Shown one piece after another: positions 1-64,000 of a stretch of 64,000 nt of DNA (positions within the stretch are counted from its first letter, which is position 1; each line of letters starts with the position of its first letter). Where the stretch lies: the IMG/VR virus record IMGVR_UViG_3300025413_000008. One strand, written 5' to 3'. This DNA comes from a virus. Its lineage: Duplodnaviria; Heunggongvirae; Uroviricota; Caudoviricetes. The translations under genes and the position numbers were made by a program. The notes under the pieces are model-generated. The model saw nothing but the letters and a program-made list of their open reading frames with translations, was not told where the DNA came from and searched no databases.

Positions 1-76
1 GCTGCATCGTCAGCCACATTCCCGGCATCAAGACTTGGTTTTAATATTTTCCAAATTTCACTGATAAGTGCTAAAC

Positions 77-667
77 TCATTTTTCCTCCCCAATCTCACC
101 AAATAGTGGATACCACGTGAATTCCATTCCTTCGGTAAACATCTGCTGACCAAAGCCCATGTTTGTAGTCTTAAATAAATAGCAATGATCCATAGAAGAT
201 ATAGGTTTATTTACCTCTGTAATTTCCCCAGTTTCTTTGTTAAGATCAAACACATGGAACATGCCATTTTTCTTAATGGCATCAACTAATGCCTGACCAT
301 CATCAAAAATGGCACCATCCGCTATAACATCTTTGGTTACTTGTTCCTTTACCGCATACAATAACCAATATAATGCGGGTCCTTTTCTATACTGAACTGG
401 AACAAAAACTATTGCTACGTCAAGATAATCTTTACCGGCAATTTTTGCATTTTCCAATGTCAACATGCCGACAATATTACCATCTGACTTAACTAACATA
501 AATTTGTTATCGTAACGATATAGGGCATAATCTTTTCTTACATCAGCCAGTTTAGTTGCTTTCCCTAACAATTTACTATATGACTGCTGAAATTCTGATG
601 ATGTAGTAGGTTTTTCTGGAAATTTACCTGCCTGAAACGCCTCGGCTATTTGGTTAATCTTAACCAT
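77..667 (-). CDS. Hypothetical protein, possibly GNAT-like fold; probable start MVKINQ at 667 (or 673)
   Basis: ORF overlaps the uvsX stop. Segment FVPVQYRKGPALYWLL loosely resembles the GNAT acetyl-CoA-binding motif. Confidence 0.55.
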   Translation of the reverse strand: MVKINQIAEAFQAGKFPEKPTTSSEFQQSYSKLLGKATKLADVRKDYALYRYDNKFMLVKSDGNIVGMLTLENAKIAGKDYLDVAIVFVPVQYRKGPALYWLLYAVKEQVTKDVIADGAIFDDGQALVDAIKKNGMFHVFDLNKETGEITEVNKPISSMDHCYLFKTTNMGFGQQMFTEGMEFTWYPLFGEIGEEK

Positions 668-1730
668 CGTCATCAACCGTTTCATCCTCAATAAGTGCGA
701 TTGTAGCAGGATGCTTGCCAAATTCTGTCATGATGGTATCAAGACATTCGTCGGTGTTTGCTTCCCATGCCTTTCGGAATTTTTTAATGATGGTTCCATC
801 AATTTTCTTGTAAACAAGAGAGTTACCTTCCTTGGAGAGCAACTTCATTGATTCAAACATGTCAGTAAGCCCCGAATATGGACTCATTCCCGTATCATAT
901 GGAATCTTGACCTGAACCGATTCAAAAGGCTTGGCATAGCGTGTTTTCATAACTTTACATGCTGCGCGAATACCTCTGACTTCACTGGTCTTATTTCCAT
1001 CTTCGTCTTCCTTGAGTTTAAGTTTTTTCATAGCAACAACGATTGATGATGCATATACGAAACCCTGTCCACCAGAAATTTTGTCATCCGGATCAAACAT
1101 ATCTTGCGAAGCATACGTGTGATTTGTTGCTACAAGACCGACATTATGGCTACCGAACATGTTTACGCAGTTACGAACAAGCGCGGTAAGAGCCTTAGGT
1201 TTGCGTCCCATATCGCCTTTCAAGTCACCACCTTCAAACTGATTTACATCGGTTGGGGTTAGCAACATACCAAGAGAGTCAATGATGAATAGAACCTTTG
1301 GCTTGTCGGTATCTGTCATCTCTTTGTAACTCTTCATAAATTCACTGATGGTTTTAGCAACATCGTCAATCATTGCCATGTTCAGTTTAAGCAATTTGCT
1401 TTCACTTGTATCTACACCAAGTGCATGTAGCCATTTTTCGTCAAGTGCATTTTCACTATCAATAAGAACTACATATATTCCTTGTTCCTGTGCATGCCTG
1501 ACCAAATTTCCTGAACAGATATATGATTTTCCCGCTCCCGATTCACCTGCAAACACGGTAACTTTACCGAGCGGAACTCCCTTTTTGAAGTCGTTACTGA
1601 TGCGATAGTTTAATGCATAGTTTCCCGTGCTTACCCAATCTGTTGGGTCATTAAATCCGATGCTAAGACCATCAATTGCCTTAGAAATTCCTTTTCTGAA
1701 TTTACTGATATCAAACGGCTTAGTTGTCAA
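660..1730 (-). CDS. uvsX: UvsX/RecA-like recombinase
   Basis: Walker A GESGAGKS, IDSENALD, Walker B FIIDSLG, GGQGFVYASS; lies next to gp32 as in T4-like phages. Confidence 0.95.
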   Translation of the reverse strand: MTTKPFDISKFRKGISKAIDGLSIGFNDPTDWVSTGNYALNYRISNDFKKGVPLGKVTVFAGESGAGKSYICSGNLVRHAQEQGIYVVLIDSENALDEKWLHALGVDTSESKLLKLNMAMIDDVAKTISEFMKSYKEMTDTDKPKVLFIIDSLGMLLTPTDVNQFEGGDLKGDMGRKPKALTALVRNCVNMFGSHNVGLVATNHTYASQDMFDPDDKISGGQGFVYASSIVVAMKKLKLKEDEDGNKTSEVRGIRAACKVMKTRYAKPFESVQVKIPYDTGMSPYSGLTDMFESMKLLSKEGNSLVYKKIDGTIIKKFRKAWEANTDECLDTIMTEFGKHPATIALIEDETVDDDG

Positions 1731-1742
1731 ATTAATCTCCTA

Positions 1743-1973
1743 TTATCGTGCAATTTGTTTTAGTTTATCGTTATATACTTGTTTTTCAAGCAGTTCCGGA
1801 CTATTAATAGTCAACTGATCAATTTCATAATCACTTGGAAAGTGGCGCAAAATACCGCGCGCGCGATCACGAATAATGCTTGGAACTCGTGGCGTTTTAC
1901 CGGGATCGCAGAGTTCTTCTAATAACTTTTTTCCCTGCTTCAATGCGCGGTATCTATCCTCTGATGTTGTCAT
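1743..1973 (-). CDS. Small conserved hypothetical protein (resembles BPSL0761-type proteins, from memory)
   Basis: SD ACAGGAG upstream; motif DPGKTPRVPSIIRDRARGILRHFP. Confidence 0.7.
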   Translation of the reverse strand: MTTSEDRYRALKQGKKLLEELCDPGKTPRVPSIIRDRARGILRHFPSDYEIDQLTINSPELLEKQVYNDKLKQIAR

Positions 1974-1990
1974 ACGACTTCTCCTGTGTT

Positions 1991-2018
1991 AAAAAGTGGG
2001 GAGGGAAACCCTCCCCAC
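1991..2018 (-). terminator. Rho-independent terminator after gp32
   Basis: Perfect 10-bp stem GTGGGGAGGG/CCCTCCCCAC with 3-nt loop, followed by TTTTT on the minus strand. Confidence 0.9.
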
Positions 2019-2024
2019 ATCTAA

Positions 2025-3014
2025 TTACTTAGATTGGCGAGCGCGGATCATCGCAAGGATGTCCTGTGCTTTATCAGTTGAAGTTGACTTTTCTGGAACC
2101 ACGATTGGATCAACGTCAAATGGAACATCGTCATCAATTGGTTCAGAGACAGTTGGTGCAGTAGCGGTTGCGCTGGTTTCAGCAGTCGCTGGTTTTTGAG
2201 ACGCTACTGCACCTTCCGGTGCTGCCAATCCATAAGGACGGTAGTATGCACCCCACTTATCGTTGTCATAAGGGCGACCATCAACGGATGCTTCAAACAT
2301 TTCCTTGATAATACGAAGTTCTGCATCGCTTGGTTTCTTTGGTAGGAAACTCTTGAGGTCAAACAGACCGTGCGCGTCAATTGCTGCCAATTCTGCTTCT
2401 GTTAGCGGGGACTCTTTACGCGCATAGTTGGACGTAGTGTAATCCCCATATCCTCCCTTGGCAGTCTTACGGATAACGAAATCAAGACCACTGACATAAT
2501 CGGTTGGGAGTTCGCTCATTTCAGGGTCCATCAGGCCAGTTTTAATGATTGGAATGATCTGTGGCGTAATGATAAAACGGCGAATAGGATTGGCTGGAGC
2601 AACATCATCACCAAGTGGATTTACACGAACAAATCCTTGGAACAGATATGTGCGCTTCTTCCAATATTTACCAGCAAGTTCCTTCAATGTGTCATCTTTA
2701 TACCAAGGACGAACTTCTGCGAGAACTGGACAGTTATCGCCATACATTTCTACGCAAGGAACCTGAACAGTTAAAGGTTTGCTGTTGGAATCACCCTTAA
2801 TTCCATTGAAGGGCAACTTGATCATTGCTCTTTCTACCCAGAAAAACGAATTTGTTGGATCATTATCTGGAAGAAAACGTAAAGTTGCTGTGGAGCCTTC
2901 TGTCATGTTCCAGAAGGGATAAATTGCATTGTCTGATTGTGAGTTGGAACCTTTGTTCTGTCCCTTGTTTTCTGCGGCTGCAATGCGAGCGCGGATTTCT
3001 GCTAAGTTTGCCAT
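2025..3014 (-). CDS. 32: T4 gp32-like single-stranded DNA-binding protein
   Basis: LRFLP, CPV, YWKK, DFVIRKTAKGGYGDY motifs; acidic flexible C-terminal tail; SD AAGGAG. Confidence 0.9.
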   Translation of the reverse strand: MANLAEIRARIAAAENKGQNKGSNSQSDNAIYPFWNMTEGSTATLRFLPDNDPTNSFFWVERAMIKLPFNGIKGDSNSKPLTVQVPCVEMYGDNCPVLAEVRPWYKDDTLKELAGKYWKKRTYLFQGFVRVNPLGDDVAPANPIRRFIITPQIIPIIKTGLMDPEMSELPTDYVSGLDFVIRKTAKGGYGDYTTSNYARKESPLTEAELAAIDAHGLFDLKSFLPKKPSDAELRIIKEMFEASVDGRPYDNDKWGAYYRPYGLAAPEGAVASQKPATAETSATATAPTVSEPIDDDVPFDVDPIVVPEKSTSTDKAQDILAMIRARQSK

Positions 3015-3093
3015 TTGTTTTTCTCCTTTTAAATGTGCTTTGTTTTGAGCTAAATGTTAGATTTAATGTTTTGCTTTTGGAGCACACTTTATG

Positions 3094-3122
3094 GTTATAT
3101 AACAATAACCACTCAGTGTCAA
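3094..3122 (-). promoter_or_regulatory. Sigma70-type promoter of gp32 (TTGACA-17-TATAAC), with a late-type CTAAATA just upstream at 3124-3130
   Basis: Exact -35 hexamer and 17-bp spacer, read directly. Confidence 0.8.
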
Positions 3123-3169
3123 GTATTTAGTTTCGGGATTTACCCAAAATATGTAATTATATTGCGCGA

Positions 3170-5848
3170 TCAGTATCTGAAACGCGCAATATCCAAGATT
3201 CTGGTAAGTTCATCATTCTCGGCACTTTCGTTGGCACCAACCAACTTACCAATGTTATTATTTTTGACTTTTTCGGTTGGTCCAAGCTGTCCTACGCGCT
3301 TTTGTTCTGGTCCTAAATTTTCTTCAAGTTCTTCTGATCCTGCTTCCGCTTCTGCCTCTTCACGCGAAGAACATGGTCCACCACGATCTACAATGTGACC
3401 ATTCTTTGCACGGGTCCAGAACCATTCTCCATGACCAAGTTCATCAGCATCTTGCCAGACTTTTATATCATCTGACATTTTCATTGCTGGATCATCCCAT
3501 CCTTCAGGAATACCAAGAGGATTGTTTGAAGTTAAACTTTCGTTATCTGCTTCCGCAATGTCTTCTTTTGTGGTTTTATTGCCCCAGTTTTTGGCACCCT
3601 TTTTGCGACACTGCACTAATGCACCGCTTGCATATGCAGAAGGCCAGACCTTGTAGCGAGATTTGACTTTACGATAACATGCATCCTGCTTTTCGTTAAT
3701 CATCTCTTCGTTGACTAACTCACCGCCACAATGCGGACATTTTTCTTCACTTTCATTTTTTACACAGTTAGGGTATGTCTTGCCGAACATCTTTTTGTTA
3801 CCATCCTTATGATAACCCTTCCAGCAATTTTCATCCATATTTTGCACATTCTCATGGGTTTCGCACATGCCGCAATCGGGACATGTCATTTCCATTTCTA
3901 CACTTTCATTATGTTTTTTACGCCCCTTGCAATGCGCTTTTTGACTAAATCCTTTTGGATGTGAACAGTCAATGCTGCTCTTATATTTTTGGCTCCACTT
4001 TTCAGCCAATAGATTTTCATCTAACGATTCATCGGCTTTCTTTTTCTTAGTGGCAACATTTATTGCCTTGCCATGGCGGTCTGGGTTTGGGTCTTCTTTG
4101 CGTTTGCGAGTGGCTGCACTTGCTCTGCCTTTTTTGCCCAATGCTTGCGCCTTTTTCTGTGGGAGACACTTTGGTTTGCCCTCACTATCACTTCCTCTGG
4201 CACATGGACCCTTTATTTTCCCATTTGGACCGAATCTAACCCATTTTTCTTTAAACCACTTGTGGAGATTTTCTTCCAATTCAGTTGTTTCATTTACATC
4301 GTGAGGGTTTTCAAGAGTAGAAACGTGATGACGAGTTACGTTTCCATCTTTATCTTTAATTGAATATGACTCACCGTTATTATGTTTTTTAACAACTGTT
4401 CCATGCAGTCCAGCATGATCACCATTTATGACTTTAGTATTATCACCGGGACTAAGTTCAAATTCCCAGTTTTTAAATTCTTCGTCTATTTCAGTAGCTT
4501 CATACATGGTGTCATCTACTTTTTTCATAGCAGATGTTACCCCTGTTCTTCTTCTCGCGGCCTTTTTTTCCAAGTCAGACGCTTGACTGGCATACTTATT
4601 TTTGGCAGTATATGAAGTTAATTTTTTTGCTCTTTTTCTCAAATCTTCAGACTTATCAACTTTTGCTTTGTAATCGTCCGCAGCAGCCTGAATATATGGG
4701 TCTTCCGATTTTAATTCATCAAGTTCCATTGTTTCATTTACTAGAGCATCTGCCCAATCGGCAAGTTCATTTATTTCTCTTGCTTCTGATACGTTCTTGT
4801 GCAGGCGGGAAAGTATTGGCATTACCGATTCAATGCGTGGATCAAGACTTGAGCTTTTAAACATCTCACTGATGTCTACCGAACCGTCATCTTCCATTAA
4901 GGTTGGCGTCCATGATTCAAAATACATGTTATAACCGCGATGGCCAGTGAGTTTGTTAAGATTTTCACGTAAACCATTATAATGGTTGATGCCTTCGTTT
5001 ACGAGGGTTTGAACAGATTCGTTAAACTGTTTATTCTTGGTAGCACGAACAAATCCAGCCATTTTGCTATATTCTTCGCAGAGACCTTTAATATGGTTCC
5101 AGCGTTCATCGTTAGGAACGCCACCTTCTGCAATGTGGCGAGCATATACGCGAGCCAGACCGGGGCGAGTAGTGGGAGCCAAGAAACGTTCCCCATCTAC
5201 GTTTTCAAGATAGATTTTGGCAACGTTGCGATAACGCTGTTCGCCTTCTTCAAGAGCACGGTTATGTTGCAAGACAATCTTTACATTAGGAACAGCATCG
5301 TTGTATGATGCTTTTTTACCCATTGAGTAATATCCCTCTTCCACCTTTTCTTTACCGTAATTTTTGCAACCCTTTATATGGGGAATGGAAGATTTGGCTA
5401 AAGAATCACAGCAGTCTCGCATGCCTTTTCCGTATTTGCCTTCGCCTAATTTCTTTTTCATCTTGTAATATTCTCGCTGTTTCATATCGTCACCAAGACG
5501 GTCTTTGTTTGACAATTCAAAACTCATCTGTTTACGCTGTGCCCACTGTTTTAAAAGTTTAAGAAAACCCGTCCATGTATCATCATAGTCAAGCCCCGGT
5601 GTTTCTACATCAGGACTATCTTCTTGTTCTTCATCATAATACACGATCAGTGTTTGGGCATCATCAATGCTTACCCAAACTTTACCATAATCTTCGTCAT
5701 TTTTGATAAAATTAAATTCAATAACGTCCGCATCTTGCGAAGCATTGACGCGCTGATTTTTGTAGTTAAGGGGTGTAGGTTTATAACCTCTTACTTTGAG
5801 AAGGTCATATAACTTATGATTGAATGAGGAGTTGTCAATGTTTGCCAT
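3170..5848 (-). CDS. 892-aa modular late protein, probable prohead/internal head polyprotein
   Basis: Late box 5 nt before ATG. Basic Cys-containing modules alternate with acidic linkers ending in LEE/LDE/INE/VEE; KOW-like segment. Confidence 0.75.
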   Translation of the reverse strand: MANIDNSSFNHKLYDLLKVRGYKPTPLNYKNQRVNASQDADVIEFNFIKNDEDYGKVWVSIDDAQTLIVYYDEEQEDSPDVETPGLDYDDTWTGFLKLLKQWAQRKQMSFELSNKDRLGDDMKQREYYKMKKKLGEGKYGKGMRDCCDSLAKSSIPHIKGCKNYGKEKVEEGYYSMGKKASYNDAVPNVKIVLQHNRALEEGEQRYRNVAKIYLENVDGERFLAPTTRPGLARVYARHIAEGGVPNDERWNHIKGLCEEYSKMAGFVRATKNKQFNESVQTLVNEGINHYNGLRENLNKLTGHRGYNMYFESWTPTLMEDDGSVDISEMFKSSSLDPRIESVMPILSRLHKNVSEAREINELADWADALVNETMELDELKSEDPYIQAAADDYKAKVDKSEDLRKRAKKLTSYTAKNKYASQASDLEKKAARRRTGVTSAMKKVDDTMYEATEIDEEFKNWEFELSPGDNTKVINGDHAGLHGTVVKKHNNGESYSIKDKDGNVTRHHVSTLENPHDVNETTELEENLHKWFKEKWVRFGPNGKIKGPCARGSDSEGKPKCLPQKKAQALGKKGRASAATRKRKEDPNPDRHGKAINVATKKKKADESLDENLLAEKWSQKYKSSIDCSHPKGFSQKAHCKGRKKHNESVEMEMTCPDCGMCETHENVQNMDENCWKGYHKDGNKKMFGKTYPNCVKNESEEKCPHCGGELVNEEMINEKQDACYRKVKSRYKVWPSAYASGALVQCRKKGAKNWGNKTTKEDIAEADNESLTSNNPLGIPEGWDDPAMKMSDDIKVWQDADELGHGEWFWTRAKNGHIVDRGGPCSSREEAEAEAGSEELEENLGPEQKRVGQLGPTEKVKNNNIGKLVGANESAENDELTRILDIARFRY

Positions 5849-5853
5849 AGGAC

Positions 5854-5877
5854 TATTTATGCTTACGGTGATAAATA
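5854..5877. promoter_or_regulatory. Back-to-back divergent T4 late-type promoter boxes (CATAAATA minus strand 5854-5861; GATAAATA plus strand 5870-5877)
   Basis: Match to T4 late consensus TATAAATA; each box faces a gene. Confidence 0.7.
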
Positions 5878-5938
5878 TAATTGTAGTTCACGAGATTGCA
5901 GTCCCTAACTACTCTAACGCTATCGAGGAGCATCAGCT

Positions 5939-6652
5939 ATGACTATTTATTCACCTAACAGCCATCGTAAAATCTACATAGAGCATTATGGTCCCATTCC
6001 TAAAGATGAGGATGGTCGCACTTATGAAATACACCACATTGATGGAGATCATTCTAACAACGATCCAGCTAACCTAAAATGCGTATCAATACAAGAGCAT
6101 TATGATATTCATTATTACCAAGGTGACTGGGGTGCTTGTTTTGCAATGGCAAAACGAATGGAGTTATCACCTGAAGAAACGGCAGAGTTATCCAGAAAAT
6201 GTCAAAATAAGTTAGTCAAAGCCGGAACTCATCATTGGTTAGGACCTGATTTCAACCTGAGGCGAATAGCAGCAGGCACTCACCCGTTCGGAGACCTAGA
6301 ATGGCAGAATAAAAAAGCCAAAGAGTTAGTAAAGAATGGTAAGCACAATTTTTTGGGAGGAAAGATACAAAGCCGAAACAATAAGAAACGATTAGCTAAT
6401 GGAACCCACCCATCACAGATTATGATGACATGTCCGTATTGCGAAAAAACAATGGGTAGCAATAATTATGCGAAATATCACGGAGATAAGTGTCTATCAC
6501 GACCAGAAAACGCCAATGTCGTTCGCACTAATAATCCCACTTACCCAGAATGGAAATGTGAGTGTTGCGATAAGGAAGGCAAAGGCATACACAATTATAG
6601 ACGATGGCACGGAGATAATTGTAAACTAACCGAGAACCGCAAAAAAAGGTAA
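5939..6652 (+). CDS. Free-standing HNH homing endonuclease
   Basis: YEIHHIDGDHSNNDPANLKCVSIQEHYDIH HNH motif; C-terminal CxxC...HGDxC modules; SD GAGGAG; the only credible plus-strand gene. Confidence 0.9.
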   Translation: MTIYSPNSHRKIYIEHYGPIPKDEDGRTYEIHHIDGDHSNNDPANLKCVSIQEHYDIHYYQGDWGACFAMAKRMELSPEETAELSRKCQNKLVKAGTHHWLGPDFNLRRIAAGTHPFGDLEWQNKKAKELVKNGKHNFLGGKIQSRNNKKRLANGTHPSQIMMTCPYCEKTMGSNNYAKYHGDKCLSRPENANVVRTNNPTYPEWKCECCDKEGKGIHNYRRWHGDNCKLTENRKKR

Positions 6653-8173
6653 GGGCAGTACAATTTCGTCATGGTCTCTGATTTGTGCTTCAAGATCACC
6701 GTGATAATCTGCCAATAAAGTCATGATTCTAACCGCCAATAAAGAAGACATCACAAGGTCATCGTGTTCTCCCACTTTTGCTGCATAACTTCCACCGTGT
6801 GCCACAAACGTCTTAAGTTCACTGATCAACGGTCTACTGTATATCTTCATTCTTTTTGATTCAAGAAGTGTCTTAAACTTTGCACATGCAGAAAGTTTTA
6901 CCTTGTTAGTAGTATTAAAACCTCTACGTTTTTTACCCGGCTCACTCATGAATATACCCGGAATATTTGATTCACCATATTCATTTAATGAAATAATAGC
7001 AGCTTCACCAATTGAATTGTTTTCTATAGAATAATAGACGTTATTTGGCTCGTTTGTTATGTCTACAATGTATTTTGTAATCTGTGCGAGCAATTTTATC
7101 TGATTTGGAATATCAGTTTTGTTGTGTTTCCACTCACCAATCTGAGTGGTGGTAGATGCTTCAAATATTTGAATTGCTGCTGGGTCTCCGCCCGTCCCTA
7201 ACGAAGGATCAAGGGCAGCAACATATAACATTCCCTTCTTCGGTTTTTGATACCAACGAACCTGCCCCATACGAGAAACTGGTTCAATTCCAGAAAGATC
7301 AATAAGCGTGTTTGGGTTAATCAGGGTTTCATCTGCGATGATGAATTCTGTTAAAATTTCGCGACGGAAACGGTCTTCACCAAGTTTTGCTCGCATTTCT
7401 GCTTCATATTCAGGGCCGCGTTCTGGATGCTCATCCCATGTTGATTTAAATGCTTTAAAACCATTGAAACCAACATCTGTGGTATTACCAAACTCATCTT
7501 CTGTTTTGTTTGCACCTTTCCAAATAAGAGCGAACTGATCTTCGTCTGAGTTTGGTGTAGATGTAATAATACATTTACCGCCAGTTGACAAGGTAGGAGT
7601 AATAGAAGTCCAGAACTCAGTGGCGATAGATGGTCTAACGAACGCAAATTCGTCCATATACAACAAGGAGATAGACATACCACGACCTGTATTTTCAGTT
7701 GTAGTAGCAGAAACAATACGAGAACCATTCTCAAAATCAATAGAACCCTTGTTATAGGTTGTCACGCCTGCTTTGATATGGTCTGGACAATTTTCATAGG
7801 CATACCGAATACGAGTCATGATTTCCTGTGCGCCTGCATATTTGTGTGCTGCGATCAGAACGGTTGAATCAGGAATGAACATTGCATACCACAACAGGTA
7901 TCCTGCTGCTGAGGTGCTTTTGCCGGTCTGGCGCGGCATCAGTGATATACTGGAACGATATGTGTGATATACTTCTATAAGTCTTTTCTGAAAATCCCAT
8001 GGGCGATAGTGCATAGCGCCTTTTGTAGGGTGCTGAATCATGAAGAAGTTTGACATGAAATATAGATATCCGTTTACTGGATCGCAGCATTTCAGGAACT
8101 CTTGCAGTTCTTTGTCGTTTTTAAATACCGTTTTCTGGTATGGTGTTTTTATGAGAGAAGGTGTATTTGCCAT
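6626..8173 (-). CDS. 17: Terminase large subunit (T4 gp17-like)
   Basis: Walker A MPRQTGKS, Walker B LLYMDEFAF, coupling motif TSTPN, nuclease ALDPSLG and HDDLVMS. Confidence 0.95.
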   Translation of the reverse strand: MANTPSLIKTPYQKTVFKNDKELQEFLKCCDPVNGYLYFMSNFFMIQHPTKGAMHYRPWDFQKRLIEVYHTYRSSISLMPRQTGKSTSAAGYLLWYAMFIPDSTVLIAAHKYAGAQEIMTRIRYAYENCPDHIKAGVTTYNKGSIDFENGSRIVSATTTENTGRGMSISLLYMDEFAFVRPSIATEFWTSITPTLSTGGKCIITSTPNSDEDQFALIWKGANKTEDEFGNTTDVGFNGFKAFKSTWDEHPERGPEYEAEMRAKLGEDRFRREILTEFIIADETLINPNTLIDLSGIEPVSRMGQVRWYQKPKKGMLYVAALDPSLGTGGDPAAIQIFEASTTTQIGEWKHNKTDIPNQIKLLAQITKYIVDITNEPNNVYYSIENNSIGEAAIISLNEYGESNIPGIFMSEPGKKRRGFNTTNKVKLSACAKFKTLLESKRMKIYSRPLISELKTFVAHGGSYAAKVGEHDDLVMSSLLAVRIMTLLADYHGDLEAQIRDHDEIVLPLPFFAVLG

Positions 8174-8197
8174 AGTATAATTATTTAGTTTTGTGTG

Positions 8198-8482
8198 TTA
8201 CTTTTTTGAGAAAGGGTCTTCGCCTGTCAAATGCGGTTTAGCAAACATCACTTTAAACCATTCAGGATCACCCGGTTTTATGTTGTTTTCGCGCATATAT
8301 TGTTGTTTCTTGGCGTTCAGTGCGGTATCAATTTCTGCTGTAGTTTCACCAGTAATCTTTCCCCCACCACTAAGCCGTTTCAATTCATCAAGTGACATGT
8401 CTTTTTCAGGCAGTGGCTTAAGATTACGCATATTTTGGTGTGCGTTCATCAGTTTAGCTTGTTGAAATGGATCAAACATCAT
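8198..8482 (-). CDS. Hypothetical 94-aa protein; start MMFDPF at 8482
   Basis: ATGA overlap with the stop of the upstream fibre gene. Confidence 0.7.
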   Translation of the reverse strand: MMFDPFQQAKLMNAHQNMRNLKPLPEKDMSLDELKRLSGGGKITGETTAEIDTALNAKKQQYMRENNIKPGDPEWFKVMFAKPHLTGEDPFSKK

Positions 8483-11400
8483 ACGTAACTCGCCTGAACG
8501 TATGTATTCGCGGCGGTGCCATCTACACAAGAGTAAGTAAGAATTACTGCTTGATTGGCACCATACAATGCGCCGGGACCATGACCAGTAATAGTCGTGG
8601 TGCCAGTGGTGCTATTATTAGCATCAGATACGCCCATCGCAATGTTTCTACCATTGCCGCCCATTCTAACGATTAGCTTAACTATTGATCCTGCGGTAAA
8701 GTTAGCAAGTGTAACTGTAGTATCACCAGTAGGAACATACCATAATACTATACTATCAGAATTAAAATTAATAGTTTGTGTAGTTCCACCAGTTACTGAT
8801 CTTACACCACCATCATTGAATGCAATTCTCGGAGTAGTTATTACTCCATTCGCAGAGATATTTAGATTGCTGGTTGTTGTATTTCCGGTTACTGTCGCAT
8901 TTCCAGTAACTGCAAGTGTGCCAACGTTAGCAATACCCACTGTAGTTAAATTACCCCCAGTGATGTTACTGGTTGCAACTATTAAACCAGAAGTTCCAAG
9001 ATTTCCGACATTTGCATTTCCAGTAACCGCAAGTGAAGTTAAGTTACCTACCGATGTGATATTTGGCTGCGCATTGGTTGTAACTGTTCCTGCTGTCGTT
9101 GCAGAGGTGGCACTTGATGCTGTTCCCGCGCTTGAGGCATATGTTGCGTTAGCCACAATACCAATAACATTTGCTCCTGTTACTGAGTTTGCGACACTGG
9201 CGTAAGTGGAATTGAATGCATTCAGTGCATTTGGAACATTCCCAGTAACATTTGCACCAGCAACCGTATTTGCGGTTGCTGCGAGAGTTGCAAATCCAGC
9301 ATTTGTTGCGTAGGTTGCATTTGCTACCGTTCCTGTGACGTTGGCACCAGCAACCGTATTTGCGGTTGCTGCGAGAGTTGCAAATCCAGCACTTGTTGCG
9401 TAGGTTGCATTTGCTACCGTTCCTGTGACGTTGGCACCATTAATTGCACTTAATCCTGCGCCAGCGCCAGATAGATTTCCGGCAGAAAGATTGCCCGTTA
9501 CCGCGAGAGTGGTAAGATTACCAACAGATGTGATATTTGGTTGTGCACCTGTAGTTACGGTTCCTGCAGTTGTTGCAGCACCAGTAAGATTACCAGTGAA
9601 TGTCGTTGCAGTTACGGCTACCAGCCCAGCCAAAGCATTTGCAGTTGATCCCAAACTGATCGTAGTATTACCAATGATAATATTACTATTTGCAAGTTTA
9701 GCATTAGTCAGACTGCCAGAATTTAGTGCAACAGTAACATCGTTACTCGCAAGGGTAACTGCCCCAGTGCGTGTATTGAATGATTGAACGGGAGCGGCAG
9801 CGGCTGCCCCAGTTGAATTTACATAGCCATTAGGGTTAGTTGCACCGTTATATGGAGTATATCCTAATGCTGTAGTAACATCGCCACTTGAAAGAGTCAC
9901 CGCTCCTGTTCGTGTATTAAACGACGCCACCACTGAGCCAGACCCCGGAATACGGTCCCACGTTGAACCGTTGTAAATTACATAGTCGCCTGCATAAAAA
10001 GTAACTGGACCATCACCAATATTCTGTATCCCACCATTACTTACACTATATTCCCAACCAGCAAGAACTCCGGTTGGTAAATTTGGACCTAATGTCGGTG
10101 TATTGAGATACGCATCCCATGCACCAATATATACCACGGCTCCAGCAGGTAACTGAGAAGTCGGAACTTTTCCTGAACTATTTAGTGAAGCAACGCCGTT
10201 TCCAACACCGATATAACTTAGTGGAATGGCGGCAGTATTTTGACTTGTTCCGTCATTAAATGTTACACCATTGCTACTGAATACCAATTGTTTAGATATA
10301 ACGTTTGAACCAATTGGTATTGTCCAAACTTCAATGCGAGCACCTTGATTCGTTGCTGTTTGATTTTCACTGGCAACGATGTCAAAACGCGCAATGCCTG
10401 CGGCAGGAAAAACATTTGCAGAATTATAGGCACTGCCAGCAAAACGGGCCACAAGTTCATTGCTGTTTACTGGAGTTGGTGATGAACTCGTTCCGTCATA
10501 TCTGCGACCAACAAACAACGAATAATTATTTGCAGCATCATTATGTATCTTACTTGCTGTTCCGGGCTGTCCAGTGATGTGTAGCATTGATCCCGATGAT
10601 GCTGGTGGGACATAATTTCCATCGGATGACCCAATAATACTTACTGCTCCAGTATTTGAATCAAACGTGGGAGTTAGAATCTGGACTTCACCAATGCTAT
10701 TGACTTGAAACGAAGGTTTAGGATTAGTTGTAGTATAAATATTAAATTCATTGGTATTAAAAATAATACCAGCATTAGTTCCGGCTGTTGCGATAGTAAG
10801 TGAATTGTTTGCTACAATATCATATATTTGATCACTACTTAGTAAAATATTACCAATTCTTAGTGACCCATTTACTGTCGCATTTCCAGAAATTCCTACC
10901 GTTCCTATAAGGTTACTTGTTCCGTTTGCTGTAAAGTTACCGATAGACTGAACAGTTCCAGCCATAATAACATTACCGACAAGGTTACTTGTTCCGTTTG
11001 CTGTAAAGTTACCGATAGACTGAACAGTTCCAGACATAATAACATTACCGACAAGGTTACTTGTTCCGTTTGCTGTAAGGGTCCCGGTTACCTGAATATT
11101 ATTTTGCAATAAAACGTTTCCGCTTAAGTTAGTGGTTCCGTTTGCAATAAAGTTACCGATAGACTGAACAGTTCCAGACATAATAACATTACCGACAAGG
11201 TTACTTGTTCCGTTTGCTGTAAGATTTCCTAATATACCAACCGCGCCGGACATCAGTACGATATTTGATAAACTTACTAATCCATTTGCATTAAGATTAC
11301 CAAGCACCGTAGCATTACCTGACATAGTTACATTACCTATGAGTATGCTTGTGCCATTCGCAGTTAATCCGCCAGCAATCTGTAAATTGCCTCCTATATT

Positions 11401-11997
11401 GGCGGGTCCAGCAAAATTACTGCCGGTGTTAGTTAGAACCAATACGTTTGAAATGCCGGTAGTACTAAATTGCACACTGCCATTTGGAGTAATAAACATA
11501 CCGCTATTGCCGTTAGTGATCGCTCCTGTTGAAATGCCAGCAACATTACCAATATAAAGAATATTATTGAGTACATTCAATTCAGCACTATTGTTTACGT
11601 TTGCAATATCCTGAATAAAGATCGCGTTTGGTCCCAAATACATATTGCCCCATTTATTGGTAGGAGTACCTAAAGAAAAAGTACTCGGCGTTGATGGAAC
11701 AAAATTGCCATTGGTAACTGTTGGGGGCGTATATAAGACATTATTAGTAAAGTCGTATGTTAACTGATAGCTTCCTGCAAAACTACCTGTACTATTATAT
11801 TGAATTTGGGTATTGCTTCCGCCGATTGAGGCGTTACCGGCGATGCCTACGGGCTGTCCACCCGGAGTGCTACCATCACTGTGATAGAATGCATTAGTAT
11901 CTGGATTCCACCAAATACGATCCTGCTCCCCCACATAATTTGCTGAGTTAGCGTTATTGTCTCTGCTTGTGAATAATTTCTGAATAAAACCGCTCAA
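8479..11997 (-). CDS. Tail fibre / fibre-like structural protein (1172 aa)
   Basis: G/N/T/A-rich; SFNTRTGAVTL, AQPNITSVG and GANVTG repeats typical of phage fibres. Confidence 0.8.
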   Translation of the reverse strand: MSGFIQKLFTSRDNNANSANYVGEQDRIWWNPDTNAFYHSDGSTPGGQPVGIAGNASIGGSNTQIQYNSTGSFAGSYQLTYDFTNNVLYTPPTVTNGNFVPSTPSTFSLGTPTNKWGNMYLGPNAIFIQDIANVNNSAELNVLNNILYIGNVAGISTGAITNGNSGMFITPNGSVQFSTTGISNVLVLTNTGSNFAGPANIGGNLQIAGGLTANGTSILIGNVTMSGNATVLGNLNANGLVSLSNIVLMSGAVGILGNLTANGTSNLVGNVIMSGTVQSIGNFIANGTTNLSGNVLLQNNIQVTGTLTANGTSNLVGNVIMSGTVQSIGNFTANGTSNLVGNVIMAGTVQSIGNFTANGTSNLIGTVGISGNATVNGSLRIGNILLSSDQIYDIVANNSLTIATAGTNAGIIFNTNEFNIYTTTNPKPSFQVNSIGEVQILTPTFDSNTGAVSIIGSSDGNYVPPASSGSMLHITGQPGTASKIHNDAANNYSLFVGRRYDGTSSSPTPVNSNELVARFAGSAYNSANVFPAAGIARFDIVASENQTATNQGARIEVWTIPIGSNVISKQLVFSSNGVTFNDGTSQNTAAIPLSYIGVGNGVASLNSSGKVPTSQLPAGAVVYIGAWDAYLNTPTLGPNLPTGVLAGWEYSVSNGGIQNIGDGPVTFYAGDYVIYNGSTWDRIPGSGSVVASFNTRTGAVTLSSGDVTTALGYTPYNGATNPNGYVNSTGAAAAAPVQSFNTRTGAVTLASNDVTVALNSGSLTNAKLANSNIIIGNTTISLGSTANALAGLVAVTATTFTGNLTGAATTAGTVTTGAQPNITSVGNLTTLAVTGNLSAGNLSGAGAGLSAINGANVTGTVANATYATSAGFATLAATANTVAGANVTGTVANATYATNAGFATLAATANTVAGANVTGNVPNALNAFNSTYASVANSVTGANVIGIVANATYASSAGTASSATSATTAGTVTTNAQPNITSVGNLTSLAVTGNANVGNLGTSGLIVATSNITGGNLTTVGIANVGTLAVTGNATVTGNTTTSNLNISANGVITTPRIAFNDGGVRSVTGGTTQTINFNSDSIVLWYVPTGDTTVTLANFTAGSIVKLIVRMGGNGRNIAMGVSDANNSTTGTTTITGHGPGALYGANQAVILTYSCVDGTAANTYVQASYV
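9254..9439. repeat. 90-bp (30-aa) near-perfect tandem duplication within the fibre gene
   Basis: Copies start at 9254 and 9344 with one mismatch (atttg/acttg). Confidence 0.9.
10915..11220. repeat. 72-bp (24-aa) tandem repeats GN(F/L)TANGTSNLVGNVIMSGTVQSI in the fibre gene
   Basis: tccgtttgc recurs at 10921, 10993 and 11065 (period 72). Confidence 0.85.
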
Positions 11998-12007
11998 GGT
12001 AATCTCC

Positions 12008-12382
12008 TTAAACGTCTAATGGCTCATCGTCACCCAATGCGTCTAACACGACTGGATTGATGCCTGCATTGCGTCTGATGGCTGCGAGTTCATTATAACA
12101 ATGTTGTTCTTCATCTTCTGGCTCATCACCATCATCATAAATGCTATCAACACCAGTTGCTTTTTTTAACAATTCCAGTTTTAACTGCAGCGGTGGGACA
12201 AAAACATCATCCGGCTGCTGAGACAAGCCACTGTCTCCTTCACATCCACAACTTTCCGATTCACCACTCTCAGGTTTATAATCCACATTAGACGCTTCTG
12301 GATCGGACATATCAGGTGCGACACCATCATATTTGGCGTCAAGCATATCTGCAAATTTTCTCAATAGTTCACTTGGACTCAT
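12008..12382 (-). CDS. Acidic hypothetical late protein
   Basis: CATAAATA box at 12401-12408; SD GGAG. Confidence 0.75.
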   Translation of the reverse strand: MSPSELLRKFADMLDAKYDGVAPDMSDPEASNVDYKPESGESESCGCEGDSGLSQQPDDVFVPPLQLKLELLKKATGVDSIYDDGDEPEDEEQHCYNELAAIRRNAGINPVVLDALGDDEPLDV

Positions 12383-12422
12383 ATCTAACTCCGTATGTTG
12401 TATTTATGCTTCACATAACAAA

Positions 12423-12442
12423 TCACCCGCAAGTGCGGGTGA
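12423..12442 (-). terminator. Probable terminator hairpin after the methyltransferase
   Basis: 8-bp stem TCACCCGC/GCGGGTGA with 4-nt loop, followed by TTTGTT. Confidence 0.65.
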
Positions 12443-12472
12443 CTGTTTAGATTAAAAATATTTGTAATAAAC

Positions 12473-13180
12473 TCACTTTACATCAAGTGGTCTTGCTTTT
12501 TTAGCAACAATACAGTAATATTTTTCTGATACTGATTTTAATTCTTCTTTGCCATCTTCTGTTGTGACTGGAACACTAATATCAAAATCAAGATTGTTGA
12601 ATTTTTCAATATCAAATCCAGTGCGAAGTAAAAGTGCTGCCCACTGATTAGCACCAAGAATGCTATAGTGATTTAAATTATATTCATGTCTACGTTCACA
12701 GTCCGGAGCAGGCAATTCAATATAAATTTTTGACCCTTGCTTTAATATGCGATTGTATTCCATAAGAGTAAAAATTGGATAAGGAGAATGTTCAAGTGAC
12801 TGACGGGCAAAGATAAAATCTACCGACTCATCATAATAGCCGTCTTTCTGTGGAATGAAGGACATGTCGTATTGTTTAATGGTATGACCATTGTCTTCAC
12901 ATGCTTTGATGTCTTCTGGTGAAATGCAGATACCTGTCAGGTCCGTATATCCTCGGTCACGCATCGTATCAAGGAAATACCCAACGCCACATCCCATATC
13001 AAGAATCTTAGCATCCTTTGGAAGTTCCATAGGATCAATATAGGTTTCCACTACCTGTTCGGTAAGTTGTTTGTGAAACTGGCTTGGACCTTCATCATAT
13101 ACATGTTGGTTCATAATATGTTCGTAATAGAACATGAGTTTAACGGCGTCAAAGATTTGTTTTGTGTCAATGTTGTTCAT
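12473..13180 (-). CDS. Class I SAM-dependent methyltransferase; probable start MNNIDTK at 13180
   Basis: ILDMGCGVG motif I, SVDFIFARQSLEH, LKQGSKIYIE; CATAAGTA box 5 nt upstream of ATG. Confidence 0.85.
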   Translation of the reverse strand: MNNIDTKQIFDAVKLMFYYEHIMNQHVYDEGPSQFHKQLTEQVVETYIDPMELPKDAKILDMGCGVGYFLDTMRDRGYTDLTGICISPEDIKACEDNGHTIKQYDMSFIPQKDGYYDESVDFIFARQSLEHSPYPIFTLMEYNRILKQGSKIYIELPAPDCERRHEYNLNHYSILGANQWAALLLRTGFDIEKFNNLDFDISVPVTTEDGKEELKSVSEKYYCIVAKKARPLDVK

Positions 13181-13210
13181 GCAATTACTTATGCAAGTTT
13201 CAAGCAATGA

Positions 13211-13579
13211 TTATTTTTTTCTATAATCTTTAGTTTTTCTTGTTGGACTTATTTTATTGGTGTCTTCTCGTTCAGTGCTCTTAGATTGTGCCCATTTACG
13301 TCCTGAATTGTCACCTATTTGTTTAGCTGCAAAGTCAAGCATTTTCTGTTCAGCATCTGTATAAGCATGAAACATCGGATTTCCACCGATAAAATTTGAT
13401 GGAGGTGTGGGAAAATCAGGAGCGCCTGCCAACGCAATACCCATTCTCCAATGATTATATAATTGACCATTATTCATATTCTGATTGTCAAATGTGGTCA
13501 CGGCTCCCATGCTATTACCAAAAGACTTTTCATCTAAAGTAAGTTCAGTGGATTCAGTTATGAACTCATGTGCTCTCAT
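13211..13579 (-). CDS. Putative internal head protein (paralog 1)
   Basis: N-terminus MRAHEFITE resembles the T4 capsid-targeting sequence MKTYQEFIAE. Confidence 0.7.
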   Translation of the reverse strand: MRAHEFITESTELTLDEKSFGNSMGAVTTFDNQNMNNGQLYNHWRMGIALAGAPDFPTPPSNFIGGNPMFHAYTDAEQKMLDFAAKQIGDNSGRKWAQSKSTEREDTNKISPTRKTKDYRKK

Positions 13580-13950
13580 TATTTTTTATAACTTTTTACT
13601 TGTCTAACTGGACTTACTTTATTAGTATCCGTAAGTTCACCTGATTTTCTGGTTGTCAAGTGATTTGCATTTGCCTCAGAACCAAACGCCTTTTCGGCTT
13701 GATTAATTATTGCTTCTTCTTCATCCGTATATCCCACGGTGAGTAATGCCTGTCCGCTGGGACCATATTTGTCTGGAACGTGATCATATGAATTTTTACC
13801 ATCTGCTCCCGCCAAGAAGTGCGCGCCAAATCTCCAAGGAGCATAAGGGCTACTGTTATCTAAGTTAGGGTGACTTCGCATATTAGGAGTTGCAGCAACA
13901 TGCGCTGATGGCATCTTAGAATCTTCTGTGATGAATTCCCACGCTCTCAT
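13579..13950 (-). CDS. Putative internal head protein (paralog 2)
   Basis: MRAWEFITE; shares YTDxE and DTNKxSPxR motifs with its neighbour; GATAAATA at 13975-13982. Confidence 0.7.
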   Translation of the reverse strand: MRAWEFITEDSKMPSAHVAATPNMRSHPNLDNSSPYAPWRFGAHFLAGADGKNSYDHVPDKYGPSGQALLTVGYTDEEEAIINQAEKAFGSEANANHLTTRKSGELTDTNKVSPVRQVKSYKK

Positions 13951-13973
13951 AAATTATTCTTTCTTTGTAATAC

Positions 13974-14852
13974 TTATTTATCAGAACGATGTTTCATTCC
14001 ATTGGAACTAAATGGCGGATTACCTTTTGTGTTCTGCCACAAAGCACGATTACTTAATATTTCTACCCAGCAGTTTCTTTGTGGCTTGTTAAGATTCCAA
14101 AAATCAAATTCAATATGGCTTGAGATTGGACGACAATATAATGTTCTTTCACTTGGAATGATCATTTCTTGCGCTGTAGTTCGCATTTTTTTGCGTTCTG
14201 TGTTGGTTCTCATAACATTAAGTTGCGGATGATCAACATAAACTTGACACATGCCATTTACCATTGCTGTCGGATTATCAGCCTTCATAACAATAATTTC
14301 TGCTTGAGCCATTCTGGCTTCGCTGCTAATTCTACTCAGAGTTTCAGATTCATCATCAGGATTGCGTTGATATCCTGCCCAAGGTAACCATACTCCATGA
14401 TTGGTTCTTGCTACGGTCTCATTTTGATCAATTTTTCTGCAAACATAATGATATTCACCATCTTTTTTGCAAGCCTCTAAAAGAAACAAGTTATCGCGAT
14501 CATAGATAATGGTATTGCCAGTCAACTCGTTTTCAATTGATCTTTTGGCTGCATAGACGGCATTATCTTGGAGAAGAGCATCTGAAATTTTTATACCATC
14601 AGGGCTGCGTTCTTTTTTGGTTTTGGTAATTTCTTTTTCGTCATCCTGAATCATCAGACTGGCGCTCAAAATCGCAACACCGCTACTATTGAATCCTTCT
14701 TTATATCCAGTAACTTCGTCACAAAATAAAAGTCTTTCAAGACCGTCCTTTTCATATACCTCAAATCCAATTTGAGGCACGTAATTTCTGTCACGGTTTT
14801 TTACACCGACCCACCCTTTTCCATCAAAATATTTTGCGATAATAACACACAC
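13974..14852 (-). CDS. Ntn-hydrolase-like protein (C45/NRDE-like), Cys2 nucleophile candidate
   Basis: GTG start giving MC; KNRDR, EGFNSSGVAI and VARTNHG motifs. Confidence 0.6.
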   Translation of the reverse strand: MCVIIAKYFDGKGWVGVKNRDRNYVPQIGFEVYEKDGLERLLFCDEVTGYKEGFNSSGVAILSASLMIQDDEKEITKTKKERSPDGIKISDALLQDNAVYAAKRSIENELTGNTIIYDRDNLFLLEACKKDGEYHYVCRKIDQNETVARTNHGVWLPWAGYQRNPDDESETLSRISSEARMAQAEIIVMKADNPTAMVNGMCQVYVDHPQLNVMRTNTERKKMRTTAQEMIIPSERTLYCRPISSHIEFDFWNLNKPQRNCWVEILSNRALWQNTKGNPPFSSNGMKHRSDK

Positions 14853-14854
14853 GA

Positions 14855-15406
14855 TTATTGACTTACCGATTGTGTTGTAGTAATGTTTATGCTATTTTCA
14901 GTTTCTATTACGGAATTTGCATATCCATCAAGTTCAATATCAAGTCCCGGAGGGTTTATGCCATTCCACATAATCTGTGATGAAATAAAGTGGTCTAAAA
15001 GAATCGTATTATTTACCAATGGAGTTACTAATATCTGAACATTTCCTGCGACTATATTCATATCATAGGTGGATACTGCATTACCAAAAAACGTAGTTCC
15101 AAAACCAGTAAACGCCACCTGAGTTCCATCATTACTGAGTTGTGCGGAAAGCTGGATATTTTGACTATCGCTGGTTGCAGGATTGCTTGAACGGATATAA
15201 AATTCACCTTGAGTGAATGCGTTGGCAGGTGTCTGAAAGATTACTTGCCCCGAGACATTACTGGTTGTTGTTGCATTATTAGTGTTTACAAATGTTGCAA
15301 ATAGATTGGAAAAATTGTTATTGACTTTTCCGAAGGCAACACGCAGTGGATCACCTTGCTGGTCATTTGGTGCTGCACCAATATTAATAATCTGTTGAGT
15401 AGCCAT
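14855..15406 (-). CDS. Structural protein with T4 gp9/gp10-like N-terminal domain
   Basis: QIINIGAAPNDQQGDPLRVAFGKVNNNF; GATAAATA at 15429-15436. Confidence 0.7.
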   Translation of the reverse strand: MATQQIINIGAAPNDQQGDPLRVAFGKVNNNFSNLFATFVNTNNATTTSNVSGQVIFQTPANAFTQGEFYIRSSNPATSDSQNIQLSAQLSNDGTQVAFTGFGTTFFGNAVSTYDMNIVAGNVQILVTPLVNNTILLDHFISSQIMWNGINPPGLDIELDGYANSVIETENSINITTTQSVSQ

Positions 15407-15446
15407 ATAACTCTTTCATGTTATGGACTATTTATCAGAGACTTAA

Positions 15447-15719
15447 TTATTTGGTGGCGTTTTCAAATATCTTTTTTTGTGAAGTATACCATTCATTCCA
15501 TGAGTCAACCTGTGCGGCGCATTCATGATACTTAACATAATTGTTGGCAACTGCTGTCATCATGTCACTAAGTTTTGGATCATCTTTTTTAAGAGTGCCC
15601 AGTTGTGGGCATGGCTGTCTTAAGACAGGAGGGACATCAGGAAATTTAGCCGTTACAGGAACTGTAGTTACACAGGCACCAAGTAAACAAAATAATGGAA
15701 GTGTCATTACTTTTTTCAT
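15447..15719 (-). CDS. o-spanin lipoprotein (Rz1-like)
   Basis: Lipobox LGAC, Pro-rich region PDVPPVLRQPCP; ATGA overlap with the i-spanin. Confidence 0.85.
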   Translation of the reverse strand: MKKVMTLPLFCLLGACVTTVPVTAKFPDVPPVLRQPCPQLGTLKKDDPKLSDMMTAVANNYVKYHECAAQVDSWNEWYTSQKKIFENATK

Positions 15720-16159
15720 TTAGTATCTCCCGTTATCATAGCTGCTCTATTATGAAGCTCAACAACTTCCGGTGGAATTTTACATTCGTTATCCATTTTA
15801 ACAGCATCTGCTTTAATTTCATGAATTATGACATCACCTTTTTCATGGATGATTTTGGTCTTAGTTAAAATTTTGGTTTCTATTTGAGTATTTGCCTGCT
15901 TGGATTCTACTTTAGCTTGTGCCAATTTTGCTTCTAAATGCTTTGACTCTGCTGCGATCTTCTCTTTGTATGTCTCTTCACCTTGGTAATAAATTGCAAA
16001 TCCAAGCGCAACAGAGCCAAGAATACTTACTGGGAATTTAAACAATCGGGTGTTACGAGTAAATCCCATAACAAAGGACGCAATATGCAATAAAATTCCT
16101 ATTGTTAAGAGTAGGTGGATAATCCACTTAATAATAAGTCCGAATAAAAATGAAAACAT
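15716..16159 (-). CDS. i-spanin (Rz-like)
   Basis: N-terminal hydrophobic segments, coiled coil, C-terminal CKIPPEVVELHN; TATAAATA at 16168-16175. Confidence 0.8.
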   Translation of the reverse strand: MFSFLFGLIIKWIIHLLLTIGILLHIASFVMGFTRNTRLFKFPVSILGSVALGFAIYYQGEETYKEKIAAESKHLEAKLAQAKVESKQANTQIETKILTKTKIIHEKGDVIIHEIKADAVKMDNECKIPPEVVELHNRAAMITGDTK

Positions 16160-16191
16160 AGTAACATTATTTATACTATGTTTTCATTTTT
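16146..16191 (-). promoter_or_regulatory. 18-bp perfect inverted repeat containing the late promoter TATAAATA and the spanin start codon
   Basis: Arms 16146-16163 (aaaaatgaaaacatagta) and 16174-16191 (tactatgttttcattttt), 10-nt loop. Confidence 0.85.
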
Positions 16192-16479
16192 TCACATGGA
16201 GTATTTCAAATAATGTTCGGCAACAAGAATCATTGCCTTGGCTTGTTCTTTATTTTTTGGAAGAGGAATGTGTGTTCCGTCTTCATAACGACTTGCCGTT
16301 TCAAGCAGGGGTGCAATATCGTTATCAAAAATTTGGGACATGTCGCGCCACAGCGCATTAGCTTCTGCTTCTGTCATACCAGATGAAAGAAAATATAGTC
16401 GTTCATCCTCAGAAATTCTGAGACCAAAATCATGACGATAGGTAAGACACATGTTATTGATGATTCGTTCTCTGTTCAT
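16192..16479 (-). CDS. Hypothetical protein
   Basis: ATGA-coupled to the upstream ORF; ends YLKYSM. Confidence 0.7.
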   Translation of the reverse strand: MNRERIINNMCLTYRHDFGLRISEDERLYFLSSGMTEAEANALWRDMSQIFDNDIAPLLETASRYEDGTHIPLPKNKEQAKAMILVAEHYLKYSM

Positions 16480-16703
16480 GCTTTTGCTCTCATATATCTA
16501 CAAAGATAGTATCCATCTACTCCTGCAGGGACAGTTTCTAGTAAAATATTAGATGACTTAGTTTCAGTATGATGTTCTTTCCGAATCCACGTTTCAATTT
16601 TCGGTCTATTCTCCGGTGGCATCCGACTTGTAATGTATCGAATACCTTTTTCTTTATGTGTTTCCCAAAGAGTAATGAAATCTTCATTCAAAAATGTGTT
16701 CAT
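16476..16703 (-). CDS. Hypothetical protein; start MNTFLNE at 16703
   Basis: ATGA overlap with the thyA stop. Confidence 0.6.
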   Translation of the reverse strand: MNTFLNEDFITLWETHKEKGIRYITSRMPPENRPKIETWIRKEHHTETKSSNILLETVPAGVDGYYLCRYMRAKA

Positions 16704-17530
16704 ACCGCCATCTCCGCTTTGATAGTCCCATGACATTTGTAATTGTCCAAGTCAATCGTTTCTAGTGTGAAGTCATTGATGTTTTTGATATTTGGGTTCA
16801 ACCACAACGTAGGCAGAGGATATGACTCACGCGTCAACTGTTCCTTTACTTGATCAATGTGATTGCTGTAGATGTGTGTATCTCCAGTAGAGATAATCAA
16901 TTCTCCTACATCCAAATCACAAACATGAGCGATCATATGCGTGAGTAATGCATAGCTTGCAATGTTGAATGGCAATCCCAAAAATACATCAACTGATCTT
17001 TGGTACATGTGGCAACTAAGTTTCCCATTACTTACATAAAACTGTGCCAGAACATGACAGGGTGGGAGAGCCATTTGATCAAGTTCGTCCACATTCCAAG
17101 CATTAATGATATGTCTACGTCCATTTGGGTCATTCTTGATTCCACTAATCAGTTTTGCAACTTGATCTGTTCCTCTCCAGTTTCTCCACTGAACCCCATA
17201 TATTCTTCCCAAATCTCCGGGGAATTCTGATTTAGGTTTCCAATAAGCTGCTTCAGCATTTCCTGTCCAGATCGTATTACGTTCTGAATCTCTTGTTCCG
17301 TATAGAATTTCACATAACCGTCGCTCATCGTTACTTCCTTCTAAAAACCATATTAATTCACTTTTAACTGCTTTCCATGCTAATTTCTTAGTGGTTACAG
17401 CAGGGAATTCTTTTGATAAATCAAATCGTAATTGACGACCGAATACACTAATAGTGCCTACTCCGGTACGATCATTTTTATGTTCACCATTGTCAAGAAT
17501 GTCTTGCAAAAGGTCTAGGTATTGTTTCAT
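16700..17530 (-). CDS. thyA: Thymidylate synthase
   Basis: DRTGVGT, MALPPCH catalytic Cys, YQRSVDVFLGLPFNIASY, GDTHIY. Confidence 0.97.
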   Translation of the reverse strand: MKQYLDLLQDILDNGEHKNDRTGVGTISVFGRQLRFDLSKEFPAVTTKKLAWKAVKSELIWFLEGSNDERRLCEILYGTRDSERNTIWTGNAEAAYWKPKSEFPGDLGRIYGVQWRNWRGTDQVAKLISGIKNDPNGRRHIINAWNVDELDQMALPPCHVLAQFYVSNGKLSCHMYQRSVDVFLGLPFNIASYALLTHMIAHVCDLDVGELIISTGDTHIYSNHIDQVKEQLTRESYPLPTLWLNPNIKNINDFTLETIDLDNYKCHGTIKAEMAV

Positions 17531-17982
17531 TTTCTATTCCATATTTGATATTCATGATCAGGAAATACTTCATTGTATCTCCTTACAAAATTATTCTCCA
17601 AGTATACCAAATCTATAAAGGTATCGCAAGTATATTCGGTAAATGTTTTTGTAAGATGAACTTCATGGATGTTATTCCAACAACTTTCAATAAGTTTCGC
17701 GCCACCGATAATCCAATAGAAATCGTAAACATTGAATTTTACATCAGTCATATGGATTACATTATTATATTCTATTTCCAGTGGCTTGGACGATACTACA
17801 ATGTTTATGCGATTCGGAAGTGGTTTTATGGGAAGACTATCCCACGTATTTCTTCCCATAACAACCGGCTGTCCATCAGTAAGTCGTTTAAACCTTGGCA
17901 AATCGCCTTGGATTTTACTCCAAGGCAATCTGTTTTCGTAACCAATGCCGCCATTGGGATCGGATGCTAATATTAACTTCAT
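17527..17982 (-). CDS. folA: Dihydrofolate reductase
   Basis: IGYENRLPW, DLPRFK, VVMGRNTWDSL, PLPNRINIVVS, IIGGA. Confidence 0.95.
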   Translation of the reverse strand: MKLILASDPNGGIGYENRLPWSKIQGDLPRFKRLTDGQPVVMGRNTWDSLPIKPLPNRINIVVSSKPLEIEYNNVIHMTDVKFNVYDFYWIIGGAKLIESCWNNIHEVHLTKTFTEYTCDTFIDLVYLENNFVRRYNEVFPDHEYQIWNRK

Positions 17983-18275
17983 AATCTACTTAATAACTTA
18001 TCAGTTTCTGGTTGAACAACTTCTGCAATGCTTTCTACATTGAGAATGAACTCAATGCCTATGACCAAATCATCAAGTCCATCAAGTTTACGACTAATAA
18101 ACTCTTCTATTTGATCTGGCTCAAGTCCTTGATTTAGTAACTTTGCAATATTGATAGTATTTTGTCGCCGCCCCTCAAGTCTCAAAATTAACTTTTTAAT
18201 GAACTCTACTGGAATCTTTTGTTTATCTACATCTTCCAGTAATCGTTCCCACTTCTGAATGAACTCAGGTGACAT
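17979..18275 (-). CDS. Hypothetical protein
   Basis: ATGA-coupled to DHFR. Confidence 0.75.
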   Translation of the reverse strand: MSPEFIQKWERLLEDVDKQKIPVEFIKKLILRLEGRRQNTINIAKLLNQGLEPDQIEEFISRKLDGLDDLVIGIEFILNVESIAEVVQPETDKLLSRL

Positions 18276-18288
18276 AATCTATGACGCC

Positions 18289-18984
18289 TTATGCAACTAC
18301 AGGAGTTTTCTTGGGACGACCGCGAGTCTTCTTTTCAAGTGCATTGACCGATAGCATTGAAACTGGCTTAGATGGTGCCAATGCATCTGCTTCAGCAAGC
18401 AGCCGCTGTGCTTCTGCAAGAAGTCCATTTGCTTCATTACTCATACGCTGTGCCTGTGAACGAAGATTATTTGCAATCATATTATCGCCCAATGCATCGT
18501 CAGATGACGCGGTAACCGGTGGACGATTTGTGACTGCATCTACGTCTCCGCGCATTCTGCGAGCAACTTCTGCGGGGTCTTGAATTCCACGCTGCCCATC
18601 AAGTTCGGCCATTCTCTTAACGGCATCTTCCCCAGCCTTCATCTCATCAAGAATTTTGTTGAGTTCACTCAACTTGATTTTTACGTTTGGTGCTGGGGTC
18701 ATTACGATCAATTCAGTCTGTACCTTCTTTAACATACCTTCGGTATGGAGGCGCTGTAGAATGGCATGACCATCTCTTGTATACGAACGATTTAGTGCAT
18801 CGGCTAAGTTTTCACTGTTCTGACCGATATCGCTTTCAATACACTTGATAAGTGGATCGTGGATATTCTGTCCCATAATTTCAGTATAAACTACCAGTGC
18901 CATGTGAGGTTCGCCTGGCACTTCACGGAATACGACTGCTACTTTTCTGTCTCCATGACGACCAACGTGTCTCAAAAAACTCAT
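18289..18984 (-). CDS. Hypothetical coiled-coil protein
   Basis: SD AAGGAG; GTTAAATA box at 19012-19019. Confidence 0.8.
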   Translation of the reverse strand: MSFLRHVGRHGDRKVAVVFREVPGEPHMALVVYTEIMGQNIHDPLIKCIESDIGQNSENLADALNRSYTRDGHAILQRLHTEGMLKKVQTELIVMTPAPNVKIKLSELNKILDEMKAGEDAVKRMAELDGQRGIQDPAEVARRMRGDVDAVTNRPPVTASSDDALGDNMIANNLRSQAQRMSNEANGLLAEAQRLLAEADALAPSKPVSMLSVNALEKKTRGRPKKTPVVA

Positions 18985-19043
18985 ATTTTTGTCTCCTTAT
19001 TATGACATAGGTATTTAACAAGGAAATTTACATCAGAATATTT

Positions 19044-19118
19044 TTAAGACCATTTCATTGTAATGTAGGGCATCAGTGATTCGTGCACGTTGTATCGTGG
19101 AAAATAATATCTAATCAT
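19044..19118 (-). CDS. 24-aa mini-ORF MIRYYFPRYNVHESLMPYITMKWS (not in the ORF track)
   Basis: Manually translated; starts in the GAGGTGGTC-ATGA junction and ends with the family-like MKWS. Confidence 0.55.
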   Translation of the reverse strand: MIRYYFPRYNVHESLMPYITMKWS

Positions 19119-19336
19119 GACCACCTCAATATGAACATGGTTAAATTCTTTTCTTCTTCAAACTCGGCCCATACATCAAGTCCTTCAATAACACACTTTG
19201 CTCCGGAATTTTTTATTATATCATAGAGTGCATAATTGTATTTTAAGCTATCACGTGGTTCGGTTATGGAATCAATTAAATTTTTATATATGGGCTTAAT
19301 TGTATAGCCATCAATGAGATTGATACGAACTGTCAT
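19115..19336 (-). CDS. Small LRWS-family protein; start MTVR at 19336
   Basis: Ends EFEEEKNLTMFILRWS; ATGA coupling at both ends. Confidence 0.7.
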   Translation of the reverse strand: MTVRINLIDGYTIKPIYKNLIDSITEPRDSLKYNYALYDIIKNSGAKCVIEGLDVWAEFEEEKNLTMFILRWS

Positions 19337-19590
19337 GACCATCTCAGAAGGAACCAAGATTCCAACTCGGGGCTTAGGATATAACGTCGACGAAACCCAT
19401 TATCATCTGCATAACCATGTTTCTGGAAACATGGTGCACCATGTTTCCACATACGGAGTGGGTGAGACTCAATCCAATCAGTAGTATCACCTACTATCAT
19501 AGAATACATATTCCACCCAATTGGCTGATAAATACCAAGCCATACCCATGGCATCAATTTTCTTGAATACTCATGCAAATTTGAGTTCAT
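19333..19590 (-). CDS. Small LRWS-family protein; start uncertain (19590 or 19554)
   Basis: Ends ELESWFLLRWS. Confidence 0.55.
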   Translation of the reverse strand: MNSNLHEYSRKLMPWVWLGIYQPIGWNMYSMIVGDTTDWIESHPLRMWKHGAPCFQKHGYADDNGFRRRYILSPELESWFLLRWS

Positions 19591-19804
19591 AAAATACCGC
19601 TTCCTCTGGGTCTTCAAACGCCGGAAATGAGGCACCATGAGTGCCTCCTGATATCAGGGAAAACCTTCCTACCAGTTTTTCGGTGATCCATGCATATGAT
19701 TCAGCATTTATAGGCGTGTTGGAACGAACAAAATGATTGGGCATGAAGTTCAGTTCTCTTTCCAAAAACCACTGACTTAAGTTTAGATCATCTATCGTTT
19801 TCAT
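19571..19804 (-). CDS. Small LRWS-family-like protein
   Basis: Ends FEDPEEAVFYELKFA. Confidence 0.7.
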   Translation of the reverse strand: MKTIDDLNLSQWFLERELNFMPNHFVRSNTPINAESYAWITEKLVGRFSLISGGTHGASFPAFEDPEEAVFYELKFA

Positions 19805-20048
19805 TATCTTTTACCAATGCATAAAGAATTTCCAACTTTTCAAGTGCGTCCATGAGAGTCGGGTTAGTCTCAGCAAGACGGATAATACGCATCATTCGCT
19901 GAGAACGCATAGCAAGTTGCATTTCCTTTTCCAATTTCTGATCCTCTGAATGTAGTTGTTGAGTTGAAGAAGCAAAACCCCGTGTGTAAATAGTTTTGCC
20001 CCCGTCAGGTGATTCAAAAACCATCTGACGGGAGACATCAACTTGCAT
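19788..20048 (-). CDS. Hypothetical protein with FESPDGGKTIY motif; start MQVDV at 20048
   Basis: The longer ORF in the track runs into the vWA gene; the in-frame ATG at 20048 fits the intergenic gap. Confidence 0.7.
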   Translation of the reverse strand: MQVDVSRQMVFESPDGGKTIYTRGFASSTQQLHSEDQKLEKEMQLAMRSQRMMRIIRLAETNPTLMDALEKLEILYALVKDNENDR

Positions 20049-20076
20049 TATTTCTGTTTTTGGCTTCACAGACTTA

Positions 20077-21384
20077 TTACTTACGATGATCATCGTAAAG
20101 AGCAAACACCCCGAAAGGAGGGTTCGGGTTAGGATCGCCGTGAATGATCCAAGTAGTGTCGCAGTAGTCAGGCGTTCCCCAGCTACCACAAGGATACCCG
20201 TCAGTAAACACGATCAGACGATTGGGAACCCTGCCTGCTTCTTTGAGGTCATTGAAAATGCAGTCAAAGTCGGTACCACCACCACCATGGAGTTGATATT
20301 CTTCAAGGTTTTCCATGTTTTCAGAAGAAAATTCCTGTGTGTTGTAGCACCGCGTGTCAAAGCAAGTAACACGAAGATTGTACCCATCAAATGCATCCAT
20401 CATGCCACCAACTTCTGAGAGGAAAGCCATACCTTGCTTGTTGGAGATTGAACCGGACATGTCAATATAAATATCAACATCAATTTCCTCACCAGGGTTC
20501 ATGCCAGGCATGATTGCGTCCATATGCCACGAACGGCGAGAAGGACGCATCCAAGTATAATCAGACTTGATTGCAGAGGTAAGATTGGTCTGGATCAGTT
20601 CCCGCCAAGGCATAACAGGGTCAGTGAGGCTTTTGATCATGATTTCAACGCCCTTAGGAATACTACCAGCCTCAGCCGTAGAAGCAGCATTGAGAATTGC
20701 CTGCTTCATTTCTTGGCGGATTTCTTCCTTTTCAGCCTCGGAAAGGTTAGGACGACCCTTACCCTTCTTGTTGCCATCTTTGCTTTCGCCATCATCACCA
20801 TCGCCATCACCATCATCACCATCGCCATCAATGTGATCGTCAATCATCTTGTCCAGAAGATCGTCAATGTTGATATATTGGACGTTCTTCATCAGATCGT
20901 CATAGATCGCCTCAACCGCCCAGTTTTCGTACTTGGTGTCATAGAGACATGGAACAGTGGTGATGAAATCACCGACCTTGTGACGCTTCAAGTCAGCATT
21001 GACCGCATAGTCAGCCGCGATGTTCCAGAATTCCGGATCACGGTTGTCACGGCGTCCAAGGTGATCATACACCACGTGCAGGACTTCATGTCCGACAAGA
21101 AATTCAACTTCCTTAGTCTTGAGCATCTGAATGAAGCGAGAGTTGTAATAGAACCGGCGACCATCGGTGGCCGCAGTGGTCAGCCACTCATCAGCATTGA
21201 TGAGTTGAAGGCGAGTAGCAAGGTTGCCGAAGAAAGCATGACGCAGCAAAAGCCCGATACGTGCGGTAACCAAGCGTTCGCGAGCAAGATGGTCAATCTT
21301 AGGATCGGTAGGACCCACGAGTTTATCAAACTTGTTGCTACGCGAACGCTTGGACTTCTTGGGGGCAGTGGTATTGGTAGTCAT
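20077..21384 (-). CDS. Zincin-like metallopeptidase plus vWA (MIDAS) domain protein, MoxR partner
   Basis: HEVLH zinc motif, DMSGS MIDAS motif, GGGGTDF, VFTDG. Confidence 0.85.
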   Translation of the reverse strand: MTTNTTAPKKSKRSRSNKFDKLVGPTDPKIDHLARERLVTARIGLLLRHAFFGNLATRLQLINADEWLTTAATDGRRFYYNSRFIQMLKTKEVEFLVGHEVLHVVYDHLGRRDNRDPEFWNIAADYAVNADLKRHKVGDFITTVPCLYDTKYENWAVEAIYDDLMKNVQYINIDDLLDKMIDDHIDGDGDDGDGDGDDGESKDGNKKGKGRPNLSEAEKEEIRQEMKQAILNAASTAEAGSIPKGVEIMIKSLTDPVMPWRELIQTNLTSAIKSDYTWMRPSRRSWHMDAIMPGMNPGEEIDVDIYIDMSGSISNKQGMAFLSEVGGMMDAFDGYNLRVTCFDTRCYNTQEFSSENMENLEEYQLHGGGGTDFDCIFNDLKEAGRVPNRLIVFTDGYPCGSWGTPDYCDTTWIIHGDPNPNPPFGVFALYDDHRK

Positions 21385-21413
21385 GTTAGAAACCTTTCGT
21401 TGTTGATGTGCTG

Positions 21414-21442
21414 ACTTTAACGCAGATGTACTGTCATGTCAA
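21414..21442 (-). promoter_or_regulatory. Sigma70-type promoter TTGACA-17-TAAAGT
   Basis: Read directly; SD GAAAGG downstream. Confidence 0.85.
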
Positions 21443-21449
21443 GCATAAA

Positions 21450-21695
21450 TCACCTGATCCATTTATAATACATATCAAAATCTTTATTTTTCATATAATG
21501 GATCGCTCCCTTTTTATAGGGAACCGGGGCATAAGTAACAAATTGTAAAAGAATTACATCCTGTTGCAAAATTTTAGAAGCATCTGAGTGAGGATATCCA
21601 TAAATCTTGCGAATGTCCTGAGGACGAAACTCAATATCATATGGTGCCGCTTTAATTGCTTCTACCATATCGCGTTGGTGATCAGTGAGCTTCAC
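21450..21695 (-). CDS. Hypothetical protein (GTG start)
   Basis: Fills the gap in co-directional genes. Confidence 0.6.
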   Translation of the reverse strand: MKLTDHQRDMVEAIKAAPYDIEFRPQDIRKIYGYPHSDASKILQQDVILLQFVTYAPVPYKKGAIHYMKNKDFDMYYKWIR

Positions 21696-21721
21696 GTGTA
21701 AATCCTTTTAAAAGAGAAGAG

Positions 21722-22084
21722 TTAGTTGGCTTTTGGACTATGCTTAACGCGAAGCAAATCGTGTACAATGGGACCATATCGTTCATGAAACTTTTCCATC
21801 ATCCGAGAATTAGGATCAACATACGGAAAGTTGTCAGATCGGAACATGAACCAAGTTACCAAAATTGGCAAAAGTCGCTCATCAATTTTTTCTGCTGCCC
21901 GAGAAAGTTCATCGGACATAATATTACTGACGAAATAGGGGCGGAGTTGTTTTGCACTGTCTGGATCAGGTTCAGCAAACTCAGCAAAAACAAAGTCCAT
22001 CACACTATCCCAGTATTCAGAAGCATTGTTTTGTTCCACTACTGCGATAGCAAGATTTACTAAAGTATTTATTTTGTCGCTCAT
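21722..22084 (-). CDS. Hypothetical protein
   Basis: SD AAGGA; follows the terminator. Confidence 0.65.
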   Translation of the reverse strand: MSDKINTLVNLAIAVVEQNNASEYWDSVMDFVFAEFAEPDPDSAKQLRPYFVSNIMSDELSRAAEKIDERLLPILVTWFMFRSDNFPYVDPNSRMMEKFHERYGPIVHDLLRVKHSPKAN

Positions 22085-22100
22085 GTTGCATAATCCTTAT

Positions 22101-22134
22101 AAAAAAGGGGGAAGATTGTCTCAAACCTTCCCCC
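22101..22134 (-). terminator. Rho-independent terminator after the MoxR ATPase
   Basis: Stem GGGGAAGGTT/AATCTTCCCC (one G-U pair) followed by CTTTTTT. Confidence 0.85.
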
Positions 22135-22148
22135 ATGGAGCCGCTGGC

Positions 22149-23261
22149 TTAGTTACCAGCTTCTACGATGTACTTGCCATACTTCTTGTGGAAGTCATTG
22201 AAGTTAGTCAACTGCGAAGGCTCAATCGGAAGTTTGTAGGTCTTCAGAGCGATCTTTGCACCCATAACCACCAATTCAGTCTCAAAGTTCTTCATGATAA
22301 ACTCAAAGAAGTTGTCAGCCATCTTGTGGAAACCCTTGTTATCCACGGTCTTGTTTGCCAGAGCATCACGAAGTTCGTAGCACATGGAAATCGTCAGCGA
22401 GTACATTGCCGAAATTTCCTTGACCGCCAATTCAGTGACCTTGCCCGAGAGGATATCGGCAGGGTTAGGCATGCGACCGGCAACCTTACGGTGTGCCATG
22501 AACTTGGTAGCAAGACCGTCACCGATGGAACCGGCAACCAGAGTAAACAGCGTATCGTTGTCAACCGTTTCATCGCTCAGAAGATCGCTGACGAAGCACC
22601 ACGAACGCGGAGTTGCGAAGGCGCGGCTGGAACCCTTGGCGTCAAAGTCATAACCGTCCTGTTTGGAGAACGAGAGATAACCAACAACGTCTTGGTGGAT
22701 GCCCTTGTTGACTGCCCAATTCTGCCATGCAGCGAAGTCATACTTCATTTCGATGTGAACAAAACGATTGGCGAGCGGCATCGGCATGCGATAGGTAACG
22801 CCCTTGTCGCTGTCACGGTTACCGGCAGCAACGATAACCACGTTATCGGGCAACTTGTACTTACCAACGCGGCGATTGAGGATCAACTGATAACCAGCGG
22901 CCTGAACCGCAGGAGGAGCCGAGTTCATTTCGTCAAGGAACAGAACAACGATGGGATACTGGTCGCAGACTTCTTGGCTGGGAAGATCAACCGGCTCAGC
23001 CCAATCCATCTTGCCATTGTCTTTGTTATAGAAGGGAATACCGCGAATGTCGGTAGGTTCCATCTGTGCCATACGAAGATCGTACATGTAGCCGCCAAGT
23101 TCTTGGGTGACTTCTTCAACCACTTCCGACTTGCCGATACCCGGAGGACCCCAGAGGAACACAGGACGCTTTGCCTTGAATGCCGAAAGGAGAGCCTTGC
23201 GAGCCTGAATAGAATTGATAGTGAGAGTGTCAGATACGTGAGACATGTGTTTAAGCTCCAT
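22149..23261 (-). CDS. MoxR-type AAA+ ATPase
   Basis: Walker A GPPGIGKS, Walker B LFLDE, AAGN, PLANRF. Confidence 0.9.
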   Translation of the reverse strand: MELKHMSHVSDTLTINSIQARKALLSAFKAKRPVFLWGPPGIGKSEVVEEVTQELGGYMYDLRMAQMEPTDIRGIPFYNKDNGKMDWAEPVDLPSQEVCDQYPIVVLFLDEMNSAPPAVQAAGYQLILNRRVGKYKLPDNVVIVAAGNRDSDKGVTYRMPMPLANRFVHIEMKYDFAAWQNWAVNKGIHQDVVGYLSFSKQDGYDFDAKGSSRAFATPRSWCFVSDLLSDETVDNDTLFTLVAGSIGDGLATKFMAHRKVAGRMPNPADILSGKVTELAVKEISAMYSLTISMCYELRDALANKTVDNKGFHKMADNFFEFIMKNFETELVVMGAKIALKTYKLPIEPSQLTNFNDFHKKYGKYIVEAGN

Positions 23262-23315
23262 TAGGTTGTGTTAATGTAATAGAGAGTGTTTTCCGTTGTT
23301 GCTCTCTATGAACCC

Positions 23316-23344
23316 TGTATAGCGATGGTTCCAATTCGAGTCAA
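23316..23344 (-). promoter_or_regulatory. Sigma70-type promoter TTGACT-17-TATACA
   Basis: Read directly. Confidence 0.7.
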
Positions 23345-23371
23345 CAACTATTTTCACTTTTTTGAAGTTTT

Positions 23372-23659
23372 TTATGCCATCAGTTGAGCAATGAGGATAA
23401 GCTGATCCAAGTGGTTGATTGCATTGATGATTTCTTTGAGTTTCTTATCCGAAGCAATGATATGTTGATTGCTACGCAGATTGCGCTCAGTTTTTGGTAC
23501 ACTACGAGATTTTACCTCAAGTTTGCTGAGTTCAGTGATCATCTTCTTGATGTTACCGTGCAATTTATACAAGTCTGGATTATACTCCAGCTTGAAAAGT
23601 TTCAACAACCTCTTATCAAGGTGTGACTGAGCCAAAATCGCACTATGAATGTTTTCCAT
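23372..23659 (-). CDS. Hypothetical helical protein
   Basis: Preceded by TTGACT (23689-23694) with 17-bp spacer and weak -10 TAAGGG. Confidence 0.7.
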   Translation of the reverse strand: MENIHSAILAQSHLDKRLLKLFKLEYNPDLYKLHGNIKKMITELSKLEVKSRSVPKTERNLRSNQHIIASDKKLKEIINAINHLDQLILIAQLMA

Positions 23660-23698
23660 AGTCTACCCTTACGATAGCATCAGGAATAAGTCAATATC

Positions 23699-24412
23699 TT
23701 ACTTAAAGTCTAAGACGATATGGCTACCATTCCGAAACCAACAATCAGCCTGAGTACTCCATTTATCATATAATTCATCATCTACTACGCGACAATGTTC
23801 TTCAGGGCGAGCACCAAATCCACCAATTGGACAAGGATGATAGTTGACCCAGTTCACTACAATAAAACGACCTTTGAACGTGGTGAGAATGCGTTCCCAA
23901 ACTTTATCAAATGCCGGTTCAGGTATATGCTCAAGGCTTTCTACCATAAGGATAGTATCAAATGTTGTTAAGTCAATTTCATCTATAAACTGGTCTATAA
24001 AACCAACCATTGGTTTAACTGGTTGAAATTGATACTGAGTTGCTGTTTCTTCATACCATCGCTCTGCACCATTTCCTGGTTCAACACTGATGACTTCAAT
24101 TCCCATGTGATTGAGAACAGTTGCTACTTCTCCACGACCTCCGCCAATTTCCAAAACACGTTTGGGGTTTCTGGTAGCAAAGGTTTTCAAAAATTGCATT
24201 TGTGATTCGATATAGCGGTAATCGTTACTTTCCGCTCTACCATTTTCATCTACTTTAAATACCTCAGGAAATGAATCTTTGAGTTGTTCCCATGATATAT
24301 TATGGGCATACCCTAAACCAGCCAAAGCATCTCCAAATTTAAGACTTTGACTCCTCCAACTACGTATACCATCTGAATGGGTAAAATATGTAAAATCATA
24401 TAAATCGTTCAT
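23699..24412 (-). CDS. Class I SAM-dependent methyltransferase
   Basis: VLEIGGGRGE motif I, FDTILMVESLEHI; SD AAGGA. Confidence 0.8.
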   Translation of the reverse strand: MNDLYDFTYFTHSDGIRSWRSQSLKFGDALAGLGYAHNISWEQLKDSFPEVFKVDENGRAESNDYRYIESQMQFLKTFATRNPKRVLEIGGGRGEVATVLNHMGIEVISVEPGNGAERWYEETATQYQFQPVKPMVGFIDQFIDEIDLTTFDTILMVESLEHIPEPAFDKVWERILTTFKGRFIVVNWVNYHPCPIGGFGARPEEHCRVVDDELYDKWSTQADCWFRNGSHIVLDFK

Positions 24413-24429
24413 TATTATTGTCCTTTAAT

Positions 24430-24465
24430 TTACTCTATTATACTAAGTATAATAGAGTAAGTCAA
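24430..24465 (-). promoter_or_regulatory. Sigma70 promoter TTGACT-17-TATAAT embedded in a perfect 31-bp palindrome
   Basis: Arms 24430-24444 and 24446-24460 are exact reverse complements. Confidence 0.85.
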
Positions 24466-26609
24466 CGTGTTTCTTTCATCATGTTAGGATCATTTGGAGA
24501 AAAGGAGCCACGGTTTCCGACTGCGGATTTAACCTGATTCGGATTAAAAACTACCCAAACTTCACCGGACTTTGCATTGCTGTTGTTTGGAATGATTTCA
24601 TTGATAATAGCACCATCAAAGCCAAGCTTCTGTAAGGTTTTTACAAAGTGATCACCTTCTGGTCCGTCAAACAGTTCCCAGCGTTCAAACTCATCAACAT
24701 AATAATATATTGACCTCAAGTCAATACCATTGTCTTTAAATCCTTGCACGGTTTCTTCGTTATCTAACATATGTGAAAGATTGTTATCTCTTAGATCAAT
24801 GGGATTCTGTACTGAAAGATATACAGGCAAGATTCGTCCACTTGGCTTATATTCACCGGGGTAATCTGGTTTCTCAATGAACGATTCAGCAAACATTGGA
24901 TCAACCGCAAAGAAGGAACCATGACGTTCTACTTCAAATGCCATACCCAATGCACTTGCAAAGCCTGTGCCATGAGTGTTGAACGTGTCAAAGTCTTTAG
25001 TAGTAGCATGATAGAATGTCATTGGCTTATGACCATCCCATGCATGAGTGTGCTTTAGCCAATCGTCCATTCTTTTTTGGCGATGCTGTTCATCATAGCC
25101 GGGAAACAGTTCTTCTTGTTCCTCTTCTGCTAAGAATGACTGCCATTCGTTCATCAGGCTTTCGGCAATCTTACCGTCTGCTCTAGCTTGGGGAGGGATG
25201 CCTGCTCTGGAAGTCTTGAAGCCAAATGCCTTAGCGTTCTTCTTGATCGCATCTGGCTTGACATCTATTGTTAACGCCGTGCACCATCGTGGGTCATTCT
25301 TTTCTTTTGCTGATGGGATGTATCCTGATGCTTCGTCAATATAAGGTAAACGAACATTTTTATAGCGATCAGGATCATGCGGCTTAACTTCTTGTGTCTT
25401 CTTAGGCTTTGGTTCTCTCCAACCACGTTCCCATGCTGCCGCACCTTTTCTTGCCGCAAGATTAACGTCTTGTCCTCTTGCTCGCGCTGAACGGACAAAA
25501 TGGTCAATCACTTGCTGCTTGGTGGTGTAGGCTTCGTCAAGTTGTTCTTCTTGCATTTCATAGCGTTTCATGATTTCATCTGGAACATTATCATCCCATC
25601 CAACATAATAATTATCACTAATTTTATCTATCGCAGCGTCAAGACGATTTCTATAGTCGTATGGTATACCCAGTTCTTCTGCACCACTGCCGTGAATGGC
25701 CTCAGTGGCATCCCACCAGTAAGTATCACCGCTGTAATAGAGTCCACGAAGATGTTTGTGTTGTGATTTTTTAGTTAGATTATACAGAGCACGTGGTGTA
25801 GGGTTTTTCCAATGTTTTAACGAGCTTTCTTCATTGATTATTGCATCAAACTGGTGCTTCAATTCTTCAGCAAGAGTGTCTTCTTGCTCGGCAATTTCCT
25901 CTTCAATGCTTAACTTACTGCTGCGAAGTTTATCACGTAAGTTATATAGTGCATCAATGCCCTTTTGTGATCTAACTGCTTTATATGCAAGATTTTCTGG
26001 TGAGAATTCTCCGCCCTTAGATAATCCTGCCTGACGATAACGCTTGATCATATGCAACACATTATCCAGCCGCCCTAAGTCTTTTGTTTTTAAAGTAAGG
26101 TCAACCAAATCTGCTAGTTTTTGATATTTTGCTTTGGTTGCTGTCTGATCAAAGTTTGCTCTGCGTTTTACTGGATGCTTAATCCAGCGATTATTTAAAA
26201 TACTATATTCACCAAGTGACACTACAGGCTCGTTGCTGTCTTGCACATATACTTCTACTGGAATGCCATGGACAGTAATATTATGAGAGTCATTATAAAT
26301 TGTCTTTTTGGCTTTGAATAATTCCTGATAGACTTCATTGTCAGGAAACCGCGACATATCCACAACTATGTGTAAATCAAGATCGCTATGTTTTGTATAA
26401 GAATATGCAGCATTTGAGCCAGAAATGGTTACGTCTTTTACATTAACATCACTGATTCCAAGTTCTGACATGAAATCGTCTGCAATACTTAATAGACTAT
26501 CTTTAACTTCTGGATCAAGGGTTTCGTCTATCCAAAGGTTGGGGTTAAGTTTGTCGTGAAACTTAACTGCGTCTGAAAGTTTAAATGAATGAAGTTCTTT
26601 AATGTCCAT
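24462..26609 (-). CDS. Multidomain late protein: N-terminal Pol-beta-type nucleotidyltransferase plus C-terminal ADP-ribosyltransferase-like (ART-PolyVal-type) domain
   Basis: SGSN...SDLDLH motif; FYHAT...GSFFA...ILPVYLS...GFDG...VVFNPNQVKS; Glu-rich linkers. Confidence 0.75.
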   Translation of the reverse strand: MDIKELHSFKLSDAVKFHDKLNPNLWIDETLDPEVKDSLLSIADDFMSELGISDVNVKDVTISGSNAAYSYTKHSDLDLHIVVDMSRFPDNEVYQELFKAKKTIYNDSHNITVHGIPVEVYVQDSNEPVVSLGEYSILNNRWIKHPVKRRANFDQTATKAKYQKLADLVDLTLKTKDLGRLDNVLHMIKRYRQAGLSKGGEFSPENLAYKAVRSQKGIDALYNLRDKLRSSKLSIEEEIAEQEDTLAEELKHQFDAIINEESSLKHWKNPTPRALYNLTKKSQHKHLRGLYYSGDTYWWDATEAIHGSGAEELGIPYDYRNRLDAAIDKISDNYYVGWDDNVPDEIMKRYEMQEEQLDEAYTTKQQVIDHFVRSARARGQDVNLAARKGAAAWERGWREPKPKKTQEVKPHDPDRYKNVRLPYIDEASGYIPSAKEKNDPRWCTALTIDVKPDAIKKNAKAFGFKTSRAGIPPQARADGKIAESLMNEWQSFLAEEEQEELFPGYDEQHRQKRMDDWLKHTHAWDGHKPMTFYHATTKDFDTFNTHGTGFASALGMAFEVERHGSFFAVDPMFAESFIEKPDYPGEYKPSGRILPVYLSVQNPIDLRDNNLSHMLDNEETVQGFKDNGIDLRSIYYYVDEFERWELFDGPEGDHFVKTLQKLGFDGAIINEIIPNNSNAKSGEVWVVFNPNQVKSAVGNRGSFSPNDPNMMKETR

Positions 26610-26620
26610 TCATATATTTA

Positions 26621-27403
26621 TCAAGAATGTGTTGGGTTAAGATTATGAGCAGGTTGATAGCAGTTAATTATTTCCCAACGTCCATCATGGTGTTCAACTA
26701 ATGCAGTCATTGATTCTACCCAGTCACCGTCATTCATATAAACAACGCCGTTGATGTTTTTAATTTCGGCAGTATGTATATGACCACAAATTACTCCATC
26801 ATATCCTTTGCGTTTAGCATATTTGGAAATATTGTCTTCAAAGTGATACATGAAGTCCATCGCGCGTTTTACACGATGCTTTAGATATTTGCTTAAGGAC
26901 CAGTAACCAAATCCCATTTTGTGTCTGAGCCAGTTGTATTTTGTATTGATAGCAAGCACAAAATCATATGCACCATCACCAAGAAAACTGATCCATTTGT
27001 TTACGCGAGTGATGCCATCAAACAAATCGCCATGAACTACAAGATAATGTTTACCGTCTTTACCTATATGTTCAATCTGATTGACGATTTCTACATTTCC
27101 AAATGCCAAATTAAATGCCAAATACGGGCGGAGGAATTCATCATGGTTACCCAACACGTATACAACTCTGGTGCCGCGCTTGGCATGTCCGAGAATGCGT
27201 CTGATCACATTAGTATGAGTCTGTTTCCAACGAAACTTATTCTTTTGAATTTTCCACCCATCAATAATGTCTCCGACCAGATAGAGGGTTTCGCAAGAGT
27301 TATTTTTCAAAAAACTATCAAGCTGTTCAGCTTTACAATCTTTTGTTCCGAGATGAATGTCTGAAATGCATATCGTTCTGTATGTTTTTTGTGTTTTTGT
27401 CAT
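26621..27403 (-). CDS. Calcineurin-like metallophosphoesterase, LpxH-like (UDP-2,3-diacylglucosamine hydrolase family)
   Basis: SDIHLG, VGDIID, GNHD, HGD, GHIH, NDGDW motifs. Confidence 0.85.
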   Translation of the reverse strand: MTKTQKTYRTICISDIHLGTKDCKAEQLDSFLKNNSCETLYLVGDIIDGWKIQKNKFRWKQTHTNVIRRILGHAKRGTRVVYVLGNHDEFLRPYLAFNLAFGNVEIVNQIEHIGKDGKHYLVVHGDLFDGITRVNKWISFLGDGAYDFVLAINTKYNWLRHKMGFGYWSLSKYLKHRVKRAMDFMYHFEDNISKYAKRKGYDGVICGHIHTAEIKNINGVVYMNDGDWVESMTALVEHHDGRWEIINCYQPAHNLNPTHS

Positions 27404-27406
27404 TTA

Positions 27407-27832
27407 TTATGACGATCTTGGAATGTGATGGTCGTTTTCTGATACGGATAGTCGTTTAGCCATATTCTTTTGAATTTTTATGTTTGGTGGCTGTCCAGTT
27501 CCAAGATCAGCATGTGTAAACACGCCATATAACTTGATCGTTGTTGGGTTTCTTCCGGATAATTCATACACGATGGCGATATCAGGTGTAAGATGTGCCT
27601 TCACCGCTTTTTGAAGATATTGTTTATAGATTCCATTACCAGTAAATGGTTTATCATTCGTGCCATACTGTGCAAGAGGATTTGCCTCTTTGAATCGCAT
27701 AAACTCTTGAATTTTTTGTAGAATGTTTGGTGTATCCTTCTGGGCACTAACCACAGAAGGAATCCACATAGAACCTTCTACAAATACTACGGAGTTATTT
27801 TGGGGTGGGTTAGAATTTGATTTTTTAGCCAT
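27407..27832 (-). CDS. RelE/YafQ-like mRNA interferase
   Basis: DKPFTGNG...KAHLTPDIAIVYEL...GVFTHADL parallels YafQ DHPL..W..H..PD..LIY...GTHSDL. Confidence 0.65.
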   Translation of the reverse strand: MAKKSNSNPPQNNSVVFVEGSMWIPSVVSAQKDTPNILQKIQEFMRFKEANPLAQYGTNDKPFTGNGIYKQYLQKAVKAHLTPDIAIVYELSGRNPTTIKLYGVFTHADLGTGQPPNIKIQKNMAKRLSVSENDHHIPRSS

Positions 27833-28016
27833 TAATCTTAACAGCTTCTTCCAAACGAGCCATCATTTCGTCTCCGGTCATTGGCTTGCTCCAAGGACCA
27901 TTTGCAGACTTGATGATTGCTACCACATCGTCCGTGCGGAGACCAGTATCGTTACTAGCATCAATGGCTTCAAAAAGAGCCTGTTCGCTGGGTTGGGTTA
28001 CTTCATTGATACGCAT
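27825..28016 (-). CDS. 63-aa acidic protein, putative antitoxin or capsid-targeted peptide
   Basis: 8-bp overlap with the toxin-like gene; GATAAATA at 28025-28032 and TTGACA at 28077-28082; starts MRINE. Confidence 0.65.
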   Translation of the reverse strand: MRINEVTQPSEQALFEAIDASNDTGLRTDDVVAIIKSANGPWSKPMTGDEMMARLEEAVKING

Positions 28017-28196
28017 GATATTATTATTTATCCTTCAGATCGTGTTATCAAACGGATATAACGTGCCTATTCTTATTGTCAAGAAAAAATAGTGGTTTTT
28101 TATTTGAAGATCATCCAATCCAACCCACCGTTGGAATCAAATCGGTCTGGTGCCGCCCCAACCTTCATGAATCATATTATGTTTCCTATATAAAAT

Positions 28197-28360
28197 GGCC
28201 CGTTCTGTTGACGGGTGGGCCAGACCCCGGAAATCATGCTGCTAGAGCAATATCCATGGTTGAATTATCATTTGCAGATACTTCTATTTAGTCTATAATG
28301 CGACTAACCAATCAGTCTAGGCGTTCCTATTCCGTGACAATCGATCCTATATTCAGGCCC
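28197..28360 (-). ncRNA. ssrA: Two-piece tmRNA, coding piece; tag ORF 28234-28275 encodes ANDNSTMDIALAA*
   Basis: 5' GGGCCTG pairs with acceptor CAGGTCC-A-CCA including G3-U; ANDN...LAA tag; 3' hairpin GGCCC-ACCCGTCAACAGAAC-GGGCC typical of alphaproteobacterial tmRNA. The 3' end is approximate. Confidence 0.92.
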
Positions 28361-28372
28361 ATCATAAAGAAA

Positions 28373-28558
28373 CTAAAACATTCCGCCTTTTCGGCGTTCT
28401 TTTCTGCACCATGCAGAATATGATAAAATTTTATCCTTATTCTTTTTCTTGGCACAGTATGCCTTATACTCTTTGTCTGTTTCAACGGTAGGAAGTTTCT
28501 TTCTTCCTCCCCTATAAAACTGTCTTTTACCAGACCATGGATTAGAATATATTGTCAT
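28373..28558 (-). CDS. 61-aa Lys/Arg-rich protein encoded inside the tmRNA intervening segment
   Basis: SD AAGGA immediately after the CCA end; ORF fills most of the 208-nt spacer. Confidence 0.65.
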   Translation of the reverse strand: MTIYSNPWSGKRQFYRGGRKKLPTVETDKEYKAYCAKKKNKDKILSYSAWCRKERRKGGMF

Positions 28559-28568
28559 AGTTTCCTTA

Positions 28569-28633
28569 TGGTGGACCTGTCGGGTACCGCCCCCGAGTCT
28601 TGTCTACCTTTATTGATAGCCATCATCAACTAA
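28569..28633 (-). ncRNA. ssrA: Two-piece tmRNA, acceptor piece
   Basis: T-arm TCGGG-GGCGGTA-CCCGA then CAGGTCC-A-CCA; GACAA pairs with TTGTC and GTTGATG pairs with CGTCAAC of the coding piece; TATAAATA at 28639-28646. The 5' end is inferred. Confidence 0.92.
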
Positions 28634-28637
28634 TGAC

Positions 28638-29786
28638 CTATTTATAATTCAAATCGTTGCTCTTGTCAAGAGTTTTTCCAACGTACTCATGAGAAAAACA
28701 TACTCTTTTAATATGTTTGTCCTTGTGGTTCTTTTCCTTGACGGCGCGGTTGGTTATATAATCTTTTCTACCCTTACCGTTCTTTGACGTTCCTCTCCAC
28801 CGTGGGGAAGAGTTTCTGTATTCACCCAATCGTGGATGCGCAGTTTTAGAAAAAAACCTACAACCTCTTGCTAAGAAGATTTCACCAATAGCATCACTTA
28901 AACGGGTCCCAAACCCAAGACCCTGATATTCCGGAAGAATTACTGTTCGGTGTCCTCTCCATGCATTCTTGAAGTTGCCATTTGGGAATGGAAGAGCGGC
29001 AGCAAATCCTACTATTTCACCATCCCAAATAGCTAACCAGCATTGTGCAGTTCTATTAAGGTTCCCGTCGAGATAGTGATGGTGGCGAAAGATAGGCCAG
29101 ATTTCGGTTGAACAAGGTATGATTTCCAGTTTGATTTCGGGTCTTGGCCGAAGAGACCCCCTTCCGGTCATTTGACCGGTCATAGTATCATATACCCAAT
29201 CGGGCTGTAACCATTCAATCACATCATAATGGCATGTTGCAAGAACAATGTTCTTTAGGTTATGTTTGTCAACATATCTACGAATTGCAACAGAACACGA
29301 TTTAGCTACATTCCTGTCAATAACAGATGTGAACTCATCAAAGACCATACCTGATACCAATGATCTTGCGAGATTGGCGCGAAACTGTTCTCCATTTGAA
29401 AGAACATGATATGGCCTGAGCCAAGATGGAATGGTGTTTAATCCCACAGCAGACAGTCGTTCTGCAGCTTGATCTGCCGATTCAAAGTGTGAGCAGATTG
29501 CTTTAGTTTCATCCCATTCAGGCTGTTCAGTAGAACCAAACGATTTCAACAGAGATGACTTACCTGATCCAGATGGACCAACAATCAACCCGATACCATA
29601 ATCTTCCGGAATACTTGGAACATTTGGAACAGTAAATGTGGTAGTCCCGTTGAACTCATAGTCAAACATAGATGATACTGCTTTAGTGATATCATCTTGA
29701 GATACAGATACCGATATATCTCTACTCGGTATCTTATCGTTCTCAAACTCAAATAGAGATGCTATACTATCGTGCATATTATTCAT
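28638..29786 (-). CDS. ABC-type ATPase fused to a GNAT acetyltransferase
   Basis: GPSGSGKS, LSNGEQFR, VFDEFTS; RTVILPEYQGLGFG. Confidence 0.85.
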   Translation of the reverse strand: MNNMHDSIASLFEFENDKIPSRDISVSVSQDDITKAVSSMFDYEFNGTTTFTVPNVPSIPEDYGIGLIVGPSGSGKSSLLKSFGSTEQPEWDETKAICSHFESADQAAERLSAVGLNTIPSWLRPYHVLSNGEQFRANLARSLVSGMVFDEFTSVIDRNVAKSCSVAIRRYVDKHNLKNIVLATCHYDVIEWLQPDWVYDTMTGQMTGRGSLRPRPEIKLEIIPCSTEIWPIFRHHHYLDGNLNRTAQCWLAIWDGEIVGFAAALPFPNGNFKNAWRGHRTVILPEYQGLGFGTRLSDAIGEIFLARGCRFFSKTAHPRLGEYRNSSPRWRGTSKNGKGRKDYITNRAVKEKNHKDKHIKRVCFSHEYVGKTLDKSNDLNYK

Positions 29787-31401
29787 CTGCTATTTCAAAC
29801 AGGTCCCCATATGGGTTCTGTTCTTTTTCGTATTGCTCTTTTGCATTCTGAATACGTGCTTGTGAAATCTTGATATAATCTGGATCAAGATCAATGCCAA
29901 TATAGTTGAAGCCTTCAAGCATCGCAGCCTTACCTGTTGAACCAGAACCATTGAATGGATCAAGAACGGTTCCACCTTTTGGTGTGACTAAACGACACAG
30001 ATACTTCATCAAGTCAGTTGGTTTCACTGTTGGGTGATTGTTCTTTTTGTTTTCTGGATGAATCCACTCATTGTCTGTGCAATCACATGGTTCAATCTGA
30101 TATGCGCCACATTTGTTACATACGCGACGAATGCCGTTTCCCTTTTGATTAGATACAGCCTTTTTATCAAATCCATCAAGCCCCGAATCTCTATCGGATT
30201 TGCTGGCTTTGGCACAGTAGAAGAATCTTGCTGCTGATCCCGTGTCGCCTCGTTTCGCTGATGGAACTCTTTGATATTCACCATAGCAATTAGTATTATC
30301 ATTTCCTGTATGTGATGGCTCTGTTCCTTTTACATCACCTTGTTGACCCTTACTTTCAGGAAACAATGCGACAACTTCATCACTACCATCATGAATGATA
30401 TTAGCGGGGAATCTTCCCGATACTGTTGCAGTTCCAATACTTATTTGCTTAGCTCCAATACCATATGCTCCACACCCCTTAGCGTTTGGATTATCGTTGC
30501 CCCCTTCACGGGCGAGATTATTTAAATTTTCTCCACCTTTTAAATCATATGTGCGAGTCTCATTACCAACACGACAATCATTAATATTGATGCCACCAGT
30601 TCCATGCTTTAGAACGTTCTTCGCTACAGTCTTTTCAGATAGTGGCTTCCTAGCAACGCAAATAGGCTCCCATGCTGGCTTCAGTGCCGTGCCCCAGCCA
30701 TCCCATTGTTTTGCTTCTTCTGTTGCTGGTGCAGTAATGTTTACTTCAGTCCGTGTCATTCCATATGAATGTGAGCCGCTTGCTGCTCCATTTTTAATGC
30801 CTACTTTCTTTTTACCCACGATTTCACGTTCCGCTGCATCTCGCAGAGGTCGCAGTTCTGAGGGAAGTTCAAGAACATCAACAAGTTTTTCCCAGTTATC
30901 TCCTGACGGTATTCTGAGACCGCTTTCCCAGTTCCAACATGCACCAGATGGGGTTCCTACTATTAGTTCGCTAATATCTTGTCTTGATAAACCCTTCTTT
31001 TCTCTTGCCGCTATCAATGCTATTCTAAACTTCTCAATAGATTCCGAAGGGGCAATGCCTTCTTTATCAATAGCCTTACCGATGTTCATAGACTTAGGAA
31101 AGCCAGAGCCATAAACCCATCCGATTTGATCGCGAATATCAAATCCAGCGTCTTCAATCGCTACTACCATTCTATGATATGTGCGAGTGCCAGAGAATGC
31201 AAGTAGATGACCACCTGGTTTCAATACTCGCATCACTTCTGACCACATTTCAACACTATATGCGATGCCAGAACTGTCCCATGATTTACCCATGAAGCCA
31301 AGTTCATACGGGGGATCAGTTACTACAGAATCTACAGAGTTGTCTTCCATAGTTTTTAATACGTCAACACAGTTGCCGTTATGCAATACAAATTTACTCA
31401 C
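29779..31401 (-). CDS. Beta-class N4/N6 DNA methyltransferase with an inserted XRE HTH domain
   Basis: DPPY near the N-terminus, LDPFNGSGSTG near the C-terminus, HPTVKP; GTG start. Confidence 0.9.
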   Translation of the reverse strand: MSKFVLHNGNCVDVLKTMEDNSVDSVVTDPPYELGFMGKSWDSSGIAYSVEMWSEVMRVLKPGGHLLAFSGTRTYHRMVVAIEDAGFDIRDQIGWVYGSGFPKSMNIGKAIDKEGIAPSESIEKFRIALIAAREKKGLSRQDISELIVGTPSGACWNWESGLRIPSGDNWEKLVDVLELPSELRPLRDAAEREIVGKKKVGIKNGAASGSHSYGMTRTEVNITAPATEEAKQWDGWGTALKPAWEPICVARKPLSEKTVAKNVLKHGTGGININDCRVGNETRTYDLKGGENLNNLAREGGNDNPNAKGCGAYGIGAKQISIGTATVSGRFPANIIHDGSDEVVALFPESKGQQGDVKGTEPSHTGNDNTNCYGEYQRVPSAKRGDTGSAARFFYCAKASKSDRDSGLDGFDKKAVSNQKGNGIRRVCNKCGAYQIEPCDCTDNEWIHPENKKNNHPTVKPTDLMKYLCRLVTPKGGTVLDPFNGSGSTGKAAMLEGFNYIGIDLDPDYIKISQARIQNAKEQYEKEQNPYGDLFEIADE

Positions 31402-31434
31402 GAATTAATCATATCCTTATAGTGCTTTGACCAA

Positions 31435-31463
31435 AATATATCCGAAAGATGCATTAATGTCAA
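31435..31463 (-). promoter_or_regulatory. Sigma70-type promoter TTGACA-17-TATATT
   Basis: Read directly. Confidence 0.8.
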
Positions 31464-31473
31464 TGATTTTCTA

Positions 31474-31605
31474 TTACTGAACCGCATGAGTCTTTTTATG
31501 CTTGAGACTTTTCTTCGTGATCTTTGTGTAAAGTTCTTTTTGTTTTTCTACATCTTTATTGATGATTGCTTCATACAATTTCTGAATTAGGGTTTTCACT
31601 CTCAT
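31474..31605 (-). CDS. 43-aa basic protein MRVKTLIQKLYEAIINKD... (not in the ORF track)
   Basis: Manually translated; starts 2 nt after the upstream stop. Confidence 0.55.
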   Translation of the reverse strand: MRVKTLIQKLYEAIINKDVEKQKELYTKITKKSLKHKKTHAVQ

Positions 31606-31607
31606 AA

Positions 31608-31958
31608 TTAGTGTCCATAGCAAACTGTCTGGCGTGTGACGAACGTATTATACTGGTCAAAGGTGTCGTTAATCTGGCAAGTGCCGCGAAAACGATCATA
31701 GTAGGTATAAGTCGTGACTGTATGATATACCGGATAAACTGGCGGCGGGGAATACGTAGGCACTTGTGGATAAACATTTATTGGCTGTTGATGATCCGAA
31801 TTAGAAATAATCACGCCAATAACCCCACCGATAATCAGTGGAGCAATAAAATCTCCGCCATGTCCACCATGAACACCATGCCAATGTTCACGTGCTTCTG
31901 AGGCTACGGGTGCAGTAGCCAATGCGATTCCGAGTAATGCTGAAATAAGCTTTTTCAT
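31608..31958 (-). CDS. Exported/membrane protein with signal peptide and Gly-zipper segment
   Basis: MKKLISALLGIALATAPVASEA signal; IIGGVIGVII; promoter TTGACT-17-TATAGT at 31978-32006; SD AGGAG. Confidence 0.75.
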   Translation of the reverse strand: MKKLISALLGIALATAPVASEAREHWHGVHGGHGGDFIAPLIIGGVIGVIISNSDHQQPINVYPQVPTYSPPPVYPVYHTVTTYTYYDRFRGTCQINDTFDQYNTFVTRQTVCYGH

Positions 31959-32022
31959 ATATTTTCTCCTTAACTATACTATATATGCATTTTTGTAAAA
32001 AGTCAAGGAGAAAACATAAATC

Positions 32023-32598
32023 TTACTGGGTGCGAGTATTTCCGTAATGGACGATTTTTCCTGCATGTTGATGGGCAGTAATTCTTCTCCAAGGATCAAT
32101 TACAGTGGAATTAACCGGAAACTGCAATTCTTTCACATACTGTTCCCAGTAACCAATCAGATACACATCTGTGGATTCTCTCTTTAGATCAAGATCGCCG
32201 GTATGAATATCATAATAATTTACTGTTCCACCCAGTTCTTCAACATAGTGTCCGACAAGCATTGAAGAGGAACCATTAGTATAAGGAACATTAGGCTTAT
32301 ATGCCTTTCCAACAATGGTTACATTCTTTCCATATTCTAAGCAACGCTTAGCCATGTTTTCCGCCTGAACTTCTCTTGCTCGCATGATAGCATCAAACAA
32401 ATCATAACCAAGACCGAGATTATCAGCCATGTAACGTAATGCAATGTTATCCCTTGGATGACAATTATGAACTACCAACCCAGTGGCTGAATTAACATAA
32501 TATTGATCATCATCAGTTTCATGATTTGGCTTCACTTCCATGTTATATACAAAACCATCATATTTTACTTTAGTGATTTCGTTAATTGTCGTCTTCAT
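32023..32598 (-). CDS. ugd: Split-intein C fragment (45 aa) fused to the C-terminal part of UDP-glucose dehydrogenase (146 aa)
   Basis: Block F YDGFVYNMEV, block G VVHN|C; extein CHPRDNIAL...VGKAYKPNV...IDPWR. Confidence 0.92.
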   Translation of the reverse strand: MKTTINEITKVKYDGFVYNMEVKPNHETDDDQYYVNSATGLVVHNCHPRDNIALRYMADNLGLGYDLFDAIMRAREVQAENMAKRCLEYGKNVTIVGKAYKPNVPYTNGSSSMLVGHYVEELGGTVNYYDIHTGDLDLKRESTDVYLIGYWEQYVKELQFPVNSTVIDPWRRITAHQHAGKIVHYGNTRTQ

Positions 32599-33476
32599 AA
32601 TTTTTCCTTTAATGTTTTACATTTGTCTCCATGCCATCGTTTATAGTTGCCTTTATTGGTAACAATTCCACAATGATAACATAATTCTGTTTTCCCATTT
32701 AGTATTTGATTTTGTTTTTCACGTTCTTCTACTGTCCGGTTGACATTCCACAATTTAACTGCTTCTGATATCAGTCTACCTCGAATTTCTTTTTCTTCTT
32801 CTGTCAATCTATCATGATAATTCTGTGTAGCGGCTGATAAATTATTACGATGTTTTATGCTTTCTTCTTCTGTTCTATTGGCATAGTATTCTTTTGATCC
32901 CATGGAAAGCAGTTCAGCGGTATGTTCACATATACCTTCCCACCAACCTTGGCGCATCAATTCATTCTTACGTTTTTCATCTGCTAACACTTGGCTTACT
33001 CCATTGGTTATCCAAGTTTTACCATAAGCATTATTTTTTTCTCCGGTCTCATTCCGAATATTATTCAATGACACTCTTTTACTATTTGGTGATCTCCCAA
33101 TTGACCATCCTTGATCTTCCATAATATTAATCAATGATAATTTAACACACACTTCAATATCGCCTTTTGACATCCATTTGGTGCCCAGAACAGTATATCT
33201 TCCATCAGCATAACTTCTATTAAAACTCATTGGGCTGTTAACAGCATCCAATTCTTTTAGTATAATATTTTCACGTTGTCTTATGTATAATTGATCGCCT
33301 GTCTCTAATATTTCGCGAGACCATTGGTCCGGATTGGCAATAATCATTGGCTCAACTATATCACTTGAACATAGATATCCATCTTGTGGATGACAACCCT
33401 CGCGTGTGCGGGAACCAATATACCACATGCCGGTAGGTTTATATGTCCACTTATAAATGTATGCTATTGTTTTCAT
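32595..33476 (-). CDS. Free-standing GIY-YIG-type homing endonuclease between the intein halves; ATG at 33476
   Basis: YIYKWT...WYIGSR...Y..SS...E...N motif spacing; WITNG repeat; C-terminal CxxC..HGDKC; own late box at 33482-33489. Confidence 0.8.
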   Translation of the reverse strand: MKTIAYIYKWTYKPTGMWYIGSRTREGCHPQDGYLCSSDIVEPMIIANPDQWSREILETGDQLYIRQRENIILKELDAVNSPMSFNRSYADGRYTVLGTKWMSKGDIEVCVKLSLINIMEDQGWSIGRSPNSKRVSLNNIRNETGEKNNAYGKTWITNGVSQVLADEKRKNELMRQGWWEGICEHTAELLSMGSKEYYANRTEEESIKHRNNLSAATQNYHDRLTEEEKEIRGRLISEAVKLWNVNRTVEEREKQNQILNGKTELCYHCGIVTNKGNYKRWHGDKCKTLKEKL

Positions 33477-33498
33477 CAATATATTTATTATTTAATAT

Positions 33499-34569
33499 TC
33501 ATGTAAACTTATCAATGACAAACAACTTATCGGTGTGCAGCACTTCGTCAGCCCTAGTCAACATATGCACTCCATCTCGTTCAATAGGAAGTAGATGATT
33601 GTCAGTGACAATCAAATCACCAATGAAAGTGTTAAATTTGATCATCTCCCCACTGAATGGTGTTTTGGTTACCGCCTTGATTGTTTTTTGATCTGTCCTA
33701 CTGCAGTCTGCGGTGGTAGATACAACCATAAACTTATCGGTTGAATTAAATTTATCATATAATTCTTCCATAGTTATCATCTCGTCATTTACTGTTACCG
33801 TAAATGATGGGAGAACACACGCGCCGCCATCGCCCATTCCTGCAGTCATATAAGCCGGTCCAGTGATACGATAATTGGAACGTGCGAGAGCACCTGTGAC
33901 CACATCAACGTTGATGTTACCATTTTTCTCGGCAACATCCTGAATCATATTGACAATTCCAACTTTTGCCGAAATAAAAGTATTGTAAAAAATCTTAATT
34001 GATTCTGCCTCATCCCATGTTCCTACTTCATATCGTGGGTCATTTTGCATGAATGCCTCATAAAAATGAATCAGTTCGGCAGCATCACCTGTAATAGAAC
34101 CATCTTCGGTGCCAATGATGACCATTTCTGGATTAGCCATGTCCCATTTAATAGTTCCCATTGCGATAAGATATGGGTTATAAATGAAGCGCGCATTGGT
34201 AATGCAAGGGCGCAATTGATTGCGCACTGTTCCAGGAAGGACAGTGCTAATTAATACTACTAACTGATTCTTATTAACCCATTTATTAACTTCTTTGAGA
34301 ATATCCGTCACAATGGTATAATCAAAATCTTTATTAGGGAGGTGACTTGTTGGAGTTTCACCGCCATATATGGGGTTATGTGGTGTCGGTGCCGCAATGA
34401 AGATAATATCTCTTCCTGATACTGCTTCCTGAATAGTATTACACATTGGAAACGTTGGAGTTCTTAATTCTACATCATAACCGACAACATCATAATAATC
34501 TGCCATTACTTCTGCGCAGTCTTGTCCGAGTTTTCCAACTCCAATCATTGCTACTTTTTTAATTGCCAT
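33499..34569 (-). CDS. ugd: N-terminal part of UDP-glucose dehydrogenase (250 aa) fused to the split-intein N fragment (106 aa, 33502-33819)
   Basis: IGVGKLG Rossmann motif, APTP, STVLPGT, KIFYNTFISAK, GMGDGGA|CVLP; block B VTDNH. Confidence 0.92.
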   Translation of the reverse strand: MAIKKVAMIGVGKLGQDCAEVMADYYDVVGYDVELRTPTFPMCNTIQEAVSGRDIIFIAAPTPHNPIYGGETPTSHLPNKDFDYTIVTDILKEVNKWVNKNQLVVLISTVLPGTVRNQLRPCITNARFIYNPYLIAMGTIKWDMANPEMVIIGTEDGSITGDAAELIHFYEAFMQNDPRYEVGTWDEAESIKIFYNTFISAKVGIVNMIQDVAEKNGNINVDVVTGALARSNYRITGPAYMTAGMGDGGACVLPSFTVTVNDEMITMEELYDKFNSTDKFMVVSTTADCSRTDQKTIKAVTKTPFSGEMIKFNTFIGDLIVTDNHLLPIERDGVHMLTRADEVLHTDKLFVIDKFT

Positions 34570-34708
34570 TTTTTAATTCCTGTTCAAATTTTTCAATTTC
34601 TGATTCAAGGGCGGCGCGAAAGGCAGAAGTAAGTTCATAGATTACATGGTCCTCTCCATGAAGGGCGATCATATCTTGTATTACTTCCTTATCAATTTCA
34701 AACTTCAC
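34559..34708 (-). CDS. 49-aa acidic protein, GTG start (not in the ORF track)
   Basis: Manually translated MKFEIDKEVIQD...; overlaps both neighbours; SD GAGGA. Confidence 0.5.
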   Translation of the reverse strand: MKFEIDKEVIQDMIALHGEDHVIYELTSAFRAALESEIEKFEQELKNGN

Positions 34709-34961
34709 TGATATCTTCCTTAATACTTTTTGGCGCGCTTACCTTATAAGTTCTAATGTTGGTAAGAATGTCTCTCATTTTTACTTCAATACTGTTGTCA
34801 TCTGTATCAAGTGTAACCCGTGCTGCTGCTGTCGGTCCAAACACTCTAAGAATATCATTCATGATCGCATCGCAGGTTTCTTGTGAAATTTCTTCAAATA
34901 GATATTTTGTGATGATGGAATTTACAGCAGTATCCATCTGTTCATGCATATTAAAGGTCAT
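34698..34961 (-). CDS. Hypothetical protein
   Basis: Contiguous operon ORF. Confidence 0.65.
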   Translation of the reverse strand: MTFNMHEQMDTAVNSIITKYLFEEISQETCDAIMNDILRVFGPTAAARVTLDTDDNSIEVKMRDILTNIRTYKVSAPKSIKEDISEV

Positions 34962-34962
34962 G

Positions 34963-35463
34963 TTATTTTTCTCGCCCCAACATGTTTAGATGAGTATTGA
35001 TCACTTCTTTATCTTTTGCCTGCTTTGTTAACATAATACTAATTTCTTTTTTTCGCAGGACTTTCCAGTCCTTTTTTTGTTTTGGAATCTTAACTACACA
35101 CGGCTTGCTGATATTGGTAGCATGGTTCCGAATGCGAGCAGCCAGATGTTCCAGTTTAGATGCTAACCAGTCATAGAAACGAACACGAAGACAATTGTTC
35201 TTGTCCGTAATAGAATCAAACTTTTGAAAAAGATTGCGATTGAAGGCAACATTTTTAGTCAGTTGGAGCTTTTCTTTTAGTTTCTCTACTTTACGCTCAA
35301 GTTCAAGCAAAATGGAGGTCTCAGTTATGGCCTTGGTCTTGTTATCTGCCGGTAAATCAGCGACCAGCGTTCTCTGTTGTTCCAATCTGGTAATGAGTGC
35401 AGTCAATTCAACCTCAAGTGCTGGAATTTCCTCCACATCATAATGTGTGTATTTTAATGTCAT
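34963..35463 (-). CDS. Hypothetical coiled-coil protein
   Basis: SD GGAG. Confidence 0.7.
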   Translation of the reverse strand: MTLKYTHYDVEEIPALEVELTALITRLEQQRTLVADLPADNKTKAITETSILLELERKVEKLKEKLQLTKNVAFNRNLFQKFDSITDKNNCLRVRFYDWLASKLEHLAARIRNHATNISKPCVVKIPKQKKDWKVLRKKEISIMLTKQAKDKEVINTHLNMLGREK

Positions 35464-35519
35464 GTTATTTCTCCGAAACTTATAGTTACTTATTTCAGAA
35501 CATGAACCATATATTTTTT

Positions 35520-35717
35520 TTAACTTTCTCTAATCACATCAAAAATATCACCCCATTCAAAGTCAACCTCATACTGTTGGTAAAGAAATTTCCCTACCAT
35601 ACGACAATATGCGACCTTAAAGGGATATATGAGCTTCCCACTGATTGAACTGCGAAACCACCTTGGCCTCATCGGCATCCAATCTTGAATTAATATAATG
35701 TCACCTCGCGAATTCAT
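35520..35717 (-). CDS. Hypothetical protein; start MNSRG at 35717
   Basis: ATGA overlap with the upstream LKYS* gene. Confidence 0.6.
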   Translation of the reverse strand: MNSRGDIILIQDWMPMRPRWFRSSISGKLIYPFKVAYCRMVGKFLYQQYEVDFEWGDIFDVIRES

Positions 35718-36121
35718 GAATATTTCAGCGTCAAACAAACCCAAGCCCGGTAAGCATCGCGTTCGTTATAAAATTTCCAAGTTGTGCGTCCACAAAAATT
35801 TTCGCGATAACAATCTGCATTTATCAGCATCGTTACTTCATTTTCCCACTCTATCGCCTCATTCGTATGACCAAGATTATAGTTGGTAGTAATTTTATAG
35901 CTGGTGATTTTATGGTTTTGAAAGCGAGCGCCTTTGCCATTATGATGGCGGTGAACACTTTTGATCATGGTGAAATATGTTGATGTCTGTAGTGTTTTAT
36001 CCGTGTTTGACATTTTTGTTTTCCGTAAGGTATGTTGAGGATTTCTTATGAGTCCGCGAGTAAATACAGCGGGCGCATGCCAAGGATATGAGCCGCTGCC
36101 AATATAGTATCTACCGCTCAT
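35714..36121 (-). CDS. LRWS-family-like protein
   Basis: Ends FYNERDAYRAWVCLTLKYS; ATGA coupling. Confidence 0.65.
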   Translation of the reverse strand: MSGRYYIGSGSYPWHAPAVFTRGLIRNPQHTLRKTKMSNTDKTLQTSTYFTMIKSVHRHHNGKGARFQNHKITSYKITTNYNLGHTNEAIEWENEVTMLINADCYRENFCGRTTWKFYNERDAYRAWVCLTLKYS

Positions 36122-36342
36122 AAATATTTCAAGTTAAACCACATTTCCTGTTGGTCGCTTTCAAACTCAAAATCAACGTTGAAACTATGTCTATCATAAT
36201 CAAGCGAAACCGTAACATCATGTATCTCATCAGCAAGATATGACAAGAGATATCTTCTCATTTCATGCTGTAGGTCCGGGTTCATCGCTCTACCTTTAAA
36301 CACTAACATTAGATCATCAGTAATACTGGCTGGAATATTCAT
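36118..36342 (-). CDS. LRWS-family-like protein
   Basis: Ends FESDQQEMWFNLKYL. Confidence 0.7.
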   Translation of the reverse strand: MNIPASITDDLMLVFKGRAMNPDLQHEMRRYLLSYLADEIHDVTVSLDYDRHSFNVDFEFESDQQEMWFNLKYL

Positions 36343-36557
36343 AACACCCTCAACAGAAATGCAGTAAACTCTTGTTCAGAGTCAAACGTAACAGTGATAC
36401 CTTTACCGGATAGACTTAGTTTGCACGTATAGTAATCATTCCACACCTGTCCCCAGGTGTTGATACTGGTGTTTTCTCGTTCTGTCCACCCTTTAAGGTA
36501 TGCTTTTTTATACCAGTCTGGTTCTTCACCTATTAGGAAAGTTACTTGGTATGTCAT
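36339..36557 (-). CDS. LRWS-family-like protein; start MTYQ at 36557
   Basis: Ends FDSEQEFTAFLLRVL. Confidence 0.7.
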   Translation of the reverse strand: MTYQVTFLIGEEPDWYKKAYLKGWTERENTSINTWGQVWNDYYTCKLSLSGKGITVTFDSEQEFTAFLLRVL

Positions 36558-36988
36558 GACCATCGCAACGTGAACCACGTATAGTCACTTTCTTCCTTAA
36601 AGGCAAAGAACATAATATCTGCCCCGGCAGCGATGTTTACAAAGTAATCTCCGTTATGGTCTTGTCTAACGCGATGCCATTCATTACGCCACTTACCTTG
36701 ACAGTGCTGCTCACACCATTCTACCATATCATCTATTTCATCAAATTGAAAGTTGTTAGATGCGCTGGGCCGCAATAAAGAGCGTCTTGGTGACGACTTA
36801 TAGTAACTGGATGGCACCGCCCAAACAGAAGAATACCCATGATAAACCTGACTCACCAGATAGTGCTGGGCATTGTAATCGGGATCATATTTAAGTTCGT
36901 ATTCGCGCCAAGTTTTGCAATCATAATTTTCAAGAAAGCGTTTTTCGCGCCATCCTTTCCACCGTGCCTTGAGTTCGCTAAGATTCAT
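36554..36988 (-). CDS. LRWS-family protein; start MNLSE at 36988
   Basis: Ends FKEESDYTWFTLRWS. Confidence 0.75.
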   Translation of the reverse strand: MNLSELKARWKGWREKRFLENYDCKTWREYELKYDPDYNAQHYLVSQVYHGYSSVWAVPSSYYKSSPRRSLLRPSASNNFQFDEIDDMVEWCEQHCQGKWRNEWHRVRQDHNGDYFVNIAAGADIMFFAFKEESDYTWFTLRWS

Positions 36989-37332
36989 GACCACCTCAAT
37001 AAAAACCAAGCGACATCGTTCTCATTCCTGATATAGATATAATAAATGCCGATATACCAAGAACCATGTTCAAAATTTTGTTCGCACCATTTCCATATTT
37101 CATGATAATCCTCAGGATCAAGTTCAGAATACCAACCGCCATCTCGTCCTTCTATCCACTGATTCTTGTCAGCTATAATACCAAGATCATCAGTCCATCC
37201 TTCTGGATGTCCCGGATCATAGCGAAATTCTGGTTTAACTTTTTTCACTGGAGGCATTGTCCATTTTGTTTTCAGTTTTACAACTTTAGAGTTTAATCTA
37301 ATCTTTGTAATTTCAAATTTAACACCAGTCAT
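36985..37332 (-). CDS. LRWS-family protein; start MTGV at 37332
   Basis: Ends IRNENDVAWFLLRWS. Confidence 0.75.
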   Translation of the reverse strand: MTGVKFEITKIRLNSKVVKLKTKWTMPPVKKVKPEFRYDPGHPEGWTDDLGIIADKNQWIEGRDGGWYSELDPEDYHEIWKWCEQNFEHGSWYIGIYYIYIRNENDVAWFLLRWS

Positions 37333-37652
37333 GACCACCTCAACAAGAAAAACGTTAAATCTGATTCACGTGAAAAATGGTATTCTCCATTCACATAAGA
37401 TGCGCCAGCTTCCTTTAGGCGATTGCGCAAGTCATCAATAATGTTAATGAGTTTTATATTCGGATGCATCTCGCGCGAACGCTGCCGATCTTCCAGTATG
37501 AATGTTTGAAAATTATAAAATGCTTGCTTATGATTATCATCATCAATTACATATAAATTATTAAGACACCACTTTTCAATGAATGGGATTGCCCACTTAT
37601 CAGCAGGATTAAGATCAATTTTGTGTTTAGCGGACATTATGACAGATTCCAT
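37329..37652 (-). CDS. LRWS-family protein, first gene of the array
   Basis: Ends FSRESDLTFFLLRWS; promoter TTGACT-17-TACGGT at 37677-37705. Confidence 0.75.
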   Translation of the reverse strand: MESVIMSAKHKIDLNPADKWAIPFIEKWCLNNLYVIDDDNHKQAFYNFQTFILEDRQRSREMHPNIKLINIIDDLRNRLKEAGASYVNGEYHFSRESDLTFFLLRWS

Positions 37653-37719
37653 ATAGGCTACAGTGATATTTTTCTCACCGTATACCTTTTATGCAACACA
37701 GTCAAGTGTTATTTTGAAA

Positions 37720-38784
37720 TTATACCTCTAGAGTGACGTATGTCAATGTTACCGTAACAGGATTTGTGCTGCCGCTGTTATTGTAAATTTTGAGATACAT
37801 ATTTGTAGTCACAGGGCTTTCTGCATTGAACCCGAATGCTGCGGGAGTAAAGAATGTAGTAACATTGGTTCCAGTCGTAATGGACTGACCAATTACACCA
37901 CTTCCCGCCGTTGGTGGAGTTCCGATTGCTCTGCTGCTATCAGCACTTTGTGCGGCTGCACTGGTGTATACTACGACCCATGCGCCAACCGATGCAGTGA
38001 TGCTGTATAACGCATATCCTTTGGCTGCTGTTACTGTTGCAGTGGCGCTTGCTTGATATGCAAGCGAAGCGGTAGTGGTTGCTACGGTTGTGCGGCTTGA
38101 TAATCCAGTCACTGTTCCAGCAAGAGGAATTGCCACACCATTTGCATACATATAGTTATCGCACTTGATACCATACGTGCCTCCAGAAGGTAATTGAATT
38201 CCTCCTGACACAAAATTTAATGCAGTTGCTCCTGCCCCACCGGCACCACCAGAAATGTTCCATACGCCAGTCAGTGTTCCCGATGTAGTTGCGCTTCCTG
38301 TAGTAATATTGGCTGAAGTCAGAGTCCCCGTAACATTTGCATTTGCTAATTTGACATTTGCTAAGTTTGCGCTAGTAGATACAGTGAGATATCCACTATT
38401 TAAAGTTCCAGTTGTGGCAGTTCCGGATGTTGATAAATTTGAAGTATTAACATTTCCGGTTACGGTAATGTTTCCAAAAGTCGTGCTACCAGAAGACGTT
38501 GATGTTAGTGATAGCCAACTGGATGCACTAGTTACTCCCGTAACTGGACAAACATACATTGTGTTATTGTTGGTATTAAACCAAAGCTGTCCTTGGATGG
38601 GATTTGGCGGTGGAGTGTTTGCGGCAAAATTTTCCAACATTTGAACAAAGTTAGTATCAATTGCTTGACCATAACCTGAATAATTTCTTCCCGGTAAACC
38701 GAGAGAGGTGCTGGTAGTATTAATTGTTCCATCTTGGATGGTGGTAAGGACAGTTCCGTTACTGTTTAAAATTGTATATGCCAT
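37720..38784 (-). CDS. Short tail fibre / structural protein
   Basis: N-terminal domain paralogous to the 1104-aa fibre; GATAAATA at 38806-38813; SD GGAG. Confidence 0.8.
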   Translation of the reverse strand: MAYTILNSNGTVLTTIQDGTINTTSTSLGLPGRNYSGYGQAIDTNFVQMLENFAANTPPPNPIQGQLWFNTNNNTMYVCPVTGVTSASSWLSLTSTSSGSTTFGNITVTGNVNTSNLSTSGTATTGTLNSGYLTVSTSANLANVKLANANVTGTLTSANITTGSATTSGTLTGVWNISGGAGGAGATALNFVSGGIQLPSGGTYGIKCDNYMYANGVAIPLAGTVTGLSSRTTVATTTASLAYQASATATVTAAKGYALYSITASVGAWVVVYTSAAAQSADSSRAIGTPPTAGSGVIGQSITTGTNVTTFFTPAAFGFNAESPVTTNMYLKIYNNSGSTNPVTVTLTYVTLEV

Positions 38785-38830
38785 CTTTAATTCACTCCGA
38801 TGTTCTATTTATCTTGTTTTTATTCATTAT

Positions 38831-39208
38831 TTAGAGTTTTTTGTTTGGAACATCTGGCCATATAACATTATCGGGATTGTCATATGTTTGTGGAATGTCA
38901 CGCAGTTTCTGTCTATATATGGCATATGCTAACGTGTCTCCCGGATAATCCGGCATTTGAGTAAAATCACTATTTTTCAATAATTCATTTCTTTTTTTTC
39001 GCACGGATTCCCATGTTTTAGTAATTATTCTATCAACAACGATCAACTCATCGTTAACTAGTTTAATTTCCTTATTGCCATTATTAATTTCACTAAGCAA
39101 TCTATCATATTGATCATTTGATAACTTAACTGCATCGTCTGGAAATTTTGGATACACTAGTTCGTCTGTATAGAATCCCTTCTCGGAAGGACTATAATAA
39201 TATGTCAT
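38831..39208 (-). CDS. Tail fibre assembly chaperone (Tfa-like)
   Basis: YYSPSEKGFY start; RNELL..SDFTQMPD...YRQKLRDIPQ...WP; directly after the fibre. Confidence 0.85.
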   Translation of the reverse strand: MTYYYSPSEKGFYTDELVYPKFPDDAVKLSNDQYDRLLSEINNGNKEIKLVNDELIVVDRIITKTWESVRKKRNELLKNSDFTQMPDYPGDTLAYAIYRQKLRDIPQTYDNPDNVIWPDVPNKKL

Positions 39209-39209
39209 A

Positions 39210-42200
39210 TTAATATCCGAATGCTACCCACCTATAACCATAACCGTTATTACCACCAGATGATGCCTGATAGAATATAGTACAATAAGTGTTCCCGATG
39301 TATGGTACCTGAACCCACATATCATTGCCAGCATCCGCATTTCCTCTATCAACGGCTACCACAGATAATACCATATTAGGAAATGCTATTGGATATGTTA
39401 CCGTGACTCCGCCTTCTCCGGAATGATAAGTTTCATCATTTCCCCATTGCATTATGAGACCGTTTGGAAGTTTTGTCCAGCCACCTTTGGTACCACCATA
39501 AAATAAACCAGAATTACCTTGTGCATTGAAGTTTTCAGTCCATGCACTTAAGGACACGAAATTGTTTGGATTAGTGGCATTATATGGAGTGAAGCCCAAA
39601 GCGGTTGTTACTTGTGGTCCGGTTATCGTATTTACTACGCCTGCCGTCCCTGCATATACGGCATTTGTTGCAGATGAAACAGTTCCTGTGACATTTGCGC
39701 CAGTGATATTTGCTAATCCTGCGCCGTTACCGTAAAATGTACCAGCAGTTGATAGATTTCCGCTCCATATCAAGTTTGCAGTTGCTGAAGAATTTGATAG
39801 CCAATAACCCCACTGAGTGGTGGCAGTGCTATCAGTTATTTGGAAATATGCATTGCCTGATGTTGCATTTGCGCGTAATCTTAATCCACCTGTTGTTCCT
39901 CCACTATTTGGCGTAGTTGTGTCAACCGTATTGGAAGACACCAATCCAGATAGTGTTCCTAGCGATGTAATATTTGGCTGTGCTGCTATTGCTACTGTAC
40001 CATATACTAACGTAGCAAATAAATTGCCTGCAGAAATGTTTCCGTTTACTGATAAATTTGTAAGTGTTCCAACAGATGTGATGTTCGGTTGTGCACCTGT
40101 AGATACCGTGCTGGCAACACTGGCAGATGAAACAGTTCCTGTGACATTCGCACCTGCGACTGAGTTTGCAACGGCAGCATAAGAAACAGTTCCTGTGACA
40201 TTCGCACCTGCGACTGAGTTTGCAACGGCAGCATAAGAAACAGTTCCTGTGACATTCGCACCAGTAATTGAAGTCAGACCAGAACCATTGCCATAATGAT
40301 TTCCGTTGAGATTTGCTCCGGTAATATTTCCATTTACGGACAATAAAGTCAATGTTCCAACAGATGTAATGTTCGGCTGTGCTGCTGTCGTTACGGTTCC
40401 TGCGGTTGTTGCAGAGGCTGCTAAACCTGCACTGGTTGCATATGCCGCATTTGCAACCGTTCCTGTAACATTCGCACCATTAATTGATGAAATGGCCGCA
40501 CCGTTCCCGGACAGATTACCAAAGAAGTTCCCGTTAATATTTGCTCCGGTAATATTTCCATTTACGGACAATGAAGTCAATGTTCCAACAGATGTGATGT
40601 TCGGCTGAGCATTTGTTGTTACAGTTCCTGCGGTTGTTGCAGAGGTTGCTATGGTTGCGCTTGGTACTGCTCCAATCACATTAGCGCCCGACACGCTACC
40701 AGCAGATGTCGCATATGCTGCATTAGCAACTGTACCACTCACGCTTGCTGCTAAAATGTATGATATTCCAGAACCATTGCCACTGAATGATCCAGCCGTA
40801 TAAATTGTGCCATTAACCGCAAGAGAATTCAACGTGCCTACCGTGACCAGATTTGTTGCTGTAGTAATATTTGGCTGTGATGCATTGGTGACAGTGTTTG
40901 CAGTAGTAGCATTGACACCAGCGGTTAGTGATCCTGCTTGTGATGCATAGGTTGCATTTGCTACCGGTCCAGATACGTTTGCGCCTGCGACTGAGTTTGC
41001 AACAGCAGCATAAGGAACCGTCCCCGTAACATTCGCACCATTGATGTTAGTTAATCCTGCACCATTACCAAAATGATTTCCGTTGAGATTTGCTCCGGTA
41101 ATATTTCCTGAAACCACTAACCCAGTTAATGTACCAACAGATGTAATGTTTGGCTGAGCATTTGCAGTAACTGTAACAGCAGTGGATGCTCCTGCTCCAC
41201 CTACTAATTGCTGGGCATATAGGGCATAGTTTGCATTTGCAACCGTACCGATGACATTAGGACCGGACAGTGAATTTAATCCAGAACCATTACCATTGAC
41301 AGTTGCGCCTGAAATTGCCCCGGATACAGATAAAGATTGTAACGTGCCCAACGAAGTAATATTTGGCTGCGCTGGAGTTGTTAATGTTCCGTTTAGGTAT
41401 GTTCCTGATAGTAAATTAGCGCCAGCAATTTGTGAAGAAATTCCACTCATAGTAATACTTCCGTTTGATGCAAACGTAAGTTGAGTAAATGAATTACTTA
41501 CTTGTGTAATGTTTGGCTGTGAACTTACAGATACCGTCGCAGCGTATCCAGTTGTGTTTTGGTTAAGAGTCGCGACATATGACGGCTGAATTGGGCTTCC
41601 CTGCCACACACCAGTTGTGATGGTCCCGATTGATGCGAGATTAGTTGCAGATGTAATGTTCGGTTGTGCACCCACAGATACTGTATTGGCAACATTGGCA
41701 TTGGGCACATATCCGGTTACATTTGCGCCAGTAATTGATGAAAGTGCGGAACCATTACCTAAAAGATAATTTGCAGTAATATTACCGTTTGCGTTAATAG
41801 TGCCATTGCCAAACAGTGTATTGGAGGATACATTCCCTACAGTCAAACTAGACAGAGTTCCAACAGACGTAATATTTGGCTGAGCATGTGTTGTTAATGT
41901 TCCAGTAAAATATGTAGCAGTCGCAGAATTTCCTAATGTGGCATTGCCTGAGGTAATGTTTCCATTTGCATCAATTCCGAAAATCTTATTAACACCAATT
42001 CCATTATTGTAGAAATTTATACCATCGGATGTTCCAACACTGATTCTTCCATTAGCTACAACATAATCAACTACAATGCCGTCAGAGAACAAACCAGTAT
42101 ATGCACCATTTGCAGATATACCTTGGGTGATGTTAGCATATCCAGACAGAAATGTATTGTTTGCATACACATTATTTGTTAAGTTTAAATTGTTTGCAGA

Positions 42201-42524
42201 AAAACTTCCTGAATGTCCAAGATTTCCATTGGAGTCAAAAGTTGAAAGGACCATCCAGTTAGATGTGGTGGCTTCATTGTCAATCGGAGATACACGCATG
42301 ACGGCATTACCGGTATCATACCAAAACTGACCTCTGAGCGGATTTGCCGGAGGAGAACTGTTTGCAAAATTTTCAGTTACGTGCACAAAGTTCGTGTCAA
42401 ATACTTGTCCATATCCCGGATATAATCTGCCGGGAAGACCAAGCGACGTTGAGGTGACATTAATAGTACCATCTGAAATGCTACATAGTGTTGTTCCGTC
42501 ACTCTTATAGATAATATATGACAT
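39210..42524 (-). CDS. Tail fibre (1104 aa)
   Basis: About ten QPNIT repeats; C-terminal WTKLPNGLIMQWG...YPIAFPN domain typical of fibre tips. Confidence 0.88.
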   Translation of the reverse strand: MSYIIYKSDGTTLCSISDGTINVTSTSLGLPGRLYPGYGQVFDTNFVHVTENFANSSPPANPLRGQFWYDTGNAVMRVSPIDNEATTSNWMVLSTFDSNGNLGHSGSFSANNLNLTNNVYANNTFLSGYANITQGISANGAYTGLFSDGIVVDYVVANGRISVGTSDGINFYNNGIGVNKIFGIDANGNITSGNATLGNSATATYFTGTLTTHAQPNITSVGTLSSLTVGNVSSNTLFGNGTINANGNITANYLLGNGSALSSITGANVTGYVPNANVANTVSVGAQPNITSATNLASIGTITTGVWQGSPIQPSYVATLNQNTTGYAATVSVSSQPNITQVSNSFTQLTFASNGSITMSGISSQIAGANLLSGTYLNGTLTTPAQPNITSLGTLQSLSVSGAISGATVNGNGSGLNSLSGPNVIGTVANANYALYAQQLVGGAGASTAVTVTANAQPNITSVGTLTGLVVSGNITGANLNGNHFGNGAGLTNINGANVTGTVPYAAVANSVAGANVSGPVANATYASQAGSLTAGVNATTANTVTNASQPNITTATNLVTVGTLNSLAVNGTIYTAGSFSGNGSGISYILAASVSGTVANAAYATSAGSVSGANVIGAVPSATIATSATTAGTVTTNAQPNITSVGTLTSLSVNGNITGANINGNFFGNLSGNGAAISSINGANVTGTVANAAYATSAGLAASATTAGTVTTAAQPNITSVGTLTLLSVNGNITGANLNGNHYGNGSGLTSITGANVTGTVSYAAVANSVAGANVTGTVSYAAVANSVAGANVTGTVSSASVASTVSTGAQPNITSVGTLTNLSVNGNISAGNLFATLVYGTVAIAAQPNITSLGTLSGLVSSNTVDTTTPNSGGTTGGLRLRANATSGNAYFQITDSTATTQWGYWLSNSSATANLIWSGNLSTAGTFYGNGAGLANITGANVTGTVSSATNAVYAGTAGVVNTITGPQVTTALGFTPYNATNPNNFVSLSAWTENFNAQGNSGLFYGGTKGGWTKLPNGLIMQWGNDETYHSGEGGVTVTYPIAFPNMVLSVVAVDRGNADAGNDMWVQVPYIGNTYCTIFYQASSGGNNGYGYRWVAFGY
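40129..40262. repeat. 54-bp (18-aa) perfect tandem repeat, about 2.5 copies
   Basis: gaaacagttcctgtgacattcgcacc at 40129, 40183 and 40237. Confidence 0.9.
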
Positions 42525-42539
42525 TTACTTATCCTGTTA

Positions 42540-43160
42540 TTAAATTGTCACCAAGTTGGTAAGAGCCTGAATTCTGACAGTATAATCTATCTGAATTTGC
42601 CTATTCAATGACTTTTGTACTGGGTGAAATACTACGTGAGTTAACAATTGAGTTATAGGATTTCCGTTACTGTCAGTTCCATAATTTGCCAGTAGACCCA
42701 ATTCATCAAATGTATATTCTGACACTAATGCGGTGCTATTGTCAAACGCCTGCTGTCCGGATGGTTCACCATAATCAAGTAGGCACTGTACCAGAATATC
42801 TGTATACAAATTGCCAGTAGTATGATATACAGTCATCTTATTTCTAGTTGGGTCTAGATTAAAAACACTAGTATCATCTACGATTTTAGCATAAGTCTGA
42901 TTATACAGGCCAGCATTTAACCCAGTTGTATTTGGTGGAAGATAAGTGATGACCCCAGTTTCATCTACTGCTGCCGCGCCATTACCAAATGCCATTTGGT
43001 AAATCTGACCATAACCGCGATCACTGAGTGAATTTGCAAGAGCAAGGCTCATCGTCTCGTAATTGATTGCATTTTTTTTATCTACAAAAACTTCACCGGA
43101 GTTGGGATCAAAGATTTTAATAAAGCCTTCAACTTTATATTGTAGGTTGACAACTGACAT
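42540..43160 (-). CDS. Conserved structural protein, probably baseplate/fibre-associated
   Basis: Position between the baseplate and fibre genes; LDYGEP, FDELGL and FHPVQKSLNR motifs. Confidence 0.75.
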   Translation of the reverse strand: MSVVNLQYKVEGFIKIFDPNSGEVFVDKKNAINYETMSLALANSLSDRGYGQIYQMAFGNGAAAVDETGVITYLPPNTTGLNAGLYNQTYAKIVDDTSVFNLDPTRNKMTVYHTTGNLYTDILVQCLLDYGEPSGQQAFDNSTALVSEYTFDELGLLANYGTDSNGNPITQLLTHVVFHPVQKSLNRQIQIDYTVRIQALTNLVTI

Positions 43161-43300
43161 TAGTCATCCCCTCTTTTTTGCAATATAACTTCGTTAGAGT
43201 TAGGATCAAAGATTTTTACGCTGGAGGAAAAATAAATTCCCCCAAACTCGTTTGGTTTTCCTGATTTTTGATTATTAGGATTATTTTCTGTGTTTTTCAT
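43160..43300 (-). CDS. 46-aa protein MKNTENNPNNQKSGKPNEFGGIYFSSSVKIFDPNSNEVILQKRGDD (not in the ORF track)
   Basis: Manually translated; GATAAATA 5 nt upstream; TAATG overlap with the next gene. Confidence 0.75.
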   Translation of the reverse strand: MKNTENNPNNQKSGKPNEFGGIYFSSSVKIFDPNSNEVILQKRGDD

Positions 43301-43315
43301 CTGACTATTTATCAT

Positions 43316-46300
43316 TTAAGTTATATCCACTTCTAAGAATGTTGCAGGAATAGTTTGACTAATCTGCAATGGATCACCAAGTGTTGGGTTGTATACATAT
43401 GAATTCCATGTCTGGTTATAGTAAGTATCTGGCAATTTGTTTGCTGACAATATGCTGAATACATCAGCATATTCCGGAATATATACCTGTGCGCCTGTGC
43501 CATTTGCCCCACGCTGCAATCCACCAAGTGTATTAGTTACAGTATTGACAATACTGAATTTAATTTGTTCACCATTAATATATATAGTGTTGCCTATCAA
43601 TGTAGTTATTGTCAGTGAGTTGCCCGCGTTAATATAACTGCCAGTATTAATTACTAGTTCTGGTGCCAAACCAATGATCGTGATTTGATAGTTAGAACTA
43701 CTTATATACTTTCTAGTAGTATTGTTATATACAGAAATACCGGTAATGAGTGTTTTATCTACACCAGTCAATCCTATAGTATAAACGCCGCCACTTGCTG
43801 CCGGAACTATTGATGTCTGAGTAACACTATTAGTTACTGCACGGTAATCTTGTATATAAACCAAATCACTTTCTTGATATAATGGCTGAGTCAACCAAGT
43901 TCTTGATAGGTTATTTGCTCTATATACTGATGCCTGACCTAACTCATTAATGAAGTTCATATAGATTTCACCATTCGGCGTTGCAGTCGGAATCATATTA
44001 GTCATAATTACGGCTGATCCTGATGTAATGCTCGTCAGAATTCCAACTTCATTTGATGGATACAATCTGAGGCTTGATGAGGGGACTCTATACCCATTAA
44101 TGGTAATCCATAGACGATCAGGATTATTCTGTTCCCACTGAGTTACGTTAACCACACCAGTTGCATCAGACAGGGTTACGTTTGTGCCATACTGTGAATA
44201 TGCTACACTGAATTGAGTTGGACTATAAATTGTGCTTACGTAATATACTGTTCCCTGAATCAATCCACCAAGAATATTTGTGCCATCTGCTGAACCTGTT
44301 GCAGTAAACACTACAGGAGTTCCATAATCAAGAGTAGCAGTGCTCGCCACGGTGATTACATTACTGTTTCCACCACTTGAAACCGAAGTTGATGACGTTG
44401 TAGTATCAACTAGATAATAAGAACCTGCTACCCAAGTGTATCCCCCGCTTATGTAGGATGATATTTGTGTTACTGGGTTATTGACTGCATTTAATGCAGC
44501 ACTGAATGGAGTAGTATACAAGTCAAATACATTGGTATTAATTATTCTTGCATAATATTCGTTTCCATTAAGTTGATTTGATCCTACTGTCCCATCAATT
44601 CTGATTAATTGATTTTCTGTAAAGTAGTTGGTACCGTTTGTGGTTACACGAACGGCTGGTGTTCCTCCAACAGTTACTAGCATTTCACCAGTGGCAGTAG
44701 TCACAGCAAACACGCTTCCCGGTACACCATTAACGGCAGTTGCAGAAATTCTGAATGCGGTAGAACTCACTATACTTTGAACAAAATACACAGTTCCATC
44801 TGTAGCTATTCCCCCAAAACTAGTTCCTTGGAAAGTAACTGGTTGACCAACCACGAATCCGGAAGTACTAACAACTGTGATATTATTGGTACCAGAAGTT
44901 GTTGCGTTAGATGCCGTCACCGCATATGGAGAAGTAATATTATTTGAAATACTTACGATCTGACTAACAATATTTGAATTTGTCGCAGTAATTGTTTGAG
45001 TATTTAAATATTGTCTTCTAGTATCATTAAATGTAGTGACTCCTATTTCTGACCCGTTTGATGGCGCAGAATTAAATGTAATTGTGTCGGCACTTGGATC
45101 AATTGTATAAGTGGACGGCGATGCTCGTAGTCCATTAACTTCTACAATTGCGTTAGATGGATTGCCTGCGCCAACATAGTTAGACAAAGCAAATTGCGTC
45201 TGAGAACCAGTTCCAGTAAACAATTGAGTTTCAGGTACTGTATATCCATACTGGATTGGTAACGTCTGACCAAATAATGAATATACCAGATAATCAGAAT
45301 TATTTGTATAATTTCCTGTTGAGAAAATTATCATTGCAGAAGTTCCATTTGGTTGGATACCAAAGGCATAATCATATGTTACGAACGTTGCGCCGCCTTG
45401 TTGAGTAGTCAGCGATAATACTGGACCCGATGGAGTTGCGGATATAGTAAAGGTTGTGCTACTTAATATCTGTGCCACATAATATCTTTGTAGAGGAACA
45501 ATGTCAGGTCCAAACATATTTGCACTGAAGGTGATAGGCGTATTGACTACCATTCTAGAAGTTGAATTTGTTGTTATGGCGTTAGTTCCAGTAGTAGTGT
45601 TAGTAACGATATCTGTGCCACCAGCAATTAATTTCGTACCATTATGATAAATTATTGGCGATGTCCATGTCAATCCCGTTCCTGCCTGAACAATTACATA
45701 CATGGTTCCTGTTGCATCAGTGACATCTAAAATGGGACCAGGCTGTCCAGTAGCCGAATTGAACGATGCGGATATGGTTATTGTATTGGTTGCTTTACTA
45801 ATACTCTTTACATAATATACAGTGTCTGGATTAATTCCACCAAAAGTTATCCCTTCAAATGTTATTGGTGAATTAAGAGACAGATTTGATAAATTATTGC
45901 ATAGAATTCCATTACCATTACTGATAGTCTGAGTTGCAATGGTATCAATATCATATGTACCCGGCTGTATTACACCACTTCCTTGATAGATTGGCGCACT
46001 GTAATTACAGTCTACATAGATTTCATTAAATCCGGATACCGGATCAACCCGAATAGGATCAACATTGCTATTTGATTTAATCAATTGGTTACCATTTCCT
46101 ACTTCATATACATCTAAGCGAATCGTTTCAGTAATAGGATATGGAAGCGGGTTAGTAAGAGTAAAGGTCTTATTAATCCAATTAACCGTATAATCAATGC
46201 CATTATTTAATGTTGTTCCTAGTCCGGATGCTACACCCACTGTCTGTACAAAGATTTGTGCAGGGAAATGAGCGATTCCAGCAAAACTATATGTCGCCTG

Positions 46301-49300
46301 TGTTCCGGAGGTTGGGACAAGATTCTTGGACACCACATTATACCCAGAGTGACCGTATTGTTCAATGTTCCAATCGGTTCCCGGACGAGTTGCGACCGTC
46401 ATCGCAACGTTATCTGTTACTACTCCCGGAACCAATTCTTCGGGACCGTATCCATACTGGAATGGTGCACCCTGAACATCATATGTTGGTACAGGCAGTC
46501 CAGTATTATTAAATGGCTGATCCTGTAATACCGTATCCAATGGATACTGTAGTGATGGCTGGAATTCATTACCATAGTAAATTGAGTTAGGATACGTGAC
46601 TCCATCAAATAACTGAGTTAAGTCAACACCCGGCATATTTGTTGTAGGGGCATAATAACCAATTACTCTATCCATTGCATTCAATCGTGGATCATCAGAG
46701 TCAAGAATTTGCCATTTACCTATTACAAAGTTTTTGTCATTATTTGAAACAACGCAGATGTATACTCTGCCGTTAAATTTAACAATTGATTGATTAAAGA
46801 AGAATGGTTCAGGCAAGAATGCAAAACTTCCAGCTTTGGCAATAGTGAAGTTTGTGTTTGCAGTTGATGTAACCGTAATGGCGCTTCCACCCGGAATTGT
46901 TGTTACCTGAATTTGAGTGCTGTTAAGAATTGCAGAAATATAATATGTCAAGTATGGAGAGATATTAGAAACTGCAGTACTAGTATTACCAGTAAACACA
47001 ACTGCATCATTAACACTAAATTTAGAAGTATCAGAAATTGTCAATGAATTATTTGATACAGTGACCGAATTTACAGTATCAATCGTAAATCCACCAAAAC
47101 CAAGATTTATTCCACTTACCGGCACAGTCATTGATGGGTTAGCATATACTTCAACTTGATTTGGGGATATCACTTTTAAGTAGCATGTCAGTGATGGATA
47201 TGGCACGATTCCAGAACAGATTACGCTCGTGATTCCTCCAGAAGAGTTAATATTATTAACCTGCAATACTGCATCATTTAATGGCGTTGTTCCACCAAGG
47301 ACCGTTCCACTGATTGTAATAGTATTGTTTAGCGCAAACCCTGATCCAGCACTAGTGATTATCGCCCTGTATCCACCTAAAATATACGACATATCAAATG
47401 TAGGAGTTGAAGTTATGTATTGATTCAACACCGAACCCGTTGTGGAGTTGCTTAAAGTTACTGGTGGGCCACCCGCAGTTGCAGAAACAGTAATATATGG
47501 ATCACCAACCCCTGTCATAGTACCATTGTCTGTAGTTAGTGTGAGAGTTGCACCACCTTTAGTCAAAGACACAGTAAAGTGAGTTGAATCGGCAATGCTA
47601 GATACAAAATACTGCTTGCCAGTTAAGATGCCACCAAGTCCCTGTCCAGAAAATACGATTGACATGCCAACATACATATATGATGTGTCGTCGCCCGTTA
47701 GTAGATTTCCGTCAGATGATGTTCCGGTAACATTTACTTGAATATTATTCACCCCGGTTTGACCAGAATATGTCAATACATAATATGTAGTATTAGATGA
47801 AAGACCACCAATGGCAGTTGCAAACTGAATTGGCATATTAACATAGAACAAATCAGTCCCACCAGAAACAGAATCAATAGCAACAATATTATTACCGTTA
47901 GCAACGGTTGCATTTACGTTTCTCTGAATCAGATTTCCAACAATACCGCTAGTAATATTCGGATATTGACCAGATGTTCCGTACAGTGTAAATTTTTGAC
48001 CATTTATTTGTCCGGGACTTACTGGCAGCGACACGTTCATGGTCATTGCACCAGTATCCGTAGTTAATTGAACACTATCAATTTGGTCGGTAATCAATGC
48101 TGTTCCAGTTGCATTTGACAACGTAAGGATAGAACCATTAATATACTGGGAAATCTGCATCGTTGTACCACTGAGAATATTACTTACATAGTAAGTAGTA
48201 CCTGCCACAATTCCACCAAATGCGGTTACAGGGCTTCCCGAAATAGTCATTTGCGTAAAGATAATCGGATCGTTTACATTAAATTGGAATGTGCTTCCCA
48301 CAGTGATGACATTAGTACTAGATGCTGTTGATGTCATTGTAGTAGTCAGCGGGTTTTCATTTGCAGAAATTGTAAATGTCTGTTGATCAATTACTGTGCT
48401 AATATAATAAACTTGATTTTCTACGACTCCTCCAATCACACCGTCACTGAAAAATACTGGAAGATTTTGATAGAAACTGCTTGTTCCACCAGTTCCAATA
48501 ACACTAGTTGGGACAGTCAGATAATTGGTTCCTGAGGTAGTATTAGTAACAGTCAATATTCCGGGATAATTTATATCAAGAACCGCAGTATCAACAATCT
48601 GAGCAGTCAGACATGTCATTGGTATTGAGCCTATGGTTGCCGTAGTTAAAGAAACTACGGAACCATTTTGTGTTGCGGAGACTGTAAATGCAGTTTCACT
48701 TATTACTTGCGCAACATAATATTCTTGATTGGCCACTAATCCACCAATCACTGCACCATTAAACTGGACCGGCATACCGACATAAAATCCAATTGTCGTT
48801 CCCGAGGCATTTGGTTCAGGATTAGATGGGTTGTTATTATTGTCTTGTGGAATTAAGGTGATAGCATTATTGCTACTGCTTGTGCCACTAACATATCTAA
48901 TGGTTGATGACCAATCAGTTTGTCTATTATTAGCCACGCTAACAATTTCAAATACTGCGCCTTGTGCCGATGCCAAGATTCCAGAAATAGATGGATTGAC
49001 GCTTTCTAATTGAATGGAAGAACTTGATACTTGGTTAATATTCAAGTAGTTTCCAGCAAAGAATGATCCATAATACTCACCGGCTTTCCAATCAATTACT
49101 TGAGATTTGTAAGTTGTTCTGTCAAACTTAACGGTAATATTATTTTCTCTTATAGGATAAGATGTTGAAATGGCATATGCCCGTGCACCTAAGTTAAAAC
49201 TTAAAGTGTTGGTTGTTCCCTTATCATATATCTGAATTCTATTTTTATCATTTATAGCATCGCGATATGAAGAATACAATGCAATAACAGAGGTTGGGTT

Positions 49301-52300
49301 CGTCTGTAACACATTTACATAATACCATTCGTTATCTGATAGCAGTCCGATACCAACCTTATCAGCGCCAGCCTTATATTGGATTACGTTACCTGTCTGT
49401 AAGTTAGGTGCATAAACAACCACAGTATGTAATAAAGAGTTGATTGCAGTATTGGTAAATGAAATTGTTGTTGACGGATCAATTACAATTTCTGGTGTGA
49501 TGGCATAGCCCTCACCCGGATTAATTACATCAATATTTAATACGGAATCAATGCCCATAACCGCTTGTAGTTGTGCGGGAACTGTTGGAGGCGGATAAAG
49601 GGTTGTATCAATATATGCCGTTACCTTTGGAGTATTTACATATCCTGCGCCACCGTTCAATAGAACTACCGGAGGAAGATTTATTGTGATTTTTGCGCCC
49701 GGAAAATGATTGGACACTGTAGTTCCATTATATCCTCTTGTTAGACCAGCAATAAGATTCAGTGACGTATCAACCGCACTATATTGAATCTGTTCATTGT
49801 CAATAGTTAGAATACCATTAATAGGAAAACCATTGGCATTTTCAACTATCATGCTATTTGACTTTAAATCCATATATGAAGTTAATGTAGTCATCAAGTA
49901 GTCTGGCTGACCGGTCAATGATACTCCATAGTTCTGTTTCCATTGAGTATATGGTGCAGTTGACCAAATGCTGTCAGTATTAGCATATTCATATTCATTA
50001 CTTGGTAAACCATACACAATCTGGGGAGATATAAATTTTTGATAAGTGCTATTATATTGTGCAGGAAGGTCAAAATCTGTCAGATTTCCTACATAATCTT
50101 CATTTCCTTTATAATCATATAAGAAATCTTTGATCAATACATGATATGGTTTAGTTTCATTAATATAGCCACTCAAGAAATCAAAATTATCTGTTACATA
50201 ATTTTCATATGGCAGAAGTTCACGAAGAGTGTGCTGTACATCAAGTAATGATGTTTTATTTAACCATGGCAAGAAATTTTGGGATTCTACAGTTTCACTC
50301 TGAATGTATTCAAACATCAGAATTAGGCTTGAATTTCTATACTGAAGTAAGTCTTCAGTAAAGATTTGTTCATTTAGTGCGCGGATAATATAATATGTCT
50401 CTTGACTTGGATAGTCGTCATATACGCCAGTATCAAAGAAGTTTCCATCCCATCCAAACTGACCGCTTGCATAATCCCACAATGTAGAATTAAACTGAAT
50501 GGTACCATTCTGAAGTCCGACACGAGTCCATACACCATTACCATCATAGCGATAAGTTTCAGTATTACCATTTTTACTTTGTAATACAGTAACAATAGTT
50601 CCTGAAGATACATTTAATGTTTTTAGATCAGCATAATATGGAACCTGATAAAGCGATTTGGTATTATTGTCGTATCCAGCAGCCCACCAATTTGTATATG
50701 ACCAATAATCTGACGTAGTGTAATATTCACCTGAGGCAAACAAAAACGTAGAGTCCGGTCTTAGTTCAGCGATGGGATATTGAATTAAAATACTATTAGC
50801 ATATGTTAAATAGTTGTTAAGTGCTAAAAATCTGTCATAAAAGAAACTTTGTCTTGGATGGGACATTACGCCAGACTGCACCGCAAGTGGCAAGAATGGG
50901 TCAGGAACAACTGCTCCGGATTTATCACATCCGGAAAATGAATACAATAACCTTTCATACAATGCAGTAGGAATTCCTGTATAATTAAAATTATTTCCAA
51001 ATGTCGCGACTGTTGTCTGTCTTTTCACTATAGGAGGAAAACCGGTCAGGAAACTTTTAGGATCGCCCTGATTAATAAGTGCAAATTCTTCATGTGAGAC
51101 GTCTTGTGCCTTTGCAGTTGAATATCCGATATGAAATATTGAATCTTTTCCGTTAAAAAATGTAGATGCATTATAAAGCCCAATCGTGTTTGGAGACAAT
51201 GGGGCAACAAATGGAATACCGGACGCAGACGGATTTGCAATATATGTGGATACAATTGAATCTGATAATGATTTATTTCTCTGATCAAATATAATATTAG
51301 TGTTGCGTACCCAGAAATAATAAACTGGAGAAACAACGTTTGAAGAATTCAATACGCTTGCAACGCAATATTTATTGATATCATATACGCTGCCTGAACC
51401 ACTATATTTATTTGGCGGAGAGAAACTTGCTACCCAAGTATATACTGCGACATCTGAACCCGGAAATACCGATCCCCAATATTTACTATTGTATGTTACA
51501 TCATTTTGGTGATAGTTTACCCATCGGATATTAGTTACATCCAACCAAAGCTGACCGACTTGTGCAGTGCCCCACATGTTACCATTGTTATTAGCAAGAT
51601 TGCTATTGTATGATGCAGGGTCAACGCTTGTAACGTAATCCAGATTTTCGCGGGCTGCACCAAGCAACTTGCCCTGTAATGGGTCCATGTAATCAAAGTT
51701 TACAAGGGTCTGGTTGCTTGTTGCACTGTAAAGTTGTGAGTTCTGAATGGAGTTGATATCAACCACTGGTGCAGAATTTCTATATACGGACCAGACTGGA
51801 ACACCTGTTGGGTTTGTATATACCAGAACTTGACCATTATTTACACCAGTCAAGAAGTTTGGAGTTCCAATAACAATTGTGTTATCGTTAATATCAAGAG
51901 CAGTACCATACATAGGCGAGTTACCATATGATGTTGAATTGTCATTGACACTCTGAGCGTACACATATTGTCCCGGTGTTGTCAAGCTTTCATTATAATC
52001 AGCAAGATACTGGAAGAGATAGACTGCGCCTGCATTTGGATATGAATCAACAAATTGAGTTGCATTATTATCAAATACGGTATCGTTGCTTAAATTAAAA
52101 GCATCTACAAAATCAAATAACGTGCCTTCGTAACGAGTGTCAGTTGGTGCTGAAACCACCATATTATTGAACGCGTCAATTTTAATACTAGTACCAAATT
52201 GTGTTGGACCAGAAGCATATGGACACTGTAGTACTTGTGTTTCTGTGTATGGCTGGAAGCCCAATTCAGAAAATGCAGTAGTATTAAATGCAGTGATTAC

Positions 52301-55300
52301 TAACTTTTTATTAACTGGCGCAATTGCACTATCAATGCACTGAATAATAATATTATTATTACTAGTGGCAGCAGCCTGAATATTAATCAAACCTGAGGTA
52401 TTAATTGCATTAGCAACCTGAATTGCCGTCCATCCAGAAGAAAGATTTACCGCATATCCGTTGATCAGAACTGTTGTTGAAGAAACAATATTACATCCAG
52501 TAGTCCCAACGACAACACCATACTTGGCACCACCATTTGAAAACTTATAAACTGCTCCTTCTTGACCATTAATGTCACTTATTTCAAATGGCGATCCAAC
52601 AAGAATATCAGAACCGCTATTAGCATTTGCGACAGCATAACCAAAGTGAATTCCTGTTCGGTCATGATAATTGGAATTAAATGTCTGAGCTAAGAAAAAC
52701 TTACTGTCATTGACATTTAAAATATCACCAGCATTTAAATTACTATAATAATATAAGTTGGTGCCAATTATTGCATAGTTACTATCATCAACAATCGTGC
52801 CGTTAACAGATACATACAGTGGTGTCACTTGAACATAAACATTTACGCCAGTTAATGACACACTATTTAAATCTACTACAGTTGTGGTAATACGGCTTGT
52901 TTTTATCGTAATATTGTTACCTGATATAGAAGCGATGTAGTATACTCGCGCGGCATTGATACCAGTTCCAGCCAATGACGCACCAGTGAAGGCTATTGGG
53001 GTATTTACGGCATATGCACTCATGCTCGTGCTGCATGTGATTGTATCATTGGATGAGTTTGTAGCACTAGCAGTAATAGTAGCGGTCGCGACAGGAGTCC
53101 AAGCCAACGGGAACACTGATGTCTGGTTAGGAACTTGACCTGATTGCACTTGGAAATTCTGTTCAGTGCGATTCAATACAGACACTTGTCCCCAATCTTC
53201 AATAGTCATGCTATAATTTTTGAGTGGCGCTCCAGCAATCAATATGCTACCGTCTTGATTGGTTGAAAGAGAGGCGCTGAAATTATCCCCCGAAGTATAC
53301 CCATAGGTTGATCCAGTGATTTCACTTGCATAGCGATATGTTACTTGAGTTGCGGTACCTGATCCAGTGCCCGCTCCAGTGGCAATAAAGGTGATTCCGA
53401 CCGCATTATATGAAGCGCCAATTGCCGTGAAATCTGTTGAACCAAGTTCGGTAATTACATAAGTCTGGCCTGTATTAAAATATCCAGCCTGCAAAGGAAT
53501 ATTGTCTCTACGATAAACGTAGATGTTGTTGTTTGTAATATCGGAAATGTAAATCCAGTTTGCATCACCAGAAATTGCTACTGCACTGCCCCAGTTGGTT
53601 ACCCCACCCGGCGCTGTGATGGCACTCTGATATTGAATCAGGTTGTCACCTAATGGACTATTATTAAGTGTATAAATGAATACCTCAGGCGTTCCTGTGG
53701 GCTGAGATACGACATAGATATCGTTTGATGCGGAATACGAAATTTCAGAACCAAATGATGTTCCGTTAGTAATTGTCTGGTAAATTTCATATTCTTGAGT
53801 TAATGAATTGAGTACATATCTATAGACATTTCCTGCGGCAGCATCGCCAACAAGATATCCGATATCAGGAGTGTAGGCAACTGCTGAACCAAATGTGGAG
53901 GTTGATACCGGTTGATTAAGAAGTGTGTTCTGCATAACATAGTTGTTAGCTTTAAGCAATACCGCCCAATTACCATCAACATTGTTATCTACCCATACCA
54001 AATTATCAATGAAGTCTGCCTGAGTGAGATTTAGATTTCCAATATCGGATGGATTAGTTACACGATGTGACTTAAATGTCAACCCGATACCTAATCCCTG
54101 AATTGAATTTTGTGTAGTATTATTAAGGTTTAAATTAATTACCGCTTCATATATACTTGGAACATCAATGACAATATAATAACCATTTACGTTAGATGCA
54201 AAATTCACAATAGACAAAGACTGCAATCTAGCCAAATTGTGAGGAGCACTAAAAGTTAATGTTACGGTAGAATTGTTATTATTACGAACCTGTAATATCT
54301 GTCCGACAACCTCCCAAGAATAAACTCCCCAATCCTGCATAAAGTTTGCCAACCATGCATATTGTCCGACATAAAAATTCTGAATTGGCACTATAGCGCC
54401 ACTGGAATTGGTTGCACGGGGAAGACCTGCATAATAGTAAGATGCTAGTGTTATATCGTTGAAGTTTACAAACCCAGCATTTGGGTATGTGTTATTCACT
54501 GAAGGATTAGAGGTTACAGGCAAAAAATTAGGAGAGGAAATAGGAGTACCATAGTTGTACAGCGTATTCAATGGAATCTCTTGCATTGCGCCGTTAGTAT
54601 TAATGGTTCCGTCTGTTAAACTTACAATTGATGGGTCTCCCGTCATGTCACGAGCATTGATGGAAAAATCAATAAAATTATTATTTAGAGTTCCGCCAAA
54701 TTTTCCGGACAGTATTGACCATATTTCATTGACTGAATAGTTGATGCCACCAGTTGGTAAATTTGCACCTTCAAATGCACTTACTGAATTTAAAGTTCCT
54801 TTATTAATAATCAGATTCTGATAAACCTGAACTTGAGCAACATTAGTTAAATCAAGCAATGCCAAATAATCTCTTGGTCGGTAGCCAATCAGTGAATACC
54901 CAAGTGTGTCGGCATCATCATGAAGGTTTGCTTGATTGATATCATAAAATAATGTGCTTTCATATGCCCTCGTTGATGGATTTGAAAGCATGCCAATTTG
55001 GATTGCTTCGTAATTGGTCAATTTCCACTGAGATGGATTAAATTGAGTTGCAGGATTTACCACAACTTGTGCCTGATAATAATTGTTCTTATAAAGCACT
55101 ACCGAACCCCGCGTATATTTCACTGCTGGGTCCCATTCTTGCACATTATCCTGATTGAGAATAAATCCACCAGCATACATTGTCCCGTTCCATTCAGCCG
55201 ATTTTTCTCCACGAAGGAAAATGCGGTCTTGTCTTAGTCCGGTCACTAAGTTATAGATTACGTCATTGAATAATGTAAAATTATTAAACACAATACCGTG

Positions 55301-58300
55301 CTCAAAGTTACTGATATCAAATTGTCCGTATGCCATAGCATCGCCAACATTTTGTGTTTTAACACTAAACAAATTGTTATTACGAAATATTGCTAAATCT
55401 TTATTTTCAATAGGATAAAGATTTTGATTCAGGATGAAATTTTGGTCCTGAATGGTCAACGGTTGAACCAGTAGATTCTGTGGACTAATTTCCAATAAGC
55501 CTGCTGCAGGATTCAATGTAATAATGCTGCCAATATTCCATCCAGTCTGTGCCCAATAAAGAAACTCTTGGATCATTTGCGTCCAAGTTACTTGTATGCC
55601 ATTCTGAATGTCATTAAATAACATTCCTTGTGTTTCAAGATATTTACCATAACACATTAAAAATTGCGCAAGGTCTTGTGCATTGTAGAATTTTGTCCCA
55701 TATGGGACGATATCTGTTTGAGTGGCAGAATAATTTCTATATAAATTTACGGAAATATTTTGAACTGTAAGATTAGTTGTTCCTTTTCCTATCAATGGAT
55801 TCGCAATGGTAAAATAAGCATAAAGTTGTGAATTCCCATATACTGTCCAGTACCCATCATTCTGCTGCACTATGACGCCACTATACATTATTCTGTCTGA
55901 CGGTTGATTATTGTACAGTAGAATTTTGTAACTTTCGTCTGGAATTAATAATGACGAATTGTTACTGTTAGGTGATCCTTTTTCTACATAAAACTGTAGT
56001 AAATTTTTATCACTAAATCCGGCTAAACGATAAACCAGTCTTACATCCAAATTATTCAGCAACGTAGTAGTGTCAGCAGTAGCATCAATTCCCTGCTGCT
56101 TCTGATAATCTACAATCCAGTTAATATAACTTGTTTTAGCAGTACCATTACCATATATTTCAATATTGGATAGTACTAAGTGACTTCTGTTATTAACGAG
56201 ATATTGGTTAAAATCAGAATTATATTGGTAGTTGTCCAAGTCGACTCCCAAGTTGAAAAATTCAGCAGGACGAGTCAGAGCGTAAATTTTCATAAGGTCA
56301 AATGGATAAGTTGAACTGCGACGATATGAAAATTCTGTTGGAGCATCATCTCCTACAGCCCAGTCTTTTTGGAAAGTGCTTGGGTTGTAGTTTCCAATAA
56401 TTGATTGAAATGGTGAAAGCAATGTGCCATTCGTGTCAACTGGAATTATTTTTGACAGTCCGGGGCGGGCAAATTCCGTATTGATATACGGATTGCCATT
56501 GTTCCATATATAACCTGCTTCAAGATCACCCCAAAGAATACCATTATCGCTTGTATATGGTAGTGGACCATAGCGCGTTGTCCACCATGTTGGTTCATTG
56601 GCAAATCCGAGCATTTCCCAAGGAGTTTGATCAGGAGTTGTTGTATCGTAAAAGTATTCATACACTCCTCTCCAATATCCTTGTTGAATAGGAGCATTAT
56701 TCAGTCTATTTGCTGAATTAGTATAATTATATGTTAGAGTATTACTGCTATTATAATATTGCGTCTTGTAATCTAAACGATTCTGTCCAACCCAATTTAG
56801 GAACAATGGACTATAGATAGACATGAAGTCTTTATAGCTATATGTTGGATTTCTAAAGAAACCGGGTACGATTTCAAATTTTGAAATTGGAATCTTGGTG
56901 CTTAATTTCAAATTATTAAACACTCTGTTTTCAAATTCAAATAATGCCTGATCTCTGAAATCGGTGAGTACACCCAGAATCTGATCATAAGTTCCATAAA
57001 GTTTAGTATATGATCCATCGTGTCCCTTTATGAACCATGTCGGATTTGTGTAATTAGAGTCCAATACAATGGCAGGCTGAAATGCAGGGTATAGTCCCAG
57101 TTTTGTAGGAGTATTTGGCGCATATGATCCATATGTTTGATTATACTCTTTAATAATAATTTGATCCCCTGCCTGTAGGTTAATCAACACTTCTAATGAT
57201 GGTGAATCCGTATTAATTACGTAATCGACGCCAGACAACAATTGCTTTTCAACGGTAACGCCAGTAATATTGGTAATATGATAAACCAATACTCCATTAT
57301 AGTTCGCAGTTGCAAAATTATATATTTGACTTAGTGGATAAAATGTACTACTTGACAAATTATTAAATGTGTATGTATTTGACACGTATGGCGTCTGAGA
57401 CGGCAGCATGTCTGACCAAAAGAATGACTGGTCGCGGGTTTTTGCAGCAGTGATTTTTTGCAATGCCACATCTAAAATTTGTGAAGGCGTATAACGCTGT
57501 ACATAGTCAGTGTTCTGAACGGTATTAACAATCAACTGTTTATATGTAATGTATTCACGGCTGTTATACAGAAGAGCATCAAATATATTATATCTAGGTG
57601 AGCGAAGGAATGCTCCCGGCAAGACAAGAGAGGCAGAATTCTGAATAATCTTCGTTCCATATGGCAAAAGATTACCTAAATCTCTGTAATTGTTGGCTCC
57701 AAAAATTGGACCCGTTGTGTTTGGGGCATTAATGTATATGTCTTGATATTGGTCGCGAATATCACCCATATTAACGATGGCTAAATCTTCGTTAAATGGA
57801 TTATTATTTAAGTTGATTGGTATATCATAATAAGCCAAGTTACTTACTTGGTCACTAAGTACCAGAATTTGTATTACAGTTTTTGCAGTCGGAACATTTG
57901 CAAGTGTTATAGTAGTTGTAGTAGGACCAACACTAACAGTATAGTTGTTTGGGTTTACATATGTGTTATTTATGTATACTTTGATCGTTGGCCAACCGGG
58001 ATTATCTGATGTTGGTTCACTGAGAGCAGCAACATCACATACAAATGATGTAGTTGTGTTAACCAATGGATCAAAATTGTAATTAAATACTTGATACTGC
58101 ACACTGTCAGCGATTGCAGTTTGCCAACCTAGCTGTTTTACTTCCATGGCAATATCAGTATAATTATATACGTAACCAATATTTACCTTTTCTGTAATTG
58201 GGGTAGTGCCATTAATATACGAAAATGTGTCATTGTTCAATGACACATCAAAGCTGATGTCACCAATATTATTAATGTTACTGTATCTTACTGGGAATCC

Positions 58301-61102
58301 AAGTATTGCATCATTGGAACCGGACCCAATTCCATATGCAAAAAGTTTACACCCTGCAAAAGAAGTTCCCGGATAAATGGTCGGATCACTAAGTGAAATT
58401 CCGTTCTTATCAAAAATGTCAAAAAGTGGTGGCTGATTTACGTATATCTTTTGTTGTCCCTGATCCCATGTGTTACCGTTATACACATAAGTTAAGCCAT
58501 GGTTATAGTAGCCGCGCGAAATTACTGTTTGCTCTTCTGCTAAGCAGACACCATCTTCTGCAACGGTTAATGTAATTACGGGTCTGGAACCTTGGGAAAT
58601 TTGTGAAAACTCTGCTACGTAAATTTTATTTCTGACCTGTGGATCAGCGTCATTTGCGAAAATAACACGAGCATTGGGGAATAATGCATAATTACTTACG
58701 TCAAGTTCTGATGCAAAAATTGACACATTTGATCCGGCAGAAACATTCTGTGGGAATTCCCATGTAACTGTCAACGTCAGTGTTGTCGTGCCAGTAATGT
58801 TAGTGATTTGAGAATTTACTGGTAACAGTCCCGATGAGTCTGCAATAAACATTAAATCAATTAATGATCCAGTAACAGCACTAGCTGGAACAGTAATTGT
58901 TGTTGACGTTGCGGCAGTTACTGCAGCGATGGTGGCACTATATGAACTATACGTCTGAATATCTGGATAATAGTTATATGTATTTGCAACCTGAGTAAAG
59001 GCATTAGTCACTCTGGTGTCAATGTAGTCAACTGCCGACTTTCCTACGATCCCTGAATTAAATAATTTAAGATTTGGATAAAATTCAATGATAGGACGTT
59101 TTGCTCTATTGGTAGAATTAGCATAAGTGGTAATGATATTTGAATCATTATTGTATTTTGCAGCCGCACTAATTACGTCAGTGTGAAACCAACGATTGCT
59201 TCGTGACCAAGCATTTCTACTGATTGAGCCACGAGCAATCGTGATGTAATCTTGAAGAGCGGGGACATTTAATTCGCCGTCATAATTAAGATCATCAAAT
59301 CCATCTGAATCAAATGGAATATATTCTTCTTGAGTAAAACTTTCTGGACATACTAATTGATTAAACGGTATTAGTTCAATAGCAGTACCAACTCCTTGAA
59401 CATAGTACTGTCCTTGCAGGTAATTTGTTGGAATAACATTTCCATTAAAATTAACTAATAGTCCGTTAGTAAATACTACTCCATTTGGAGAAGTATAAGT
59501 CTTTTGACCAATAATATCTGTAGTTACGTCAATTGTTGCATTTAAGTTCGCATCAATAATTTTAATAACACCAACATCATTTGGATTGGTACCGTCCTGA
59601 TAATACAATGTACTGAGTGGCGCGGTGACATATGGTACTGGATTAATATAACTTATATTGTTAGAATCAACGCTCCGATAAAAAGGAACGTTAGTATATT
59701 CTTTACCATATTTTGGAACAATGTTAGTGTTCAATGGCACCGTAGAGGTCGGGAATAAGCGAATCAATGGATTATTTGGATCACCGACATAATTTATAGT
59801 ATAGAAGTTTTGGGGTACGTTTGAGTAGAAGCCTTCTTCCCATAGCCCCTGATTTACATTCAATGTCATCTGACCAGCCGCTGGAGTTAACGTGATGTTA
59901 TTGCCTCCAATCTTATCGGTTATGGTAAACTGCGTAGAATTTAAAATTGAGTTCACATAATATACCTGACCAGCAGTTACTCCACCAAAAATGGGAAAAC
60001 TGCCTGAGGTAGAGAAAGTTACTGTATTATTAACCGTTAGCATACTGGTGCTGCCAGTCGCTAAAGTAAAGGATGTGTTATCACATGATGCGATTTGAAG
60101 CGTAACAGGAGGCACTACCAATCTAGGATCAGTCCCAGTATTATCATCATAAAGGGTTTCATCATAATATTCTGATGTATAGCCAATTTCATTAGTGATT
60201 GATGGGTTATAGAATAATACTGTAAGTCCCTCTAGAGAAGTTACTCCGTCAATTCCAGCAAAATTTTTAACCAACTGTCCCTCAACTTGGCTGAATGACA
60301 GATTGCTTACTAAGTCAACACTAGTGCTATTTGAAAAAACGTACTGGTCTTGAGCATTCGCCTGTGGAACAGTAAAGATAACATATCCATTACTTGCTCC
60401 ATTATTCTCAACGCCATAAACATTACGCGTATAAAGTGTTGGCTGTGTGGGAGAATATCCCGTTACACCCGGTTGTCCCTGAATCCAAAAATTTGATTCT
60501 TGATTGACTTTAAAAGTATATGTTCCACCTCTAAGCAACGTGATCTGTGGATTAATTGATCCTACATTAGAAATTCCAGCAGAAATTTCATATCCATTTT
60601 GGAGATATGTTACATTGTAGTCTTGCACGGTGTATACTGTTGCAGCAGCGACTGTCACCGGAGGAGGGCCTTCAGGTAACCAATAATATTGAGTATAATT
60701 TATAAGTTTATCAAGATCAGTAAAAGAATCCCATGAGTAAAATTGACTAGTGAACAACTTACTGTTGTCATCGGTTACACCATCTGCCAATTTAAGAGCA
60801 TCAATCATGCCGGGATAAGTGATAAAGTCGGTTGCTGTTCCGGACGTTGACGTTATGGAAGTGTTCGGGGCCGTTAAGACGACACCTGGTGCTAATTGAT
60901 AATTACTACGAGTTGCTGTGGTTTCTGGAATATAATTATCCGTGGCATTGATACCGTATCCAAATTTACTACCGACATATCCTTGCATTTTCATTAAGCT
61001 AGGAGGATTAACTATCTGATCTAACGTCGCCGCCAGAAATTGAGCATTTGTCGGTGTTTGAAAATATTCTGGTAGAAAATTAAGAGTTCTAATTTTTGCC
61101 AT
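43316..61102 (-). CDS. Giant 5928-aa baseplate wedge/virion structural protein (gp7-like position)
   Basis: Uninterrupted 17.8-kb ORF directly downstream of the gp6-like gene; many repeated beta-rich domains. Confidence 0.8.
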   Translation of the reverse strand: MAKIRTLNFLPEYFQTPTNAQFLAATLDQIVNPPSLMKMQGYVGSKFGYGINATDNYIPETTATRSNYQLAPGVVLTAPNTSITSTSGTATDFITYPGMIDALKLADGVTDDNSKLFTSQFYSWDSFTDLDKLINYTQYYWLPEGPPPVTVAAATVYTVQDYNVTYLQNGYEISAGISNVGSINPQITLLRGGTYTFKVNQESNFWIQGQPGVTGYSPTQPTLYTRNVYGVENNGASNGYVIFTVPQANAQDQYVFSNSTSVDLVSNLSFSQVEGQLVKNFAGIDGVTSLEGLTVLFYNPSITNEIGYTSEYYDETLYDDNTGTDPRLVVPPVTLQIASCDNTSFTLATGSTSMLTVNNTVTFSTSGSFPIFGGVTAGQVYYVNSILNSTQFTITDKIGGNNITLTPAAGQMTLNVNQGLWEEGFYSNVPQNFYTINYVGDPNNPLIRLFPTSTVPLNTNIVPKYGKEYTNVPFYRSVDSNNISYINPVPYVTAPLSTLYYQDGTNPNDVGVIKIIDANLNATIDVTTDIIGQKTYTSPNGVVFTNGLLVNFNGNVIPTNYLQGQYYVQGVGTAIELIPFNQLVCPESFTQEEYIPFDSDGFDDLNYDGELNVPALQDYITIARGSISRNAWSRSNRWFHTDVISAAAKYNNDSNIITTYANSTNRAKRPIIEFYPNLKLFNSGIVGKSAVDYIDTRVTNAFTQVANTYNYYPDIQTYSSYSATIAAVTAATSTTITVPASAVTGSLIDLMFIADSSGLLPVNSQITNITGTTTLTLTVTWEFPQNVSAGSNVSIFASELDVSNYALFPNARVIFANDADPQVRNKIYVAEFSQISQGSRPVITLTVAEDGVCLAEEQTVISRGYYNHGLTYVYNGNTWDQGQQKIYVNQPPLFDIFDKNGISLSDPTIYPGTSFAGCKLFAYGIGSGSNDAILGFPVRYSNINNIGDISFDVSLNNDTFSYINGTTPITEKVNIGYVYNYTDIAMEVKQLGWQTAIADSVQYQVFNYNFDPLVNTTTSFVCDVAALSEPTSDNPGWPTIKVYINNTYVNPNNYTVSVGPTTTTITLANVPTAKTVIQILVLSDQVSNLAYYDIPINLNNNPFNEDLAIVNMGDIRDQYQDIYINAPNTTGPIFGANNYRDLGNLLPYGTKIIQNSASLVLPGAFLRSPRYNIFDALLYNSREYITYKQLIVNTVQNTDYVQRYTPSQILDVALQKITAAKTRDQSFFWSDMLPSQTPYVSNTYTFNNLSSSTFYPLSQIYNFATANYNGVLVYHITNITGVTVEKQLLSGVDYVINTDSPSLEVLINLQAGDQIIIKEYNQTYGSYAPNTPTKLGLYPAFQPAIVLDSNYTNPTWFIKGHDGSYTKLYGTYDQILGVLTDFRDQALFEFENRVFNNLKLSTKIPISKFEIVPGFFRNPTYSYKDFMSIYSPLFLNWVGQNRLDYKTQYYNSSNTLTYNYTNSANRLNNAPIQQGYWRGVYEYFYDTTTPDQTPWEMLGFANEPTWWTTRYGPLPYTSDNGILWGDLEAGYIWNNGNPYINTEFARPGLSKIIPVDTNGTLLSPFQSIIGNYNPSTFQKDWAVGDDAPTEFSYRRSSTYPFDLMKIYALTRPAEFFNLGVDLDNYQYNSDFNQYLVNNRSHLVLSNIEIYGNGTAKTSYINWIVDYQKQQGIDATADTTTLLNNLDVRLVYRLAGFSDKNLLQFYVEKGSPNSNNSSLLIPDESYKILLYNNQPSDRIMYSGVIVQQNDGYWTVYGNSQLYAYFTIANPLIGKGTTNLTVQNISVNLYRNYSATQTDIVPYGTKFYNAQDLAQFLMCYGKYLETQGMLFNDIQNGIQVTWTQMIQEFLYWAQTGWNIGSIITLNPAAGLLEISPQNLLVQPLTIQDQNFILNQNLYPIENKDLAIFRNNNLFSVKTQNVGDAMAYGQFDISNFEHGIVFNNFTLFNDVIYNLVTGLRQDRIFLRGEKSAEWNGTMYAGGFILNQDNVQEWDPAVKYTRGSVVLYKNNYYQAQVVVNPATQFNPSQWKLTNYEAIQIGMLSNPSTRAYESTLFYDINQANLHDDADTLGYSLIGYRPRDYLALLDLTNVAQVQVYQNLIINKGTLNSVSAFEGANLPTGGINYSVNEIWSILSGKFGGTLNNNFIDFSINARDMTGDPSIVSLTDGTINTNGAMQEIPLNTLYNYGTPISSPNFLPVTSNPSVNNTYPNAGFVNFNDITLASYYYAGLPRATNSSGAIVPIQNFYVGQYAWLANFMQDWGVYSWEVVGQILQVRNNNNSTVTLTFSAPHNLARLQSLSIVNFASNVNGYYIVIDVPSIYEAVINLNLNNTTQNSIQGLGIGLTFKSHRVTNPSDIGNLNLTQADFIDNLVWVDNNVDGNWAVLLKANNYVMQNTLLNQPVSTSTFGSAVAYTPDIGYLVGDAAAGNVYRYVLNSLTQEYEIYQTITNGTSFGSEISYSASNDIYVVSQPTGTPEVFIYTLNNSPLGDNLIQYQSAITAPGGVTNWGSAVAISGDANWIYISDITNNNIYVYRRDNIPLQAGYFNTGQTYVITELGSTDFTAIGASYNAVGITFIATGAGTGSGTATQVTYRYASEITGSTYGYTSGDNFSASLSTNQDGSILIAGAPLKNYSMTIEDWGQVSVLNRTEQNFQVQSGQVPNQTSVFPLAWTPVATATITASATNSSNDTITCSTSMSAYAVNTPIAFTGASLAGTGINAARVYYIASISGNNITIKTSRITTTVVDLNSVSLTGVNVYVQVTPLYVSVNGTIVDDSNYAIIGTNLYYYSNLNAGDILNVNDSKFFLAQTFNSNYHDRTGIHFGYAVANANSGSDILVGSPFEISDINGQEGAVYKFSNGGAKYGVVVGTTGCNIVSSTTVLINGYAVNLSSGWTAIQVANAINTSGLINIQAAATSNNNIIIQCIDSAIAPVNKKLVITAFNTTAFSELGFQPYTETQVLQCPYASGPTQFGTSIKIDAFNNMVVSAPTDTRYEGTLFDFVDAFNLSNDTVFDNNATQFVDSYPNAGAVYLFQYLADYNESLTTPGQYVYAQSVNDNSTSYGNSPMYGTALDINDNTIVIGTPNFLTGVNNGQVLVYTNPTGVPVWSVYRNSAPVVDINSIQNSQLYSATSNQTLVNFDYMDPLQGKLLGAARENLDYVTSVDPASYNSNLANNNGNMWGTAQVGQLWLDVTNIRWVNYHQNDVTYNSKYWGSVFPGSDVAVYTWVASFSPPNKYSGSGSVYDINKYCVASVLNSSNVVSPVYYFWVRNTNIIFDQRNKSLSDSIVSTYIANPSASGIPFVAPLSPNTIGLYNASTFFNGKDSIFHIGYSTAKAQDVSHEEFALINQGDPKSFLTGFPPIVKRQTTVATFGNNFNYTGIPTALYERLLYSFSGCDKSGAVVPDPFLPLAVQSGVMSHPRQSFFYDRFLALNNYLTYANSILIQYPIAELRPDSTFLFASGEYYTTSDYWSYTNWWAAGYDNNTKSLYQVPYYADLKTLNVSSGTIVTVLQSKNGNTETYRYDGNGVWTRVGLQNGTIQFNSTLWDYASGQFGWDGNFFDTGVYDDYPSQETYYIIRALNEQIFTEDLLQYRNSSLILMFEYIQSETVESQNFLPWLNKTSLLDVQHTLRELLPYENYVTDNFDFLSGYINETKPYHVLIKDFLYDYKGNEDYVGNLTDFDLPAQYNSTYQKFISPQIVYGLPSNEYEYANTDSIWSTAPYTQWKQNYGVSLTGQPDYLMTTLTSYMDLKSNSMIVENANGFPINGILTIDNEQIQYSAVDTSLNLIAGLTRGYNGTTVSNHFPGAKITINLPPVVLLNGGAGYVNTPKVTAYIDTTLYPPPTVPAQLQAVMGIDSVLNIDVINPGEGYAITPEIVIDPSTTISFTNTAINSLLHTVVVYAPNLQTGNVIQYKAGADKVGIGLLSDNEWYYVNVLQTNPTSVIALYSSYRDAINDKNRIQIYDKGTTNTLSFNLGARAYAISTSYPIRENNITVKFDRTTYKSQVIDWKAGEYYGSFFAGNYLNINQVSSSSIQLESVNPSISGILASAQGAVFEIVSVANNRQTDWSSTIRYVSGTSSSNNAITLIPQDNNNNPSNPEPNASGTTIGFYVGMPVQFNGAVIGGLVANQEYYVAQVISETAFTVSATQNGSVVSLTTATIGSIPMTCLTAQIVDTAVLDINYPGILTVTNTTSGTNYLTVPTSVIGTGGTSSFYQNLPVFFSDGVIGGVVENQVYYISTVIDQQTFTISANENPLTTTMTSTASSTNVITVGSTFQFNVNDPIIFTQMTISGSPVTAFGGIVAGTTYYVSNILSGTTMQISQYINGSILTLSNATGTALITDQIDSVQLTTDTGAMTMNVSLPVSPGQINGQKFTLYGTSGQYPNITSGIVGNLIQRNVNATVANGNNIVAIDSVSGGTDLFYVNMPIQFATAIGGLSSNTTYYVLTYSGQTGVNNIQVNVTGTSSDGNLLTGDDTSYMYVGMSIVFSGQGLGGILTGKQYFVSSIADSTHFTVSLTKGGATLTLTTDNGTMTGVGDPYITVSATAGGPPVTLSNSTTGSVLNQYITSTPTFDMSYILGGYRAIITSAGSGFALNNTITISGTVLGGTTPLNDAVLQVNNINSSGGITSVICSGIVPYPSLTCYLKVISPNQVEVYANPSMTVPVSGINLGFGGFTIDTVNSVTVSNNSLTISDTSKFSVNDAVVFTGNTSTAVSNISPYLTYYISAILNSTQIQVTTIPGGSAITVTSTANTNFTIAKAGSFAFLPEPFFFNQSIVKFNGRVYICVVSNNDKNFVIGKWQILDSDDPRLNAMDRVIGYYAPTTNMPGVDLTQLFDGVTYPNSIYYGNEFQPSLQYPLDTVLQDQPFNNTGLPVPTYDVQGAPFQYGYGPEELVPGVVTDNVAMTVATRPGTDWNIEQYGHSGYNVVSKNLVPTSGTQATYSFAGIAHFPAQIFVQTVGVASGLGTTLNNGIDYTVNWINKTFTLTNPLPYPITETIRLDVYEVGNGNQLIKSNSNVDPIRVDPVSGFNEIYVDCNYSAPIYQGSGVIQPGTYDIDTIATQTISNGNGILCNNLSNLSLNSPITFEGITFGGINPDTVYYVKSISKATNTITISASFNSATGQPGPILDVTDATGTMYVIVQAGTGLTWTSPIIYHNGTKLIAGGTDIVTNTTTGTNAITTNSTSRMVVNTPITFSANMFGPDIVPLQRYYVAQILSSTTFTISATPSGPVLSLTTQQGGATFVTYDYAFGIQPNGTSAMIIFSTGNYTNNSDYLVYSLFGQTLPIQYGYTVPETQLFTGTGSQTQFALSNYVGAGNPSNAIVEVNGLRASPSTYTIDPSADTITFNSAPSNGSEIGVTTFNDTRRQYLNTQTITATNSNIVSQIVSISNNITSPYAVTASNATTSGTNNITVVSTSGFVVGQPVTFQGTSFGGIATDGTVYFVQSIVSSTAFRISATAVNGVPGSVFAVTTATGEMLVTVGGTPAVRVTTNGTNYFTENQLIRIDGTVGSNQLNGNEYYARIINTNVFDLYTTPFSAALNAVNNPVTQISSYISGGYTWVAGSYYLVDTTTSSTSVSSGGNSNVITVASTATLDYGTPVVFTATGSADGTNILGGLIQGTVYYVSTIYSPTQFSVAYSQYGTNVTLSDATGVVNVTQWEQNNPDRLWITINGYRVPSSSLRLYPSNEVGILTSITSGSAVIMTNMIPTATPNGEIYMNFINELGQASVYRANNLSRTWLTQPLYQESDLVYIQDYRAVTNSVTQTSIVPAASGGVYTIGLTGVDKTLITGISVYNNTTRKYISSSNYQITIIGLAPELVINTGSYINAGNSLTITTLIGNTIYINGEQIKFSIVNTVTNTLGGLQRGANGTGAQVYIPEYADVFSILSANKLPDTYYNQTWNSYVYNPTLGDPLQISQTIPATFLEVDIT

Positions 61103-64000
61103 TTATAGGTATCCTATTTGTAATAATGATGGGCTTAATGCGGGCACAACTTGTATTGAATTAGCAATTGCAGCATTTGTGAAAATTTCATATGGTAAAC
61201 AAGTTATTTCATATAGATATCCGAATGGCTTAGATGGATCATTTGAGACTAACACCGCAGAACTGATTAAATCACCACACTGTGCATGCAGATATGCGCT
61301 CAATTCTGAAAAATAGAAAGTAGCTCCAAAATTCCAATTATTAATATCAAAATAATTATTTATTGCCGTTAATACAGCACTTCTTATTTCACTGTTGCTT
61401 GCACTGGTGTTTGACGCCGGTACTACATTAATAGTTCCCTGCAGGGCTGGTTCGGCTTTTGGTCCAAACAGTGGCTTAAAAACAACACTATTGAGTATTA
61501 CAGAATCAGATAGCATTTTATAATCTTGCAATTTTGGATAATTTTGTGACAATTCGTTTATAGTAGGCAATGGTGGTTTTGGAATAGTGTTTGTTGTATC
61601 CTGAATCCAATTGGTATACGAAGTATAATAATCCTGCGTAACTACGTATAGATCAATGATATTAGTAGTTACAGGATCAATTCTAGTAGTATTATTTGAA
61701 TTGTGTCTATATTGAAACGCCAAACCTTGACGACCCGGTAGCATTGAATATTGAACCTGAGGAACCATTGTATAAAATTGTGTCAGAACTGTTGGGTCTT
61801 GGTATGATTTATAAAAATTATTCTCAGAATATGCGTAGAACAACTGTCCCTGAGGGTATTGATATTTAACAACTTCAATTTGAGAAAGAGTTGGGTATTG
61901 ATATACCACAGACGACGATGGAATAATATACTTAACCGTTAAGTTGAGTGGGTCAATGACTGTTTCAAAAAAAGTATATACTCCGATGTTAGAACTGCCA
62001 TTTGAATATCCAGTTATTTTATTGAAAAAATCTGGATTAAGTATGAGATTGCCATTATTAATATCTGTAGCAGAGACCCTTACTTGAAAATCATTGATAT
62101 ATCCATCACTTTGAACTGGCTGTCCAGTGACATTGATTGGCGTATTCTGCCCTAAGGGCTGGCTAGAATTAAAGCCAGCATTAATCCCTAAAACATTAAT
62201 AAAATCTTGAAGAATCTTGCCGGAATATGGGTCATATATTACAGAATTAGTATCAAATGTAAATCTGGTATCTGATACTGATCCAAAATAATATGCTAAT
62301 GATTTATATGTAATACTATATGTGTTAGTGTTAGCATCAGCAGTAAACTGCACGAATGCATTTGGATCATTGTAAGTTGAAATTGACCATCTTTCTTGGT
62401 TAATCAGAAGCGAATTATTAAACACTAAAGTAAAATTCTGTTTTAATTCCATTCTGATGATACATTCTTGAATGATTGTAGTTGGTATGATATTACCAAA
62501 CACTGGTATTACTGATGTTAGGATAGCACCATTTGGAACATATCCACTTAGTGTTACCGGTCCTGCTCCGTTAGCAAAATTACCAATACCATTATTGCTG
62601 CCATCACCGATTACATTAAGAATAGTTGCCCAGATATACGTGCTATCCCCAGAACCAGGTATCCCCGCGACCAAACGAGCATTATGATCAAAATAGTAAC
62701 CCGGTGGTGAATCAAATCGACAGATAGCACCGGTAGTGACATACTTTACGTTTGTTGAAGAATATACACCAATTGACAATGGATTTACTGCGCTTACTCC
62801 ATTGATGTAATTATATAAATATCCAGTTTCTGATCCGGCGTTAACTGTACTTGCATTCCAATAAACAGTTCCATCATTTGTGGAAGAATTGATTGCATAT
62901 CTAGTACAATTCTGAATATAATATTGGTTTGCTTCATTTAGCCTTAAAACATTTGCTAAGCTATTTGTGAAGAAGGTAATAATGTCACTGGTGTTACTCA
63001 CAACAAGGGATAAGAAACCATTACTATCATCTTGATACAATGCGCCATCCGACCCGTAAGAATTTATACTAGAGTATTTTCCAGTTGGATCAAGTAAATC
63101 TAAATTCTTTGATACACCAACTGATGATCTGTTGATTGCGGTTGATTTAATAATCGAACTATACAGTGTATATGGGAAATTGCTATAGTCTTCACCATTA
63201 ACCATACGATTTTGACTATAGTAACGAAGTGGGGCGCGCTGTTTAATATCATTTAATGTTTCGCGCGCTTGTGCATTGGTAACCGTTGTGGTAAGTGCTA
63301 ACCCTACGGTAAGAGTTTGTGGCGTACCTGTATTGTCAATATAAGTGAAGGCTACCGATATGCCTGACATTTCACTTGGATCAATTGTATATGTTAGCGC
63401 ATTCCCATAACGTACATATGCTCGGAAGTTGCCGACCGGAATATTAGAAAATACACCGTCACCAAATACATAACTAACAGCATCATTTGTTCCAGACTGA
63501 ACCGAAAAAATAAGACGTTTAGATGATTCTGTTTGTAAATGTGCATTAGCATATACGTTTTCTACTTGAATCCATGGAGTTCTTGTGCCATTATTGTTAA
63601 ACTGATACAACCAAGTGTCTGTATTATTGATATTTTCAATTGATCCTATTGGGACAATTTGGTTTGAAATTGCTTGAGATAAATTAAAATCAAAATTTTG
63701 TATAGTTCCCTGTTTAAAATAGAAGAAAAAACCAGTATTTGGACTGCCATATCCTCGCATGTCATTTCGATATAACATATTGAACTGTCCAGATGGTGCT
63801 GGTGGAATTTCATAAATATAATCTTCGTTTAATGAAGTGACACTCACTAATTCAAAATTTGTGTTTTGTCCATTTACGGATGACGTAAAGGGAATTATTG
63901 GAAGAGATGTTGGTGTTATCTGTATTGCATATTCGCTAGTAGTGACACCGAGAATATTTTTTACATTTCCCGGTTTGCCGATACTTTGTACTGGAATCAA
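61103..64000 (-). CDS. 6: Baseplate wedge subunit, T4 gp6-like; 5'-truncated by the window edge
   Basis: ETLNDIKQRAPLRYYSQNRMVNGEDY matches the gp6/baseplate-J ESxxxIKxxAPxxYxxQNRxVxxxDY motif. Confidence 0.8.
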   Translation of the reverse strand: MIPVQSIGKPGNVKNILGVTTSEYAIQITPTSLPIIPFTSSVNGQNTNFELVSVTSLNEDYIYEIPPAPSGQFNMLYRNDMRGYGSPNTGFFFYFKQGTIQNFDFNLSQAISNQIVPIGSIENINNTDTWLYQFNNNGTRTPWIQVENVYANAHLQTESSKRLIFSVQSGTNDAVSYVFGDGVFSNIPVGNFRAYVRYGNALTYTIDPSEMSGISVAFTYIDNTGTPQTLTVGLALTTTVTNAQARETLNDIKQRAPLRYYSQNRMVNGEDYSNFPYTLYSSIIKSTAINRSSVGVSKNLDLLDPTGKYSSINSYGSDGALYQDDSNGFLSLVVSNTSDIITFFTNSLANVLRLNEANQYYIQNCTRYAINSSTNDGTVYWNASTVNAGSETGYLYNYINGVSAVNPLSIGVYSSTNVKYVTTGAICRFDSPPGYYFDHNARLVAGIPGSGDSTYIWATILNVIGDGSNNGIGNFANGAGPVTLSGYVPNGAILTSVIPVFGNIIPTTIIQECIIRMELKQNFTLVFNNSLLINQERWSISTYNDPNAFVQFTADANTNTYSITYKSLAYYFGSVSDTRFTFDTNSVIYDPYSGKILQDFINVLGINAGFNSSQPLGQNTPINVTGQPVQSDGYINDFQVRVSATDINNGNLILNPDFFNKITGYSNGSSNIGVYTFFETVIDPLNLTVKYIIPSSSVVYQYPTLSQIEVVKYQYPQGQLFYAYSENNFYKSYQDPTVLTQFYTMVPQVQYSMLPGRQGLAFQYRHNSNNTTRIDPVTTNIIDLYVVTQDYYTSYTNWIQDTTNTIPKPPLPTINELSQNYPKLQDYKMLSDSVILNSVVFKPLFGPKAEPALQGTINVVPASNTSASNSEIRSAVLTAINNYFDINNWNFGATFYFSELSAYLHAQCGDLISSAVLVSNDPSKPFGYLYEITCLPYEIFTNAAIANSIQVVPALSPSLLQIGYL

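Follow-up and report, generated by a model that had tools for sequence, protein, structure and literature searches.

A locus on the minus strand of a giant freshwater phage, lying in a 64,000-nt stretch of DNA that we analysed as a whole (the window; IMG/VR record IMGVR_UViG_3300025413_000008), is best read as two separate things: a phage two-piece tmRNA gene, and a translationally coupled two-gene cassette encoding a 63-aa acidic protein and a 141-aa basic protein of the YafQ/RelE-type fold. The explanation we prefer for the cassette, and to which we would give an even chance, is that the pair constitutes an mRNase that is brought in with the capsid or made early to shut off the host, accompanied by a detached leader or inhibitor. 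The original prediction had taken tmRNA and pair together as a possible ribosome stall-and-rescue module, and had overlooked that this RNase recurs as a building block of phage effector proteins of the polyvalent or leader-tagged kind.

The tmRNA, the 63-aa ORF and the overlapping 141-aa ORF lie where they were first placed and in that order, all on the minus strand as read from the sequence (Table 1), and the two boxes noted ahead of the pair, TTGACA and a second one that reads GATAAATA, are both there. The two ORFs overlap by 8 nt (ATGGCTAA). The pair carries early-type (sigma70-like) plus late-type promoter boxes: TTGACA is followed after a 16-nt spacer by TATATC, and GATAAATA is located 8 nt ahead of the ATG of the 63-aa ORF. 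TTGACA, TATA(A/T)C and GATAAATA boxes were found at the matching place in three relatives (L007 to L009), and [GT]ATAAATA boxes occur upstream of the pair, of the polyvalent gene and of a CTS-like paralogue. The spacer of about 110 nt that separates the tmRNA terminator from the pair's promoter is missing from L007 to L009, and shuffled versions of it are predicted to fold at least as well (z = +0.97). The metallophosphoesterase gene that follows the RNase gene occupies this position in only some relatives.

Table 1. Features of the tmRNA and RNase locus, in positions of the window
Feature	Position	Strand	Basis or remark
tmRNA promoter	28639..28669	-	TTGACA 28669..28664, 17-nt spacer, TATAAATA 28646..28639; sequence reading
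tmRNA acceptor piece (tRNA-like 3' part, T-arm, acceptor-stem 3' strand, encoded CCA)	28569..28630	-	RF04321 and RF01849 alignments
Intervening segment of the permuted tmRNA precursor, 208 nt	28361..28568	-	insert in Rfam alignments
tmRNA coding piece (acceptor-stem 5' strand GGGCCUG, tag ORF, terminator)	28194..28360	-	Rfam alignments and sequence
Window-specific spacer, ~110 nt, tmRNA terminator to pair's promoter	28084..28193	-	
Pair's own promoter region	28025..28082	-	TTGACA 28082..28077, TATATC 28060..28055, late-type box GATAAATA 28032..28025
63-aa acidic partner protein	27825..28016	-	pI 4.4
141-aa basic protein, YafQ/RelE fold (model)	27407..27832	-	pI 9.7
Calcineurin-like metallophosphoesterase gene	26621..27403	-	start 3 nt past RNase stop codon
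715-aa polyvalent protein (N-terminal nucleotidyltransferase-like, C-terminal ART-PolyVal)	24462..26609	-	GATAAATA ahead of gene

The tmRNA was missed by ARAGORN run on the window and was recovered with Rfam cmscan, which matched alpha_tmRNA (RF01849) at 28673..28194 with 78.7 bits (cut-off 50, E 1e-19) and tmRNA_permuted (RF04321) at 28630..28234 with 74.3 bits (cut-off 47). Both matches span the full model length, and the acceptor piece precedes the coding piece. In the sequence, CCA at 28569 closes the acceptor piece; the acceptor stem is tRNA-Ala-like, with 5'-GGGCCUG pairing with CAGGUCC-ACCA and a G3:U70 pair inside, and a T-arm is present. The tag frame at 28275..28237 encodes ANDNSTMDIALAA, with a hydrophobic end in LAA, and is closed by UGA at 28236..28234; a hairpin at 28215..28199 and a T-run make up the terminator (28215..28190 as a whole). 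The same RNA was found in four relatives, with tags ending in LAA or AA, e.g. ANDNDFAFALAA and ANDNNVDLALAA, and the promoter layout of TTGACA plus box is repeated in L007, L009 and L014. These features mark a real, functional-looking two-piece tmRNA gene that has a promoter and a terminator to itself. SmpB (PF01668) was not found in Ralstonia phage RsoM2USA (complete genome), in relative G003 (73% complete) or in three further relatives; the phage's tmRNA would presumably have to use SmpB of the host.

The gene resembles two-piece tmRNA genes of aquatic phages such as OM43 phage Melnitz and Pelagibacter phage Mosig (PMC9004378) in being an alpha-type permuted ssrA with an early-type promoter upstream in a large aquatic myovirus-like phage. 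It differs from them in its unusually long intervening segment, which at 208 nt exceeds the segments of its relatives by about 120-190 nt and holds an ORF; in that an Rfam search detected no riboswitch at the window tmRNA; and in that the tmRNA adjoins an RNase pair in the window's lineage. The ORF in the intervening segment (28558..28373) encodes a basic protein of 61 aa, and AAGGA stands ahead of it.

Seventy-seven homologues of the 141-aa ORF were found. Its AF2 model (pLDDT 83) has a YafQ/RelE-type fold that is complete over the domain (residues 14-112) and is followed by a family-specific C-terminal helix (118-133), so that the YafQ-like motifs first noticed in the sequence are real at the level of the fold. 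The top Foldseek matches were YoeB/ParE proteins and Escherichia coli YafQ (E 1e-4 to 7e-4, probability 1.0). Structural alignment (VIA-align) with YafQ 4ml0_B gave Z 11.4 and rmsd 2.0 with 89/90 residues aligned, model residues 14-112 corresponding to YafQ residues 3-92 (Z 11.3-11.4, rmsd 2.0-2.1), and over YafQ and the Helicobacter pylori YafQ-like proteins HP0892/HP0894 the likeness extends through the whole domain (Z 11.3-11.5, rmsd 1.8-2.1, 86-90 residues, 12-24% identity). In an exhaustive structure search, the top 25 matches were RelE/ParE toxins only (Z 6-11.3), the next scoring at most 5.2, and a separate model of a fused family member gave identical structural matches. The protein differs from YafQ in an extra disordered N-terminal tail and in the conserved extra C-terminal helix. 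No Pfam or NCBIfam model matched it at E values up to 1, and Pfam YafQ_toxin (PF15738) was touched by only 2 of 35 homologues, at E about 0.1.

YafQ catalysis involves H50/H63, D67 and H87 (PMC4652777). The family of the 141-aa protein conserves K48, D60, H80, D84, Y89, H107 and Q121; among 147 cluster representatives, K48, D60, Y89, H107 and G111 are invariant, D84 is retained in 94% and H80 in 84%, with R, T or K replacing H80 in some close relatives. In an hhalign comparison, a weak match with 13% probability over 30 columns, H80 falls on YafQ H63 and D84 on YafQ D67, and H107 falls at the position of H87 within the range of the structural alignment, giving putative equivalents of His63, Asp67 and His87. 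The counterpart of YafQ H50 is Lys or variable, and a counterpart of the stacking residue Phe91 of YafQ is not apparent by motif comparison (HADLGTG versus HAALFG in YafQ). E. coli YafQ is the toxin of the DinJ-YafQ type II toxin-antitoxin system and a ribosome-dependent mRNA endonuclease. By its modelled fold and putative catalytic residues, the 141-aa protein would likewise be a ribonuclease, presumably ribosome-dependent.

The RNase family is large and unnamed, has no Pfam model and behaves as a mobile effector module, its homologues being found solely on phage or metagenomic contigs. The RNase occurs alone with the small partner, with the partner fused to it as a leader, with shorter leaders, and as a domain of polyvalent proteins of 370-1650 aa that carry NTase, ART-PolyVal and amidoligase domains. 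For example, it is the C-terminal domain of 1475- and 1526-aa proteins at four loci (L038-L040 and L043), the N-termini of which show homology, at 35% identity (E 9e-76), with the 715-aa ART-PolyVal protein of the window; thus polyvalent proteins with the RNase domain are homologues of the gene that adjoins the window's pair. One member (P0250) has the architecture leader, RNase and ART-PolyVal, and further fusions involve DUF6934, Amidoligase_2 plus NTase, GNAT, NUDIX and GH19. In the window and in seven other loci (L007, L008, L019, L023, L024, L032 and L042) a polyvalent gene lies just downstream of the pair.

Iyer et al. 2017 (PMC5512222) describe RNases of the RelE-type (BECR) fold as frequent in polyvalent proteins, for which they consider entry into the virion and injection probable, and packaging with injection is the predicted logic of the PBECR modules described there. 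Our family resembles PBECR in that a RelE-type-fold RNase occurs both alone and within large proteins with ART, NTase, GNAT and peptidase-like domains. It differs in matching no Pfam family, PBECR models included; in its conserved set K48, D60, H80, D84, Y89 and H107, which is YafQ-like, whereas the PBECR active site comprises a His in the N-terminal helix plus a Ser/Thr in strand 4 (PMC5512222); and in that the RNase of the phage pair has a dedicated small partner or leader.

The 63-aa ORF is conserved in 10 phages, with a mean column identity of 63%; the protein of the window begins with MRINEV, and NDTG...T.D.V and G.W..P motifs are invariant. At every free-standing RNase locus except L037, that of RsoM2USA included, the small ORF immediately precedes the RNase gene, which it either abuts or overlaps, and in eight family members (P0144, P0140, P0231, P0121, P0100, P0187, P0115 and P0143) it forms an in-frame N-terminal leader of the RNase, with homology to the 63-aa protein at hmmsearch E values of 5e-18 to 9e-7. 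The small protein is missing from the fused polyvalent forms and is therefore not universally required. In the model of the fused form, the leader module shows two helices only.

Leaders in the wider family tend to share a T4 capsid-targeting-like start. M[RK]xx[ED][FILVM] begins 41 of the 71 family members with an N-terminal extension versus 2 of the 76 without one, and 3 of the 84 minus-strand ORFs of the window; the small protein begins M-[KR]-[IL]-x-E in 10 of 10 phages examined, and the window's own RNase has no leader. The internal proteins of T4 and its Alt protein carry an N-terminal capsid-targeting sequence (CTS) that is removed by the gp21 prohead protease (PMC3012670). A gp21-type prohead protease (PF03420) is encoded in RsoM2USA (103 bits) and G003 (89 bits), and late-type TATAAATA-like boxes are present. 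As in T4, unrelated effector domains share a short N-terminal leader, here M-[KR]-x-x-E-[FILV], which seems to resemble the T4 CTS; for the window's partner the presumed resemblance covers the five residues MRINE only. The arrangement differs from that of T4 in that the putative tag is on the separate 63-aa protein and not on the enzyme. Virion proteomics of RsoM2USA is limited to about 10 gel bands and does not list ORF114/115, which is evidence neither for nor against packaging. By analogy with T4 internal proteins and polyvalent proteins, the RNase may be delivered with the capsid.

The small protein may also bind the RNase. Complex prediction for the 63-aa and 141-aa proteins gave a score of 0.57, against 0.02 for the best of three controls, with at least 76% of contacts shared between runs and a partner pLDDT of at least 69, weakly suggesting an interaction; the prediction returned no interface. 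Of 80 solved complexes, 58 passed the mark for this score, as did 2 of 110 mismatched pairs, and scores of 0.60 or lower were obtained by just 7 of the 80 solved complexes plus both passing mismatches; these benchmark counts are only approximate because custom alignments were used in our prediction, and likeness to solved toxin-antitoxin complexes may contribute to the score. If the two proteins do bind, the 63-aa protein could act as an inhibitor of the RNase.

Such binding would also be expected of an ordinary type II toxin-antitoxin system, in which a labile 63-aa antitoxin would hold a YafQ-like 141-aa toxin serving superinfection exclusion, phage competition, anti-defence or timed host shutoff, without capsid delivery. 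The layout is classic and shared with YafQ, a small acidic gene upstream overlapping a basic RelE-fold gene downstream; the two genes strictly co-occur at the free-standing loci, L037 excepted; a sigma70-like early promoter precedes them; and JGI records name some homologues 'YafQ of YafQ-DinJ'. However, hhalign shows no likeness between the partner and DinJ (probability 0.7%), and family searches detected no DNA-binding family in it; PADLOC gave no match at the locus; and the RNase, phage-borne and often part of multi-domain effectors, is covalently joined to its supposed antitoxin in many phages and lacks it in the polyvalent forms. The pairing proposed in the original prediction has held, the two genes being always paired or fused. 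The supposed antitoxin is homologous to a leader fused to the RNase elsewhere, and we consider a plain toxin-antitoxin system rather unlikely, if still a serious candidate.

The stall-and-rescue module of the original prediction, in which the RNase cuts host mRNA on ribosomes and the adjacent tmRNA is an obligate, co-selected partner for ribosome recycling, appears improbable to us. RelE-type cleavage makes non-stop complexes, and tmRNA rescues such complexes; the fold with its conserved His, Asp and His fits that part of the proposal. In the window and in L007, L008, L009, G001, G008 and G015, just 70-220 nt separate the pair from a tmRNA upstream of it on the same strand, and the distance is 0.6-2.5 kb in others (L014/G010, G004, G011, G012 and G014). 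In addition, all RNase-bearing relatives with reasonably complete genomes (RsoM2USA, G003, G009 and G006) have a permuted tmRNA somewhere, and tmRNA is encoded by just 2.3% of phage genomes (PMC9004378). Against the module, a tmRNA within 2.7 kb of the pair was found only in one syntenic backbone, with a polyvalent gene and a MoxR-like AAA gene downstream, so that the adjacency counts as about one evolutionary event; metallophosphoesterase and RimK-like genes sit between tmRNA and pair in several members; and the two are separate transcription units, each with its own promoter and with a terminator in between. Elsewhere the tmRNA is 17 kb (G006), 45 kb (G009), 155 kb (G003) or about 250 kb (RsoM2USA) from the RNase, no tmRNA was found on the fragmentary contigs of G002, G005, G007 and G013, and XacN1 has two tmRNA copies and no RNase homologue. 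The linkage of ssrA with RelE-like genes is therefore largely not conserved: close proximity is confined to a single phage lineage and does not define a conserved module, and a dedicated stall-and-rescue system is not supported. A physiological interplay is plausible all the same, in which an A-site mRNase would create substrates for tmRNA.

It is very improbable that the RNase is a RegB-like regulator that trims phage early or selected host transcripts, with the small protein setting its specificity or timing. The T4 endoribonuclease RegB has a similar size and the same broad BECR/RelE-like fold (PMC5512222) and acts on mRNA in a translation context, and the early- and late-type boxes of the pair would suit a regulator, but the structural match is weak (2hx6, Z 3.3, rmsd 3.9, versus Z 11.3 for YafQ) and polyvalent effector fusions are unexpected for a housekeeping regulator. 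RegB is not known to have a coupled partner gene or a fusion to polyvalent proteins. Least probable of all, to the point of being hardly credible, is a catalytically inert RelE-fold protein that binds RNA or ribosomes, or that inhibits some different target in the manner of ParE: non-nuclease ParE gyrase poisons belong to the superfamily and are among the structural matches, the H50 counterpart is not conserved and H80 varies, but the near-invariance of H107, D60, K48, Y89 and D84 over divergent representatives is a typical active-site pattern, and the best matches are the mRNases YafQ, YoeB and RelE, with ParE proteins lower (Z 7.4-8.8).

In the explanation we prefer, a capsid-delivered or early host-shutoff mRNase, the small protein would be a detached leader or pro-domain that binds the RNase and restrains it in the producing cell, and its T4-CTS-like start (M-[KR]-I-x-E) may in addition direct the enzyme to the prohead. 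Once delivered, or once made early from the TTGACA promoter, the RNase would cut mRNA, most likely in the ribosomal A site like YafQ, and would thereby stop host translation; the adjacent tmRNA could assist in freeing the non-stop ribosomes that this leaves. A more elaborate version, which we regard as doubtful and put forward as speculation, is a split pro-toxin, in which the 63-aa protein, as capsid-address adaptor and inhibitor, would place the YafQ-like A-site mRNase inside the prohead, the RNase, once injected, would halt host translation within seconds of infection, and the early tmRNA, with host SmpB and Clp proteases, would clear ribosomes from cut mRNA and tag host nascent chains for degradation. 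If this were true, ribosomes and amino acids would pass to the phage.

We conclude that the 141-aa protein very probably acts as a YafQ/RelE-type endoribonuclease, its activity and ribosome dependence being inferred. Neither this protein nor the 63-aa small protein encoded upstream gave a meaningful match in Pfam, NCBIfam, PHROGs or PADLOC (weak in PHROGs for the 141-aa protein), and PDB sequences, searched by sequence and by profile, yielded only chance matches to eL20. The 141-aa protein has 77 close homologues, all metagenomic, a few of which are labelled YafQ by JGI. Its AlphaFold2 model, built on an alignment of 35 homologues (pLDDT 83), matched YoeB/ParE and E. coli YafQ in Foldseek (E 1e-4 to 7e-4), and VIA-align gave Z scores of 11.3-11.5 against E. 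coli YafQ and H. pylori YafQ-like toxins (86-90 residues, rmsd 1.8-2.1). When 48,161 chains were searched exhaustively, ranks 1-25 were all toxins of the RelE/ParE superfamily, with Z no higher than 5.2 thereafter; a RegB-like identity as closest match was rejected, T4 RegB scoring Z 3.3 in the same search. These results support the RelE/YafQ-like fold proposed in the original prediction. Residues 14-112 of the model span the whole of YafQ, residues 1-13 are disordered, and residues 118-133 form an additional helix conserved in the family. H80 and D84 aligned with YafQ His63 and Asp67 in hhalign, and H107 lies at the position of His87, all three being catalytic residues in YafQ (PMC4652777). 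Among 147 family representatives, K48, D60, Y89, H107 and G111 were invariant, with D84 retained in 94% and H80 in 84%.

The small protein gene lies directly upstream of each free-standing RNase gene examined, including that of the cultured Ralstonia jumbo phage RsoM2USA, whose RNase copy is 38% identical; the exception is locus L037, in which a short leader is fused to the RNase instead. Invariant motifs of the small protein are an N-terminal M-[KR]-[IL]-x-E, NDTG...T.D.V and G.W..P. Complex prediction gave weak support for an association of the two proteins, with a score of 0.57 against 0.02 for the best control, runs sharing at least 76% of contacts and a partner pLDDT of at least 69. Of 80 solved complexes, 58 attained the mark applied, as did 2 of 110 mismatched pairs; a score of 0.60 or less was seen for just 7 of the solved complexes and for both mismatched pairs that passed. 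These counts are approximate for this pair, for which our own alignments were the input; likeness to solved toxin-antitoxin complexes may also contribute to the score. No likeness to DinJ and no match to P0094, a fused polyvalent protein, were found for the small protein by hhalign. Between its two helices, residues 19-31 form an invariant D-x-x-N-D-T-G-x-x-T-x-D-(L/V) stretch, which is reminiscent of an EF-hand calcium loop but is one residue longer; the Pfam EF-hand models gave no match.

When 1.84 billion cluster representatives were searched by profile, the RNase fell into a family of 313 clusters (50% identity, E up to 1e-3) that has no Pfam model and whose members were found only on giant-phage or metagenomic contigs. 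The window belongs to a contig of ~279 kb from freshwater metagenomes, its relatives lie on contigs of 100-350 kb, and RsoM2USA is the only cultured relative. N-terminal extensions are present in half of the best 147 of the 313 clusters. In at least eight clusters the small protein is itself an in-frame N-terminal fusion (hmmsearch E 5e-18 to 9e-7), and modelling of one such fusion (pLDDT 83, pTM 0.73) gave an N-terminal module of two helices ahead of the same YafQ-like fold. Other members have shorter leaders, which often end in G.W.[LIV][LV]E just ahead of the RNase domain. The motif M[RK]xx[ED][FILVM] opens 41 of 71 leaders, compared with 2 of 76 members lacking a leader and 3 of 84 window ORFs. 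It is similar to the T4 capsid targeting sequence (CTS), and a T4 gp21-type prohead protease is encoded by RsoM2USA and by one further relative, G003. By this analogy, the chances that the pair and related effectors would be delivered in the capsid are about even.

The family also extends into very large proteins. At loci L038-L040 and L043, the RNase domain forms the C-terminus of proteins of 1475 and 1526 aa, and the N-terminal 470 residues of the former (P0094, L039) are homologous to the window's own 715-aa NTase/ART-PolyVal protein (E 9e-76). In the window, the gene for this 715-aa protein follows the pair downstream with one gene in between, and in L007 and L008 it follows directly. Further fusions join the RNase domain to ART-PolyVal (P0250), to DUF6934, to Amidoligase_2 plus NTase (1644 and 1650 aa), and to GNAT, NUDIX and a GH19 lysozyme-like domain. 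The small protein was not found near the fused polyvalent forms. The 1475- and 1526-aa proteins (L039:6107-10534 and L043:5963-10543) also contain an HExxH motif, Amidoligase_2 and several short W-x-V-x-D-x-x-T-G repeat domains ahead of the RNase domain. Like the BECR-fold RNase modules of polyvalent proteins, which Iyer et al. (2017; PMC5512222) argued to be packaged and injected, the present family shuffles among polyvalent-protein architectures, but it differs from their PBECR families by sequence and active-site pattern.

Nearly all long ORFs of the window are on the minus strand. Based on Rfam and on reading of the sequence, the tmRNA, the promoter boxes, the small acidic ORF and the overlapping 141-aa ORF were all present as originally described, and they are well beyond chance because both ORFs are conserved and because of the Rfam E-values. 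From the tmRNA terminator, the order is a spacer, TTGACA, 16 nt, TATATC, GATAAATA at 8 nt ahead of the small-protein ATG, the small ORF (pI 4.4) and the RNase ORF (pI 9.7), the two ORFs overlapping by 8 nt. A programmed +1 frameshift joining them was rejected, since the RNase ORF begins with an ATG of its own, and is also disfavoured by GGC-UAA being a poor slip site and by the overlap of 8 or 17 nt among relatives. Matches to GATAAATA are without overall enrichment (8 versus 5.1 expected), and their strand and position bias alone is suggestive. In the window, [GT]ATAAATA occurs eight times on the coding strand versus two GATAAATA matches on the opposite strand; six of the eight precede gene starts by 5-24 nt, among them the starts of the pair, of the polyvalent gene and of a CTS-like paralogue, and a seventh is the -10 box of the tmRNA promoter. 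The box looks like a T4-late-type promoter element and, if so used, would give near-leaderless mRNAs for the pair and the polyvalent gene.

Features of the tmRNA-RNase locus and [GT]ATAAATA boxes in the window
Feature	Position	Strand	Remark
[GT]ATAAATA box	13975-13982	-	
[GT]ATAAATA box	15429-15436	-	
[GT]ATAAATA box	16168-16175	-	
[GT]ATAAATA box	26615-26622	-	
[GT]ATAAATA box	28025-28032	-	
[GT]ATAAATA box	28639-28646	-	
[GT]ATAAATA box	38806-38813	-	
[GT]ATAAATA box	43306-43313	-	
Spacer, tmRNA terminator to pair promoter	28084-28193	-	~110 nt, window-specific
alpha_tmRNA match	28673..28194	-	78.7 bits (cut-off 50)
tmRNA_permuted match	28630..28234	-	74.3 bits (cut-off 47)
tmRNA acceptor piece	encoded CCA ends 28569	-	has T-arm
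tmRNA intervening segment	28361-28568	-	208 nt
61-aa ORF in intervening segment	28558..28373	-	very basic, pI 10.2
382-aa ABC-type ATPase head + GNAT acetyltransferase fusion	28638-29786	-	upstream of tmRNA

ARAGORN did not detect the tmRNA in the window, a negative result overridden by the matches to two Rfam covariance models. The gene encodes a two-piece tmRNA in permuted order, with the acceptor piece followed by an intervening segment and the coding piece; this segment is ~120-190 nt longer than in four relatives, and the long insert is probably the reason that ARAGORN misses the gene. The 61-aa ORF within it starts 11 nt past the CCA end, with AAGGA ahead of it. The 5' end of the coding piece, GGGCCUG, pairs with CAGGUCC-ACCA to give G3:U70, the pair recognised by alanyl-tRNA synthetase, and the tag frame reads ANDNSTMDIALAA, then UGA. 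The promoter region consists of TTGACA, a 17-nt spacer and TATAAATA, and a terminator hairpin closes the 3' side. The same RNA is present in four relatives, with tags ending in LAA or AA. SmpB (PF01668) was not found in the relatives searched, namely RsoM2USA (complete), G003 (73% complete) and three others, and these phage tmRNAs would depend on host SmpB. When the locus and tmRNAs were compared with phage records by blastn, matches were limited to short conserved tRNA-like stretches. In RsoM2USA we located a permuted, beta-type tmRNA (MG752970.1 331649-331960, L017:1473-1784; beta_tmRNA 92 bits, tmRNA_permuted 96.7 bits) in a region for which GenBank lists only a hypothetical protein and the phage's paper mentions no tmRNA. 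Xanthomonas phage XacN1 (AP018399.1) has two identical permuted copies (37231-37530 and 356026-356325, 123 bits each), presumably within terminal repeats. The spacer downstream of the window's tmRNA has a predicted folding no better than that of shuffled sequence; it holds GGGGCGGCACCAGAC, similar to the T-arm GGGGGCGGTACCCGAC, and may represent a degenerate partial duplication. The ATPase/GNAT fusion gene (phrog_11143, E 6e-119; weak PADLOC match to mad3, 3.7e-9) is conserved in relatives, where it adjoins a DNA methyltransferase gene.

The original prediction combined the RNase and the tmRNA into a ribosome stall-and-rescue module, which as a conserved unit was unsupported by synteny. The tmRNA precedes the pair by 70-220 nt in the window, L007, L008, L009, G001, G008 and G015, and by 0.6-2.5 kb in L014/G010, G004, G011, G012 and G014. 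All tmRNA-near loci with readable flanks share a single backbone, in which the polyvalent gene and a MoxR-like AAA gene lie downstream. Outside this backbone the distance is 17 kb (G006), 45 kb (G009), 155 kb (G003) or ~250 kb (RsoM2USA). In four fragmentary records no tmRNA was found on the contig, XacN1 has a tmRNA with no RNase-family homologue found, and neither was found in Atu_ph07. The adjacency is therefore approximately one inherited, lineage-specific arrangement rather than a conserved module. Functional interplay of tmRNA and RNase is plausible by analogy with RelE-type toxins and trans-translation. Locus L042 (5373-6004) belongs to the tmRNA-near backbone despite an RNase only 38% identical to that of the window; its small partner is 65% and its neighbouring genes are 70-90% identical, values which suggest that the RNase cassette turns over quickly or has been replaced. 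Pairs away from the tmRNA are often among translation or proteolysis genes, for example ClpS, ClpP and an L12-like gene (L010:1-3302 and 8550-8945), a class-I tRNA-synthetase fragment (L012:5538-6383), tRNA genes on both sides (L015) and a tRNA gene cluster (RsoM2USA).

With moderate confidence, we interpret the pair as a YafQ-fold mRNase and its detached leader or inhibitor, among the phage's leader-tagged and polyvalent effectors, which are probably delivered in the capsid; our confidence in the fold and the pairing is high, and in delivery about even. YafQ-type toxins, BECR modules of polyvalent proteins and two-piece phage tmRNAs are already known kinds, and what is new is the RNase family with its split, fused and polyvalent formats. 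The lineage-specific linkage calls for caution against over-reading synteny in giant phages, in which permuted tmRNAs can be missed by ARAGORN, as in the window, or left unannotated, as in RsoM2USA. RelE/YafQ-type mRNases are familiar as toxins of bacterial toxin-antitoxin systems; here one YafQ-like domain occurs as half of a two-gene pair, behind an N-terminal leader within one chain, and as part of very large polyvalent proteins. An active RNase would provide these phages with a translation-level weapon, and the family would illustrate how a toxin-antitoxin-like pair can originate when a leader separates from its effector domain, or how the opposite can happen.

Follow-up and report, generated by a model that had tools for sequence, protein, structure and literature searches.

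Circularly permuted, two-piece tmRNA was described in Caulobacter (Keiler et al. 2000, as cited in PMC9004378), and phage-encoded two-piece forms are known from the Methylophilales phage Melnitz and from pelagimyophages (PMC9004378). Of the 133 unique phage tmRNAs counted in the latter report, 53 are two-piece forms, mostly of aquatic phages, and a glutamine riboswitch is discussed for the 3' domain; the word "intervening" has no occurrence in the text of that report. A tRNA-Ala gene that lies in the intervening segment (IVS) of one permuted tmRNA was called a unique feature by the 2025 tmRNA database paper, and group I introns with LAGLIDADG homing-endonuclease genes are found in the tmRNA T-loop (PMC11915505). 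In Coxiella burnetii, an intervening sequence of the 23S rRNA contains the S23p ORF; in the abstract of PMC4990558 it is called selfish, and the protein is suggested not to be made in vivo. A literature search, with most subscription journals outside its coverage, returned no description of an ORF in the spacer of a permuted tmRNA. Phage two-piece tmRNAs are already known, and it is the ORFs in the tmRNA IVS that appear to be undescribed.

The locus described here lies in a window of 64,000 nt (the whole stretch of DNA that was analysed), and its source is a large freshwater phage. Among the phage families in the window is a terminase, and the complete genome of a close relative has 360,683 bp and terminal repeats; the tmRNA region has no blastn match among 50,697 GenBank phage records. 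A complete circularly permuted tmRNA gene occupies positions 28669 to 28194 of the minus strand as one transcription unit, and a YafQ/RelE-fold nuclease gene neighbours it. Two Rfam models match the gene above their gathering thresholds, alpha_tmRNA (RF01849) with 78.7 bits against 50 (E 1e-19, model positions 1-355) and tmRNA_permuted (RF04321) with 74.3 bits against 47 (model positions 1-213). These matches, the terminase in the window and the complete phage relative bear out the preliminary description, which had proposed a phage-encoded permuted tmRNA, and its sequence features all lie on the minus strand at the positions where it had placed them. It had also named two programs for detection. 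The Rfam search succeeded, and ARAGORN made no tmRNA call on the 64,000-nt window or on the relatives L003 and L004, which have long or odd spacers, that of L003 being 9 nt long. ARAGORN does call the short-spacer allele in L001 and L002, whose tag, ANDNSTMDIALAA, is the same as in the window.

The promoter, read from the sequence, is located at 28669-28639 (minus strand, as are all features below) and consists of TTGACA (28669-28664), a 17-nt gap and TATAAA within the T4-late-like TATAAATA (28646-28639). The promoter and the stop codon of the ATPase-GNAT gene upstream overlap, and TTGACA...TATAA(A/G)TA is conserved in L001, L003, L132 and L136. Because the promoter scan rule accepts only -10 hexamers that end in T, the tmRNA promoter was left unlisted by the scan. 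This promoter is probably strong and early. The acceptor (tRNA-like 3') piece extends from 28632 to 28569 in the RF04321 and RF01849 alignments, its 5' end being approximate, and contains the T-arm UCGGG/GGCGGUA/CCCGA (28596-28580, loop GGCGGUA) and the acceptor 3' strand CAGGUCC (28579-28573), followed by ACCA (28572-28569). The IVS of 208 nt (28568-28361), which both Rfam models treat as an insertion, separates this piece from the coding (mRNA-like) piece, which begins with GGGCCUG (28360-28354) and extends to 28194 in the Rfam alignments. Hence the order is permuted, with the acceptor half and its encoded CCA (end at 28569) upstream of G1 at 28360 on the same strand. GGGCCUG and CAGGUCC form an acceptor stem of 7 bp with the G3:U alanine identity pair. 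The tag reading frame, also read from the sequence, runs from the GCA resume codon to UGA (28275-28234), encodes ANDNSTMDIALAA and ends in LAA. A 3'-terminal hairpin with the CAACAGAA loop, followed by AUUUUAU, forms the terminator-like end of the coding piece (28221-28197).

The gene therefore shares with bacterial alpha-type tmRNA (RF01849/RF04321) the order of acceptor piece, spacer and coding piece as well as the T-loop GGCGGUA, the G3:U pair, the encoded CCA, the ANDN...AA tag and the CAACAGAA terminal hairpin. Like the tmRNA of Melnitz and the pelagimyophages, it is a complete alphaproteobacterial-type permuted ssrA of an aquatic phage (a lytic phage in their case) with an early-type promoter upstream. 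Nevertheless, such a gene might yield an RNA that does not function in rescue. Integration at tmRNA genes is common, and a decayed fragment of the host could have been picked up at such a site; alternatively, the gene could be a decoy titrating host SmpB, as has been discussed for phage copies that contain the tRNA-like domain only (PMC4131195). No SmpB gene was found in the complete 360,683-bp relative genome, in agreement with a decoy. However, no part of the gene is missing: a promoter of its own, an intact tag frame and the terminal hairpin are all present, and its relatives preserve the tag. In L001, L003 and L004, both the T stem and the acceptor stem stay paired through compensatory changes. 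Furthermore, the gene is embedded among phage genes, its GC content is that of the surrounding DNA, and the close relative with terminal repeats is a complete phage genome. A fragment or a decoy is very improbable on these grounds. Because the relative genome has no SmpB gene, a working tmRNA would depend on SmpB of the host. Its tag might change proteolysis or the rescue of ribosomes during infection, as the preliminary description had suggested.

The spacer was compared in two surveys, one of viral and one of bacterial sequences, by the same method with a single alpha-type acceptor motif and 120 loci listed in each. The viral set consists of IMG/VR contigs and may include host fragments. The 115 unique bacterial IVSs among the matches listed are 3-83 nt long, with a median of 28 nt, and none of them holds an ORF filling the spacer; unlike these, the spacer of the window is 208 nt long and coding. 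The viral IVSs among the matches listed have a median of 74 nt, reach at least 100 nt in 34 of 98 cases, and the longest is at least 224 nt. Thus, the view that spacers are normally short is correct for bacteria but not for viral contigs, and the long spacer of the window, which had been taken as unusual, belongs to a common kind. A sense ORF spanning at least 70% of the IVS is present in 25 of the 40 viral IVSs of at least 90 nt among the matches listed, compared with 7 on the antisense strand and a mean of 7.6 (maximum, 14) in shuffled sequences. These ORFs are of many unrelated kinds, membrane-like peptides among them. The spacer ORFs of L098 and L052 differ by 7 synonymous and 0 non-synonymous changes, and L093 and L065 carry an identical spacer ORF on different backbones. 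As judged from these sequence comparisons, aquatic phages use the spacer as a general slot, often coding, for small genes behind the tmRNA promoter, and these genes are under purifying selection, pass from one tmRNA backbone to another and have a transcript in common with a stable RNA.

In the window, the slot is filled by an ORF of 61 codons (28558-28373) that is preceded by AAGGA 4 nt ahead of its AUG and encodes a small basic protein with a pI of 10.2. The identical 61-aa protein is present on 23 contigs from several lake metagenomes, and a profile search yielded homologues in 10 clusters at 50% identity, which are mostly 59-65 aa long (range 49-84). The family has the C-terminal motif NPWSG..FYKGK.KKLPT..TD.EY..YC...SY..WC..ERRK.GMF with the invariant residues Y31, Y47, W50 and F61, and its length, motifs and C-terminus are kept down to about 40-45% identity. 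Differences between the window and L132 number 11, 8 and 33 at codon positions 1, 2 and 3, with a dN of 0.15 and a saturated dS. Free-standing homologues occur in L143/L144 and L145/L146 in ordinary operons, with no tmRNA match within 2.5 kb. A tblastn search with the family against the 120 IMG/VR loci listed with the acceptor motif gave no additional copies. These substitution patterns, the homologue clusters and the free-standing lineages bear out the protein gene that the preliminary description had proposed in the spacer, and indicate that it evolves under purifying selection. Because the ORF is a real gene, a single promoter-to-terminator unit encodes both the tmRNA and a protein.

A homology search for this ORF next to ssrA, which had been suggested as a check, placed the gene inside the IVS in five of the eight lineages examined (the window, L134/L135, L136, L147 and L148/L149) and adjoining a tmRNA in L132; the remaining two lineages are the free-standing ones. 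The backbones that carry the gene in their IVS differ in their T-loops (GGCGGUA, UGCGAUA and UUCGAUU) and also in their tags. The nearest tmRNA relative of the window, L004, has 83% identity to the window in the acceptor piece and 95% in the coding piece, whereas the IVS has 44%, which is the random level. L134 displays the opposite pattern, with 76% identity in the IVS and 64% and 53% in the two tmRNA pieces. With L004, the window has the backbone in common and not the IVS, and with L134 the IVS and not the backbone. The IVS therefore behaves as an exchangeable cassette that, by sequence identity, has been swapped between unrelated tmRNA backbones. The spacer of L004 contains a T-arm-like GGGTTCGATCCCC, which was considered as part of a tRNA; ARAGORN finds no tRNA there. 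An Rfam E-value search on this spacer listed tmRNA families alone, which is a weak test since overlapping matches of the same clan are suppressed.

The recurrence of one gene in this position raises the question of whether the 61-aa protein partners or modulates the tmRNA, for example by binding SmpB, the ribosome or the tRNA-like domain; its location in the spacer would then ensure stoichiometric co-expression. Its presence in the spacer of unrelated backbones in five of eight lineages, its position beside the tmRNA in a sixth and the lack of SmpB in the relative genome are in line with such a coupling, as is the very basic nature of the protein. An AF2 model (pLDDT 75) has an extended basic N-terminus followed by two short helices (residues 29-37 and 47-57). 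However, two lineages carry the gene away from any tmRNA, the close relatives L001-L004 have tmRNAs without it, and many unrelated ORFs use the same slot. The protein has no PHROG, no match below E 0.9 in a sequence search of the PDB, and no match of its model in Foldseek against the PDB. Pfam gives no credible family, the best hit (APP_N, E 0.0032, in 1 of 14 members) being taken as noise. In the ESM Atlas, no feature match was found, and the shape search returned unrelated proteins with a TM of 0.5 or below. Across Pfam, the PDB, Foldseek and the Atlas, the protein resembles neither SmpB nor ArfA-type factors nor a fold already known, which also speaks against coupling. A functional partnership with the tmRNA is distinctly unlikely on balance, and our best guess from composition is a putative nucleic-acid-binding or ribosome-binding accessory protein.

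The ends of the IVS are complementary. The 5' arm of the closing helix, UAAGGAAACUA (28568-28558), includes the SD sequence AAGGA and the A of the AUG, and the 3' arm, UAGUUUCUUUA (28375-28365), includes the UAG stop of the ORF and is followed by UGAU (28364-28361) and then by G1 of the coding piece. The helix of 11 bp, with a duplex energy of -9.6 kcal/mol, is present in the MFE fold and brings the SD into pairing with the region of the stop codon. The median closing helix in a set of 72 unique IVSs is also 11 bp, formed by 68 distinct arm sequences, compared with 5.8 bp in shuffled sequences. The predicted probability that the SD is unpaired is 0.94 in the nascent transcript before the 3' arm is made and falls to 0.00 in the complete precursor and to 0.01 in the spacer after excision. 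Since the SD lies outside the helix in the cassettes of L098 and L119 and no obvious SD is seen in L147 and L148, masking of the SD is no general rule.

Because the precursor fold has a z-score of -5.8 and the structure of the spacer is strong, it could be argued that the spacer is kept as an RNA structure alone and that its open frame is incidental and untranslated. The excess of changes at third codon positions, the saturation of synonymous sites at a dN of 0.15, the conservation of length, motifs and C-terminus among distant homologues, the homologues in ordinary operons, and the enrichment of sense ORFs over antisense and shuffled sequences all argue against it, and such an explanation is extremely improbable. 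How the gene is translated is a separate matter. The preliminary description had suggested that tRNA-type processing, i.e., RNase P cleavage and 3' trimming, frees the spacer as a small mRNA, which would be the main template for translation. The two expected processing sites enclose the ORF exactly, its SD and stop included, and the excised spacer, predicted as a highly structured hairpin of -61.7 kcal/mol, could be stable. However, the SD is predicted to be paired in this hairpin, the 5' and 3' UTRs would measure just 10 nt and 12 nt, and the SD would be destroyed if the acceptor 3' end matured by a downstream cut followed by trimming. Hence one unit does encode both products, as had been claimed, while the released mRNA appears unlikely as the main template. 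Because the SD is predicted to be free solely on the nascent RNA, translation before or during processing is favoured as a better fit to the predicted folding than translation of the released spacer.

We consider it probable that one transcript serves as both pre-tmRNA and mRNA, that the IVS is a self-contained cassette in which the closing helix surrounds the 61-codon gene, that ribosomes load before processing, and that cassettes are exchanged between backbones. Ribosomes would bind the nascent RNA at a stage when its SD is single-stranded. Transcription of the 3' arm would then let the closing helix form and shut the SD, as predicted by thermodynamic folding alone, and the helix may stack beneath the acceptor stem. 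Host RNase P, acting at G 28360, and host 3'-end trimming to the CCA at 28569 would then separate the tmRNA pieces from the spacer, which would be discarded, and the mature tmRNA would work with host SmpB.

Such a transcript differs from each of the described systems. Unlike the tmRNAs in the report on Melnitz and the pelagimyophages, the present one has a protein gene under selection in its excised spacer, and this spacer is swapped as a cassette. The tRNA-Ala case is similar in that a second gene lies within the excised spacer of a permuted tmRNA, but the tRNA is freed by the same tRNA-processing enzymes, whereas the passenger here is a protein gene that needs access of ribosomes. The group I introns likewise bring a protein gene into a tmRNA gene from whose mature RNA it is absent. 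However, those are self-splicing elements in a one-piece gene, and the protein serves intron mobility; the present locus has no intron and no endonuclease domain, and removal is predicted to occur by end processing. S23p is also an ORF in a helix-closed segment excised from a stable-RNA precursor, but the family described here is under clear purifying selection and has free-standing genes.

A closer link between the spacer ORF and trans-translation can be imagined in two ways, to which we jointly give only a small chance. Translation of the spacer ORF may gate tmRNA maturation, a ribosome on the spacer holding the closing helix open and delaying RNase P and 3' processing; if so, tmRNA output would be tied to the translational capacity of the cell. 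Alternatively, the 61-aa basic protein may be a phage-specific cofactor or modulator of trans-translation, working together with the phage tmRNA and the YafQ/RelE-fold nuclease nearby so that host messages are cleaved and ribosomes recycled.

The present locus reveals an annotation blind spot, as alleles with a long spacer escape ARAGORN, and gene callers annotate the ORFs but overlook the tmRNA. The transcripts would form a new class with a dual function, stable-RNA precursor and mRNA, in which a conflict between folding and translation is built in. The spacer of permuted tmRNAs, which has been treated as disposable, is often a coding slot in aquatic phages and would be a source of small phage proteins made from a strong, probably early, promoter.

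The tmRNA gene is read on the minus strand. A promoter −35 element, TTGACA (28669-28664), is followed 17 nt later by the TATAAATA box (28646-28639), the T-arm UCGGG/GGCGGUA/CCCGA (28596-28580) and the acceptor 3′ strand CAGGUCC with ACCA, ending at 28569. The acceptor 5′ strand GGGCCUG starts at 28360 and forms 7 bp with CAGGUCC, G3:U included. The tag frame GCA...UGA (28275-28234) reads ANDNSTMDIALAA, and the 3′-terminal hairpin (28221-28197; loop CAACAGAA) leads into a U-rich run. All tmRNA elements named in the preliminary description are thus present where it had placed them. Its assignment to the permuted type agrees with two full-length Rfam matches exceeding the gathering scores, alpha_tmRNA (78.7 bits) and tmRNA_permuted (74.3 bits), and both model alignments treat the 208-nt spacer between the two pieces (28568-28361) as an insertion. 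ARAGORN reports no tmRNA in the window. Because it calls the 74-nt-spacer allele, with the same tag, in the close relatives L001 and L002 but is silent on the 208-nt allele, long spacers escape this program. Where the spacer of a permuted tmRNA is long or unusual, as in the window (28194-28673), L003 and L004, ARAGORN fails and Rfam RF04321 detects the gene. ARAGORN-based tallies of phage two-piece tmRNAs are probably too low.

The spacer holds a basic ORF of 61 residues (28558-28373, minus strand; pI 10.2; 18 K+R versus 5 D+E). A word-indexed search yielded three diverged homologues of 61-63 aa; a profile search, run against 1.84 billion representatives, gave 10 clusters at 50% identity, mostly of 59-65 aa. 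The family motif, NPWSG..FYKGK.KKLPT..TD.EY..YC...SY..WC..ERRK.G(M/L)F, lies at the extreme C-terminus. Comparison of the window with contig L132 gives 11, 8 and 33 differences at codon positions 1, 2 and 3, a dN of 0.15 and saturation at synonymous sites; a similar pattern is seen in other pairs. The gene is free-standing in two lineages, L143/L144 (Tara Oceans) and L145/L146, in rows of phage-like genes, and no tmRNA match was found near these copies. The homologues, the codon-position pattern and the free-standing copies bear out the earlier proposal that the spacer carries a protein gene, and indicate that this gene is under purifying selection. The alternative that the frame is open only by chance, within an RNA conserved for its structure, was rejected in view of the third-position excess, the homologue clusters and the free-standing copies.

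Genes of this family also lie within other permuted-tmRNA spacers. Besides P0001 in the window, in-spacer copies are P0003 at L134/L135, P0004 at L136, P0010 at L147 and P0013 at L148/L149, so that the homology search suggested at the outset did find the ORF beside tmRNA elsewhere. The T-loop of the carrying tmRNA is GGCGGUA in the window, UGCGAUA in L136 and the canonical UUCGAUU in L134, L147 and L148, and the tags differ in sequence and length. The carrying tmRNAs are therefore not one and the same gene. Compared with the window, L004 is 83% identical in the acceptor piece, 95% in the coding piece and 44% in the spacer, and L134 is 64%, 53% and 76% identical, respectively, against a random level of 51%, 50% and 53% in a shuffled control. 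The travelling unit is the spacer, that is, the ORF together with the closing helix formed by the spacer's two ends. Spacer length within the window's phage group is 9 nt in L003, 74 nt in L001/L002, 125 nt in L004 and 208 nt in the window. The 125-nt spacer of L004 (4051-4175), the closest tmRNA relative, lacks an ORF and contains a tRNA-like T-arm, GAGGGTTCGATCCCCTT; neither ARAGORN nor Rfam, which suppresses overlapping same-clan matches, called a tRNA there. In L132 (2869-3966), the order is acceptor piece, 85-nt spacer, a coding piece reduced to GGGGG, the 61-aa-family ORF, an oppositely oriented HNH endonuclease gene and, last, a promoter with a second, complete permuted tmRNA. This layout hints that homing-type or recombinational events may move spacer cassettes.

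Viral and GTDB collections were surveyed with the same acceptor motif and extraction script, limited to alpha-type T-loops; each scan covers at least 120 loci, and IMG/VR may contain some host DNA. Among the matches listed, IMG/VR viral contigs gave at least 98 unique spacers of 5-224 nt (median 74), at least 34 of them of 100 nt or more, and GTDB genomes, nearly all Alphaproteobacteria, gave at least 115 unique spacers of 3-83 nt (median 28), none of which reaches 100 nt. Among the matches listed, 40 viral spacers measure 90 nt or more, and in 25 of them a sense ORF covers at least 70% of the spacer, against 7 on the antisense strand and, in shuffled sequence, 7.6 on average and 14 at most. 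The sense ORFs are unrelated to one another; some encode membrane-like peptides and some cysteine-containing ones. Synonymous and non-synonymous changes number 7 and 0 between L098 and L052, 2 and 0 between L037 and L040, and 9 and 3 between L099 and L086, whose backbones are unalignable; L093 and L065 have an identical ORF in different backbones. Such pairs of related cassettes exhibit purifying selection together with backbone swapping. The 63-codon ORFs of L098 and L052 differ at 8 nucleotides in 7 codons, all synonymously, and the two loci show no difference in the 280 nt of tmRNA that flank the spacer; at silent sites, the spacer is the fast-evolving part of this gene. In five IMG/VR loci (L102, L131, L030, L118 and L063), the spacer ORF has no stop within the spacer but continues for a few codons in the mature coding piece, where the conserved UAG of GAAAUAGGAUCGAC ends it, so that protein-coding and mature tmRNA sequences overlap.

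In 72 unique viral spacers, the two ends form an uninterrupted helix that leaves out 1-2 nt at the start and 4-5 nt at the end of the spacer; its median length is 11 bp with 68 different arm sequences, compared with 5.8 bp in a shuffled control. These statistics represent strong covariation in favor of a precursor helix that would extend the acceptor stem. In the window, the 5′ arm UAAGGAAACUA (28568-28558, minus strand) holds the Shine-Dalgarno (SD) sequence and the A of AUG, and the 3′ arm UAGUUUCUUUA (28375-28365, minus strand) comprises the stop codon and downstream bases. The duplex energy is −9.6 kcal/mol, and the helix also forms when the precursor is folded in full (MFE; z-score −5.8). 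The predicted probability that the SD is unpaired is 0.94 in nascent RNA that still lacks the 3′ arm, and 0.00 in the full precursor. Since the SD is predicted to be free only in nascent RNA, we favor a model in which ribosomes translate the ORF on the nascent or unprocessed transcript, after which the closing helix would shut and processing would follow. The preliminary description had proposed that tRNA-type end processing releases the spacer as a separate mRNA. Its phage tmRNA and spacer gene hold, but the release route ranks second to translation before helix closure because the SD is predicted to be paired in the excised spacer as well (unpaired probability, 0.01). Masking of the SD by the closing helix is not general, because the SD lies outside the helix in some other cassettes and L147 and L148 have no clear SD.

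The window looks like a piece of a very large phage. Its genes include those for the large subunit of a terminase, an SSB of phage type and a phage ATPase, and two long ORFs lie on the minus strand, one of 5,928 codons (43316-61102) and, next to it, one of at least 965 codons (61103-64000) that leaves the window. The adjoining ATPase-GNAT gene is 98% identical to its counterpart in the IMG/VR contig L001, which is rated a complete genome (360,683 bp) and has direct terminal repeats. The tmRNA is phage-encoded. The SmpB gene is absent from the complete L001 genome, and the phage tmRNA presumably relies on host SmpB. In several lake metagenomes, 22-23 contigs carry the exact 61-aa protein in this gene neighborhood, and hence the arrangement is not an assembly artefact. 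The tmRNA gene occupies the same location in L001, L003 and L004. The acceptor stems (GGGGGCG/CGCCUCC, GGGCCCG/CGGGUCC and GGGCCUG/CAGGUCC, respectively) and the T stems differ, with acceptor and T-stem pairing and G3:U intact in all three, suggesting compensatory evolution of a functional tRNA-like domain; the tag is unchanged or nearly so in L001, L002 and L004. Of three flanking genes on the minus strand, the first (24462-26609) encodes a 715-aa protein that contains an ART-PolyVal ADP-ribosyltransferase domain, the second (28638-29786; PHROG 11143) a fusion of an ABC-type ATPase and a GNAT acetyltransferase, and the third (29779-31401) an N6/N4 DNA methylase that has an HTH insert. The set looks like an anti-defence or host-takeover neighborhood.

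Directly downstream of the tmRNA, in the window as in L001-L004, lies a pair of minus-strand ORFs encoding an acidic 63-aa product (28016-27825; pI 4.4) and a basic 141-aa product (27832-27407) that overlap by 8 nt. In Foldseek, the AF2 model of the latter (pLDDT 84) is matched to E. coli YafQ and to toxins of the YoeB/ParE/RelE family, with a probability of 1.00 and a target TM of about 0.8, and three homologues are named YafQ by JGI; neither product has a Pfam or PHROG match by sequence. The pair (27407-28016) is toxin-antitoxin-like. RelE-type ribosome-dependent nucleases create stalled ribosomes, and tmRNA rescues such ribosomes. The juxtaposition is suggestive, but the pair has a promoter-like sequence of its own.

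The AlphaFold2 model of the 61-aa protein (14-sequence alignment; pLDDT 75) shows a basic, extended N-terminal third and short helices at 29-37 and 47-57. No credible match was found in Pfam, PHROG or PDB sequences or by fold; nucleic acid or ribosome binding is a guess from composition. A functional coupling of this protein to the tmRNA in whose spacer it is encoded is improbable, because the gene is also free-standing elsewhere, close relatives of the window phage lack it and unrelated genes occupy the slot. We therefore regard the spacer as a niche for expression; that the gene sits there is not taken to indicate a tmRNA-linked function.

Phage two-piece tmRNAs are already known: of the 133 unique tmRNAs from phages in one study, 53 have the two-piece form, most of them in aquatic phages, and spacers are not discussed there (Buchholz et al. 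2022, PMC9004378). A 2025 tmRNA database paper reports one tRNA-Ala within an intervening sequence, termed unique, and homing-endonuclease genes in tmRNA group I introns, and does not mention spacer ORFs (PMC11915505). The nearest analogue outside tmRNA is the S23p ORF in the Coxiella 23S rRNA intervening sequence, for which the published results suggest a lack of protein production (PMC4990558). The literature searched, most subscription journals excepted, yielded no account of an ORF located in the spacer of a permuted tmRNA. What appears to be new, as judged from sequence comparison, is that the spacer excised from a phage two-piece tmRNA forms an exchangeable cassette that codes for a protein.

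Follow-up and report, generated by a model that had tools for sequence, protein, structure and literature searches.

Fractured genes with split inteins have been described for gp41-1, gp41-8, NrdJ-1, IMPDH-1, and NrdA-2 (Dassa et al. 2009, PMC2677866). All eight host types in that paper are described as enzymes of DNA synthesis and repair, the nucleases are of two types (GIY-YIG and Vsr-like/EDxHD), and a hairpin with a late-promoter element lies 5' of the nuclease in 15 of 16 loci (PMC2677866). The nrdA gene of Aeromonas phage Aeh1 was likewise fractured by a homing endonuclease, in that case with no intein, and its halves assemble non-covalently (PMC3045599, PMC2677866). UDP-glucose dehydrogenase (UGDH) is already known as a host of contiguous inteins: "udp" or UDP-GD inteins were catalogued in the archaeal and bacterial enzymes (PMC4071816, Soucy et al. 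2014), and a "udp" allele also appears in Perler 2002, as cited in PMC2874743.

We analyzed a locus of three minus-strand genes in a stretch of phage DNA of 64,000 nucleotides (the window). The locus, from an uncultivated jumbo phage, is very probably a fractured gene of the UGDH family in which a mobile split class-1 intein and a free-standing GIY-YIG endonuclease gene lie directly before the catalytic Cys; the halves would splice in trans and the endonuclease would home. The initial annotation had placed all three ORFs, the first Cys of the intein, its TDNH motif, and the VVHN-CHPRD junction correctly (Table 1).

Table 1. Features of the fractured UGDH locus (positions in the window)
Feature	Position	Strand	Description
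N-precursor gene	33499..34569	(-)	356 aa; N-extein + IntN
N-extein	33820..34569	(-)	UGDH-family residues 1-250; NAD-binding and central domains; C-terminal GMGDGGA
IntN	33502..33819	(-)	106 aa; Cys1 33819-33817; block B T72-D-N-H75
Late-promoter-like box	33482..33489	(-)	AATAAATA; read from sequence
Free-standing homing-endonuclease gene	32595..33476	(-)	293 aa
C-precursor gene	32023..32598	(-)	191 aa; IntC + C-extein
IntC	32464..32598	(-)	45 aa; block F VYNMEV; terminal H44-N45
C-extein	32026..32463	(-)	146 aa; +1 Cys first (32463-32461), then probable UDP-binding domain

The layout is of the known fractured-gene kind, as had been proposed from the start, with a new host enzyme. As in the genes of Dassa et al. 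(2009), each intein half is part of an ORF of its own, complete with start and stop, a free-standing nuclease gene stands between them behind a late-promoter-like box, and the setting is that of phages and metagenomes; unlike those genes, the host here is a sugar-nucleotide dehydrogenase. The "udp" inteins share the host enzyme family, but they are contiguous, cellular, and mostly equipped with an internal LAGLIDADG domain, whereas the phage intein is split and accompanied by a free-standing nuclease gene. The suggestion that UGDH is a new host thus holds for the split form alone, of which we found no report in the open-access literature searched (an absence that is no proof), and not for inteins in general, given the contiguous ones catalogued in this enzyme (PMC4071816, PMC2874743).

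Two extein halves meeting at the catalytic Cys

The N-precursor gene has an AGGA about 9 nt upstream of its ATG, which overlaps the 3' end of a preceding small ORF, and ends with a TGA at 33501-33499. Its product matched UDPG_MGDP_dh_N (PF03721, 54.2 bits) and UDPG_MGDP_dh (PF00984, 39.8 bits), both above the cut-off, as well as PHROG 9148 (5.5e-67). The ATG of the C-precursor gene overlaps the stop codon of the endonuclease gene (ATGA), a coupling that the initial annotation had pointed out, and follows an AAGGA about 8 nt upstream. The C gene matched PHROG 9148 (9.6e-23, profile positions 261-359) and positions 263-395 of TIGR03026; its score for the C-terminal UDP-binding domain PF03720, 19.8 bits, fell short of the cut-off (30). 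The dehydrogenase matches are at the subfamily level only (TIGR03026); equivalog models stayed far below their cut-offs. A megablast search of GenBank phages with the locus gave no match.

The two halves adjoin in both profiles: the N-half extends to position 265 of TIGR03026 and the C-half starts at 263, and in PHROG 9148 they cover 2-263 and 261-359. A search for intact phage alleles with this site, which had been recommended, found Bellamy, AG-345-E15, and HTVC008M. Bellamy gp227 aligns end to end with the exteins joined at the same Cys (GMGDGGA|CHPRD), colinear with the N-extein at 68.5% identity and with the C-half at 54%, and the matches of both halves meet at a single Cys codon in AG-345-E15 and HTVC008M. 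With the halves adjoining in the profiles and converging on a single Cys codon in intact phage alleles, the match is not due to chance.

That Cys is the catalytic one. The N-extein aligns with solved UGDHs as far as the GGxC motif, and the match to 1dlj, which we take to be the C260S mutant of Streptococcus pyogenes UGDH, ends at query position 251, equivalent to chain residue 260. The +1 Cys, part of a GGxCxxxD motif, falls on the catalytic residue of GGSC and GGYC in solved UGDHs, which bears out the earlier reading of GGACHPRD as the UGDH active site. Textbook UGDHs have CxxKD at the active site; this phage clade has CHPRD. The motif is complete only once the halves are joined (GGA-C-HPRD), and neither half on its own contains a full active site. 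The predicted spliced product has 250 + 146 = 396 aa, the length calculated originally.

The intein halves

Cys1 of IntN is Cys251 of the N protein and comes directly after GMGDGGA. Hint-type models had been suggested as a check on both fragments, and they matched at the expected places, but below the curated cut-offs: IntN matched TIGR01445 (intein_Nterm) with an E value of 0.002 and 19 bits (cut-off, 24.5), and IntC matched TIGR01443 (intein_Cterm) with 14.4 bits (cut-off, 15.6). In Pfam, the window's own fragments had no intein or Hint match at E values up to 1, and they reached the curated cut-off of no intein model in Pfam or NCBIfam. Single-sequence phmmer searches of the PDB with IntN and IntC gave only weak intein matches (E, 0.04 to 1.4).

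A profile built from 20 IntN relatives (A5) was more informative. Solved inteins headed its list of PDB matches: KlbA 2jmz (9.8e-13), polymerase intein 9hth (7.2e-11), 2lcj, PI-PkoII, PolII, and the split NrdJ-1 intein 8ubs (1.1e-5). Non-intein entries were weaker, the first at an E value of 0.04. Some IntN relatives also matched Pfam Intein_splicing or Hint, and one (P0012) exceeded the Intein_splicing cut-off with 37.6 bits against 35.8. A family profile of IntC was uninformative against the PDB, with polyubiquitin on top because nine repeats of 4 bits each were summed, and with the C-terminus of KlbA at an E value of 0.12. Within the window, the IntN profile matched this copy alone.

The splicing residues are conserved. 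Among the 20 IntN relatives, T72 never varies and both Cys1 (at least 90%) and H75 are nearly invariant; IntN is conserved across 42 cluster representatives. VVHN followed by Cys is invariant in 19/19 aligned IntC sequences (A6), and VVHN is invariant in the 17 metagenomic homologues of IntC. Block F reads VYN[ML]EV, with an Asn that is invariant in the family; many inteins have Asp at this position. Together with the match of the family profile to solved inteins, this conservation upholds the claim that the two pieces are genuine Hint N and C fragments.

The halves are also predicted to associate, with IntC docking on IntN. A predicted complex of the two scored 0.65, compared with 0.00 for the best of three controls, with run agreement on at least 95% of contacts and a partner pLDDT of at least 69. 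In calibration, 58 of 80 solved complexes attained the mark for this score, as did 2 of 110 mismatched pairs; both figures are only approximate here because our own alignments were used. Since split-intein complexes have already been solved, the passing score may reflect likeness to them and not binding.

We propose that a class-1 intein was split at the usual endonuclease-insertion loop and that the three co-oriented genes yield an N-extein-IntN protein, the endonuclease, and an IntC-C-extein protein. IntN and IntC would come together as a single Hint fold and carry out trans-splicing. The reaction would begin with an N-S acyl shift at Ala250/Cys1, continue with transfer onto the +1 Cys and cyclization of Asn45, and close with an S-N shift. 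It would yield a 396-aa enzyme that has GGA-C-HPRD as its active site and the +1 Cys as the source of its catalytic thiol. Trans-splicing and enzyme activity are inferred, with UDP-glucose as a candidate substrate.

The intein halves might instead serve as dimerization handles only, the UGDH halves assembling non-covalently without splicing or with very inefficient splicing. The Asn of block F, in place of the common Asp, would fit this reading. So would the precedent of fragmented enzymes that are active without ligation, such as the split NrdA of phage Aeh1 (PMC3045599, PMC2677866), in which, as at the present locus, a free-standing nuclease gene divides a phage metabolic gene whose halves share one operon; unlike in Aeh1, the halves here carry intein fragments with all splicing residues. 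Cys1, TxxH, HN, and the +1 Cys have stayed invariant or nearly so although IntN has diverged to ~30 to 40% identity, and mere docking would not demand that splicing residues be kept. Unspliced assembly would moreover leave ~150 intein residues on the catalytic Cys, and a related contiguous allele (L034) must splice to yield any enzyme. We therefore consider the handle explanation improbable and favor trans-splicing.

The endonuclease gene between the halves

The middle ORF likely starts at the ATG at 33476; the program-made ORF list gives a TTG at 33479. The box AATAAATA lies 5 nt upstream of this ATG, where there is no Shine-Dalgarno sequence. The initial annotation had described a late box here; the box is present, one base off the T4 late consensus TATAAATA, and we regard it as a putative promoter. 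No significant hairpin was found at the endonuclease start, where the predicted fold was not better than that of shuffled sequences (z, -1.18), and this differs from the loci of Dassa et al. (2009).

The endonuclease consists of an N-terminal GIY-YIG domain (about residues 1 to 95), with the motifs YxYKW...WYIGS...E...N, and a helical C-terminal part that presumably binds DNA. It matched PHROG 314 ("homing endonuclease") at 5.6e-12. Pfam SegE_GIY-YIG (PF19835) was matched by 24 of 41 members of its family (best E value, 3.9e-4), and T4-like relatives matched TIGR01453 below the cut-off (1.2e-7 and 4.7e-5). The window's own protein matched no curated GIY-YIG model, and PDB searches with sequence profiles of its N-domain found nothing. 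After these searches, comparison of folds settled its identity. An AF2 model of residues 1-110 had a pLDDT of 86 (a single-sequence model of the whole protein, 33), and its best fold match was the catalytic domain of I-TevI (Foldseek probability, 1.00; TM, 0.51 to 0.60; VIA Z, 8.5; root mean square deviation, 2.9 Å over 82/94 residues), with other GIY-YIG nucleases next (Z, 3.5 to 5.8). This modeled fold identifies the product of the middle gene as a GIY-YIG endonuclease, in agreement with its first assignment. Its N-domain has the fold of the I-TevI catalytic domain and, like the T4 Seg proteins, it is free-standing and combines a nuclease domain with a helical tail; unlike I-TevI and the Seg proteins (PF01541, PF19835, TIGR01453), it is encoded inside a split intein and not between genes or in an intron.

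In a co-infecting phage, the endonuclease would cleave an allele that lacks the intein, in or close to the invariant coding sequence for GMGDGGA/CHPRDNI, and repair of the cut would copy the whole element into that allele.

Group I introns are a frequent site of phage homing-endonuclease genes, and the DNA between the halves might accordingly be an intron whose removal joins them at the RNA level. No Rfam family was detected at 31800-34800 on either strand at E values up to 1, and the DNA on either side of the nuclease gene codes for protein in frame with the exteins, is conserved at the protein level, and is intein-like. We give the intron explanation almost no weight and retain the reading of a split intein.

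Selection, distribution, and mobility of the element

Nonsynonymous divergence in the intein pieces (pN, 0.05 to 0.45) is lower than synonymous divergence (pS, 0.5 to 0.9, with synonymous sites saturated), a comparison that indicates purifying selection on both halves. In the exteins, pN is far below pS, and the endonuclease has a pN of 0.10 and a pS of 0.41 relative to locus L002. These values bear on the possibility that insertion of the nuclease gene killed the UGDH gene and left a decaying pseudogene. The gene is indeed interrupted, but pN is far below pS in exteins, both intein halves, and nuclease alike, every piece keeps a start and a stop, both extein genes keep a Shine-Dalgarno sequence, and the layout persists across many diverged lineages. 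Decay is thus very unlikely, and a functional fractured gene is the better account.

We found the element on 30 IMG/VR contigs. Collection scans were run with the IntC-extein junction, the IntN alignment being too divergent, and in these scans the element occurred almost only on viral contigs. IntN relatives form 42 cluster representatives, and 19 of the 20 scanned are N-halves of UGDH. The three-gene layout recurs in independent diverged contigs, with separate ORFs in more than 25 diverged loci, and the identical N protein is on record in 12 contigs. Such recurrence argues against an assembly or sequencing artefact that masks a contiguous intein whose nuclease domain is internal, an error that the metagenomic origin of the assembly might otherwise suggest. 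Nor does any single read-through join the three ORFs, which occupy different frames and include an ATGA overlap. We find an artefact scarcely credible and take the genes to be separate.

The element occurs as a contiguous mini-intein, as a split intein without a nuclease gene, and as a split intein with either a T7-endonuclease-I-like or a GIY-YIG nuclease. The T7-endonuclease-I-like nuclease is present in most loci and the GIY-YIG form is rarer. Contiguous inteins were found at exactly the same site (P0015, P0033, P0041, and L034), and split halves without a nuclease gene occur in L012 and L025, resembling the nuclease-less gp41-7 of Dassa et al. (2009). The nuclease of the sister loci was considered as a possible Vsr-like/EDxHD type; no such structure was among its matches, and its sole significant matches were to T7 endonuclease I (1e-6). 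Most sister loci thus differ from the fractured genes of Dassa et al. (2009) in having a T7-endonuclease-I-like and not a Vsr-like nuclease. A forced alignment of the two nuclease types of the family (A4) is unsupported, as the HMM of neither type finds the other.

At supported nodes, the branching of the intein tree conflicts with that of the extein tree, which indicates that the UGDH intein family is mobile. More speculatively, and with considerable doubt on our part, the family may be a natural series that includes every one of the above states, in which nucleases were exchanged inside an already split intein and in which contiguous and split forms switched more than once; on the same tentative footing, the 106+45-aa pair with Cys1 and Cys+1 could turn out to be efficient and orthogonal to the split inteins already used.

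The locus would extend naturally split inteins and fractured genes from enzymes of DNA metabolism to a sugar-nucleotide enzyme. In phages, every form of the element, contiguous or split and with either of two unrelated types of nuclease, occupies one insertion site, the catalytic Cys of UGDH. This provides a compact natural data set on the origin of split inteins and on replacement among homing-endonuclease genes. The family is also a source of candidate split-intein pairs for use in protein ligation, with no more than a distant relationship to the pairs in use (NrdJ-1 was matched at 1e-5). Pairs of half-genes now annotated as "UDPglucose 6-dehydrogenase" or as hypothetical should be read as one enzyme.

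A dehydrogenase encoded in two halves

Three ORFs lie head to tail on the minus strand of the window (see the table), and rereading them from the sequence returned the coordinates, the motifs, and the combined length of 396 aa that had been reported in the initial annotation. Residues 5 to 252 of the N protein match PHROG 9148 ("UDP-glucose dehydrogenase"; 5.5e-67), and Pfam models of the UDP-glucose/GDP-mannose dehydrogenase family recognize an NAD-binding and a central domain there, both above cut-off. From CHPRD on, the C-half completes the dehydrogenase match, covering positions 261 to 359 of PHROG 9148 and positions 263 to 395 of TIGR03026. AATAAATA is found upstream of the middle-gene ATG, which is not preceded by a Shine-Dalgarno sequence, and the stop codon of this gene overlaps the start of the C gene (ATGA). 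An assembly artefact would account poorly for three ORFs that occupy different frames and for an exact N protein recorded on 12 contigs. Downstream of the C gene, at a distance of about 600 nt, we noted a DNA-methyltransferase-like ORF with a DPPY motif near its N terminus, which looks unusually long for its family.

Features in the window and at related loci (L numbers, sister loci or contigs from metagenomes)
Feature	Location	Strand	Description
N gene	33499-34569	-	356 aa; TGA stop
IntN	Cys codon 33819-33817 to TGA stop	-	106 residues directly after GMGDGGA
Middle gene	32595-33476	-	ATG at 33476, 22 nt beyond N gene; 293-aa ORF
C gene	32023-32598	-	191 aa; first 45 residues end VVHN, remainder begins CHPRD
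IntC	32464-32598	-	45 aa
Methyltransferase-like ORF	29779-31401	-	540 aa
Contiguous mini-intein UGDH	L034:2822-4552		full-length UGDH
Nuclease-less split	L012		N ORF ends 3996, IntC starts ~4007
Nuclease-less split	L025		N ORF ends 3979, IntC starts 4001
T7-endonuclease-I-like nuclease	L004:6062-6874; L007:2962-3765; L008:3198-4001		~25 further loci
Large contiguous intein	L038:1946-4603		host protein other than UGDH

Intact phage alleles, which the initial annotation had proposed to look for, are present in Synechococcus phage Bellamy, marine virus AG-345-E15, and Pelagibacter phage HTVC008M. Bellamy gp227 is 68.5% identical to the N-half and 54% identical to the C-half. In the other two viruses, the N-half and C-half matches meet at a single Cys codon, and a three-way alignment with Bellamy reads ...AGMGDGGA/CHPRDNIALR..., with zero residues lost or gained. 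The junction Cys aligns with the active-site Cys of GGSC and GGYC in solved UGDHs, and the match to 1dlj stops exactly at query residue 251, which is chain residue 260. Cys260 is the catalytic nucleophile of the Streptococcus pyogenes enzyme, and 1dlj is its C260S mutant. Because of this alignment with the active-site Cys, the +1 residue of the C-half would serve both as splice nucleophile and as catalytic thiol, in agreement with the original proposal. Textbook UGDHs have CxxKD at the active site, versus CHPRD in the phage clade of the window.

The inserted pieces and the gene between them

The initial annotation had suggested a search with Hint models. The single fragments of the window score below cut-off with TIGR01445 (intein N-terminal region; N-protein residues 251 to 327, E 0.002, 19 bits against 24.5) and TIGR01443 (intein C-terminal region; C-protein residues 17 to 46, 14.4 bits against 15.6) and have no Pfam intein match, but a family profile built from 20 IntN relatives and run against solved structures had only solved inteins as top matches (KlbA, 9.8e-13; DNA-polymerase intein, 7.2e-11). 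Pab PolC, PI-PkoII, PolII, the naturally split NrdJ-1 (1.1e-5), and TFIIB also matched, and non-intein rows were weak, the first at E 0.04. An exhaustive search with IntN alone yielded 42 cluster representatives (P numbers); 19 of the 20 scanned are UGDH N-halves, most end in an IntN-like stretch, and several match Pfam Intein_splicing or Hint directly, P0012 above cut-off. Across the family, Cys1 and the block B His are nearly invariant, and the block B Thr, the terminal His-Asn, and the +1 Cys are invariant. Block F reads VYN[ML]EV (IntC alignment A6); its Asn is invariant, whereas Asp is common at this position in inteins. Between blocks F and G, the same alignment has an acidic insert, DDQYY, which is also invariant.

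Supplied each with its own family alignment, IntN and IntC were predicted to dock with a score of 0.65 (best of three controls, 0.00), a mark reached by 58/80 solved complexes and 2/110 mismatched pairs, counts that are only rough here as own alignments were used. Runs agreed in at least 95% of contacts, with a partner pLDDT of at least 69. Since split-intein complexes have already been solved, the score indicates likeness to them rather than binding. Halves that dock without splicing are the only alternative with some weight, and would leave the conservation of every catalytic intein residue unexplained. Joining of the halves by RNA splicing, which the initial annotation had named as a refuting outcome, is argued against by an Rfam scan of the region without any family match and by the nuclease-gene flanks, which encode in-frame, conserved, intein-like protein. 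By their profile matches and conserved residues, the inserted pieces are intein halves.

The selection pattern contradicts a decaying pseudogene. When the window was compared with four diverged relatives, synonymous sites were saturated (pS 0.5 to 0.9), nonsynonymous divergence was 0.05 to 0.45 for IntN and IntC and 0.05 to 0.39 for the exteins, and the middle gene compared with its L002 relative gave a pN of 0.10 and a pS of 0.41. The pieces are maintained, not decaying.

No curated GIY-YIG model matches the middle-gene protein directly. It matches PHROG 314 ("homing endonuclease"; 5.6e-12), and its residues 1 to 86 share 35 to 44% identity with endonucleases from T4-like phages of Klebsiella and Yersinia. 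Some of these endonucleases carry a GIY-YIG annotation, and two of the set match TIGR01453 (I-TevI type; 1.2e-7 and 4.7e-5). From viral contigs, 80 N-domain relatives were fetched (L046 to L125), and 41 sequences were aligned (the domains from the window and L002, and 39 of those fetched), 24 of which match Pfam SegE_GIY-YIG. With this alignment, the AlphaFold model of the N-domain is confident (pLDDT 86, >93 over residues 1 to 80); the top three Foldseek hits are all to the I-TevI catalytic domain (probability 1.00, TM 0.51 to 0.60), which VIA-align superposes with a Z of 8.5 (rmsd 2.9 Å, 82/94 residues), above PD-T4-3 (5.8), UvrC (4.9), and R.Eco29kI (3.5). The modeled fold thus points to a GIY-YIG homing endonuclease, as originally proposed. 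The nuclease domain belongs to a large viral-contig family (121 confirmed relatives, 43 to 60% identity), which Pfam SegE_GIY-YIG recognizes only marginally.

Variants at the site and signs of mobility

The layout of N-half, nuclease, and C-half recurs in independent ENA, Logan, JGI, and NCBI metagenome contigs, and the IntC-extein junction is found in 30 IMG/VR viral contigs; among prokaryotes (185,579 species, with one genome per species), it gave two doubtful matches only. A profile survey of all loci defined four states at the UGDH site: a contiguous mini-intein inside full-length UGDH (L034); split halves ~10 to 25 nt apart without a nuclease gene (L012, L025); in most loci, split halves with a nuclease of 268 to 283 aa; and split halves with a GIY-YIG nuclease, only in the window and L002/L003. 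In the nuclease of the third state, two invariant CxxC pairs precede a C-terminal T7-endonuclease-I-like PD-(D/E)xK domain (PDB 1m0d, 1e-6; Pfam DUF7487 and Phage_endo_I). Contiguous mini-inteins also interrupt more distant dehydrogenases (P0015, P0033, P0041) at this Cys; the C-exteins of these proteins are only ~45 to 55 aa, so that they either seem to be without the usual UDP-binding domain or are truncated.

The intein and extein trees built for 17 loci conflict at supported nodes. The window and L002 inteins pair with the L011 intein (95/90), whose locus has a nuclease of the other type, while by exteins the window pairs with L004, and L011 joins L027 and L022. The L007 and L008 inteins are sisters (99/98) and 78 to 91% identical, and their exteins are 44 to 54% identical. 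This pattern fits an element moving between UGDH alleles, and also nuclease-gene exchange within an already split intein; the trees are unrooted and do not orient these events. All alleles share an essentially invariant junction peptide, GMGD[GSA]G[AG]/CHPRDNI, as expected for a homing target. The contiguous L034 is sister to the split L018 in both trees.

Two other groups carry related inteins. P0031 (787 aa) and P0025 are N-fragments of a family B DNA polymerase that terminate in a related IntN starting CCHPD, and UGDH split inteins therefore have relatives among phage split polymerase inteins. Two viral contigs, L038 (369 kb) and L039 (103 kb), encode a large contiguous intein that has LAGLIDADG-like motifs, ends VVHN/CHP, and is distantly related to the window family (IntC, 3e-6).

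UGDH among fractured genes

The window layout is identical to the one described by Dassa et al. 2009 for fractured genes, as the initial annotation had recognized. That study lists 26 loci and eight types of host, each an enzyme of DNA synthesis or repair, and UGDH is absent from the list; the nucleases are GIY-YIG or Vsr-like, and one locus lacks a nuclease (PMC2677866). The CxxC/T7-endonuclease-I-like nuclease of most sister loci is neither. The claim of a new host holds in part: a split intein in UGDH was not found in the open-access literature searched, but contiguous inteins have long been known in this enzyme, as the "udp" allele that occurs in Methanococci, Halobacteria, and a few bacteria (PMC2874743, PMC4071816). 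The split-intein UGDH is real and was correctly read, and UGDH is a new host enzyme for an already known fractured-gene/split-intein arrangement. The underlying principle is not surprising; the natural series of intein variants is useful.

Follow-up and report, generated by a model that had tools for sequence, protein, structure and literature searches.

The locus described here lies in a window of 64,000 nucleotides (the whole stretch of DNA that was analysed) and raises the question of why consecutive small genes are joined by the same short sequence, which is at once the end of one coding region and the start signal of the next, and whether this sequence contributes to the gain and loss of the genes themselves. 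The best explanation, to which we assign a probability of roughly 0.75, is that the genes form an early operon under a sigma-70-type promoter, set in a variable part of the genome of a giant, T4-like, uncultured freshwater phage, and that members of one protein family make up an array there, the junctions between them are dual-coded, and whole cassettes are gained and lost in register through these repeated junctions.

On the minus strand, seven open reading frames (37652-35520) are chained through six ATGA stop/start overlaps, exactly as the earlier note had proposed, with all coordinates matching (Table 1). A second cluster on the same strand (19804-19044) contains two or three such overlaps. 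The sole strong promoter, of the sigma-70 type, precedes g1 and reaches into the end of the tail-fibre-like gene upstream. In a near-identical contig, the gene call for g1 begins at the second ATG (37637). The last ORF of the second cluster, gC, is a 5'-truncated remnant of a 100-aa cassette that is found in the relative L008: 10 of 18 residues are identical to residues 82-99 of that protein (pairwise E = 1e-7).

Table 1. Features of the gene array and of the second cluster in the window
Feature	Position	Strand	Description
Promoter, sigma-70-type	37719..37746	-	TTGACA, 16 nt, TATAAT; 12/12 consensus matches
g1	37329..37652	-	107 aa; family member; C-terminus FFLLRWS
Junction g1/g2	37329..37343	-	exact TTGAGGTGGTCATGA
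g2	36985..37332	-	115 aa; family member
Junction g2/g3	36985..36999	-	exact 15-mer TTGAGGTGGTCATGA
g3	36554..36988	-	144 aa; family member; C-terminus FTLRWS
Junction g3/g4	36554..36568	-	TTGCGATGGTCATGA; Arg codon CGA; weak SD, -3.5 kcal/mol
g4	36339..36557	-	72 aa; family member; C-terminus FLLRVL
Junction g4/g5	36339..36353	-	TTGAGGGTGTTATGA; SD -6.5 kcal/mol
g5	36118..36342	-	74 aa; family member; C-terminus FNLKYL
Junction g5/g6	36118..36132	-	TTGAAATATTTATGA; Lys variant; no SD, ATGA overlap only
g6	35714..36121	-	135 aa; family member; C-terminus LTLKYS
Junction g6/g7	35714..35728	-	CTGAAATATTCATGA; Lys variant; no SD
g7	35520..35717	-	65 aa; final gene of the chain; C-terminus VIRES
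Second cluster, gene 1	19571..19804	-	77 aa; divergent member; C-terminus AVFYELKFA
gA	19333..19638	-	101 aa from the ATG behind AGGAGG; family member; C-terminus WFLLRWS
Junction gA/gB	19333	-	CTGAGATGGTCATGA
gB	19115..19336	-	73 aa; family member; C-terminus MFILRWS; flanked by the junction at 19333 and an exact 15-mer at 19115
gC	19044..19118	-	24-codon ORF; starts inside the gB junction; ends MKWS-TAA

The repeated element is the 15-mer TTGAGGTGGTCATGA, which at the g1/g2 boundary comprises the Leu-Arg-Trp-Ser codons, the TGA stop, the Shine-Dalgarno (SD) sequence GAGGUGGUC and the ATG of g2. Its three exact copies (36985, 37329 and 19115) and the variants at 36554, 36339, 36118, 35714 and 19333 had been listed in the earlier note, and all of these sites were recovered. 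When up to three mismatches are allowed, the window contains nine matches compared to 2.2 +/- 1.4 expected, a count that none of 100 shuffles reached. Two near-complete genomes of 333 and 338 kb carry 8 and 7 copies, respectively, on one strand and in one or two clusters, compared to none for the reversed control. Conservation at the junctions extends over 12-25 nt, codon -6 being already at background usage. Local inverted repeats were looked for at the junctions and none were found; nor is there any hairpin, promoter or intergenic space there.

A single, unnamed family accounts for six of the seven genes in the array and for at least three in the second cluster. The C-terminal motif that had been ascribed to the whole chain is present in g1 to g6 but not in g7, which is either no recognisable member of the family or a degenerate one; it is found as well in gA, gB, the gene at 19804-19571 (ELKFA) and the remnant at 19118-19044 (MKWS), which amounts to 9-10 ORFs in the window, and in dozens of ORFs in each relative. 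The claim that the proteins share only this short motif did not hold: the shared part is a module of about 45 residues rather than about 15. Its pattern is a helix with W..E, a loop with G.W, a hairpin ending in h.F and a helix with ..E.D...F.L[RK][WY]x, and g1 to g6, gA and gB (and not g7) fit it at the C-termini of proteins of 45-150 aa. The structure of the module is confidently predicted to be helix, beta-hairpin, helix (pLDDT 91.2; H4-17, E23-25, E30-32, H35-45), with Leu-(Arg/Lys)-Trp-x as the last residues. Among the individual members, g2 has 17 homologues that share a conserved N-terminal part (GWTDDLGIIAD) in addition to the C-terminal module.

A profile built from 145 tails retrieved 2,714 representative clusters (E <= 1e-3) from a library of 1.84 billion proteins clustered at 50% identity, nearly all of them consisting of proteins of 43-141 aa whose extreme C-terminus is formed by the module. 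One hit in this census, a repeat protein of 578 aa (P0018), is a false positive. Searches of Pfam and PHROGs with 20 members yielded only sub-threshold noise and no family model; among GenBank phages, megablast of the array gave no match, and tblastn with g2 and a typical member as queries gave nothing at E <= 0.01; the best E value in a profile search of the PDB was 0.3. Fold searches with the g2 and module models detected only generic two-layer alpha/beta matches, such as DCoH, ACT, SUI1, ring-building motifs and designed beta-sheet dimers (Foldseek E values against the PDB above 1; best VIA-align Z scores 4.8 and 4.7), and only uncharacterised phage proteins in the Atlas and BFVD. No function can be read from the predicted fold. 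The dN/dS ratio between strains is about 0.37, and the proteins are putative early host-interaction or anti-defence factors.

The SD sequence GAGGUGGUC is predicted to pair with the presumed 16S rRNA tail of the host at -14.1 kcal/mol. It is the strongest among the 42 gene starts of the window (mean -4.4 kcal/mol) and occurs at the three exact copies of the repeat, with the GAGG core 5 nt upstream of the AUG. The full SD is present at three of the eight junctions in the window, and g5/g6 and g6/g7 have no SD, which indicates that the junctions can do without a strong one. A search for RNA structure that would occlude the SD detected none (unpaired probability 0.38, compared to 0.34 with shuffled flanks); the data thus do not call for strict coupling, and initiation could take place at each junction on its own. 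The SD may be used for reinitiation or for de novo initiation.

Codon choice at the tail allows the two layers of information to be told apart. The codon tests on coupled ends, i.e., those overlapping a downstream start, employed loci found by protein similarity rather than by the DNA motif; loci retrieved with the DNA pattern yield a logo and codon counts that carry a retrieval bias, and these were kept out of the tests. At coupled ends, 49 of the 51 Arg codons at position -3 are AGG, compared to a background of 4-6% in long ORFs (p ~1e-57). Counted over all ends, AGG is found at 49 of 55 coupled and 4 of 28 uncoupled ends (p = 1.7e-11), whereas Lys shows the opposite trend (4/55 vs 17/28; p = 3e-7). 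Leu(-4) is encoded by TTG in 41 of 53 cases against 19% in the background. For Phe(-6), the TTT:TTC ratio equals the background, that is, the amino acid is conserved and the codon is free. In 249 of the 256 overlaps, the downstream frame runs for 40 codons or more without a stop. Synonymous sites at the junction, which the earlier note had singled out for a check, are thus not free, and its suggestion that the peptide partly reflects an RNA element is borne out inasmuch as Arg-AGG in preference to Lys, and Ser-TCA, depend on an overlapping downstream start.

It is a different matter whether the peptide is essentially a by-product of such an element, be it a ribosome-binding site or a recombination site, with no role in the protein. 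No better SD than AGG-TGG can be encoded in this frame, because TGA would be a stop, and both the Arg codon and the choice between Arg and Lys track the presence of a downstream start, as such a scenario would predict. However, Leu-(Lys/Arg)-Trp persists at ends without an overlapping gene (27 of 28 have Trp), where AAA, CGA or AGA, and AGT or AGC, serve as the codons; Phe(-6) is kept as an amino acid only; and the tail closes a confidently predicted helix within the 45-residue module, which is conserved 25-45 residues upstream. The retention of Leu-(Arg/Lys)-Trp where no gene follows indicates that the peptide is not solely a by-product of the RNA element, and a purely RNA- or DNA-driven origin appears very improbable. 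Judging by the codon statistics, the Leu, the basic residue and the Trp appear to be set by the protein, and AGG and TCA by the RNA. Under the dual-coding interpretation, the tail would fix the Leu, the basic and the aromatic residue, and codon choice would be selected within that limit; the selected final 12 nt, TTG, AGG, TGG and TCA, together with the TGA stop, would yield the extended SD GAGGUGGUC with its core 5 nt before the AUG overlapping the stop, such that each member would supply a near-optimal ribosome-binding site and start for its follower.

The second part of the question, the mobility of the cassettes, was addressed by comparing relatives, all of which are metagenome short-read assemblies. 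Near-identical relatives differ by at least six clean indels of cassette blocks, 219-1734 nt in size: L109 and L160 lack a block of 443 nt and L109 also one of 563 nt, L158 lacks 1734 nt, L130 lacks 219 nt, L131 and L132 lack 223 nt, and L088 lacks 504 nt, in this last case with the crossover within the Arg codon. The flanks of the indels are 90-99.9% identical, and all six clean array indels are joined inside a shared stretch of 11-35 nt, leaving a hybrid junction. The step in divergence between L130 and L132, from 0% to about 20%, coincides precisely with a cassette boundary. In L129/L130, the nearest diverged relative, g2, g3 and g4 keep the same order, with 5-6 extra cassettes between them, and g5 to g7 are lacking; the L130 orthologues of g3 and g4 are 52% and 61% identical, respectively. 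Cassettes similar to gA and gB are located inside the array in relatives and 17 kb away from it in the present window. Orthology in these comparisons relies on direct BLAST, single-linkage clusters having been over-merged where GTG starts ran ORFs into the neighbouring tail. Cassette content therefore varies among relatives through extra, missing and relocated genes, and the clean junction-to-junction indels support the earlier description of the genes as interchangeable cassettes. Both outcomes that the earlier note had named as refuting, an invariant cassette order and free synonymous variation, were checked, and neither overturned its reading.

Given the nature of the data, presence or absence of cassettes could in principle stem from mis-assembly over the short repeats, since all the compared sequences are short-read assemblies and repeats of 14-25 nt occur many times in each array. 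Yet some variants recur across independent assemblies: the same short forms are seen in independent samples (L109 and L160; L131 and L132), and the long forms in three to five further samples. The repeats are short, and assemblers normally bridge a length of 14-25 nt with their final k-mers. An assembly artefact is accordingly extremely improbable.

In the proposed mechanism, the 14-25 nt that recur in the same orientation at all boundaries would function as short direct repeats. As to the enzymology, we infer recombination or replication slippage between these repeats, which would delete whole cassettes in register; insertion or duplication in register is presumed to proceed through the same repeats, and both neighbours would remain intact and translatable after each event. 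UvsX, which the earlier note put forward for such shuffling, is a hypothetical participant. A more mundane possibility is that the repeats are by-products of a conserved tail and routine -4 overlap coupling, and that illegitimate recombination is random, with only the in-register products surviving. ATGA overlaps with the SD in the upstream gene are indeed common among prokaryotes (PMC6728339), the same phages show indels outside the arrays, gC is truncated inside the cassette body at a non-junction breakpoint, and the junction flanks are only weakly homogenised (9.6% of the pairs within a locus agree at codon -5 compared to 6.8% in shuffles, and the similarly small excess at nearby codons is inseparable from lineage codon usage). 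One indel between L143 and L186 is likewise not clean, ending about 25 nt past the junction. Nevertheless, random breaks filtered for frame and gene integrity need not hit the repeat itself, as all six clean events do, in one case inside the Arg codon, and the codon bias (AGG 89% vs 6%) is far above what a routine SD needs. This account is thus unlikely, and breakpoints were probably placed by junction homology and not merely by selection on survivors; selection alone would also favour in-register survivors.

The closest known systems are the PeSL cassettes of T4-type phages and ordinary coupling at -4 overlaps, and the array is a new variant of that kind. PeSL (promoter-early stem-loop) cassettes populate hyperplastic regions of T4-type phages and are separated by intergenic elements of about 100 bp that combine a sigma-70 promoter with a terminator hairpin (Arbiol et al. 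2010, PMC2839356; Comeau et al. 2014, PMC4122927). Both systems have small ORFan genes in T4-like variable regions, flanked by short repeated regulatory motifs that supply the shuffled gene with signals for its expression. In both, the repeats delimit the indels seen between close relatives and a single chimeric copy is left behind, as in the at least six clean events described here. For PeSLs, excised mini-circles with one repeat have also been shown. The array differs in that its repeat is a coding tail of 14-25 nt with a ribosome-binding site and a stop/start overlap, with neither intergenic space nor promoter nor hairpin; conservation spans 12-25 nt as opposed to about 100 bp of intergenic sequence, and the signal is translational instead of transcriptional. 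With coupling at -4 (ATGA) and -1 (TAATG) overlaps (Huber et al. 2019, PMC6728339), the array shares co-directional genes, ATGA, GTGA or TAATG overlaps, and an SD located at a working distance in the last upstream codons. Unlike in ordinary cases, its upstream genes are paralogues, so that one SD-bearing tail recurs at dozens of boundaries, and the pairing energy of -14.1 kcal/mol is extreme for this phage and is not accompanied by any occluding structure that could be found.

Boundary linkers, at which otherwise unrelated modules have been proposed to undergo homologous exchange, are known from sporadic and debated cases; such sequences reportedly go back to the modular theory of phage evolution of Susskind and Botstein in 1978 and are said to have been described in lambdoid phages by Juhala et al. 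in 2000 and Clark et al. in 2001. They resemble the present junctions as short conserved sequences at gene boundaries, but the linker of the array is systematic, forms part of the sequence that encodes the tail and goes with a single protein family, and its hybrid junctions are directly visible between near-identical genomes. Integrons, too, are promoter-proximal arrays in one orientation of small, mostly promoterless cassettes that are gained and lost as units; however, the array boundaries have no attC-like inverted repeat, and its cassettes are translationally linked paralogues as opposed to unrelated genes.

It is conceivable, although doubtful, that the junction is an evolved, integrase-free seam, such that an excised member, which could be a circle with one hybrid junction, re-enters any junction of the same or a co-infecting phage and is translated at once from the tail of its neighbour; the arrays would then amount to a common stock of exchangeable early proteins, for host interaction or anti-defence, on which a large clade of uncultured giant phages draws. 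If true, this would explain the presence of gA-like and gB-like cassettes at different loci in different phages.

Altogether, the array extends repeat-mediated modular shuffling in T4-type phages from the transcriptional cassettes of PeSL to a translational seam of about 15-25 nt within the coding sequence. It is also a clear natural case of dual coding: the tail of a protein and a ribosome-binding site place constraints on one another, and the two layers can be separated statistically. For annotation, the junction marks the exact starts of dozens of tiny genes that are often missed or mis-started by gene callers. With about 2,700 clusters at 50% identity and a confidently predicted small fold, the very large family is a target for studies of gene function in giant phages.

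All the relevant genes of the window lie on the minus strand, and the chain of seven genes joined by ATGA overlaps that the earlier note described is borne out: between 37652 and 35520, seven consecutive ORFs (g1 to g7) are linked by six such stop/start overlaps. The chain looks like an early operon because a perfect sigma-70-type promoter precedes it, and, from position and promoter, the family members would be early accessory genes. The first gene behind this promoter, g1, has almost no Shine-Dalgarno sequence (SD; -1.1 kcal/mol; 37652-37672, minus strand), compared with the very strong SDs within the chain; its start is called at the second ATG (37637) in a near-identical contig. Elsewhere on the same strand, a single ORF of 5,928 codons (43316-61102) has upstream of it a further frame that stays open up to the edge of the window (61103-64000).

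Features of the window, and cassette blocks that distinguish near-identical contigs (L numbers, metagenomic relatives)
Feature	Coordinates	Strand	Content or remark	Absent from	Join
Sigma-70-type promoter	37746-37719	-	TTGACA-16 nt-TATAAT, 12/12 consensus; at end of tail-fibre-like gene		
g1	37652-37329	-	ORF in ATGA chain		
g2	37332-36985	-	ORF in ATGA chain		
g3	36988-36554	-	ORF in ATGA chain		
g4	36557-36339	-	ORF in ATGA chain		
g5	36342-36118	-	ORF in ATGA chain		
g6	36121-35714	-	ORF in ATGA chain		
g7	35717-35520	-	ORF in ATGA chain; without family motif		
Second cluster	19804-19044	-	divergent member (ending ELKFA), gA, gB, gC		
gC	19044-19118	-	24-codon ORF, start within gB junction		
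443-nt block			2 cassettes	L109, L160	25-nt exact repeat in L104 (HSP overlap 35 nt)
563-nt block			3 cassettes	L109	~22 nt shared
1734-nt block			several cassettes	L158	21-mer
219-nt block			1 cassette	L130	14 nt shared
223-nt block			1 cassette	L131, L132	~34 nt shared
504-nt block			array-end block	L088	~11 nt; crossover within Arg codon, giving AGA

Pfam and PHROGs searches with the array genes returned nothing. In metagenomes, g2 has 17 homologues, which share an N-terminal block GWTDDLGIIAD and a C-terminal block W-C-E-Q-N...G-W...Y-Y-I-F...E-E-D-V-A-W-F-x-L-R-W-S. The respective contigs (up to 352 kb) derive from large T4-like phages, encode rIIB, dCMP deaminase, RtcB, a metallophosphatase and tail genes in the neighbourhood, and bear long series of small genes whose products all end in this tail. 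The proteins had been thought to share only a short C-terminal motif; the motif is present in the family members and missing from g7, and conservation reaches ~25-45 residues back from the C-terminus, over a module that begins with a helix, continues through a G.W loop and a beta-hairpin ending h-x-F, and closes with a second helix (E-x-D-x-x-x-F-x-L-R-W-S). The AlphaFold2 model of this module, based on 145 diverse tails, has a pLDDT of 91.2 (H4-17, E23-25, E30-32, H35-45), and the full g2 model contains the same secondary-structure elements. These genes form a paralogous family with a structured tail. A profile of the tails, as the earlier note proposed, matched 2,714 representative clusters among 1.84 billion proteins at E <= 1e-3; nearly all matches are 43-141 aa long with the module at the extreme C-terminus, a few are two-module fusions and one is a false positive. 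Two library proteins, P0095 and P0142 (122 and 141 aa), contain two complete tails in tandem, which loss of the stop codon at a junction would be expected to produce. Neither Pfam nor PHROGs has a model for the family, tblastn gave no match in GenBank phages, and fold searches with the predicted structures retrieved only alpha/beta arrangements of a generic kind or uncharacterised proteins from uncultured phages; our literature search found no paper describing the family or its junction. The dN/dS of ~0.37 between strains indicates that these ORFs are real genes under selection.

Consecutive single-gene cassettes of this family meet at a junction that combines the Leu-Arg-Trp-Ser codons, the stop, an SD and the next start. 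The 15-mer TTGAGGTGGTCATGA occurs exactly at 37329, 36985 and 19115, as previously reported, together with all the variants listed at the time; with up to three mismatches it has 9 matches in the window against 2.2 expected, a number reached in 0/100 shuffles. The genome-wide count (up to one mismatch) gave 8 and 7 copies in near-complete IMG/VR genomes of 333 kb and 338 kb, always on one strand and in one or two clusters, with none for the reversed control, and the 21-mer TTTATATTGAGGTGGTCATGA is present in 67 IMG/VR stretches. The junctions in the window contain neither a further repeat family nor local inverted repeats. The GGTGG within the 15-mer (e.g., 36985-36999, minus strand) also forms the 3' core of Chi in E. 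coli (GCTGGTGG); all junction copies that bear it have the same orientation.

The junction segment GAGGUGGUC pairs over nine positions, with one G-U pair, with the canonical 16S tail GAUCACCUC, which may not be that of the host. At -14.1 kcal/mol, this predicted complementarity is extreme, the strongest among 42 gene starts in the window (mean -4.4), and the GAGG core sits 5 nt ahead of the AUG. The perfect anti-SD complement would read TGA, a stop, in the junction frame, so TGG is the best SD that can be encoded there. Three junctions in the window have the full SD, two have weaker forms, and two (Lys variants) have none. The frame from the overlapped ATG or GTG is open for at least 40 codons in 249/256 cases. 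No occluding RNA structure is predicted over the SD (unpaired probability 0.38 vs 0.34 with shuffled flanks); ribosomes may accordingly reinitiate at the junction, initiate there de novo, or do both. The built-in translational joint envisaged earlier stands with regard to SD complementarity and open overlapped frames, whereas strict coupling is unsupported; ribosomes would be expected to use the junction SD.

Codon usage was compared only among loci retrieved through protein similarity, so that the sample is unbiased by the DNA pattern. At ends that overlap a downstream start, Arg(-3), counted back from the stop, is AGG in 49/55 cases, whereas AGG makes up 4-6% of the Arg codons in these phages' long ORFs, and Leu(-4) is TTG in 41/53 against a background of 19%; Phe(-6) has the background TTT:TTC ratio. 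Among the ends lacking an overlapping start (n=28, all loci), AGG accounts for just 4 (Fisher p = 1.7e-11) and Lys for 17 (p = 3e-7), the Ser codons are free (AGT, AGC, TCT), and Trp is retained in 27. This comparison indicates that the protein needs Leu, a basic residue and an aromatic residue at its tail, and that the ribosome-binding role selects Arg-AGG, Trp-TGG and Ser-TCA. By these counts, codon selection depends on whether a gene follows; the synonymous positions are over-conserved and, as suspected from the outset, the conserved peptide partly reflects the nucleic acid element.

Cassette content varies among relatives. The nearest diverged one, L129/L130, shares the frame with the window (tail-fibre-like gene, 78% identity; downstream 166-aa gene, 76%) and keeps g2 (64%), g3 (52%) and g4 (61%) in unchanged order; each is separated from the next by five or six other cassettes, and g5 to g7 are missing. 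More distant relatives have gA-like and gB-like cassettes beside the g2 orthologue; in the window, such cassettes are 17 kb distant. Near-identical contigs from independent samples differ by entire blocks whose joins fall within the shared junction (table), with hybrid junctions at the in-register indels. These junction-to-junction indels support the proposed interchangeability of cassettes. Divergence between L130 and L132 jumps from 0% to ~20% exactly at a cassette boundary, which points to cassette-wise replacement. Within their otherwise identical g3 orthologues (149 vs 141 aa), a highly divergent patch of ~60 nt (L130:2190-2250) might reflect replacement of a short internal stretch. One cassette has 91% identity between L007:8556-8819 and L056:1273-1534, with flanking cassettes unmatched at >=88%, a further sign of cassette-level mosaicism.

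There are counter-examples to junction breakpoints: one L143/L186 indel ends ~25 nt beyond a junction, indels are found outside the arrays too, and gC is cut within its body. Similarity of the latter is confined to the C-terminal 18 residues of a 100-aa cassette in the relative L008, and gC is evidently a truncated remnant; it seems to have arisen by a deletion that ran from the junction into the gene body. In the same cluster, gA probably starts at ATG 19638, which follows a strong AGGAGG (-10.3 kcal/mol; 19571-19650, minus strand) and falls within the gene before it, so that the two overlap out of frame by 68 nt; the ATGA ending the gene ahead of gA opens merely a 6-codon ORF.

The breakpoints would be set by recombination at short homologies or by replication slippage between junctions, and not just by selection, and excised cassettes might be able to re-insert elsewhere. 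In T4, extensive homology is not required for deletion between short direct repeats, which makes slippage or annealing no less likely than strand invasion. The original observation is confirmed and its interpretation, except for a role of UvsX, is supported, within the bounds set by the counter-examples and the limits on strict coupling.

The array fits the older concept of a 'linker sequence' in modular phage evolution. With no attC-like repeat at its junctions, it is not an integron. Its mode of operation resembles that of PeSL cassettes in T4-type phages: there, ORFans lie between repeats of ~100 bp that bear a promoter and a terminator, and recombination of these repeats leaves a chimeric copy behind (PMC2839356; PMC4122927). 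The array itself is not a PeSL, because its repeat is made up of 14-25 nt of coding tail, a ribosome-binding site and the overlapping stop and start, and the junctions contain neither promoter nor hairpin. On the expression side, the junction is an ordinary form of the -4 overlap architecture with the SD inside the upstream gene (PMC6728339), unusual in SD strength and repetition. The system is relevant to phage genomics and to studies of dual coding.
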